Positions 1 to 32,000 of a stretch of DNA of 32,000 nucleotides are shown here, one piece after another; position 1 is the stretch's first letter; each line of letters begins with the position of its first letter. The notes below the pieces were generated by a model. It made no database searches and was not told the origin of the DNA. It saw only the letters and a list, made by a program, of their open reading frames with translations. The position numbers and the translations under genes were made by a program. Source of the stretch: Dubosiella newyorkensis (GTDB taxonomy: Bacteria > Bacillota_I > Bacilli_A > Erysipelotrichales > Erysipelotrichaceae); assembly GCF_001945605.1 (NCBI RefSeq), contig NZ_MPKA01000086.1:60001-92000 (forward strand). Reading direction: 5' to 3'.

Positions 1-1
1 T

Positions 2-334
2 CTGCTTTTGGAATTTATCCAAAAGGAGGATCATACCGTCCTTTTTAGCACCCATATCACAAGCGATCTAGAAAAAGTCGCGGATTATATATTGTATATC
101 CATGAAGGCAAAAAGATGTTCATGGACACAAAGGATGATCTCATGGAAAAGTATGTTATCATGCACTGCACCCAAGACGAATATCAAAAGCTACCTAGCT
201 CGAAGATCGTCCGCGTGATCAAGCAACCGTATCAAATGGACGTGCTTGTCGAGAAAAAAGAAGCCGAATACACTTTTGATACGCCAACTCTTGAAGATTT
301 GATGCGTATGTATTCGAAAGGAGAAAAACGATGA
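2..334 (+). CDS. ABC transporter ATP-binding protein, C-terminal part (5' end lies outside the window)
   Basis: The frame is open from the window edge. 'VLFSTHITSDLEKVADYILYIHEGK' fits the H-loop end of ABC ATPases. The stop overlaps the next start (ATGA at 331-334). Confidence 0.8.
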   Translation: MLLEFIQKEDHTVLFSTHITSDLEKVADYILYIHEGKKMFMDTKDDLMEKYVIMHCTQDEYQKLPSSKIVRVIKQPYQMDVLVEKKEAEYTFDTPTLEDLMRMYSKGEKR

Positions 335-951
335 AAGGACTTTTAAGAAAAGATCTACAGCTCATTTGGGCGAGCTGGCCGATCTTGCTCATGATCTTGA
401 TTGGAGGAACAGCCATCTCGATCTATGTGAAAGAACCAACAATGGATATTTGTTTTGTGACGCTTCTTCTTGTTTTTCAAACGGTCGCAACAGTCATGAA
501 CGATCAAACTTCAGGATGGTATCCATGGGAGCTTTCTTTGCCTGTGTCGCGAAAGAACATGATCTATGAAAAATATATTCTAGCGATGCTAATCTTAGCG
601 TTTGGCCTCATTCTTGCGCTTGCGATCTATTATGGGGTCAGCGCGATCACCAATATCGCTCCAGACCGGTTTTCGCTAGAAATCAATCTCTCGATCTTAT
701 TGATTTTTTTTGGTTGCGGGGTCGCGCCTGCTATATTGTTGTCATTTTATAAAAAAGAAACGGGCCCGATCGCGATGATCGTGGCCGCTCTGCTTCCGAT
801 CGCTATCATCCTCATCATCATGAATACCGTATCAGATGCGAATATCAAAGAGGTATTCATGGGCATTGGAGCCATCAGTATGCTTATCTACTTCACGTTG
901 ATGTTCCTGAGTCCAAAGATCGTGACCAACTGGCTCGATCGATCGTTATAA
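331..951 (+). CDS. ABC-2-type transporter permease / polytopic membrane protein
   Basis: 206 aa with several long hydrophobic segments. Translationally coupled to the upstream ATPase. Confidence 0.6.
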   Translation: MKGLLRKDLQLIWASWPILLMILIGGTAISIYVKEPTMDICFVTLLLVFQTVATVMNDQTSGWYPWELSLPVSRKNMIYEKYILAMLILAFGLILALAIYYGVSAITNIAPDRFSLEINLSILLIFFGCGVAPAILLSFYKKETGPIAMIVAALLPIAIILIIMNTVSDANIKEVFMGIGAISMLIYFTLMFLSPKIVTNWLDRSL

Positions 952-954
952 ATG

Positions 955-979
955 AAAAGAAGGCTCGCGCCTTCTTTTT
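955..979. terminator. Bidirectional rho-independent terminator between convergent genes
   Basis: Stem aaaagaaggc / gccttctttt with loop tcgc, flanked by an A-run and a T-run. It sits between the permease stop and the typA stop. Confidence 0.6.
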
Positions 980-2815
980 TTATCCATTCTTTTGCGCCAT
1001 TTTTTGGCGATACAAATTTCTTCGATCTTGTGGCGTCAATCCTTTTTTGCGGATTCGGATCGCGTCTGGTGTGACTTCGACAAGCTCGTCGTCGTTGATC
1101 CATTCCAGAGCTTCCTCCAACGAGAACACTCTAGGTGGCGTCAAAAGCATCGCCTCGTCCCGACCACTGCTTCTTATCGCCGTAAGCTTCTTGTTTTTGA
1201 GCGGATTAACATCCAAGTCAATATTTTTTGCCGACTCACCGATGATCATTCCTTCATAAACAGGTGTTTGTGGCGATACGAATAAAGATCCACGCTCCTG
1301 CAAGTTCCAGAGCGCGTATGTCATCGCCTCTCCTGTCTCGGTGGAAATCATCGCTCCCTGCATGCGCTGGGTGATCTCGCCTTTATAAGGTTCGTATCCA
1401 CTGATCCTTCTAACAAGCGTTCCTTCGCCATGCGTATCGTTGATAAATTGATTTCTGAATCCTAAAAGTCCACGAGTAGGCGCCGTATAGGTGATCTTGA
1501 CATAGCCGTTTTCTTCTTCCATATCTTGCATGACCCCTTTACGCAGGTTGAGCTGGTTGATGATCGTTCCTTGATATTCAGCAGGCGCTAGGCACACCAC
1601 TTCTTCAACAGGTTCGACCTTATGTCCATTCTCATCGACATGCAAGATGACTTCTGGCTTCGATACGGCAAGCTCATACCCTTCACGACGCATATTTTCG
1701 ATCAAGATCGAAATATGAAGCTCGCCACGTCCACTGATCTTGAAACAATCCGCGCTATCTGTTGGTTCGACCTTCAATCCAACATTGACCTCGAGTTCTT
1801 TTTCGAGCCTTTCTTTGATGTTTCTTGATGTAACGTATTTACCAGACTGGCCCGCGAATGGAGAGGTGTTGACATGGAAGTTCATCGATAAGGTCGGCTC
1901 TTCGATCGCAATATGTTCCATAGGCTCGATCGAATCAACAGCGCAGATCGTATCGCCAATAGAAATATCTGGCATTCCCGCGATCACGACAATATCTCCA
2001 GAATGCGCTTCTTTGACACTTGTTCTCGACAAGCCCTTATAAACGAACAAATTTGAGATTGTCTCTTTTTTCTGCAAACCTTCTTGATTGCAGCGAACAT
2101 AAGTTTCGCCTTGTTTCAAGACACCATCATAGATCCTTCCGATCCCTAAACGACCGATATATTCATCATAAGCTAGGGCGGAAACTTGCATTTTTGCTGG
2201 TTCCGCATCTAGATCAGGGTATACATCGCAATGCTTCAAGATCGTATCGAACAAAGGATCGATATTGTCGCTAGGCGTATCTAGATCGTATTGAACGATG
2301 CCTTCGCGCGCGATTCCATATAAGATCGGAAAATCGAGCTGCTCATCGCTCGCGTTGAGATCCAAAAACAAATCATACACTTCATCCACGACTTCTTCTG
2401 CTCTTTGATCCTTTTTGTCGATCTTATTGATCAAAAGGATCGGCCTAAGACCGATTTCCAACGCTTTCGACAAAACGAACCGCGTTTGAGGCATAGGGCC
2501 TTCGCTTGCGTCCACGAGCAAAATCACCGTATCCACTGTCTTGATGATTCTCTCCACTTCGCTGGAAAAATCCGCGTGTCCTGGAGTGTCGACAATGTTG
2601 ATCTTGACACCATCGTGAATGACTGAACAGTTTTTCGAATAGATCGTGATCCCGCGCTCGCGCTCTAGATCATTGGAGTCCATCACACAATCGACAACTT
2701 GTTCATTATCGCGAAACACATCGCTTTGACGCAAAAAGGCATCGACCAAAGTCGATTTACCCGCATCGACATGCGCGATAACCGCTATATTTAAAATTTT
2801 TTCTTGATCCGACAT
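980..2815 (-). CDS. typA: Translational GTPase TypA/BipA
   Basis: '[17 protein letters not shown]', 'DTPGHADF' and 'NKIDK' GTPase motifs, with full-length TypA-like domain order. I prefer the ATG at 2815, which has GAGG 5 nt upstream, over the ORF-track start at 2878. Confidence 0.95.
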
Positions 2816-2946
2816 CGTATCCTCGCTTTCAAAAAATTCATTGACATTATAAGCCCACACCTTTAAAAACACAAACAAACCAATTCTTATCCTTTACGAA
2901 TTGTTGATTATAGTATAATGTATACGGTTGAAAAGGAGATTTAATT

Positions 2947-3690
2947 ATGAATGTACGTTATTTTAAAGAATATTCTAGCTTTCTAAATCGAGACATGGAA
3001 TTTAAGATGTATGGACATGCGGGAACGCTTTGTCTTGTTCTGCCTTGTCAAGATGGTCGCTTTTTTGAGTGGGAAGACCGACATATGTACGATCAAGTAT
3101 CCGATCTGATCGAGCAAGGACGGATCCAGTTTGTGAGCGTCGACTCAGTCGATCTAGAAAGCTGGTCAAGCTATGGCGATTCTCCTTCACGCATGCAGAT
3201 GCAAGAAAACTATGTCCAATATATTATGAATGAGCTTATTCCAAGCGCTCTTTATAAAGCGGGTAAACCACAAGACGAGGCGATGATGGTCTTGGGAGCG
3301 AGCATGGGCGCCTTTCACGCCGGCAATTTCTTTTTCCGCTATCCTGGCCGTTTTAAACAAGTATTGGCTCTTAGCGGACTATATGATATGAGTCGCTATT
3401 TTTATGATGGAAATATCGATTTCAACGCGTACCAGAACAATCCTTGCGGATATTTATCGCAGATGGATCCAGCGCATCCTTATATTCCTCAATATAATGA
3501 GGCGCAAGCGATCTTTGTGGTTGGACAAGGCGCATGGGAGCACGAATGCGCCGACGATCTTAGAAAGCTGGCCGGCCTTTGTTTTCACAAAGGGATCCAT
3601 ATCCAAACGGATTTTTGGGGATTTGATGTTCCTCACGATTGGCCAAGCTGGGAAAGACAGATCAAAGAATATTTGCCAAGAATGTGTTAG
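2947..3690 (+). CDS. Esterase family protein (alpha/beta hydrolase, putative-esterase type)
   Basis: 247 aa with a 'GASMGAFHA' nucleophile-elbow-like motif (GxSxG). AAGGAG lies upstream of the ATG. Confidence 0.7.
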   Translation: MNVRYFKEYSSFLNRDMEFKMYGHAGTLCLVLPCQDGRFFEWEDRHMYDQVSDLIEQGRIQFVSVDSVDLESWSSYGDSPSRMQMQENYVQYIMNELIPSALYKAGKPQDEAMMVLGASMGAFHAGNFFFRYPGRFKQVLALSGLYDMSRYFYDGNIDFNAYQNNPCGYLSQMDPAHPYIPQYNEAQAIFVVGQGAWEHECADDLRKLAGLCFHKGIHIQTDFWGFDVPHDWPSWERQIKEYLPRMC

Positions 3691-3716
3691 ACGATCCAAA
3701 GACGATCGTCTTTTTT
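3690..3716 (+). terminator. Rho-independent terminator after the esterase gene
   Basis: Stem gacgatc / gatcgtc followed by TTTTTT. Confidence 0.55.
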
Positions 3717-3791
3717 ATTTTTTCAGTTAGGCAAGAGGGAAGCGTTCTTTTTCTTGATGTATTACTATTTTTTTAGAAATGAAGAATCGAA

Positions 3792-4346
3792 ATGCTGATC
3801 AATCTATTATTAATGCTGTTCTTGATTTGGTTTATTATCCATAATTTTATCAAGGCCCATACGTTCACTTCTTTTTCCGTATGGCATGATTCTTTCGTTC
3901 CAATCTATTCACTTGTCCTCTTTTTCATCACGATGAAGTGGGATCGTGCCAACTTGATCTTGTTGGCGATCCTTACACCAGTGGCTTTGCTTCTTGGCTG
4001 GTATGAGACGCGAGGCATAGAGATCAAGAAAGAAAAGTCGCACAAAAACAAGACGGAATATGAATATATGATCAAACGCGGAACACCCTATGCTGTAGGA
4101 TGGACGCTAACTTTTGTTTTAGGGATCGCCTTGCATGCATGGTTCGCCAAAGAAAAGATCTTAAACATGTTTTCCGAAGCGATCTGGGATAATTTGATCG
4201 AAGAGCTCAATCCTTTCGCCATTTTTTCTACCTCACATACGTGGTATATATGGCTTTTGAGCGGTCTTTCTTCGACCACATTCATTTCGGTGATCAAATA
4301 TTCGATCTCTCGATATTTAAAACATAAAAAAGAAAAAACACTGTAG
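3792..4346 (+). CDS. Hypothetical polytopic membrane protein
   Basis: 184 aa with about 5 hydrophobic helices and a basic tail; I recognised no family. It ends 15 nt before the adenylation gene. Confidence 0.5.
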   Translation: MLINLLLMLFLIWFIIHNFIKAHTFTSFSVWHDSFVPIYSLVLFFITMKWDRANLILLAILTPVALLLGWYETRGIEIKKEKSHKNKTEYEYMIKRGTPYAVGWTLTFVLGIALHAWFAKEKILNMFSEAIWDNLIEELNPFAIFSTSHTWYIWLLSGLSSTTFISVIKYSISRYLKHKKEKTL

Positions 4347-4361
4347 CGGAAAGGAGAAAGT

Positions 4362-5831
4362 ATGGAAACGATATATGAACGGCTAAGATCGATTGCCAAA
4401 AGCGATCCAGACCAACTCGCTTTGTTGACGAGCGATAGATCGCTGACCTATCGCGACATGATCGATCAAGTGGATGAGCTCGCTCAAAAGATTCCTTTCA
4501 GTCATCAAAAAGTGGGAGTCATCTTAGAGCATGGGATCGATATGATCTTTGTCTTGTTCGCGCTTTTAAAAAATGGAAATTGTTATGTGCCAGCCGAACC
4601 TAGCTTTCCGATCGAACGCGTCAAAACGATGATGGAAGAAGCGAATGTCAAGACGATCATCACCCAGACAAAATTCAATGAACGATTCAAAGGAATGGAC
4701 CTGACCGATCTTGACGATTTAAAAAAAAGTGAAGCGGATGGAAGTGATCCTATGTGGATCAAAAGTGAAGATCCAGCCTATATTTTATATACTTCCGGAA
4801 GCACAGGGAGACCGAAAGGTGTTTGTGTGACCCCAAAAAATGTGCTGCATTATATATGGGCGTTTGAACATGAATTTCATATTGGTCCAGGCGATCGGAT
4901 GCTTCAATATTCTGTCTGTTCTTTTGATATTTTTGTGGAAGAGGTGTTCGCATCTTTGCTCAATGGTGCTTGCCTTGTCATTCCGAACGAAGCGGAAAAG
5001 AAGGACTTGTCTTCTTTGATGGATTTCGTTGAAAAAAACGCGGTTACGATCATTAGTGGTTTTCCTTATCTTCTTGAGGAGATGAATCACTTGCCTTCGA
5101 TTCCTTGTTCTTTGCGTCTATTGATCAGTGGAGGCGATGTGCTTCGAGGAAGCTATATCGATCATCTTCTTGATCAAGTTGTGATCTATAACACATACGG
5201 GCCTTCGGAAACGACGGTCTGCGCTTCTTATTTTAAAGTCAATGGAAGCAAAGTGCTTGAGGATGGGACTTACCCGATCGGTAAAGCGGTTTTAGGAAGC
5301 CATATCGATCTTTGGAATGATCAGGACCATCCTGTAAAGGATGGAGAAGTCGGGGAAATCATTATTTCAGGCGATGGCGTATCGTTAGGCTATATTGGAA
5401 ATCATTCACAAGAAAACAAAGCGTTCGAGAAAAAAGGAGGAACGACTTACTACCATTCGGGCGATCTTGGATACAAGCTCAAGGATGGAAATCTTGCGTT
5501 TTTACGTCGCAAAGACGATCAAGTCATGATCTTAGGAAAACGAGTGGAAGTGATGGAAGTCGAAGCGAAGCTCAATCAAATCGATACGATCGAAGAAGCG
5601 ATCGTCAGAGTCTATCAAGATGAAGAACATTTATCGTATATGATCGCTTATTTTGTTCCTAAAACGAAGTGTTCTCTATCGAAGATCGTCGAACAATTGA
5701 GCGAGTCGCTGACTTACTTTATGATCCCTTCTTATTTTGTTCAAATGAAATCGTTGCCTAGAAACGCGAATGGAAAGATCGATGATGGGCTTTTGCCAGT
5801 TGTTTTGAAAGTGGGCCACCTGGATGTCTGA
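4362..5831 (+). CDS. Stand-alone amino-acid adenylation (NRPS A-domain / DltA-like) enzyme, no carrier domain
   Basis: A-domain core motifs are present: 'LKNGNCYVPAEP' (A2), 'YILYTSGSTGRPKGV' (A3), 'FDIFVEEVF' (A4), 'NTYGPSETTV' (A5), 'YHSGDLG' (A7), 'RRKDDQVMILGKRVEVMEVE' (A8) and 'NGKID' (A10). The protein ends about 15 aa after A10. Confidence 0.85.
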   Translation: METIYERLRSIAKSDPDQLALLTSDRSLTYRDMIDQVDELAQKIPFSHQKVGVILEHGIDMIFVLFALLKNGNCYVPAEPSFPIERVKTMMEEANVKTIITQTKFNERFKGMDLTDLDDLKKSEADGSDPMWIKSEDPAYILYTSGSTGRPKGVCVTPKNVLHYIWAFEHEFHIGPGDRMLQYSVCSFDIFVEEVFASLLNGACLVIPNEAEKKDLSSLMDFVEKNAVTIISGFPYLLEEMNHLPSIPCSLRLLISGGDVLRGSYIDHLLDQVVIYNTYGPSETTVCASYFKVNGSKVLEDGTYPIGKAVLGSHIDLWNDQDHPVKDGEVGEIIISGDGVSLGYIGNHSQENKAFEKKGGTTYYHSGDLGYKLKDGNLAFLRRKDDQVMILGKRVEVMEVEAKLNQIDTIEEAIVRVYQDEEHLSYMIAYFVPKTKCSLSKIVEQLSESLTYFMIPSYFVQMKSLPRNANGKIDDGLLPVVLKVGHLDV

Positions 5832-6297
5832 AGTCAACATCGAACAAGCGTCTTTGCAGGATCTTGATCTGTTGATGCATTGGCGGATGATCGTATTGAA
5901 AGAAGTATTTTCGCTCGATGCGCATGAAGATCTTACTGAATTGTATCTTCAAAATAAACAGTATTATGAAAAAACACTCTCGGATAATACTCATATTGCT
6001 TGTTTTGCCAAAAAGGAAGGAAAGATCGTCGGGTGTGGTGGCATTTGTTTATATTCTGAAATGCCTTCTCCTGACAATTTGAATGGACTGTGTGGCTATT
6101 TGATGAATATTTATGTTTGTCCTGATATGAGACGCCAAAAGATCGGAGAGGCGATCGTCCATTTTTTGATCGAGCAGGCAAGATTAAGAGAGGTCAAAAA
6201 GATCACTCTCGAAAGCAGTGAAAGGGGAAGGAAGCTGTATCAAACGATCGGTTTTATCGAAGAACAAGATATGATGATCTTGAAAGATTCACAATAA
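5824..6297 (+). CDS. GNAT family N-acetyltransferase
   Basis: 157 aa with the 'RRQKIGEAIV' acetyl-CoA loop (Q/RxxGxG/A). Its start overlaps the end of the adenylation gene by 8 nt. Confidence 0.85.
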   Translation: MSEVNIEQASLQDLDLLMHWRMIVLKEVFSLDAHEDLTELYLQNKQYYEKTLSDNTHIACFAKKEGKIVGCGGICLYSEMPSPDNLNGLCGYLMNIYVCPDMRRQKIGEAIVHFLIEQARLREVKKITLESSERGRKLYQTIGFIEEQDMMILKDSQ

Positions 6298-6426
6298 TGT
6301 TCGCATCAATTTTCTCTTAAGCGCTTGAAGTCCTTTAAAAATAGAAATGTTATTTCAAAGTCGATCCCGTGTCTTGTGAAGCAAAAACAAAGAGATACAA
6401 TAAGTCTAGTGTTTGAGGAGAAGAGG

Positions 6427-7355
6427 ATGAAAACAATACAAGTAGGAATCATTGGAAATGGCAAAAGCGCCAATCGCTAACATGCGCCATTTCTTCTAGA
6501 TCGACCAGAAAAATTCAAGATCCGTACGATATAGCGGCGAGATCCTAGCCACGATTCGTGGCCTAAGATCAAGGGAGTCAAATATGTTTGTAATCTAAAT
6601 GAGATGCTTCAAGATCCGCAAATCGATCTAGTAATCGTGGCTACAAGGCATGATTCGCATTTTGAATTTGCAAAAAAAGCGCTGATGGCCGGAAAACACG
6701 CGTTGGTAGAAAAGCCATTTGTGATGAGCGAAGCAGAAGCTCGTAAATTGTTCGCTCTTGCCAAAGATAAAGGGGTCATGCTTCAAGCATACCAGAATCG
6801 TCGGTTTGATTCGGTTTTTTTAACGCTTAAAAAGGTGATCGAAAGCGGAAAACTAGGAACGCTTTTGGAAATCGAGTCGCATTATGATTATTATCGTCCC
6901 GAAGTGTCAGAGAAGATGGACGCTTATTCGCGGCTGAATTCGTATGTATATGGTTATGCCTGCCATACGATCGATCATATCATCGCCTTATTTGGAAGTC
7001 CAAAACGGGTGGTCTATGATGTTCGATCCACTTTAGGTAAAGTAAAATAAACGATTATTTTGACATCGATTTTTTCTACGAAGAACCGTTGAAAGTTTCG
7101 ATCAAATCTAGTTATTTCCGCGTGAAGGCTCGTTTCAAATTTGTCTCGTATGGAATGCTGATCTGGTATGACAAGAATGATACGTATCATGAAGAAAAAG
7201 TCGTTTCTGTCGATGGCAATTACGCACAGTTTTATGAAGCGATCTATGAGTCACTGGTCAACGGTGCAGAACCGCTCGTTAAAGAATGGCAGACGATCGA
7301 ACTTATGCATCAATTGGAAGCGGCTTGTGAAAGCTTGGAACAACAGTTCGATTAA
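6427..7355 (+). pseudogene. Gfo/Idh/MocA family oxidoreductase, decayed (2 in-frame stops + 1 frameshift)
   Basis: The N-terminus 'MKTIQVGIIGNGKSANR' hits TAA at 6478-6480, and there is a TAG at 6532-6534. The same frame continues through 6604-7050. After the TAA at 7048-7050 the reading continues in another frame (NDYFDIDFFYEEPLKVSIK...) to 7355. Confidence 0.8.
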
Positions 7356-7990
7356 GTCGTTCCACTTTTAAATGTTAAGATCGCTTCTTCTAGCTTTTTC
7401 AAAAAACATCCAGCTTGCTTTCCATCCATTTGGGTATGGTGGAATTGAAAAGAGATCGTCAATAATGCTTGGGGACCATCAATCCGATATTTTCCCCAGA
7501 TCAAAAACGGATTGTTGAAAATCCCGCTGTTCATTCCGATTGCTCCATCGAGTTCTACATCTACGATTGCCGAGGTGCCGATCACCATACATTGTAAAGA
7601 GAGGTCCTGATCTTTGCAGGTTCTATAAGCTTTTTGTGTAGAGTGCAAATAATTGGCATTGAATTGTTTGAGATCTTCGGTATAGCGGATATCGCATGAA
7701 CTGATTTCTCCTTTTTTGTTTGCGACGATCGTGTTGATCGCAAGCTGGTCGAATTTGTATAGTCGTCCTTCTAGTGGAAGAAGCTCAAACTCTTTGATGG
7801 AAGAAGCGGCTTGTCCAATACAATACAGCATAAGCATGTTTAATTTCATGTTGAATCGTTTCGATGCTTGAATGATAGGCATAATATCGTATGTTTTGAA
7901 AAAGGTCACCATTGGATTTGGAGCATTCATCCACAGTTCGAATGCCGCAGCTCTTGTGGTTGTCTTTGGATCGATTTCTTTTCTACTCAT
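7352..7990 (-). CDS. Chloramphenicol-acetyltransferase-family (CAT-like) O-acetyltransferase
   Basis: It carries the 'FQFHHTQMDG' HHxxxDG catalytic signature and has CAT-like length. I prefer the ATG at 7990 (MSRKEIDP...); the alternative start is 8017. Confidence 0.75.
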   Translation of the reverse strand: MSRKEIDPKTTTRAAAFELWMNAPNPMVTFFKTYDIMPIIQASKRFNMKLNMLMLYCIGQAASSIKEFELLPLEGRLYKFDQLAINTIVANKKGEISSCDIRYTEDLKQFNANYLHSTQKAYRTCKDQDLSLQCMVIGTSAIVDVELDGAIGMNSGIFNNPFLIWGKYRIDGPQALLTISFQFHHTQMDGKQAGCFLKKLEEAILTFKSGTT

Positions 7991-8840
7991 ATTTATTCCT
8001 TTCTTTCTTTTTGTCATTTACAGGCAAGACGAAGTGTTGCGTTGGATAGTCAAACTCAATGGAGCATTCTCGTTCCATGAAACCAAGTTTTATGAATTCT
8101 TCGCGGTATCCAGTATCGGCTGGATCGTATTTCCGAAATGTCGAGATCCAGATTTCTTGATTTGGACAATAGGTTTCTTTCAACGCGTTTAAAAAAAGCT
8201 GGGTGAGCTGGCTATTCCGATATTGAGGATGAATGCCTAGAAAGTCGATCCAGCAAGGATGAGAACGAAACACTAAAGCACCGATCAATTCATGTTCATG
8301 TTCGATCAAAAGCGCTCGTTTTTGTTCGATCGCAATTTCTAGCTGAACTCGGTATTCGACTTCATTTAAACTAGGATATCCGTCCACAACTAGATGAAGC
8401 AAGGTGATCCAAGATGGAATATCGGATTTTTTTGCGTGTCGAATCGTGGCTTTGGACAATATGAAATCATCATACATGTCCTGAACGTTCATTCGTAGCT
8501 GCAAAGGATAGTATTGCTTCTGTTTTCGAAATTTGGCTGGTGGTATTTTATACATTTTTCTGAATCGATTCGTAAAGGTACGCTGGCTCTCATAGCCGCT
8601 CCATAGTGCGATTTCCATGATGGGTCGCTGAGTTTGTGCTAGAGATCTTGCCGCTTCGCTTAGGCGGCGTCGAAGAATATAGGTATGGATAGATAATCCG
8701 ATGGTTTTCGTAAATAGGCGATGTAAATAGTATTTTGAATAATGCATGGAGGCGGCGAGCGTATCCAGATCGATATTTTCATGGAGATGGTCTTCGATAT
8801 ACTCGATGATTTTCTGAACAATATTTACATTTTGAGCCAT
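7983..8840 (-). CDS. AraC-family HTH regulator fused to a C-terminal GNAT-like domain
   Basis: The N-terminus has a double HTH ('HYSKYYLHRLFTKTIGLS...', 'IALWSGYESQRTFTNRFRKMY'). The C-terminus, 'LIGALVFRS...IDFLGIHPQYRNSQLTQLFLNAL', is GNAT-like. The start at 8840 has GGAGG upstream. Confidence 0.8.
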   Translation of the reverse strand: MAQNVNIVQKIIEYIEDHLHENIDLDTLAASMHYSKYYLHRLFTKTIGLSIHTYILRRRLSEAARSLAQTQRPIMEIALWSGYESQRTFTNRFRKMYKIPPAKFRKQKQYYPLQLRMNVQDMYDDFILSKATIRHAKKSDIPSWITLLHLVVDGYPSLNEVEYRVQLEIAIEQKRALLIEHEHELIGALVFRSHPCWIDFLGIHPQYRNSQLTQLFLNALKETYCPNQEIWISTFRKYDPADTGYREEFIKLGFMERECSIEFDYPTQHFVLPVNDKKKERNKYE

Positions 8841-9014
8841 TTCAGATCCTCCTTTCTTTTTTATTTTACCAAGATAGAACAGAATCGTTTTCACTTAGAT
8901 TGCGGTCTTAGAAGAAAACATCACGCTTTTTGAAGAAAAAGGGTGGTGTTTTTCATATTCTTGAATGATAGATAGAGTATGGAAAGGTGCAATACAGACT
9001 AGAGAATAAAATGT

Positions 9015-9069
9015 GTTGACATTGTCAACGCATAGAGGTATATATGAGTTGATAAAGTCAACTCATATA
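9015..9069 (+). promoter_or_regulatory. marR promoter with two palindromic operator candidates
   Basis: TTGACA (9016-9021), a 17-nt spacer, then TATATA (9039-9044). The perfect palindrome GTTGAC-att-GTCAAC (9015-9029) covers the -35. A second inverted repeat, tatatgagttga/gtcaactcatata (9041-9069, 12 of 13), covers the -10 and +1. Confidence 0.5.
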
Positions 9070-9083
9070 TTGGAGGGAATACG

Positions 9084-9521
9084 ATGAATGAAGATTTGAT
9101 AAAAAAAATACGCCGGTTTAACCGGTACTACACTATCTGGTTGGACGTTTTGAATAAAGAGTATTTGGGAATGAGTTTCTCATGGCCTGAATCGAGAGTG
9201 TTATTTGACATCTATAAGAACCAAGGAATCAATGCCACTGAATTATGTGAGCATTTAAACATGGATAAAAGCTATGTAAGCAGAATTCTCGCAAAACTTG
9301 AAAAAAAAGGATTTATAACGAGAAAACTTGTTTCGGGGAGCAAGGGAATTAAAAAATTGTATTTAACTAAAACAGGAAGTGAAGAAGCGAAAAAAATAGA
9401 CTGGAATGGTGATCAACAAATTAGTGAAAAATTAAAAAATATAGATCAAGAAGATTGTGATCGATTATGTGAAGCCATGGAACGGATTGAACATATATTG
9501 TGTAAAAATGATGAAAAATAA
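9084..9521 (+). CDS. MarR family transcriptional regulator
   Basis: 145 aa with a winged-HTH region, 'ATELCEHLNMDKSYVSRILAKLEKKGFITRK'. GGAGG lies upstream. Confidence 0.85.
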   Translation: MNEDLIKKIRRFNRYYTIWLDVLNKEYLGMSFSWPESRVLFDIYKNQGINATELCEHLNMDKSYVSRILAKLEKKGFITRKLVSGSKGIKKLYLTKTGSEEAKKIDWNGDQQISEKLKNIDQEDCDRLCEAMERIEHILCKNDEK

Positions 9522-9544
9522 ATTGAACTTTAGGAGGAACTGTT

Positions 9545-10027
9545 ATGAAGATCGAAATAGTTTTAGCTTATAGGCATCCACAAGATATACGTGCTCTATT
9601 TTCAGAATATACAAATCTGTTAATTGCGAATGATCGTTCGTTTCAGAAGTATCTTGATATTCAGCGCTATGAAGAAGAAATAAATCATTTAGAAAAAAAA
9701 TACGGTATGCCCTTTGGAAGATTGTATTTGGCGTATTGTGATGGAGAAGTTGCAGGTTGTATTGGATTGAAAGGTATAGATCAAAAGAACTGTGAAATGA
9801 AACGCCTTTATGTAAGACCACCATTTAGAGGAAAAAATATTGGCAAATTGCTTATACAAAAAATCATAACTGACGCAAAAGAAATTGGTTATTCTTATAT
9901 GTTGTTAGACACTCTTCCTTTTTTAGAAAAGGCGATTAATGTGTATAAACAATTTGGATTCTACACGATAGATTGTTATAACAACAGTCCTATGAGTACA
10001 TCGATCTACATGAGATTGGATTTATGA
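9545..10027 (+). CDS. GNAT family N-acetyltransferase
   Basis: 160 aa with 'RLYVRPPFRGKNIGKLLI' (RGxGxG-type CoA loop). AGGAGG lies upstream, and the gene starts 24 nt after marR. Confidence 0.85.
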   Translation: MKIEIVLAYRHPQDIRALFSEYTNLLIANDRSFQKYLDIQRYEEEINHLEKKYGMPFGRLYLAYCDGEVAGCIGLKGIDQKNCEMKRLYVRPPFRGKNIGKLLIQKIITDAKEIGYSYMLLDTLPFLEKAINVYKQFGFYTIDCYNNSPMSTSIYMRLDL

Positions 10028-10141
10028 TTTATATTCTATTTTTAGAAATTGCAGATTGAGCTGAATTCGTTAAATACGAGAGCGATACTCTTTTTTGAAT
10101 GTGAAATTGTTTTTAATTTTCAACCATTCACCGAACATTTG

Positions 10142-10175
10142 GGCACCATGGTAAACATCATGATGCCTTTTTTTT
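10142..10175 (+). terminator. Rho-independent terminator
   Basis: Stem ggcaccatg / catgatgcc (1 mismatch), an 8-nt loop, then 8 T. Confidence 0.55.
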
Positions 10176-10249
10176 GGAAACAAAAAAGAAGGAACCATTA
10201 TGATCAGCCCCCTGTCAAGTAGACACGGGAAATAATTTACTGGAGATCC

Positions 10250-10290
10250 GCCTCTTTAATAGCACTTGCTATTAAAGAGGCCTTTTTTTT
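10250..10290 (+). terminator. Strong rho-independent terminator (second in tandem)
   Basis: A 14-bp perfect stem gcctctttaatagc / gctattaaagaggc, a 4-nt loop, then 8 T. Confidence 0.65.
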
Positions 10291-10429
10291 ATCTATACCT
10301 TCCCAGTATTTTTTGATTCGTTTATTCTCTTTGATTGGATACAGTACCGGTTCATCGGTTGCTTTTTACAGCTTCTCTTACTTCAGATGCAGTAAGACCG
10401 TGAAAACGTTCTTGTGGATATTCATTCAT
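10291..10429 (-). pseudogene. Possible 5' remnant of a P-type cation ATPase gene
   Basis: The minus-strand reading 'MNEYPQERFHGLTASEVREAVKSNR*TGTVSNQRE*TNQKILGRY' resembles the 'GLTxxEV' N-terminal domain of cation ATPases. It is broken by stops and cut off at about 10291. Confidence 0.25.
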
Positions 10430-10538
10430 ATAATAGTGGATTTAGTATTAATGGTGCATCCCTTAAACCTCTGAAAATTCAAGTGGTAGAATGTCATAAG
10501 AAGAACAATTTGAATTCCAGAATGAGGAGGAATGAAAA

Positions 10539-10826
10539 ATGGCAAAACATTATGACAGAGAATTTAAAGAACAGGTGATTCAGTATGTACTCGATCATCC
10601 TGATCTTCCCTACACGCAGATCGCCAAACAGTTCGGAGTCCATGACACAACAATTGGAGGATGGGTAAAAAGCTATAAAGAGCATGACGATCAAGTCATT
10701 GTTCGAGGGTCTGGCAACTACAGCAGCGATGAAGCCAAAGAGATCGCTCATCTTAAAAAAGAGCTCAAAGACACGCAGGACGCACTGAATGTATTAAAAA
10801 AAGCGATCAGTATACTCGGCAAATAA
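10539..10826 (+). CDS. IS3-family transposase OrfA (HTH)
   Basis: 95 aa: 'YDREFKEQVIQYVLDH...IAKQFGVHDTTIGGWVKSYKE' plus a leucine-zipper-like tail. The slippery AAAAAAAG at 10796-10803 lies near its end. Confidence 0.85.
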   Translation: MAKHYDREFKEQVIQYVLDHPDLPYTQIAKQFGVHDTTIGGWVKSYKEHDDQVIVRGSGNYSSDEAKEIAHLKKELKDTQDALNVLKKAISILGK

Positions 10827-11641
10827 CAGCTCGTATCCTCTATCGATCGGTTCGGGAATACAAAGAGAAACATCCCAAAGCATCGGTAGCGGGTATACTG
10901 GCAAAACGGGATAAGAGCACTTCCGGCTACTACAAGCATTTGAGATCCAAACCATCCAAGACAAAAGTCCGGCGGGAAAAAACAAAAAAAGCAATCGTCA
11001 AGATCTACAACGATTCGCACCAGATCTATGGCTCTCCCAAGATTGCCGTGATCCTCCACAAGCATGGAATCCAAGGATGCCAGAAGTATGTCTATTCGAT
11101 CATGAAAGAAGCCAATATCAAACCGAAATATCTGAAACACAAGATAAAAACGACCATATCTAAAGGAAATGATCGAAAACTTCACAATCTTCTGAAAAGA
11201 CAATTCAATCCAAAAGATCTAGAGCGCGTATGGTGTACCGATATCACCTACATCTGGACAGAAGAAGGATTTGACTATCTGACCAGCGTGATGGATCTGT
11301 ATTCCAGAAAAATAGTCGGGTGGGTGATGACTCGAAATATGGAAGCCGCAAAAGTTCTGGAGTGTATAGAAATAGCCAAAAGAAGACGAGGAATCAAAAA
11401 GCCATTGGTGATCCACAGCGATCAAGGAGTGCAGTACACAAGCGAAGAATACAAAAACAAGACAGAAGGAATGGAAAGATCGTATTCGAGAAAAGGCAAT
11501 CCATGGGACAACGCCTGCATCGAAAGCTTTCATTCACTGATCAAGAGAGAATGGATCAACTTCTACCATTTCGAAACGATGAAAGAAGCGAAGAAAGCCG
11601 TATTCGAATATATAGAAGGATTCTACAATACGATCCGGATC
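10799..11641 (+). pseudogene. IS3-family transposase OrfB (DDE) reached by -1 frameshift, 3'-truncated
   Basis: I translated the -1 frame by hand and it is open from 10799. DDE landmarks are 'WCTDITY', 'VIHSDQGVQYTS' and 'NACIESFHSLIKRE'. The usual C-terminal tail is missing. Confidence 0.8.
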
Positions 11642-12444
11642 ATCAATGGAGCGTATATCAAAGAGGGAAATACTATCAAATATCGCCTTCCATATCATAT
11701 TTTGGTCGGAACACAAATGCTGGAATATGATCGATCTTTTTTAGGGGCCCGATTGTTCATGAACCAGTTCAATGGCAATTTGATCGTTTCTGGGGCTTTT
11801 GGGCTCTTTCAAAAGAAGGCTATCGTACAAGTGGGCAGCTATGCGCGAGATTCGCTAGGCGAAGATATGGAACTTGTCATGAAGCTCCATGCCTATTTTC
11901 GGCAAAATCAGCTTCCGTATACGATCGAATACGTGCCGCAAGCGGTATGCTGGACTCAAGTGCCGACTTCAGTCAAAAATATTTTCACCCAGCGAAGGCG
12001 GTGGCATGTTGGATTGATCCAATGCTTGAACAAGTATCGAAGAATGCTTTTTCGCTGCGCTTTGGTCCGCTTGGCTGGTTCTCGTACCCTTATTATTTGT
12101 TTTATGAATACTTGGCCCCGATCATTGAAGTGATCGGTGTTGTCGTGACTTTGTTGACACTTGTTATCAATATCATCAACATTCCGTATACGATCGTTTT
12201 TTTCTTTGTGTATTTTGTTTTTGGGATCATCATGGGCATCAGCGCTTTTTTAGCGAGGATCTATTCCCAGAACGTCTATCTTTCAAGACGCGATATTTTT
12301 CGAGCGATTGTTTTGGCTTTCGTGGAAGTGTTCTTCACCCAGTTCGTCATATTGTCCGCGAGGATCAGCGTGCTCTTCTTGATCTGCAAGAAAAAGCTAG
12401 AATGGGGAACGATCCAGCGCAACGGTTTTGGCGAAGAGCGATAA
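11642..12444 (+). pseudogene. Family-2 glycosyltransferase (PgaC/IcaA/cellulose-synthase-like), 3' part only, frameshifted
   Basis: 'GTQMLEYDRSF', 'VSGAFGLFQKK', 'GEDMEL' and the 'QRRRWHVG' (QxxRW) processive-GT2 motif. The frame switches in the T-run near 12045-12055 (..KYRRMLF | SLRFGPLGWFSYPYYLFYE..). The N-terminal catalytic half is absent. Confidence 0.75.
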
Positions 12445-12447
12445 GAT

Positions 12448-12475
12448 TTGCAAAATATACATTAAACTGTATAAT
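12448..12475 (+). promoter_or_regulatory. Sigma-A-type promoter of the yhfZ-like regulator gene
   Basis: TTGCAA (12448-12453), a 16-nt spacer, then TATAAT (12470-12475). The spacer contains AAATATACA. Confidence 0.5.
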
Positions 12476-12537
12476 AGAAGCCATAAAGGAACACGGTCAT
12501 CGCATCGGATTTGAACGACCGTAAATTGGGTGGACCT

Positions 12538-13461
12538 ATGGAGATTCATGATCTGTTATACAGCAAGAATGGGCTTTCAACGAAAATATTAGCCAAACGT
12601 ATGCTTTGTTTTGAGGAAGGAGAGAGGATCCCGACTGTCAGCGAATGGAACAAGGAGATCCATTTAGCAAGAGGCACCGTGCAAAACGCGCTCAAGCTCC
12701 TTCAAAGCTGCGGAGCTGTCGTTTTAGAGGCGCATGGACAATCAGGGACGCTGTTGAAAAAGAAGGATATGGCAAAGCTCTTAGAGATCTCGGGGATCAC
12801 GCAAATCTTAGGTGTGATGCCTTTGCCTTATTCAAAACGGTATGAAGGATTGGCGACTGGCTTGGTGGCGAATGTCGAAAATCGGTATGATATTCCTGTT
12901 TCGCTCGCTTTTATGCGCGGATCTAAAAATCGGGTATCTATGGTGCTTTGCGACCGGTACGATTTCGCGATCATTTCAAGATATGCCGCCGAAAAAATGA
13001 TTGAGGACGGTTTAGAAATCGAGATCGTCAAAAGCTTAGGGATGTTTTCCTATTTATCCAAGCATGTGCTAATGTTTCATGATCCGTATGTCGGCAGCAT
13101 AGAAGATGGGATGAAGATCGGTGTCGATGGCTCTTCGGTCGATCAAAAGAAGATGAGCGAGATCGCTTGCCGAAATAAATCGGTTCAGTACGTGGAAGTC
13201 GAATATACGCAAGTGGTGAAGAAAGTCATTTCTGGCGAAATCGACGCGGCCGTATGGAATATGGACGAAATCCAGGAAAAGCTTTACTCGATGAATTATA
13301 TTCCGCTCTCGATCGATGACGACAAAGATACCGAAGCGGTGATCGTCACCCATCGCACGCGTCAAGAAGTGGCGAAGATCCTGGATGATTTGATCCAGAC
13401 GGATTTTGTCCGCAAAAATCAGCAGCTCGTCATTGAGGGCAAGATGATCCCCAGTTATTGA
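12538..13461 (+). CDS. yhfZ: YhfZ-family regulator (GntR-like winged HTH + solute-binding-protein-like domain)
   Basis: 'IPTVSEWNKEIHLARGTVQNALKLLQSCGAV' is a GntR-type wHTH, followed by a ~220-aa periplasmic-binding-like domain. Gene context is the yhf/php set. I prefer the ATG at 12538 over the TTG at 12511. Confidence 0.8.
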   Translation: MEIHDLLYSKNGLSTKILAKRMLCFEEGERIPTVSEWNKEIHLARGTVQNALKLLQSCGAVVLEAHGQSGTLLKKKDMAKLLEISGITQILGVMPLPYSKRYEGLATGLVANVENRYDIPVSLAFMRGSKNRVSMVLCDRYDFAIISRYAAEKMIEDGLEIEIVKSLGMFSYLSKHVLMFHDPYVGSIEDGMKIGVDGSSVDQKKMSEIACRNKSVQYVEVEYTQVVKKVISGEIDAAVWNMDEIQEKLYSMNYIPLSIDDDKDTEAVIVTHRTRQEVAKILDDLIQTDFVRKNQQLVIEGKMIPSY

Positions 13462-13487
13462 GACAGGAATTCCTGTCTTTTTTTTTT
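13462..13487 (+). terminator. Rho-independent terminator of yhfZ
   Basis: The perfect 16-nt palindrome GACAGGAATTCCTGTC, followed by 10 T. Confidence 0.7.
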
Positions 13488-13500
13488 GGAAGCGCTAAAC

Positions 13501-13529
13501 TTGACATAGAAAGGGTATATCCTTATGAT
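13501..13529 (+). promoter_or_regulatory. Consensus-like promoter of the yhfY...thrE operon
   Basis: TTGACA (13501-13506), a 17-nt spacer, then TATGAT (13524-13529). Confidence 0.55.
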
Positions 13530-13547
13530 TTACCTGTAAATATAAAT

Positions 13548-13616
13548 TATTTTGTATATTTTAGAACGGAGAGAGAAAAGGAGGCTTTATTTTTTTTAAC
13601 ACAAATATACAAAATA
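13548..13616. promoter_or_regulatory. 14-bp inverted repeat pair in the operon leader (operator or RNA stem candidate)
   Basis: tattttgtatattt (13548-13561) pairs perfectly with aaatatacaaaata (13603-13616), with 41 nt between them. The AAATATACA core is also present in the yhfZ promoter. Confidence 0.35.
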
Positions 13617-13651
13617 TTATATATTGGTTATTTTATATGAAGGAGGTACCT

Positions 13652-13999
13652 ATGGATCATTTAGAACTTCTACAATCCTCAGGTTTGATCGCGCAAGAAA
13701 CATGCTTGAAAGCAAAAAAAGTCGAAATCGAGTGTATCCAACGTTTTGGAAACTCTGAAAAGACCGAAATGTTTATCACCCATTACGCTCTCGCCTTAGA
13801 ACGACATCAAAAAGGCGAAATTATTCCTGGACTTCAAAAAGAAGCCGTCGCTGAAATTTATAGTCATCCTGATCTCGAGGCTTGTCGTCAATTTTTAGAC
13901 GAGCTCGAATTACTGAGCGGATCGGATCTTTCTTCGATCGAAGAAGAATTCATCTTGATCCATCTTTTGAATCTCATCAACGAAAAAAACAATAAATAA
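13652..13999 (+). CDS. yhfY: YhfY-like PRD-domain-only protein
   Basis: About 115 aa and all-helical, matching the size and position of YhfY in the yhf/php set. AGGAGG lies 6 nt before the ATG at 13652. Confidence 0.7.
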   Translation: MDHLELLQSSGLIAQETCLKAKKVEIECIQRFGNSEKTEMFITHYALALERHQKGEIIPGLQKEAVAEIYSHPDLEACRQFLDELELLSGSDLSSIEEEFILIHLLNLINEKNNK

Positions 14000-14010
14000 G
14001 AGGAGTGCTT

Positions 14011-15333
14011 ATGTTCAACTATATCATTGCCGCATTGATCGGCGCGATGTCTGCCGTATTGGCAAACCGGAATATTGCCGTCTATAACGATGGCTTCCGA
14101 CCTGTCTATACAGAATATCTCAATGGAAATATGGACCGCAAAACTCTGGCCACTACTTCGTTTGCGGTCAGCATCGGTCTAGTCATCGGATTTGCTTTCA
14201 CGAATTCGATCGCGATGGGGATCGTCATCATCCATACATATTTATTGATGGGCGATATCATCGGAACATGGTTCCCGGACAATAAAAAAGGATTGATCCT
14301 TTCTGCAATCGTCGGGGCTCTGTGGGGAATCGCCGTCGTAACCTTCATGTCGTCGATCCAAGCCTTCTTCGCGATGTTCCCAGTCAACTTCCTGCCACAA
14401 CTTGCCGGCGTGGCGGACTATGTTGTCGCGACATTCGCTGTGTTCCCGGCATTGGTGGTCGCTTATCAAAATGGAGTCAAAAAAGGGATCATTACAGCAA
14501 TCGTGACATTGGTTGGCTATATGCTTGTCGCGCGCTTCGGTGTATTTCAGATCGGGGATTTCACGCTTGCTCTCAACGCGCCAGGTATGGCGATGCTGAT
14601 TGGCACGATCGTCATGATAGTCTTTGCCGTCAAGACAAAAACAGATGCGCAGGGCGCGGATCTTACGAATATTTTTAGCGCCAACATCGATGTGATCAAG
14701 AAAAACTGGTTCTATTTCGCGATCATGGGTGGACTTCTAGCGTGCGCGGCCTCGCAATGCTATTTGACGACAGATGTGATTTCGGGTCCTCTTGCGTTGA
14801 AAGGATCGTTTGCGGAAGCGGCTTTGGTCGCGATGGTCAGAGCGATCGGCTACATTCCTTTAGTGTATACGACAGCGATCGTTACAGGTGTCTTCTCGCC
14901 AGCCGGTTCTTATTTTAGTATCGCAGGTGGATTATTCGTAGCGGCCATGGGTCTAAGCATGCCAATGGAACCGATCGTAGCCTTCTTAGTTGGAGCGCTG
15001 ATCATGGGTTTAGAAATCGTTTTGCTTGGCACGATTGGAAGCTTGCTGGATAAATTCCCGGCCTTAAGAGAACTAGGCGATCATATTCGCGACGCGATGT
15101 CAAAGATCCTAGAGCTCGCCCTTCTAGTTGGAGGATTCACTTCGTCTTTTGCGATCATGAATGAAGTAGGCCTCGGCTCTCTTGGCCCGATGGCGGTCAT
15201 GATCATTTGGATGCTGAATAAATCGGCGAAAAAGCCGATGCTCATACCATTAGCCGTTGGTCCTGTTGTCGCGATCCTTTTAGGAATCGTCGCCAATTTG
15301 ATCAAGATCTTAGGTCTAGCTGTGATCGTATAA
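14011..15333 (+). CDS. yhfT: YhfT-like polytopic inner-membrane protein (putative transporter)
   Basis: 440 aa with about 12 hydrophobic segments, YhfT size and context. GAGGAG lies before the ATG at 14011. Confidence 0.8.
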   Translation: MFNYIIAALIGAMSAVLANRNIAVYNDGFRPVYTEYLNGNMDRKTLATTSFAVSIGLVIGFAFTNSIAMGIVIIHTYLLMGDIIGTWFPDNKKGLILSAIVGALWGIAVVTFMSSIQAFFAMFPVNFLPQLAGVADYVVATFAVFPALVVAYQNGVKKGIITAIVTLVGYMLVARFGVFQIGDFTLALNAPGMAMLIGTIVMIVFAVKTKTDAQGADLTNIFSANIDVIKKNWFYFAIMGGLLACAASQCYLTTDVISGPLALKGSFAEAALVAMVRAIGYIPLVYTTAIVTGVFSPAGSYFSIAGGLFVAAMGLSMPMEPIVAFLVGALIMGLEIVLLGTIGSLLDKFPALRELGDHIRDAMSKILELALLVGGFTSSFAIMNEVGLGSLGPMAVMIIWMLNKSAKKPMLIPLAVGPVVAILLGIVANLIKILGLAVIV

Positions 15334-15376
15334 AACAAGCTTAATGAAAAGAACAATAGAATAGGAGAAAAAAAAG

Positions 15377-15736
15377 ATGTTAAAAATCGTAGTAGGCGGT
15401 GCCTTGAATAAAAACGAAAACGCGGAATTGATCGAAAAATATGGAAATGGACAAGTCGAAGTCAAAGTCATGGGAGACTTGCAGGCAGCGATGGCTTTAA
15501 AAAACGGACAAGCCGATTATTATTTTGGATCTTGTCAAACTGGCGCTGGAGGCGCTTTGTCGATGGCGATCGCTCTGAATGGAATGAGCAAGTGCGTTCC
15601 AGTGGCGATGGTCGGAAAAGTGCTGAGCGATGAAGAAATCGAGCAAGCGATCAAGGATGGAAAAACGGCGTTTGGATTCGTACCTGAAGCGGCTGCTTCG
15701 GTGATTCCTGTGATCATGGATGTGCTGTTGAAATGA
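15377..15736 (+). CDS. yhfU: YhfU-like DUF2620 protein
   Basis: 119 aa and soluble, with the Gly-rich Cys loop 'GSCQTGAGGALSMAIAL'. Size and position next to yhfT fit YhfU. Confidence 0.75.
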   Translation: MLKIVVGGALNKNENAELIEKYGNGQVEVKVMGDLQAAMALKNGQADYYFGSCQTGAGGALSMAIALNGMSKCVPVAMVGKVLSDEEIEQAIKDGKTAFGFVPEAAASVIPVIMDVLLK

Positions 15737-16776
15737 GCCGGGTCAAAAATTACGCCAAAAAGACGCTTCTAGCAACACTTGATCCAGGGCATTCGATCGA
15801 TCATCTTTTCATGAACGCCCTGGATTCGATCGAAGAAGACAACGACATTCAATATATGGGTGTCAAAAATGTCCGCCAGATCCCCACCTCCTTCATTCAA
15901 ACGCTCATAGACAACGGGTTCGCGCTTCATACTTATGATGGCCACAGCCACAATGGTAGAGCCATCGATTACGCAAGGATCAATCCGATCACTGGAAAAT
16001 GGATGACAGGCTCTTCGAGCGGAAGCGCGATCAATGTCTTTTATGGCATCAACGATCTAGGGATCGGGACGGATGGTGGCGGATCGGTTCTAGCTCCCGC
16101 TCTTGCCGTCAACTGTTTTGGCTTTATTAGTCCACTACTGGCGGAAGAGAAGATGAAACGATTCACGAAAAAATCAACCGATGGGATCGAGTTTTATCCA
16201 TCGCTTGGCTTTATCTCGAACTCTTGGAAGACGATGGTCAAGGCGATCGAAGCCACTTTGCCACTTCCTAAAGCTCAAAAGCCGATCCTCCTTCACGCGC
16301 CAGAAGGCTTGATCGACTCTTTGCCAAAGGAAAGCAAAAATGTGCTACAAAAATCAGGATTGAAATTTGAAACAGTAAAGATACCATGTTTTGAAGATGA
16401 GAGGCAGCCAATGATCGAATTTTTATCCAAAGAGCTGCAAGAATGCGATGTGTTCTTGAACTTCGAAAACAAAGTCGATTTTTATGGACTTGGCGATAGC
16501 GTGCTTGGTCATTTTGATCAAGAAACAAAGGCGTTCCAAAACAAAAGTGGCAAAACGCTCATTCGTGTAGCCAATATGGTCAAAGCGACAGCCTTATGCG
16601 TTCCTGCTTTCGAGCTATCTAGCGGCTTTACTCTTTATTGTTCTTCCTCGCTTGAGAAGATCGCGGATCTATTGAAGATCGCAAACACTTTACGGGTGAA
16701 AGAAGACGAGCTGATCCAACGCTATTTTCGTGATACAGCTCCTTATTTTGAACAAGGTTTGATATGGAACCATTAG
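15733..16776 (+). CDS. Compact amidase-signature (AS) family protein
   Basis: 'TGSSSGSAINV' and 'GTDGGGSVLAPA' match the AS GGSS(G)GS / GTDxGGSxRxPA blocks, and 'GVKNV' is a candidate catalytic Lys. ATGA overlap with yhfU. Confidence 0.7.
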   Translation: MSRVKNYAKKTLLATLDPGHSIDHLFMNALDSIEEDNDIQYMGVKNVRQIPTSFIQTLIDNGFALHTYDGHSHNGRAIDYARINPITGKWMTGSSSGSAINVFYGINDLGIGTDGGGSVLAPALAVNCFGFISPLLAEEKMKRFTKKSTDGIEFYPSLGFISNSWKTMVKAIEATLPLPKAQKPILLHAPEGLIDSLPKESKNVLQKSGLKFETVKIPCFEDERQPMIEFLSKELQECDVFLNFENKVDFYGLGDSVLGHFDQETKAFQNKSGKTLIRVANMVKATALCVPAFELSSGFTLYCSSSLEKIADLLKIANTLRVKEDELIQRYFRDTAPYFEQGLIWNH

Positions 16777-17618
16777 AAGGGTATACATTGATGCATGAAC
16801 ATATGCATCTCGATCTATCTTACGTCAAGCACGATCCAGATACTTGTCTAGACTGCTTTGAACAAACACTAAAAGAACTGCAAGAACTCTACGCCAAAGG
16901 CGTGCGTCGGATTTTAGAAGTCAGCAATATCGGAATGGGGCGGGATCTTGCGTGGATCCAAAAGCTCGAAAAACGATCGGGAATCCAGATCGTGACTTCT
17001 ACCGGATTTTATAAAGAGCCATTTCTTCCAGATCTAAGCGTGGAGGAAATGGCGGCCTTGATGATCGAGGATCTAAAGAGTCAAAAAGCGCAAGTCATTG
17101 GCGAAATTGGAACATCGTATCAAAAATGGAAAGAACAAGAACGCAAAGTGTTCGAGGCAGCCGTTTTGGCGCATCAAGAAACAGGCGCGCTGATCACGAC
17201 GCATACGACCTTAGGAACGCTTGGTCTTGAACAAGCGCGCTATTTGATCGAGAACGGTGTGGATCCAGATCGGATCATCATTGGACATATGGATCTGAGC
17301 AACGATTTGCATACGATCTTAGACGTGCTCGCTCTTGGTGTCAATATTGGATTCGATACGATCGGGAAAACGAATTACTTGCTGGATGAAAGGCGTGTCG
17401 AGCTTCTTTGCGAGCTCGAGAAAAGAGGGCTGATCGATCATGTCGTTCTTTCGATGGATATCACGCGTAAAACGCAGCTCAAAGATTTTAAAGGAAAGGG
17501 ATACGCCTATTTGCTCGATACGTTCGTGCCATTGCTTAGAAAGGCGAATATGAAGGAAACATCGATCCAACAGATGCTCAAACAAACACCAAACCGTTTA
17601 TTAGGAGGTAAGCTATGA
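16764..17618 (+). CDS. php: Phosphotriesterase-homology protein (Php; amidohydrolase superfamily)
   Basis: 'GYTLMHEHMHLDL' is the HxH metal site. 284 aa, a PTE/Php-like TIM-barrel length, with 'GEIGTS' and 'IIGHMD' blocks. Confidence 0.88.
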   Translation: MEPLEGYTLMHEHMHLDLSYVKHDPDTCLDCFEQTLKELQELYAKGVRRILEVSNIGMGRDLAWIQKLEKRSGIQIVTSTGFYKEPFLPDLSVEEMAALMIEDLKSQKAQVIGEIGTSYQKWKEQERKVFEAAVLAHQETGALITTHTTLGTLGLEQARYLIENGVDPDRIIIGHMDLSNDLHTILDVLALGVNIGFDTIGKTNYLLDERRVELLCELEKRGLIDHVVLSMDITRKTQLKDFKGKGYAYLLDTFVPLLRKANMKETSIQQMLKQTPNRLLGGKL

Positions 17619-18712
17619 AAACGTATCCGCTCGAAAGCATATCGCTAAAACAAGCCAAAGAATTTCAATTCAAGATGGTCGACGCGATCACAAAGACTTT
17701 TTCGGGAAAAGAAAGCTTGAGTCGGGGCGATCTAGGAGTCGTTCCTGGCTTGAACAAGCCGAAAACGACATGGAAAGCGGAACAGGCGATCGCGCGCTTT
17801 TTCGATGCCGAAGCGGCGATGCTTGTCCGTGGTTCGGGGACGGGAGCGATCCGTTACGCTCTTTTTGCGACCACGAAACCCAATGGAAAGCTTCTTGTTC
17901 ACTCGGCTCCGATCTACAGCACGACAGAAACTTCGATCCGAATGCTAGGGCTTGTTCCGATCATGGCGGATTTCAACGATCCAGAAATGATCAAACAAGT
18001 CATGCAGGAGAATCCGGATATCGAGGCCGCGCTCATTCAATATACAAGACAGGTTCCAGAGGATCATTACGATATTAAGGAAGTCATCGAGACGATCAAA
18101 GCACAAAAAGAGATCCCGATCGTCACGGATGACAACTACGCGGTGATGAAGGTCAGCAAGATCGGAAGCGAGTGCGGGGCGGATCTTTCGTGCTTTTCCA
18201 CTTTCAAGCTGCAAGGACCCGAGGGAATTGGATGTATTGTCGGAAAGAAAAAATATATAGATGCTTTGATCAAAGAACACTACTCAGGCGGCTCGCAAAC
18301 GCAAGGCTGGGAAGCGATGGAAGTGCTTCGAGGTCTTGTCAGCGCGCCTGTCGCATTAGCTATCCAAGCCGAAGTCAACGAAGAACTGCTTCAAAGAATC
18401 CAAGAGCTGCCGCAAGTCAAAGACGCTTTTCTTGCCAACGCTCAATCTAAAGTGCTAATCGTAGAGTTTCATGAACCGATCGCGCAAAAAGTACTTGAGC
18501 GAGCTGAAAAGCTAGGGGCTTTGCCAAATCCAGTTGGAGCGGAATCAAAATACGAGATCGCGCCGATGTTCTATCGTGTCTCGGGCACGTTCATCAAATC
18601 GGATCCTTCTCGCAAAGATTCGATGATCCGGATCAATCCGAATCGAAGCGGAGCAGATACGATCGTATCGATCTTGAAGCAGGCGCTGGAAAGCGAGGAA
18701 GCATGTTCCTAA
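17615..18712 (+). CDS. yhfS: YhfS-like PLP-dependent (fold-type I) enzyme
   Basis: 365 aa. 'TDDNYAVM' and 'STFKLQGPEG' are the Asp and Schiff-base Lys blocks. ATGA overlap with php. Confidence 0.8.
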   Translation: MKTYPLESISLKQAKEFQFKMVDAITKTFSGKESLSRGDLGVVPGLNKPKTTWKAEQAIARFFDAEAAMLVRGSGTGAIRYALFATTKPNGKLLVHSAPIYSTTETSIRMLGLVPIMADFNDPEMIKQVMQENPDIEAALIQYTRQVPEDHYDIKEVIETIKAQKEIPIVTDDNYAVMKVSKIGSECGADLSCFSTFKLQGPEGIGCIVGKKKYIDALIKEHYSGGSQTQGWEAMEVLRGLVSAPVALAIQAEVNEELLQRIQELPQVKDAFLANAQSKVLIVEFHEPIAQKVLERAEKLGALPNPVGAESKYEIAPMFYRVSGTFIKSDPSRKDSMIRINPNRSGADTIVSILKQALESEEACS

Positions 18713-19878
18713 AAAAAGTAGTGGAAAGAAATCCAAGTCTTGTAGAAGCGGGGTTTCATTTGATGAATACACATACGATCTTGCCAGATACGTATGTCGT
18801 GGATGTCGATCAGTTTGTAGCCAACGCCAAAGCGATCTTAGAAAAAGCCAACCTCTATGGGATTGACTTGTACTTTATGCTCAAGCAGATCGGACGGAAT
18901 CCATACTTAGCCAAAAAGCTAGTCGAGCTCGGGTATCCTGGAGCTGTCGCGGTCGATTATAGGGAAGCGGAAGTGTTGATGGCTCACGACATCCCCATCA
19001 GCAACATTGGACATCTTGTGCAAGTACCGCAAGGCTTTTTAGAAAGAGTCGTAGCGTATGAGCCAGACTACCTCACGGTCTTTTCACTCGATAAGATCGA
19101 GGAGATCGAAAAGATCTGCGCGAAGTTGAACAAAAAACAAAAAGTGCTGCTCAAAGTCGTGGGCGAAGACGATGTATTGTATACGGGCCAGTTTGCCGGC
19201 TTCGAATTGAAAGATCTCGATCAGGTCGTAGAAACGATCAATAAATTCGACCACATTCAAATTGGCGGTGTCACTTCTTTTCCTTGTTTCTTGGTGGATG
19301 AAACGAGCGGGAAGGCAAAGCCCACGCCAAATCTTGAAACGCTTTTGCAGGCCAAAGCGGTCTTAAAAGCGCATGGAATCGAGGATATCAACGTGAATGC
19401 GCCTTCCGCGACTTGTATCGAAACGTTAGAAGAAATGGCAGCGTGCAAATCGATCACGAGCGCAGAACCAGGACACGGTTTATCAGGGACTACACCGCTA
19501 CATGCCCACAGAACTATGAAAGAGATTCCTTGCGTGATCTATATGAGCGAGATCTCGCACAACTTCAAAGAGCACGCGTATAGTTTTGGGGGCGGACATT
19601 ATCGGCGCTCGCATATTCAATATGCTCTTGTTGGAAGATCGCTCAAACAAGCCGAGTGGACGAAAGTCTTGGATCTAGATCCGACGTGTATCGATTATTA
19701 TTTTGAGCTGGAAAGATCGTTTCCGGTTTCATATCCTGTGTGTATGGCGTTTCGGTTTCAGATTTTCGTGACGCGTTCGCATGTAGCGCTTTTGGAAGGT
19801 CTTCATCATGGAGATCGAAAAAGGATCGGTTTGTATGATAGTCAAGGAAGGAGTATCGTATGGGAAGATTTATCGTGA
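18703..19878 (+). CDS. yhfX: YhfX-like alanine-racemase-fold (fold-type III PLP) protein
   Basis: 391 aa with an N-terminal TIM-barrel region containing 'YFMLKQIGRNPY' (candidate PLP Lys). Size and context fit YhfX. Confidence 0.75.
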   Translation: MFLKKVVERNPSLVEAGFHLMNTHTILPDTYVVDVDQFVANAKAILEKANLYGIDLYFMLKQIGRNPYLAKKLVELGYPGAVAVDYREAEVLMAHDIPISNIGHLVQVPQGFLERVVAYEPDYLTVFSLDKIEEIEKICAKLNKKQKVLLKVVGEDDVLYTGQFAGFELKDLDQVVETINKFDHIQIGGVTSFPCFLVDETSGKAKPTPNLETLLQAKAVLKAHGIEDINVNAPSATCIETLEEMAACKSITSAEPGHGLSGTTPLHAHRTMKEIPCVIYMSEISHNFKEHAYSFGGGHYRRSHIQYALVGRSLKQAEWTKVLDLDPTCIDYYFELERSFPVSYPVCMAFRFQIFVTRSHVALLEGLHHGDRKRIGLYDSQGRSIVWEDLS

Positions 19879-21065
19879 TCGTCCTCGATGGGTTCGGGAT
19901 GCAGGCGATGAAGGATGCGGCGATCGTTCGCCCAGGGGATGAAAACAGCAGCACGCTAGGCAGCTTGCTTCATGATTTTCCTGATCTTAAGCTGCCCACT
20001 TTAGAATATCTTGGTTTGATGAACGCGTTTGGTCAGGAAAGTAGGGCGATGAAGTTTTCTTCTTCGGCTTCCTTTGGACGATGTGAGCTGATGCATTTTG
20101 GAGCGGACACGTTTCAAGGGCATCAAGAGATCATGGGAACCAAGCCGAAAAAGCCTGAAGTGCATGATTTTCAACAAAAGATCTACGAAATCGAGAAGAT
20201 CTTGCTTTCCAATGGGCATCAAGTCGAGCGTCTTGGCGAGAAAGGATTGGAGTACTTGCTGGTGGATCAATATTGCACGGTGGCGGATAATATCGATTCG
20301 GATCTAGGGATGGCGTATAATTGCACGGCTCCTCTTGATTTTCTTTCTTTTGATCAAGAGATGGAGATCGCGCGTCTTGTTCGAAGTGTTGTTTTTGTCA
20401 ACCGGGTCATCGCTTTTGGCGGGACAGGGAATACGATCGAAGATATTTTAAAGGCTGAACAAGTGCGGGAAGGAAAATATATTGGTTTGCTCGCTTCCGC
20501 GACAAAGTCGTATGAGCAAGGGTATGAATGCCGGCATCTTGGCTATGGTGTCGATCCAAGCGTGCAGGCGCCCATGATCTTAGGCAAGGCTAGCATTCCC
20601 GTGTCTTTGTTTGGCAAAGTGGCGGATATCGTTCATAACGAGTATGGCAAATCGGTTTCAATGGTGGATACAGCCAAGGTGCTTGATCTTACGATCGAAG
20701 AAATGAAAACGATGGAGCATGGGTTTATTTGCACGAATGTGCAGGAAACCGATCTAGCGGGGCATTCGCAAGATCCGCTCCGGTATAAAGAGGTGCTTGA
20801 GATCGCGGATCAAAAGCTAAGACAAATTGTCGAGTTGGTGAATGAAGAGGATGTGCTCGTGGTCATGGCGGATCATGGCAACGATCCGGACATTGGCCAC
20901 AACAAGCATACAAGGGAGAACGTCCCTCTGCTCGTGAAAGCTAGAAAGGAAGGGGTCGATCTTGGTTTGCGCGCCTCTCTTTCGGATGTGGGCGCGAGCG
21001 TGTGCGATTATTTTGGGGTTGAGGCTCCAGAAAATGGGACGTCGTTCTTGCCTTTGATTCGATGA
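19860..21065 (+). CDS. yhfW: YhfW-like phosphopentomutase/alkaline-phosphatase-superfamily mutase
   Basis: 'IVIVLDGFG', 'ETDLAGHSQD' and 'ADHGNDP' are the metal-binding blocks of phosphopentomutase-type enzymes. Confidence 0.85.
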   Translation: MGRFIVIVLDGFGMQAMKDAAIVRPGDENSSTLGSLLHDFPDLKLPTLEYLGLMNAFGQESRAMKFSSSASFGRCELMHFGADTFQGHQEIMGTKPKKPEVHDFQQKIYEIEKILLSNGHQVERLGEKGLEYLLVDQYCTVADNIDSDLGMAYNCTAPLDFLSFDQEMEIARLVRSVVFVNRVIAFGGTGNTIEDILKAEQVREGKYIGLLASATKSYEQGYECRHLGYGVDPSVQAPMILGKASIPVSLFGKVADIVHNEYGKSVSMVDTAKVLDLTIEEMKTMEHGFICTNVQETDLAGHSQDPLRYKEVLEIADQKLRQIVELVNEEDVLVVMADHGNDPDIGHNKHTRENVPLLVKARKEGVDLGLRASLSDVGASVCDYFGVEAPENGTSFLPLIR

Positions 21066-21793
21066 AAGCGTCATGGAGCGAAGGATCGCTTGCGGATGCG
21101 ATCGTCTTGGCGGGATCGATCTTGTTGGAGAACGGAGCGGAAACGCGTCGGATCGAGGATACGATGTTTCGGCTGGCTCATGTCTATGGGGCAGAAGAGA
21201 TCGAGACGTACGCGACACCAGGCATGTTGATGGTTTCCTTTTCCTACCATGGAAAGAGTGTCTGGAGGATGAGGCGGACAAGAGTTCGTTCGACAGATCT
21301 TGAAAAGATCGATCAGATCAATTCTCTATCGCGTCTCGCTTCAGCCAACGCACTCCCTTTAACCCAATTGGTTCAAGAATTGAAGCGCGTGCAAGAAGGG
21401 GCGGGTGTTGAAAACAAGCAGTTCATTTTGGGGGCTGCCACTTCTTCTTTCGGATTCGCGCTTCTTTTTCATGCTTCCTTCTATCAAGCTTGTATGGCGG
21501 GGATCCTAGGAGGGACTTGTGGTTTATTCTTGCAAAGATCGAAAGCGAAGGGTGTGTTCAAGAACTTGATGGCGAGCGCTTTTATTTCCTTTTTTGCTTC
21601 TTTCGCTCATTCTAAGCTTATATTGTTGGGGGCTCTTATGATCTTGGTTCCAGGGATGCTTTTGACCAACGCTTTGCGGGATATCGTGAATGGAGACCCG
21701 ATTTCGGGAATGTCAAGGCTTGGGGAGGCGATCACGATCGCGGCCTCGATCGCTTTGGGTAATTTGGCGATTCAAATGCTGGGGTGTTTTTGA
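21062..21793 (+). CDS. Threonine/serine-exporter family protein, N-terminal-type subunit (YjjP/ThrE_1-like)
   Basis: 'LENGAETRRIEDTM' is the hallmark start of the ThrE/DUF1212 family, followed by hydrophobic helices. ATGA overlap with yhfW. Confidence 0.8.
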   Translation: MKASWSEGSLADAIVLAGSILLENGAETRRIEDTMFRLAHVYGAEEIETYATPGMLMVSFSYHGKSVWRMRRTRVRSTDLEKIDQINSLSRLASANALPLTQLVQELKRVQEGAGVENKQFILGAATSSFGFALLFHASFYQACMAGILGGTCGLFLQRSKAKGVFKNLMASAFISFFASFAHSKLILLGALMILVPGMLLTNALRDIVNGDPISGMSRLGEAITIAASIALGNLAIQMLGCF

Positions 21794-22209
21794 TGAAAGG
21801 GGTCATTGGCGCTTTTTTGGGCGCTCTGGGGTTTGGCTTGATGTATCATCTTTCGGGGAAGAAGCTTTGGTGGACGGCGCTTTGTGGAGGGGTTGGTCAG
21901 TTTATTTGCTTGCTTGTTTCAAGATGGACAGATTCGGCGATGGCTCCCATGTTGGTGGCCGCCTTTTGTGTCAATAGCTTTGCGGAAATCTTGGCTCGTC
22001 GATTGAAGGCGCCTGTGATCGTGTTTTTGGTGTGCGCTCTGATTCCGCTCGTTCCTGGAAAAGGGATCTATGAAGCGTTGTTGTGTTGTTTAAGCGAAAA
22101 TGGCGCGAGCATGGAGGCGGCATCGAAAACATTGCTGGAAGCTTCGGGGATCGTGGCTGGTTGCGCGATCAGTTCGTGGTTGTTTTATCGGAAATCAAGT
22201 GAAGAATGA
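21793..22209 (+). CDS. Threonine/serine-exporter family protein, C-terminal-type subunit (YjjB/ThrE_2-like)
   Basis: 138 aa with 4-5 helices. Its ATG shares one nt with the preceding TGA (TGATG). This is the typical partner of the YjjP-like subunit. Confidence 0.75.
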   Translation: MKGVIGAFLGALGFGLMYHLSGKKLWWTALCGGVGQFICLLVSRWTDSAMAPMLVAAFCVNSFAEILARRLKAPVIVFLVCALIPLVPGKGIYEALLCCLSENGASMEAASKTLLEASGIVAGCAISSWLFYRKSSEE

Positions 22210-22234
22210 ATATGTCTAAGGCAAATTGAGATTG

Positions 22235-22275
22235 GCCGCTTATTCTTAATCCTCATTAAGAGTAAGCGGCTTTTG
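22235..22275 (+). terminator. Rho-independent terminator ending the yhf/php operon
   Basis: A 13-bp stem gccgcttattctt / aagagtaagcggc (one G-U pair), a 10-nt loop, then TTTT. Confidence 0.6.
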
Positions 22276-22276
22276 C

Positions 22277-22318
22277 TTGTCTTCAAGAGTCGTGTCACTA
22301 TAAAATATCTTAAGATAT
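22277..22318 (+). promoter_or_regulatory. Promoter plus palindromic TetR operator candidate
   Basis: TTGTCT (22277-22282), a 16-nt spacer, then TATAAA (22299-22304). The perfect 14-bp palindrome ATATCTTAAGATAT (22305-22318) follows directly. Confidence 0.45.
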
Positions 22319-22353
22319 ATATCGTAGGATATTTCATAGAAAAGAGGAGCGAT

Positions 22354-22926
22354 ATGCCACCAAGACGAAAAATAACGAAAGAAATGCTGTTAGACCATGC
22401 TTTTCAAATAGCTGAAAGTAAGGGAATTTCTGCTGTAACCTCACGAAGCGTTGCAAAATCGGTAGGATGTTCTGTTCAGCCTGTTTTTAGCCAGTTTCCA
22501 ACTATGGAAGAACTGCGGCAAGCGACCTTTGATTATGCGTGTAATAAGTTTGTAGACGAGGTATTAGTTTTTGAAAATCAGCCCGACTTTATGCTTAAAG
22601 TAGTTTCATGAACAATAGACCTTGCTCGAAACAGACCACACTTATACCGTTTGCTTTATTTGTCGGGCGGTTTTCAAGGAAAAACCCTAATGGAATCTAT
22701 GATGACGTATGAAAGCAATCAAAAAATGATAGCAAAAATGACAGAACTATACGGATTGGACACAGAAAACTGCAAAGATATTCTAATGCGTAGCTGTTTA
22801 TTCCTATTGGGAATCGGAACAATGATTTGTGAAAATCACTTTTCTTATACAGACGAACAGATTTCCCAAATGATGAAGCAGACGGTTGCGGATCTGGTGC
22901 AGGGAGCAAAGAGGCGCAGCATATGA
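22354..22926 (+). pseudogene. TetR/AcrR family regulator interrupted by one in-frame TGA (22609-22611)
   Basis: The N-terminal HTH is 'ISAVTSRSVAKSVGCSVQPVFSQFPT'. The ORFs 22354-22611 and 22651-22926 are in the same frame, and the reading '..MLKVVS*TIDLARNRPHLYRLLYLS..' is continuous. Confidence 0.75.
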
Positions 22927-24269
22927 AACAAATCGGATTATTGAGGGCATTGGCACTGACACGCAAGGCGAACAAAATGAGTAATCAAGAGCGGATTGCT
23001 TTGCAGCAACGCCGCTTGAAGGAGCTAATTGCCTATGCGAGGAAAAATAGCTCATACTTTTCGAAGCTGTATAAAGGCATTGATAAGGACTGTCCTTTAT
23101 CAGAATATCCGACTACTAATAAGGCGGATATGGCAAAGCACTTTGACGAATGGTTTACAGATCGTTCGATCACAAGGGACATTGTAGATAGTTTTATGTC
23201 AGACCTTTCCAATGTGGGGAAGAAATTAAACGGAAAATATCTGGTTTACACCACTTCTGGCTCAACTGGAACTCCTTGTATTGTCCTATATGATGACACA
23301 ACTATCAATGTTTCCTCTGCGATTGGTGTTTTACGCAGTTTTGCAAGGAAAGAAGATATGAGGTTGTTTATGCAGTCGGGCGGAAAAGCCCTTGCCCTTT
23401 TTGCCGACAACGGTTTTTATCTTGGAAGCGGCTCAGGCAAGTATCAGCTTCGTAAAATGCCATGGAAGAAAAGAAAAATGAAAGCCTTGGATGTTCGAAA
23501 ATCGAATTCCGAAATTATTGCTTTGTTGAATGCGTACCAGCCATCTATGATTGGCTGCTATCCTTCCGCGATGGAAATACTGGCTGCCAAACAGGAAAAG
23601 GGAAATTTGCATATTCGACCAGCCATGATCATGACGGGTGGAGAAAAGCTGAACGACGATGTACGGGAATATTTGTCCAAAGTGTTCGGCTGTTATGTGC
23701 AGACCAATTATTCTTGTACGAAGGGAGGCACAGTTGCTTGCGAATGTACCGAAAGACACTTCCATATAAACGATGATTGGATAATTGTTGAAGCTGTTGA
23801 CGAAAACAATCAGCCTGTTCCGTTTGGAACCCAGTCAGCAAAGGTATTACTTACAAATCTTGCGAATAAGATATGCCCTATCATCCGTTTTGAAATAACG
23901 GATAGGATTATTCTTCATAAAGAACCATGCGCGTGTGGCAATTCCAGACCGTGGCTTACTTTAGAAGGTAGAACAGATGACATTCTGGTATTTGGGAATG
24001 GCATCAAGTTTGCTCCGCTACCTCTCTATGCCATATTAAAAGAAGTTCAAGGAATAGAAAGGTTTCAACTTATCCAACATGTGAATGACCGTTTGGAGCT
24101 GTGGCTGATAGCCAAGAACAAACAGGAACAATTTGCGAAAGCAAAACAAGCGATCGAAGCGCATTTGCGTCAGAATGGAGTAGATGCCAAGATTTATTTA
24201 TCAAACAGTGATCCCTCTGCAGATCCAATAAGTGGAAAATTCAAACATGTTGTCGCAAAGAAGAGCTGA
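22923..24269 (+). CDS. Phenylacetate-CoA-ligase-family (PaaK / coenzyme F390 synthetase-like) adenylate-forming enzyme
   Basis: 448 aa with the 'TTSGSTGTP' P-loop, 'MTGGEKL', and the N-terminal 'QQRRLKELIAYARKNSSYFSKLY' typical of the PaaK-like clade. ATGA overlap with the TetR gene. Confidence 0.8.
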   Translation: MKQIGLLRALALTRKANKMSNQERIALQQRRLKELIAYARKNSSYFSKLYKGIDKDCPLSEYPTTNKADMAKHFDEWFTDRSITRDIVDSFMSDLSNVGKKLNGKYLVYTTSGSTGTPCIVLYDDTTINVSSAIGVLRSFARKEDMRLFMQSGGKALALFADNGFYLGSGSGKYQLRKMPWKKRKMKALDVRKSNSEIIALLNAYQPSMIGCYPSAMEILAAKQEKGNLHIRPAMIMTGGEKLNDDVREYLSKVFGCYVQTNYSCTKGGTVACECTERHFHINDDWIIVEAVDENNQPVPFGTQSAKVLLTNLANKICPIIRFEITDRIILHKEPCACGNSRPWLTLEGRTDDILVFGNGIKFAPLPLYAILKEVQGIERFQLIQHVNDRLELWLIAKNKQEQFAKAKQAIEAHLRQNGVDAKIYLSNSDPSADPISGKFKHVVAKKS

Positions 24270-24339
24270 TGCTTGATCGAAAAGAAAAGCGAAGTTCCCA
24301 TTCATGAATAGGATCTTCGCTTCTTTTATTTTGATTATA

Positions 24340-24645
24340 TCAGACAAGAACGACGTCGCGGATGCCTGGGACTTCATCGAGAAGCAATAGGCGGATCCCA
24401 GACGAGAAATCATCGGCGGCCATCATACAGCCGGCGCATGCGCCTCGAAACGAGACATAGGCTACATTTTGTTCGTCGATGCCTAAAAGTTCGATATCGC
24501 CTCCATCGTGCTGGATGTAGGGGCGGATCTTATCGAGGCATTGTTCGACTTCTTCTTCGGAAACGAGGATGTTGGCTTCTTCGTTTTCTTTCGCTTCTTT
24601 TTCGAGTGATTGTTCTAGCGTTTCTGTTTTATTTTCTTCAGACAT
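24340..24645 (-). CDS. NifU-like (Nfu C-terminal domain) Fe-S cluster protein
   Basis: 'IRPYIQHDGGDIELLGI...VSFRGACAGCMMA' is the CxxC Nfu motif. The ATG at 24645 has GGAGG upstream. Confidence 0.85.
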   Translation of the reverse strand: MSEENKTETLEQSLEKEAKENEEANILVSEEEVEQCLDKIRPYIQHDGGDIELLGIDEQNVAYVSFRGACAGCMMAADDFSSGIRLLLLDEVPGIRDVVLV

Positions 24646-24655
24646 ACTGTACCTC

Positions 24656-25120
24656 CTACGCAATAAACATCGGCAGCAGGATCATCGGCACGATCAAGCC
24701 GACAAAAAAGCCGCCGAGAACTTCGATTCCTTTATGACCTAAGATCGATTTGAGTTTTTCTTGATATATAGGGTCGTCTAGATTGAGTCCGACCATCGTT
24801 TTTAAGTCTTTGATCAACTGTTGGGTCAACGCGATGTTTTTTCCGCTGTAATATCGAACGTGACAGGCATCATACATGACGATCAACGAAAAGATGCATG
24901 TGACATCGAATATTGCGGAATCAAAACCTTCTTGGATCCCGATCGCTAAAGACAAGGCGGTGACGGTCGAGGAGTGGGAGCTTGGAAAGCCGCCGCTCAT
25001 CAAGACCCAATGAAGATCCCAGGATCCAGTCCGGTAATAGTATACAAATGTTTTGGCGACTTGCGCAACCAAATTCGCGAGCAGAGCGCTGATCAAAGGG
25101 AACAGGGATGCAGGTAACAT
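24656..25120 (-). CDS. Divergent PAP2 / DUF212 (YuiD-like) membrane protein
   Basis: 154 aa. 'SGGFPSSHSSTVTAL' matches the acid-phosphatase/vanadium-haloperoxidase-related family. Confidence 0.8.
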   Translation of the reverse strand: MLPASLFPLISALLANLVAQVAKTFVYYYRTGSWDLHWVLMSGGFPSSHSSTVTALSLAIGIQEGFDSAIFDVTCIFSLIVMYDACHVRYYSGKNIALTQQLIKDLKTMVGLNLDDPIYQEKLKSILGHKGIEVLGGFFVGLIVPMILLPMFIA

Positions 25121-25143
25121 TCGATCATCTCCTAAATGTCATT

Positions 25144-25152
25144 ATTATACCA
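25144..25152 (-). promoter_or_regulatory. Extended -10 promoter element for the DUF212/nfu operon
   Basis: The minus strand reads TGGTATAAT about 25 nt upstream of the AGGAG RBS. There is no good -35. Confidence 0.35.
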
Positions 25153-25235
25153 TACTTGGGTTAGGATCGATGGTTTAGACACTAGAATCGTTTATAATAC
25201 TAATGAAATACTATTGAATAGAAAGAAGGAGATCT

Positions 25236-26162
25236 ATGGCTGTATTCGTGATCGGTTCAATGAATATCGATATGTTTTTTGATGTGGATCATTTTGTTCG
25301 CGCTAAAGAAACGCTTTTGCCTGATCGGTGCGAAGTGCTTCCAGGAGGAAAAGGGTTGAATCAGGCATGCGCTTGCTCGAAAGCGGGAGCGAAGACGTTC
25401 ATGGCTGGAAAGATCGGAAGCGATAGAAAAATACTTCTTGACGCTCTGAATCAAGCTCGAGTCGATGCTCGATTCGTTCAGATCGACGAGAATGACATGA
25501 GCGGAAGAGCGATCATTCAAAGAGATCCTAGTGGCGAGAATTGTATTTTATTGGTTCCTGGACTCAATCACGCTTTAGAGTGTGAGGATTTTGAAAATGT
25601 GTTGGAGAAGATTGGCGAGAATGATATTGTCCTACTTCAAAACGAGATCTCGAATTTGTGTGTCCTAGCTAAATTGTTAAAGGAAAAAGGAGCGTTCGTA
25701 GTGTTCAATCCTGCGCCAGTTACGGATTCGATTCCAAAAGACCTTTCGTTTGTTTCTATTCTTGTGGTCAATGAAGTGGAGATCGAACAGCTACTTTCGA
25801 AAACAGGAGATCCAAAGAAGTTGTGCGAGGAATGGCTTGGATCCTATCCAGATTCTTCGATCGTTCTGACTTTATCGAACCATGGATCGATGTTCGCGAA
25901 CCGGAATCAAATGTTGTTCATGCCTTCCTTTCCGGTCAACGCCATCGATACGACTGGCGCAGGAGATACTTATATTGGCTATTTTTGCGCGCTTCTCGAT
26001 CAAGGATCCGAAATCGAGAGCGCGCTCCAGTTCGCTTCGGCGGCCGCTGCGCTTTCGGTCACAAGAGCAGGGGCGGCTACTTCGATCCCGGAACGAAAGG
26101 AAGTGGAAGCTTTGATCGAGAAAAGCGATATCCTATGCCAAAGAGCGAATCAAATGGTCTAG
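25236..26162 (+). CDS. rbsK: Ribokinase (PfkB family)
   Basis: 'VIGSMNIDM', 'LPGGKGLNQACA' and 'DTTGAGDTYIG' are ribokinase signatures. Confidence 0.75.
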   Translation: MAVFVIGSMNIDMFFDVDHFVRAKETLLPDRCEVLPGGKGLNQACACSKAGAKTFMAGKIGSDRKILLDALNQARVDARFVQIDENDMSGRAIIQRDPSGENCILLVPGLNHALECEDFENVLEKIGENDIVLLQNEISNLCVLAKLLKEKGAFVVFNPAPVTDSIPKDLSFVSILVVNEVEIEQLLSKTGDPKKLCEEWLGSYPDSSIVLTLSNHGSMFANRNQMLFMPSFPVNAIDTTGAGDTYIGYFCALLDQGSEIESALQFASAAAALSVTRAGAATSIPERKEVEALIEKSDILCQRANQMV

Positions 26163-26191
26163 GACTTATTGTTTTTAAAAAGGAGTGTAAA

Positions 26192-26200
26192 TGGTATAAT
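26192..26200 (+). promoter_or_regulatory. Extended -10 element upstream of pgi
   Basis: TGGTATAAT lies 31 nt before the pgi ATG. There is no clear -35. Confidence 0.3.
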
Positions 26201-26230
26201 AAGAAAAATGGTACGAAGGGAGAATAACGA

Positions 26231-27502
26231 ATGTTAACGTTAGATTTAAACCATGCAAAATTAAAAGAAGATGTTAAAAGCTATCAAGAAGAGGTCAACA
26301 AGATCGATGAGACTTTAAGAAATCACACTTGTAAAGGAAACGACTTCACGGGATGGCTGACTTGGGCGCAAGACTATGACCGCAATGAATTCACCCGCAT
26401 CAAAGAATGCGCGAAACGTATCCAGGAAAACGGGGATGTATTGGTCGTATGCGGTATTGGAGGCTCGTATTTAGGCGCAAGAGCGGCGATCGAAATGATC
26501 AACGGGATCTATCCGGAAAACCAGATCGAGATCGTATATTTAGGAAATACGTTCTCAAGTTCTTATATCGCGCAAGTGATGAAATACATCGAAGGAAAGA
26601 GCGTCTATGTGAATGTTATCTCAAAATCAGGAACAACGACGGAAACGGCTCTTGCTTTCAGAATCTTGAAACAGTTCATGGAAGACAAATATGGCGAAGA
26701 GGCAAGCTCGCGCATCATCGCGACGACCGACAAAGCTAGAGGAACGCTTAAAGCGCTCGCCGAAGAACAAGGTTATGAGACTTTTGTCATTCCGGATGAT
26801 ATTGGAGGACGCTTCTCTGTCATCACACCTGTCGGCGTGCTTCCTATGGCGGCGGCCGGTATCGATATCGACGCGTTCATGAAAGGATATGCGGATGGTT
26901 CTGGCGAATATTCGGATCCTGATCTTGATAAAAACCCAGCGTATCGTTACGCGGTCGCTCGTCGTATTTTGCAGAATCAAGGCTATGATGTCGAATTGTT
27001 CGTCAATTATGAAACGCAAATGCAGATGGTGGCTGAATGGTGGAAACAGCTTTTTGGCGAAAGCGAAGGAAAAGATGGTCTTGGTATCTTGCCAGATAGC
27101 GCCAACTTCTCGACAGATCTTCACTCACTAGGCCAATTCGTGCAGGATGGTAAAAAAGTATTGTTCGAAACAAACCTCTATGTCGATCAACCAATGATCG
27201 ATATCACGTTCCCGAACGATAAAGAAGACAAAGACGGCATGAATTATCTTGCTGGAAAATCGGTCGACTGGGCAAATAAGATGGCGGCCAAAGGAACTCT
27301 TATGGCGCATGAAGAAACGGGTGGTATTCCTAACATCTTGATCACGATGCCAAGCATGTCCGCTTATGATTTTGGAAATATGTGCATGTTCTTCTTCAAA
27401 GCGATCGCGATGACAACGCTCATGAACGGAAGCAATCCATTCAATCAGCCTGGCGTTGAAGTCTACAAGAAAAACATGTTCAAGCTGTTAGGAAAAGAAT
27501 AG
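26231..27502 (+). CDS. pgi: Glucose-6-phosphate isomerase
   Basis: 'VVCGIGGSYLGARAA', 'NVISKSGTTTET', 'GGRFSV' and 'GESEGKDG' are Firmicute-type PGI blocks. Confidence 0.92.
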   Translation: MLTLDLNHAKLKEDVKSYQEEVNKIDETLRNHTCKGNDFTGWLTWAQDYDRNEFTRIKECAKRIQENGDVLVVCGIGGSYLGARAAIEMINGIYPENQIEIVYLGNTFSSSYIAQVMKYIEGKSVYVNVISKSGTTTETALAFRILKQFMEDKYGEEASSRIIATTDKARGTLKALAEEQGYETFVIPDDIGGRFSVITPVGVLPMAAAGIDIDAFMKGYADGSGEYSDPDLDKNPAYRYAVARRILQNQGYDVELFVNYETQMQMVAEWWKQLFGESEGKDGLGILPDSANFSTDLHSLGQFVQDGKKVLFETNLYVDQPMIDITFPNDKEDKDGMNYLAGKSVDWANKMAAKGTLMAHEETGGIPNILITMPSMSAYDFGNMCMFFFKAIAMTTLMNGSNPFNQPGVEVYKKNMFKLLGKE

Positions 27503-27524
27503 TCGTTCGATTACGGGATTGGTT

Positions 27525-27556
27525 AGAGTCAAACAGTGTGTTTGGCTCTTTTTTTT
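27525..27556 (+). terminator. Rho-independent terminator of pgi
   Basis: An 11-bp stem agagtcaaaca / tgtttggctct (one G-U pair), a 3-nt loop, then a T-run. Confidence 0.65.
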
Positions 27557-27570
27557 ACATATTTTTTACA
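27554..27570 (+). promoter_or_regulatory. PhoP-type Pho box (direct repeat) upstream of pstS
   Basis: TTTACA-tattt-TTTACA matches TT(A/T/C)ACA-N5-TT(A/T/C)ACA. It lies about 60 nt upstream of the pstS ATG. Confidence 0.5.
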
Positions 27571-27630
27571 AAATCAAGAATCAGAGTTGATGTTCAATCA
27601 CTAAAGTAAAGGCATAGAAAGAAGGATTTT

Positions 27631-28431
27631 ATGAAAAAACTAGCAACTATGATTGGACTCTGTACTTTGATTTTATTCAGTGGATGCTCAAACTCGAAAA
27701 AAGAGAATGTGTCCTTGAATGGATCGACCTCGATGGAAAAACTTGTCGGCACGCTAAGCGAAGTCTATCAAAAAGAAAATCCAGAAACAGACATCACATA
27801 TGATCCGACAGGATCGGGCGCTGGCATTCAAGCTGTACAAGAAGATCGGTGCGATATCGGTCTTTCGAGTCGCTATTTAAAAGAAGAAGAAAAAGAAGCA
27901 GGACTGAAAGAAACGATCGTAGCTCTTGATGGTATCGCTGTGATCGTCAACCCTGAAAATCCAATTTCCGACCTCTCGTTGGAACAAGTCGCCGACATCT
28001 TTACCGGAAAGATCACCAACTGGAAAGAGCTAGGCGGAAACGATCAAGAAATCGTATTGATCGGACGGGAAGCAGGAAGCGGAACAAGAGACGGTTTTGA
28101 AACGATCACCAAAACTGAAGAAAATTGTCAATATCGACAAGAGCTCACTTCGACAGGCGATGTGATCACGACAGTCTCCAGCAATCCAAGCGCGATTGGG
28201 TATGCTTCTTTGGAAGCGCTTGGCGATTCGGTAAAAGCGCTTTCGATCAATGGGGTGCCATGCGATGTTCAATCGATACAGGATCAAAAATATGCGCTTG
28301 TAAGACCCTTCATTTATGTCACCAAAAAAGAACTCGAAGGCGCGTCGAAACAATTTTACGACTTTTCGACCAGCCAAAAAGCCGTTCCTTATATAGAACA
28401 GGTAGGGCTTGTCGTTTATGAAAACCATTAA
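27631..28431 (+). CDS. pstS: Phosphate ABC transporter substrate-binding lipoprotein
   Basis: Signal peptide with lipobox 'LFSGCS', plus 'GSTSM', 'GSGAGI' and 'REAGSGTR' PstS-family blocks. Confidence 0.9.
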   Translation: MKKLATMIGLCTLILFSGCSNSKKENVSLNGSTSMEKLVGTLSEVYQKENPETDITYDPTGSGAGIQAVQEDRCDIGLSSRYLKEEEKEAGLKETIVALDGIAVIVNPENPISDLSLEQVADIFTGKITNWKELGGNDQEIVLIGREAGSGTRDGFETITKTEENCQYRQELTSTGDVITTVSSNPSAIGYASLEALGDSVKALSINGVPCDVQSIQDQKYALVRPFIYVTKKELEGASKQFYDFSTSQKAVPYIEQVGLVVYENH

Positions 28432-29299
28432 AAACAAAACGATCGAACAAATCGCGTCCTGGATCTTCTTTGCGATCGGGATGATCACGATCCTTTGCGT
28501 ACTTGTGATCACACTCTATTTGATCAGTTCTGGCCTTCCGGCGATCCAAAAGATCGGACTCAAAGAATTCTTATTTTCAAGTACATGGAATTCTACGGGA
28601 AGCGATCCAAAATTTGGGATCCTGCCTTTCATTTTGACGAGTTTATATGGAACGCTTGGCGCTTTGTTGCTTGCGGTTCCTGTTGGCATTGGCTGCGCGA
28701 TCTATCTATCCAAATTCGCGCCTCCTGCTTTGAAGAGATGTCTTTTGATGGGCATCCAAGTATTGGCGGGTATTCCTTCCGTCGTCTTTGGCTTGGTTGG
28801 AATGGTCGTTCTCGTTCCTTGGATCCGTTCTATGTTTCATTTGAGCGATGGGGCTTGTTTGTTGAGCGCGATGATCGTGTTGGCTATCATGATCTTGCCT
28901 TCGGTCGTCAATGTTTCGCTAAACGCATTAGACGCTGTTCCTAGCGAATATGAAGAAGCTTCGATTGCTTTAGGGGCGACAAAGCTAGAGACTGTAAGAA
29001 AAGTGAGTTTTCCTGCTGCTCGAAGCGGAATTCTCGCTTCGATCATCTTGGGGACGGGAAGGGCGATTGGAGAAGCGATGGCGGTGATCATGGTTTCGGG
29101 CAATGTCGCGAATATGCCGAATATGTTTCAGAGTGTGCGTTTTTTAACTACGGCGATCTCAAGCGAGATGTCGTATGCTTCGGGTCTTCAAAAAGAAGCA
29201 CTGTTTTCGATCGCTCTTGTCTTGTTTGTCTTTATCTTGCTCACGAATACGATCTTATCGAAACTTATGAAAGAAGTGCAATCCAATGATTCCCATTAA
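28418..29299 (+). CDS. pstC: Phosphate ABC transporter permease PstC
   Basis: Six TM segments and the EAA-type loop 'EYEEASIALGATKLETVRKV'. I prefer the ATG at 28418, which overlaps the end of pstS. Confidence 0.9.
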   Translation: MKTIKNKTIEQIASWIFFAIGMITILCVLVITLYLISSGLPAIQKIGLKEFLFSSTWNSTGSDPKFGILPFILTSLYGTLGALLLAVPVGIGCAIYLSKFAPPALKRCLLMGIQVLAGIPSVVFGLVGMVVLVPWIRSMFHLSDGACLLSAMIVLAIMILPSVVNVSLNALDAVPSEYEEASIALGATKLETVRKVSFPAARSGILASIILGTGRAIGEAMAVIMVSGNVANMPNMFQSVRFLTTAISSEMSYASGLQKEALFSIALVLFVFILLTNTILSKLMKEVQSNDSH

Positions 29300-30182
29300 A
29301 ACAAAAGAAATGCTTCTGATCCAAAGAAGCGCAGAAAAAACAAAACCGAATTATAGAAAGTGGAAAGATCGCCTATTCCAAGCTTCTTTATGGGGCGCGA
29401 TGAGCGTCTGCGCTGTATTGACGTTTTCGCTCATCGTGTATGTCGCGATCAAAGCGGTCCCGAACATCAATCTTGATTTTTTGCTTGGTCAACCAAGTTA
29501 TATTGAGGATACGATCGGTATTTTGCCTGCGATCCTCAATACGCTCTATTTACTGCTAGGCCCTCTACTCTTTGTCGTACCCCTAGGCGTGGGGGCGGCG
29601 ATTTATTTAAATGAATATTGTAAGAGCGCGCGTCTTGTTTCGCTGATCGAATATACGTCCGATATTTTGTCCGGGATCCCATCGATCGTTTATGGTCTTG
29701 TGGGGATGTTGTTTTTTTGTCAATTTTTCAATTTGCAGACTTCGATCTTGGCGGGCGCTTTGACGCTTGTCATCATGAATATTCCGACGATCATGAAAAC
29801 GACGCGCGAAAGTTTGAAGACTGTGCCAAATTCTTATCGTGAGGGGGCTCGGGCATTAGGAGCGGGCAAGTGGAAGACGATCCATACGGTTGTTTTAAAA
29901 AGCTGTAGGAGCGGGATGATCACGGGAATTTTGTTGACGGTCGGAAGGATCCTTGGTGAATCGGCGGCTCTTCTCTTGACGGCTGGTTTTGCGCAAGTGC
30001 TCAATCCAATTTATGAAGGAATGTTTTCTTCGGGCGCTTCTTTATCGGTGGCGATGTATGTGTTTGCGAAGGAGCGGGGAGAATTTGATGTTGCTTTCGG
30101 GATCGCGGGTATCCTGCTTATTTTGACGCTCATTATTTCGGTTGCGGCGCAGATCTTGGAAGCGAGAACGAAAGAGAGATGA
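29286..30182 (+). CDS. pstA: Phosphate ABC transporter permease PstA
   Basis: 'SYREGARALGAGKWKTI' EAA loop and polytopic topology. It overlaps the end of pstC. Confidence 0.9.
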   Translation: MIPIKTKEMLLIQRSAEKTKPNYRKWKDRLFQASLWGAMSVCAVLTFSLIVYVAIKAVPNINLDFLLGQPSYIEDTIGILPAILNTLYLLLGPLLFVVPLGVGAAIYLNEYCKSARLVSLIEYTSDILSGIPSIVYGLVGMLFFCQFFNLQTSILAGALTLVIMNIPTIMKTTRESLKTVPNSYREGARALGAGKWKTIHTVVLKSCRSGMITGILLTVGRILGESAALLLTAGFAQVLNPIYEGMFSSGASLSVAMYVFAKERGEFDVAFGIAGILLILTLIISVAAQILEARTKER

Positions 30183-30185
30183 TAT

Positions 30186-30944
30186 ATGATGAATCCTGTT
30201 TTACAAGCGAAAGGGCTTGATCTTTGGTATGGTGATCATCAAGCGCTTCATTCGATTTCGCTTGATATTTTTGAAAAGACAGTGGTCGCTTTGATTGGTC
30301 CGAGCGGATGTGGTAAATCAACTTTTTTGAAAACGCTCAATCGAATGAATGATTTGGTCGATAGTGTCCGGGTAGAAGGTGATGTGTTGTATGAAAGCCA
30401 TGATATTTTTGATCCAATTCTTGATGTGAACGATCTGAGAAAAGAAATTGGCATGGTTTTTCAAAAGCCAAATCCTTTTCCAATGAGTATTTATGACAAT
30501 ATCGCTTATGGGCCTAGGATCCATGGGATCAAAAACAAGCGGGTTCTTGATCAAATCGTTGAACAAGCTTTAAAAGACGCGGCTCTTTGGGACGAAGTGC
30601 ATGATCGGCTCAAAAAGAGCGCTTTGTCATTATCGGGAGGGCAACAACAGCGTTTGTGTATCGCGCGCGCTTTGGCGATCCAGCCCAAAGTGTTGTTGAT
30701 GGATGAGCCAACGAGTGCTCTAGATCCAATTTCTACGGCCAAGATTGAAGAATTGATCGATCAGCTTAAAACGAAGTATACGATCGTGATCGTCACTCAT
30801 AATATGCAGCAGGCGATGCGGATCGCTGATCAAACCGCCTTTTTCTTGATGGGAGAGCTGATCGAGTTCAACGATACGCAAGAGTTGTTTTTAAGACCGC
30901 AAGATCCTAGAACGAGCGACTATGTCAATGGGCGATTTGGATAG
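30186..30944 (+). CDS. pstB: Phosphate ABC transporter ATP-binding protein PstB
   Basis: 'GPSGCGKST' Walker A, 'LSGGQQQRL' signature, '[11 protein letters not shown]' Walker B, and a PstB-typical C-terminus, 'DYVNGRFG'. Confidence 0.95.
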
Positions 30945-31277
30945 GAAGAGAATAGTATGAACAACTAGGATGCAGTCTACACAAACAAAAGAGGAAGATT
31001 GATATTTAACCTAGCAAAAACCGCTATTCCAACAATGTGAAATGAAATGGCTAAAAAGAGTTTCCCACAAATTATTTTTATATACGAAGGCATCAATCGT
31101 TTCATGAGTAAACTGAAAACTTTAATTCCAATCCATAAAGCGCTAAAAGCAATTTGGAATTATCTCGTACAAAAACCCGGGAAAAAAAGTGTTTTCTCAG
31201 GTTTTTCTGTATGAGTAAACTCTAAAATGATAAAATTTTAGCGGCTTGGAGGGTAAAAAAAGGTATATAAAAGCTAC

Positions 31278-31391
31278 TGCATTTAGTATTAATGGTGCAT
31301 CCCTTAAACCTTTGAAAATTCAAGTGGTAGAATGTCATAAGAAGAACAATTTGAATTCCAGAATGAGGAGGAATGAAAAATGGCAAAACAT
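31278..31391 (+). mobile_element. Solo left-end fragment of the same IS3-family element (114 nt; IRL through orfA codon 4)
   Basis: 31281-31391 is identical to 10440-10550 except for one mismatch (10471 c / 31312 t). A TG dinucleotide precedes both copies (10437 / 31278). Identity ends right after 'atggcaaaacat'. Confidence 0.85.
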
Positions 31392-31576
31392 GACATGGCT
31401 TTTTTGATTTGCCATCCTGCTTGTATCGATTCTGGATTATTGATTTTCAAAAACTTGTACAGGAAGGAAAAGCAAAATAAGACGATCCATAGGTGATTCA
31501 ATCGAATGGATTGGCTTTTCTGCTCAGAATGGAGAAGCATATTGCTCATATAAAAAAGTTTTTATAAAATCGTATT

Positions 31577-31999
31577 ATGAACGATATTAGAAATTTGTTT
31601 ATCCATCAAAAAAGATTAGAAAAAGGACTTTCTCTGGAAGAGTTGGCTGATGGAATTTGTTCACCTTCCTATCTTTCGCGGATCGAGCAAAATAAAGTCG
31701 TACCGGGTGAAGAGTTTTACAATTTGCTCGAAACGAAGCTTGGGATTCATTATTTAGAAGATCAGGAGGAAGAACGATTAAATGCGATGCTCGATTCATA
31801 TTTTAAACTGTATTTTGCAGAAGATCCAGATCTTCCTTTGGTTGCCAAAAAGATCAACAATAGTGCCGATCAGATGAAGGGATCAAGGCATTTTATAAAG
31901 TATTTGTTGTTTACGTATTTTTTCTCTTCATTTGAAAATAAAGAAATTCAAAATGAGCTCAAAAAATATCAAGACTTTATGAAGCAGGAGGAAGCAGAG
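31577..31999 (+). CDS. XRE-family HTH regulator, PlcR/RNPP-like (3' end outside the window)
   Basis: 'LSLEELADGICSPSYLSRIEQNKVVPGEEF' is an XRE HTH of the PlcR/Rgg style, followed by a helical repeat-like region. The frame is open to the window end. No clear SD. Confidence 0.65.
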   Translation, partial: MNDIRNLFIHQKRLEKGLSLEELADGICSPSYLSRIEQNKVVPGEEFYNLLETKLGIHYLEDQEEERLNAMLDSYFKLYFAEDPDLPLVAKKINNSADQMKGSRHFIKYLLFTYFFSSFENKEIQNELKKYQDFMKQEEAE

Positions 32000-32000
32000 C

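Follow-up and report, generated by a model that had tools for sequence, protein, structure and literature searches.

The 32,000-nucleotide window analyzed here, from the mouse-gut bacterium Dubosiella newyorkensis, harbors at positions 12538–22209 the regulator gene yhfZ followed by ten co-directional genes, and this locus is the D. newyorkensis copy of the conserved, functionally orphan yhf/php cluster. The same gene set was found in synteny in six other contigs of the species. A first-pass annotation, made from the sequence alone, had matched eight of the products to E. coli YhfZ, YhfY, YhfT, YhfU, Php, YhfS, YhfX, and YhfW, and all of these homologies held with family models and BLASTP (30–55% identity); the amidase and the ThrE pair that it had named beyond the yhf set were likewise matched (Table 1). 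It had also proposed a gene-neighborhood census, which was carried out over 76 complete clusters of other species spanning Bacillota, Thermotogota, Spirochaetota, Fusobacteriota, Actinomycetota, and Gammaproteobacteria. In agreement with its statement that the set has no assigned substrate, the literature searched names none for the yhf/php genes, and the PDB names assign none either, YhfX, YhfS, and YhfZ being entered as "uncharacterized" or "hypothetical" and Php as "phosphotriesterase homology protein." There is, in our judgment, about an even chance that the cluster is a catabolic operon, repressed by YhfZ and connected to the PTS, whose substrate is an amide-linked amino-acid/amino-sugar(-acid) compound processed via phosphorylated intermediates.

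The regulator and ten-gene operon outlined previously were recovered from the ORF coordinates and from a promoter/terminator scan, and the overlaps reported at seven consecutive junctions (4, 13, 4, 10, 19, 4, and 1 nt) were reproduced exactly. The separate promoter and terminator claimed for yhfZ, and those claimed for the operon, correspond to sites found by the scan; the totals of promoter-like and terminator-like sites match those expected from shuffling (17 vs. 15.7 and 11 vs. 11.3, respectively), and the weight of the four sites listed in Table 1 comes from their position and score, not from their mere presence. A hairpin scan of the ten-gene operon revealed no convincing internal terminator, and the ten genes are predicted to be co-transcribed as a single transcript of ∼8.7 kb. 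For yhfY, the ATG at 13637 offered by the ORF list was rejected in favor of 13652, since AAGGAGG sits 5 nt upstream of the latter and 68 homologs begin there. The eight GATC sites counted earlier in 17281–17760 are correct, but the use of their density as an argument for a native operon is weak because it equals the window average (15.7 per kb, from 503 sites) and for the most part reflects codon usage. A native origin of the operon is compatible with the data.

Table 1. Genes and candidate regulatory sites of the yhf/php locus (positions in the window).
Feature	Position	Strand	Evidence and remarks
yhfZ promoter-like site, TTTGCA-17-TATAAT	12447..12475	+	10/12 consensus matches; directly upstream of yhfZ
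YhfZ box 1, ATATACATTAAACTGTATAA, candidate operator	12455..12474	.	1 mismatch to ATATACA-N6-TGTATAT; overlaps −10 of yhfZ promoter
yhfZ, 307 aa, GntR-type HTH + YhfZ_C regulator	12538..13461	+	NF041241, PF14502, PF14503
Terminator-like hairpin 3′ of yhfZ	13460..13479	+	8-bp stem, then T9
Operon promoter-like site, TTGACA-17-TATGAT	13501..13529	+	11/12; top site of scanned region
YhfZ box 2, ATATAAATTATTTTGTATAT, candidate operator	13540..13559	.	Just 3′ of operon promoter −10
YhfZ box 3, ATATACAAAATATTATATAT, candidate operator	13605..13624	.	Leader before yhfY
yhfY, 115 aa, stand-alone PRD protein	13652..13999	+	PF00874 at 23 bits; SD at 13640–13646
yhfT, 440 aa, polytopic membrane protein, putative permease	14011..15333	+	PF10797, 397 bits
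yhfU, DUF2620, small RpiB-fold protein	15377..15736	+	DUF2620, 139 bits; invariant Cys53-x-Thr55
Compact amidase-signature enzyme, 347 aa	15733..16776	+	PF01425
php, 284 aa, phosphotriesterase-family binuclear-metal hydrolase	16764..17618	+	PTE, 225 bits
yhfS, 365 aa, fold-type I PLP enzyme	17615..18712	+	YhfS-like_C
yhfX, 391 aa, fold-type III PLP enzyme	18703..19878	+	YhfX-like_C + Ala_racemase_N
yhfW, 401 aa, phosphopentomutase-like metalloenzyme	19860..21065	+	PRK12383, 550 bits (cut-off 254)
ThrE-family membrane protein, large subunit, 243 aa	21062..21793	+	PF06738, 187 bits; 4-nt overlap with yhfW
ThrE_2 membrane protein, small subunit, 138 aa	21793..22209	+	PF12821, 96 bits; 1-nt overlap with ThrE gene
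Operon terminator-like hairpin	22234..22271	+	17-bp stem, T-rich tail

YhfZ scored 363 bits against NF041241 (cut-off 260) and showed 32% identity to E. coli YhfZ by BLASTP, and PDB 2ozz matches its C-terminal domain. A 20-bp palindrome, ATATACA-N6-TGTATAT, is present in three copies in the window, at both promoters, and boxes 2 and 3 together explain the 23-nt inverted repeat I1. The palindrome is conserved across phyla: a site adjoins yhfZ or lies upstream of yhfU in 74 of 83 loci, the density in these positions being 1.55 per kb vs. 0.086 per kb elsewhere, and 101 sites were observed as compared to 5.2 ± 2.4 in local shuffles. The palindrome is probably the YhfZ operator. YhfZ would bind it as a GntR-type repressor whose YhfZ_C domain senses a ligand, and with box 1 over the −10 of yhfZ and boxes 2 and 3 past the operon promoter, both units would stay off until an inducer appears; repression of the operon by YhfZ is thereby predicted from sequence.

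YhfY is 31% identical to its E. coli counterpart (BLASTP), and its PRD match is borderline, the PF00874 score of 23 bits being equal to the cut-off. Its residues His49, Arg56, and Glu102 are invariant among 68 homologs, and His49 is the PRD histidine. The ptsH/ptsI genes directly adjoin the cluster in 4 of the 76 loci, two from Thermotogota and two from Treponema, with both genes present in L033, L037, and L063 and only that for EI in L072. A link to the PTS is also in keeping with the lack of any recurrent kinase gene in the clusters. Through its phosphorylatable histidine, YhfY may couple YhfZ control to the PTS (HPr/EI), and the operon as a whole would then be PTS-coupled.

YhfT belongs to a small family, with only 248 clusters at 50% identity, and yhfT adjoins yhfU in 75 of the 76 clusters, in either order. 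The predicted structure of YhfU (pLDDT 96.8) found RpiB as the top PDB matches in Foldseek (TM 0.70), and hhalign aligned Cys53 and Thr55 of YhfU with Cys66 and Thr68 of RpiB. However, YhfU is devoid of the C-terminal third of RpiB and, as read here, of its N-terminal Asp-His, which renders isomerase activity uncertain. YhfT could be the permease and YhfU its constant partner, acting as either a sugar-phosphate isomerase or a phospho-carrier. A rather improbable alternative is that the two together constitute a novel phosphorylating (PTS-type) importer in which YhfU is a phospho-carrier and not an isomerase; phosphate would pass from HPr∼P, directly or via a shared EIIA, to Cys53 and then to the substrate during translocation by YhfT, and YhfU∼P or HPr∼P would also phosphorylate YhfY and thereby set YhfZ activity. 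The near-constant pairing of the two genes, the invariant Cys53 located in a glycine-rich loop, the histidine kept by the accompanying YhfY, and the ptsH-ptsI genes beside the Thermotogota and Treponema clusters would suit such an importer, and so would the absence of a recurrent kinase gene from all 76 complete clusters although the core contains a phosphomutase-like enzyme. A precedent, from annotation, is the ula system, where a PTS permease is paired with a phospho-lactonase, but homology of YhfT and YhfU to known PTS EIIC/EIIB proteins was undetectable by hhalign, YhfT giving no match to UlaA and YhfU giving non-significant ones to UlaB (E 0.09) and GatB (E 0.23). Moreover, the Foldseek matches of YhfU are to RpiB rather than to EIIB proteins, none of the clusters contains an EIIA gene, and YhfU-YhfT fusions are absent among the matches.

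Php shares 42% identity with E. coli Php, and its residues H11, H13, E114, H147, H175, and D232 correspond to H12, H14, E125, H158, H186, and D243 of the latter. It scored 283 bits, below the NCBIfam equivalog cut-off of 486, and is thus divergent from the E. coli enzyme, the next-best NCBIfam family being phospho-furanose lactonase. YhfS shares 55% identity with its E. coli counterpart (PDB 4j8l) and has Lys198 conserved, and its closest solved or characterized relatives are Met γ-lyase and C-S lyases; for YhfX, the identity to the E. coli protein (PDB 4kbx) is 45%, Lys61 is conserved, and the closest relatives of this kind are alanine racemases and D-threonine aldolases. In YhfW (49% identity to E. 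coli YhfW), D10, D298, H302, D338, H339, and H350 are conserved. Across ∼70 homologs of each protein, conservation was at least 95% for the six metal ligands of Php and those of YhfW, as well as for Lys198 of YhfS and Lys61 of YhfX. In the amidase, K45, S94–S96, and S118 show no variation among 42 sequences, the Lys-Ser-Ser triad being intact, and the predicted structure (pLDDT 91.9) matches the fold of GatA, malonamidase E2, and FAAH (TM ∼0.6), with 6-aminohexanoate cyclic-dimer hydrolase and peptide amidase also among the structural neighbors. Its gene occurs in 40 of the 76 complete clusters, and conversely 69 of 70 copies of the amidase family sit beside yhf genes, i.e., the family is dedicated to the yhf/php cluster.

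Among genes flanking the clusters, nagB lies right after yhfW in six loci of different lineages and is adjacent in 7 of 76, TIGR00502 scoring above cut-off in all four copies scored; nagB and ptsHI were the sole recurrent catabolic neighbors. A Tissierellia locus (L026) contains ORFs laid out like an Opp/Dpp-type ABC system inside the cluster, along with an ORF read from sequence alone as a β-lactamase-fold fragment. The ORFs after yhfW in Anaerorhabdus-type loci were read in the same way as peptidases and an aminotransferase.

In the proposed catabolic pathway, the accessory amidase would open an amide bond in the compound taken up, Php would act on a phosphorylated intermediate by hydrolyzing its lactone, lactam, or N-acyl bond, and YhfW would shift the phosphate, while YhfX (racemization or retro-aldol cleavage) and YhfS (β/γ-elimination or transamination) would act on the α-amino-acid centre. 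This order of steps is tentative, as is the substrate class, which may be an amide-linked amino-acid/amino-sugar or amino-aldonate compound from which sugar phosphates, for instance GlcN-6-P, would arise. The sugar-phosphate theme draws on the RpiB fold and motif of YhfU, the phosphopentomutase-like YhfW, the phospho-furanose lactonase family as the next-best match of Php, and the nagB neighbor, and the amino-acid chemistry from the relatives of YhfX and YhfS. The amide- or ester-linked amino-acid/sugar-phosphate conjugate envisaged by the first-pass annotation fits the RpiB-like YhfU, the PRD histidine, and the nagB/ptsHI neighbors, which do not prove it. Several observations weigh against the PTS-connected catabolic scheme: YhfT and YhfU lack detectable homology to known EIIC/EIIB proteins, no cluster has an EIIA gene, the isomerase activity of YhfU is uncertain, nagB and ptsHI adjoin only 7 and 4 of the 76 loci, respectively, and Php is divergent from its E. 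coli counterpart.

Over-expressed E. coli Php bypasses PdxB by a route believed to yield the small phospho-acid 2-oxo-3-hydroxy-4-phosphobutanoate (PMC3010111). Mammalian PTER, of the same hydrolase family, is an N-acetyltaurine/N-acetyl-β-alanine amidohydrolase (PMC11374699, PMC13311154). Since the family can thus also accept small N-acetyl amino acids that carry no phosphate (PMC11374699), a phosphorylated substrate is not guaranteed for Php. It is conceivable, though unlikely, that the operon catabolizes a peptide-like or lactam-type amino-acid compound without a sugar moiety, such as a D-amino-acid peptide or an amino acid that is cyclic or N-acylated; Php and the amidase would then be plain amidohydrolases, the PLP enzymes would racemize and then deaminate, and YhfW would be no sugar mutase. 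Besides PTER, the structural neighbors of the amidase, the ABC layout and putative β-lactamase-fold fragment of L026, the putative peptidases and aminotransferase of the Anaerorhabdus-type loci, and the equal closeness of YhfX to racemases and aldolases are in line with this, whereas the score of YhfW on the phosphopentomutase-family model with its metal ligands kept, the RpiB-like features of YhfU, and the restriction of recurrent catabolic neighbors to nagB and ptsHI oppose it. An apparent recurrent ABC-ATPase "family" in 16 loci, which turned out to be generic ABC similarity, lends it no further weight.

Proteins of the ThrE family are known chiefly as exporters, as for threonine/serine in Corynebacterium. 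The ThrE pair occurs only in the Dubosiella/Faecalibaculum lineage, and 74 of the 76 complete clusters elsewhere lack it; hence, export is not a core feature. In the catabolic scheme, the pair might export the released amino acid or a dicarboxylate. E. coli yjjPB have been reported as succinate transporter genes (PMC7236211). That the cluster is not catabolic at all, serving salvage or repair of a damaged or unusual metabolite or making a small molecule for ThrE export, is very unlikely. In its favor, the ThrE family is known mainly for export, and over-expressed Php feeds an anabolic bypass in E. coli (PMC3010111). Against it, the genes are arranged like an inducible catabolic unit, in which a permease and a PRD protein accompany a dedicated repressor with candidate operators at both promoters; in addition, several lineages carry nagB after the cluster, and the ThrE pair is missing from most clusters.

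The order in E. coli K-12, as read in the annotated record, is Z-Y-X-W-php-U-T-S, and the earlier description of the Dubosiella locus as having a different order and three extra genes is therefore right. Its portrayal as a re-ordered and expanded version needs the qualification that the arrangement is not a derived oddity; the usual order in the 76 complete clusters is Z-(Y)-U/T-[amidase]-Php-S-X-W. Of the three extra genes, only the ThrE pair is lineage-specific, and the Dubosiella arrangement represents the majority architecture, from which E. coli is the outlier.

Eleven consecutive ORFs were found on the + strand between 12.4 and 22.3 kb of the window. The first of these, yhfZ, carries its own promoter-like site and terminator-like hairpin, and the remaining ten genes (yhfY, yhfT, yhfU, amidase, php, yhfS, yhfX, yhfW, ThrE and ThrE_2) span from the operon promoter-like site to the operon terminator-like hairpin. 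The layout of a regulator followed by a ten-gene operon, proposed in the first-pass annotation, was confirmed by the ORFs, by the promoter-like and terminator-like sites and by homologous clusters, and the seven overlaps listed there (4, 13, 4, 10, 19, 4, and 1 nt) were exact according to the ORF coordinates. The gap between yhfT and yhfU is 43 nt. As the totals of promoter-like and terminator-like sites in the scanned region equaled the shuffle expectation, it is their position and score, and not their mere presence, that carry weight. The same genes were drawn by gene callers on six other contigs of D. newyorkensis. The amidase-like protein is 100% identical to a D. newyorkensis protein at NCBI. 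The yhfY start at 13652 was preferred owing to the AAGGAGG placed 5 nt upstream and to the 68 homologs that begin at the same Met. The length called for php varies within the species, being 275 aa in locus L002 (5155-5982, D. newyorkensis GCA_948706785.1) and 284 aa in the window.

Transcription signals, candidate YhfZ operator copies (YhfZ boxes) and regulator gene of the cluster (window positions)
Feature	Position	Strand	Remarks
yhfZ promoter-like site	12447-12475	+	10/12 consensus matches
YhfZ box 1	12455-12474		over yhfZ -10; one mismatch
yhfZ	12538-13461	+	first ORF, with own promoter-like site and terminator-like hairpin
Terminator-like hairpin after yhfZ	13460-13479	+	
Operon promoter-like site	13501-13529	+	TTGACA-17-TATGAT; 11/12; top match of scanned region
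YhfZ box 2	13540-13559		downstream of operon promoter; one mismatch
YhfZ box 3	13605-13624		downstream of operon promoter; one mismatch
Operon terminator-like hairpin	22234-22271	+	17-bp

The products had been matched to the E. coli yhf/php set from motifs and sizes, and this homology was borne out: all eight E. coli K-12 proteins, read together with their order from the annotated E. coli record (b3383-b3376), were matched in the window by BLASTP (30-55% identity) and by family models. The catalytic residues of the E. coli K-12 cluster are identical to those of the window set.

Matches of the cluster products to E. coli K-12 proteins and family models
Product	Identity to E. coli	Model matches
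YhfZ	32%	NF041241 363 bits (cut-off 260); HTH_41 plus YhfZ_C (PF14502 and PF14503 match)
YhfY	31% (BLASTP E 2e-7)	PRD PF00874 23 bits, equal to cut-off
YhfT	30%	PF10797 397 bits
YhfU	43%	DUF2620 (PF10941) 139 bits
Amidase-like protein		PF01425 30.6 bits, aligned over residues 89-131 only
Php	42%	PTE 225 bits; PRK09875 283 bits, below equivalog cut-off 486
YhfS	55%	YhfS-like_C (PF22475)
YhfX	45%	YhfX-like_C (PF21279) and Ala_racemase_N
YhfW	49%	PRK12383 (YhfW-type model) 550 bits (cut-off 254)
Exporter pair		ThrE PF06738 187 bits; ThrE_2 PF12821 96 bits

Relatives of the cluster were sought by a YhfU pattern scan with one genome per species, YhfT alignments having offered no stretch conserved enough for such a scan, and were present in at least 273 of 185,579 species. 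The pattern used (DYY[FL]G[SA]CxTG) misses the E. coli-type DYYIGAC, and the sample hence leans away from enterobacteria. The best 80 loci of the 273 species, together with three annotated records (Cetobacterium, Bacillus thuringiensis, and E. coli), were retained, and all eleven window proteins were mapped onto the census loci by tblastn. Php was present in 74 of the 76 complete clusters, YhfW in 67, the amidase in 40 and the ThrE pair in two only (Dubosiella muris and a Faecalibaculum MAG), with a YhfY-like ORF in 67 loci of this census; the proportions are indicative only, since the query was a Firmicute sequence, the sample was restricted to its 80 best matches, and E. coli-type YhfU was missed.

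The gene order in the window (Z, then Y-T-U-Ami-Php-S-X-W-ThrE) does differ from that of E. coli (Z-Y-X-W-php-U-T-S), and the amidase and the ThrE pair, absent from the E. coli cluster, are three extra genes, as first described. The enterobacterial order, however, was a small minority among the 76 complete clusters. Hence, the window order does not represent a rearranged form, and it is E. coli that deviates from the norm. In Bacillota, Thermotogota, and Fusobacteriota, the majority form is Z-(Y)-U/T-[amidase]-Php-S-X-W, as in the window, with the amidase family and the YhfZ box also in common; examples are Cetobacterium somerae NZ_CP092520, Enterocloster, Hungatella, and Clostridium spp. Placement of T before U was restricted to a group comprising Dubosiella, Faecalibaculum, Enterocloster, Hungatella, Mediterraneibacter, and Anaerorhabdus. 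Gene order is not conserved across the yhf/php family and is therefore not defining. The E. coli cluster further differs in carrying Asn at the second PRD histidine position of YhfY and in adjoining frlABCDR, which the window cluster does not. The window cluster thus represents a known orphan cluster in its common form that includes the amidase, extended by an exporter pair specific to the lineage; it is not categorically new.

Variation at the borders of the cluster was also observed. An Opp/Dpp-type ABC ATPase scored as a recurrent neighbor in 16 loci was rejected, as it reflected generic ABC similarity of 25-35%. An Opp/Dpp-type ABC system inside the cluster occurred in one locus only, from a Tissierellia MAG (L026, 2154-9571), where five ORFs, by layout a binding protein, two permeases, and two ATPases, part yhfZ from yhfY-U-T-Php-S-X-W; in this lineage, they would serve as an alternative front end. 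A 194-aa ORF of the same locus reads, from sequence alone, as a beta-lactamase-fold fragment. In two loci of Anaerorhabdus-type Erysipelotrichaceae (L020 and L021, 16213-19812), the ThrE pair after yhfW is replaced by several other ORFs, which from sequence alone read as an M24-like peptidase, an aminotransferase of class I/II, and an aminopeptidase of the M29 type.

One copy of a 23-nt element with the core ATATACA-N6-TGTATAT lies at the yhfZ promoter, and two further copies follow the operon promoter. With up to two mismatches tolerated and either A or T accepted at position 5, at least one copy of this YhfZ box was found flanking yhfZ or upstream of yhfU in 74 of 83 loci. Its density in these zones was 1.55 per kb vs. 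0.086 per kb elsewhere, and the 158 yhfZ-flanking zones held 101 boxes against 5.2 ± 2.4 (maximum 13) in local-composition shuffles. Positions T4, C6, and G15 were nearly invariant. The inverted repeat formed by the element in the operon leader could alternatively be an RNA hairpin. The Rfam scan of the whole window returned no RNA families, so that the leader has neither known riboswitches nor known RAT-type elements. In related species the box is often single; the hairpin is therefore disfavored, and the leader repeat is read as two copies of a palindromic candidate operator. The presence of a GT...AC-type palindrome at both promoters agrees with the expectation for a GntR-family autoregulated repressor. 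Gammaproteobacteria carry the variant ATATTCA-N6-TGAATAT, with E. coli copies upstream of yhfZ and yhfX, which suggests that E. coli has a second regulated start, at yhfX. The two K-12 copies (locus L009, 11009-11028 and 12351-12370) read ATATTCATTTTTTTGAATAT between yhfY and yhfX and ATTTTCAGTAAATTGAATAT just upstream of yhfZ. The candidate operator provides a handle for reporters and for regulator ligand screens.

The abundance of GATC, which had been taken to mark the operon as native, was evaluated across the window. The window contains 503 GATC sites, about 4.2 times as many as base composition predicts, and GATC ranks second in frequency among the tetramers; relative to a second-order Markov model, the excess is 1.48-fold, the highest of any tetramer by that measure. 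Of the 178 sites within the eleven cluster genes, 120 lie in nnG-ATC phase, a bias owing to the strong preference for Ile ATC and Asp GAT codons, and GATC as a Dam-site or nativeness sign is thus mostly explained by codon usage. The count of 8 in 17281-17760 is correct and a native origin is compatible with the data, but the density is no distinctive mark, as the operon, with 18.8 sites per kb, is in line with the window as a whole. Poor in GATC are a few stretches of lower GC (9001-10000, 22001-24000, and 31001-32000), which may be foreign DNA.

Several features of the flanking DNA were recorded. Just upstream of yhfZ, an ORF at 10940-12133 (and 11947-12444) has an IS3-type transposase (HTH_21 and rve) in frame with a C-terminal family-2 glycosyltransferase, which indicates that an IS has inserted into a glycosyltransferase gene; it is present in another D. 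newyorkensis locus (L001) and absent from the short upstream stretch of two others (L002 and L004). Right after the operon terminator (22273-24269), where GATC density is the lowest in the window, lie a TetR-like ORF, a small ORF, and the gene of a 448-aa protein with a faint AMP-binding match, called as two genes (188 and 263 aa) in L002. Farther upstream, 4362-6297, 7352-8894, and 9084-10027 hold small acyl-modifying units: an AMP-binding enzyme with a GNAT protein, a CAT-like acetyltransferase beside an AraC-type regulator, and a MarR and GNAT pair in a stretch of 32% GC.

The amidase-like protein (347 aa) is about 100 residues shorter than typical amidase-signature members (about 400-500 aa at full length), and its Pfam match covers 43 residues. 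In an alignment of 42 members with 42-68% identity to the window protein, K45, S94-S95-S96, and S118 were invariant, and alignment to GatA and FAAH placed them at the Lys/cis-Ser/Ser triad positions of the amidase signature; which of S94-S96 is the cis-Ser is a tentative choice. The AlphaFold model (pLDDT 91.9) retrieved only amidase-signature proteins as top Foldseek matches (GatA, malonamidase E2, FAAH, allophanate hydrolase, and NylA; probability 1.0, TM about 0.6, identity 12-15%). The GSSSG...GGGS signature, the Lys-Ser-Ser triad, and the core fold are common to the family and the window protein, which is thus predicted to be a trimmed, probably active amidase-signature member. The subfamily is almost confined to yhf clusters, unlike the amidase-signature family at large: in a reverse census of metagenome contigs with at least 1.5 kb of context, 69 of 70 copies adjoined yhf genes. 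Its position varied, lying before or after Php, at either cluster end, or divergent. Being dedicated, optional, and mobile in position, it fits a peripheral entry step, and could for example open an amide form of the substrate. The dedicated family itself points to an amide-bearing substrate.

ThrE and ThrE_2 are adjacent, as in the two-component ThrE/YjjP-YjjB exporters, with a 4-nt overlap with yhfW and a 1-nt overlap within the pair, and the pair is by this layout predicted to be translationally coupled to yhfW. The co-occurrence census called for in the first-pass annotation confined the pair to Dubosiella, Faecalibaculum, and their closest metagenomic relatives (amidase identity 58-99%). 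It is read as a lineage-specific add-on that would export a released product. The yjjPB genes of E. coli, of the same family, have been reported as succinate transporter genes (PMC7236211).

The six metal ligands of Php align with H12, H14, E125, H158, H186, and D243 of the E. coli protein, whose ligand roles we take from the E. coli structure, and were at least 95% conserved in 76 homologs. Php shares the amidohydrolase family and the binuclear metal site with the PTE-family phospho-sugar lactonases (Lmo2620-type, 3pnz) and mammalian PTER, but scored 93 bits to 3pnz vs. 233 bits to E. coli Php, and 99.7 bits to the phospho-furanose lactonase model NF045706, below its equivalog cut-off of 630. 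Mammalian PTER hydrolyzes N-acetyltaurine and N-acetyl-beta-alanine, i.e., non-phosphorylated N-acetyl amino acids (PMC11374699, PMC13311154). YhfS retains Lys198, its nearest solved relatives being Met gamma-lyases, YnbB-type C-S lyases, and cysteine desulfurases, and YhfX retains Lys61 and is about equidistant from alanine racemases and D-threonine/D-3-hydroxyaspartate aldolases. YhfW keeps the alkaline-phosphatase-type metal ligands and scored 126 bits to the phosphopentomutase DeoB model TIGR01696, below the equivalog cut-off of 341. The gene nagB directly follows yhfW in six loci of different lineages and lies upstream in a seventh; all four copies scored were above the TIGR00502 cut-off. 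Taken together, these features suggest intermediates that are alpha-amino acids and phosphorylated sugar derivatives at once, which is the weakest and a purely inferential part of the model. Such intermediates could be amino-aldonate phosphates and their lactones, or amino-sugar conjugates, and GlcN-6-P could be one product in some lineages.

YhfU is a highly conserved protein with an invariant Cys53-x-Thr55-Gly (Cys53 and Thr55 in 20 sequences). Its model (pLDDT 96.8) matched RpiB entries in the top six Foldseek ranks (five structures, TM 0.61-0.70), the closest being 1o1x (TM 0.70, rmsd 3.2 Å), and a profile search gave a weak match to ribose/galactose isomerase at the Cys-x-Thr motif. Alignment by hhalign placed Cys53/Thr55 on Cys66/Thr68 of E. 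coli RpiB (26 columns, E 0.01, probability 4%), and Pfam LacAB_rpiB (PF02502) gave no match to YhfU even at E<=10. Fold and Cys-x-Thr-Gly motif are common to YhfU and the RpiB/LacAB isomerases, but YhfU has 119 aa vs. 149 aa in RpiB, lacks in our reading the Asp-His found at the RpiB N-terminus, and invariably has a membrane protein as partner, unlike RpiB/LacAB. The C-terminal arginines of RpiB presumably fall beyond the point where YhfU ends (residue 119). A weak Pfam similarity was observed between DUF2620 and Gly_rich_SFCGS (PF14272, about 115 aa; E 0.085), and the two may form one superfamily of small Cys-loop proteins.

In YhfY, His49, Arg56, and Glu102 were kept in 68 of 68 homologs and the second histidine, His109, in 84%. 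In four loci, two from Thermotogota and two from Treponema, the cluster is immediately adjoined by ptsH and/or ptsI (both genes in three, EI only in L072), and no kinase recurred in any of the 76 complete clusters. Owing to the PRD histidine, the ptsH/ptsI neighbors, and the lack of a recurrent kinase, PTS coupling of the regulation of the cluster is likely. The nagB and ptsHI neighbors suggest an amino-sugar phosphate product.

Whether YhfT and YhfU are themselves PTS components is a separate question. Homology to EIIC and EIIB was unsupported in comparisons with three references only, UlaA, UlaB, and GatB: hhalign gave E 0.17 over 12 columns for YhfT vs. UlaA, and non-significant values for YhfU vs. 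UlaB (E 0.09) and GatB (E 0.23). The 76 clusters contained no recurrent EIIA-like ORF. A PTS-type transport role for YhfT/YhfU is accordingly considered doubtful. It is also conceivable, though improbable, that YhfT, YhfU, and YhfY make up an unrecognized phosphorylating uptake-and-sensing module feeding an undescribed amide-linked amino-sugar/amino-aldonate pathway in gut and sediment anaerobes, with the compact amidase as entry enzyme for the amide form. In such a module, YhfT would be the permease, YhfU an RpiB-fold cysteine phospho-carrier replacing the canonical EIIB, and YhfY a stand-alone PRD sensor signaling to the GntR-type repressor YhfZ. The RpiB-like YhfU and the PRD histidine of YhfY make PTS involvement testable.

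The view that the cluster has no assigned substrate was upheld. A literature search by gene, family, and domain names, with most subscription journals outside its scope, found no functional study, so that "orphan" here means not found rather than proven absent. PDB names are consistent with this, YhfX (4kbx), YhfS (4j8l), and YhfZ (2ozz) being "uncharacterized" or "hypothetical" and Php (1bf6, 4lef) a "phosphotriesterase homology protein"; four cluster proteins thus have PDB entries, yet a function has been lacking since the E. coli Php structure. When over-expressed, Php, described as "of unknown function," rescues a pdxB mutant of E. coli, the proposed route passing via 2-oxo-3-hydroxy-4-phosphobutanoate (PMC3010111). 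The first-pass proposal of an amide- or ester-linked amino-acid/sugar(-phosphate) conjugate is sound in its homology, while its substrate remains conjectural; re-ordering and GATC density fall away as distinctive traits. Since Dubosiella and related bacteria are abundant in the mouse gut, the nutrient is probably a diet- or host-derived gut compound. The window shows the form of the cluster common outside enterobacteria, and its comparison yields testable handles on a long-standing orphan.

Among known systems, the E. coli ula system for L-ascorbate, comprising by annotation the UlaR repressor, the UlaABC PTS permease, the phospho-lactonase UlaG, and then sugar-phosphate enzymes, is a possible working analog. 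It resembles the yhf cluster in combining a repressor and a permease with a small cytoplasmic partner and with a hydrolase whose substrate is a phosphorylated lactone. However, YhfT-UlaA and YhfU-UlaB homology is not detectable, UlaG belongs to a different hydrolase family, ula is without PLP enzymes, and yhf is without EIIA. A second comparison is offered by the dga system of Salmonella for D-glucosaminate, with a mannose-type PTS, the PLP ammonia-lyase DgaE, and the aldolase DgaF. Although its protein families differ throughout from those of yhf and it has no PTE-family hydrolase, fold-type III PLP enzyme, or mutase, dga sets a precedent in which an amino-aldonate is phosphorylated on import and a PLP enzyme of fold type I then acts on a phosphorylated alpha-amino acid.
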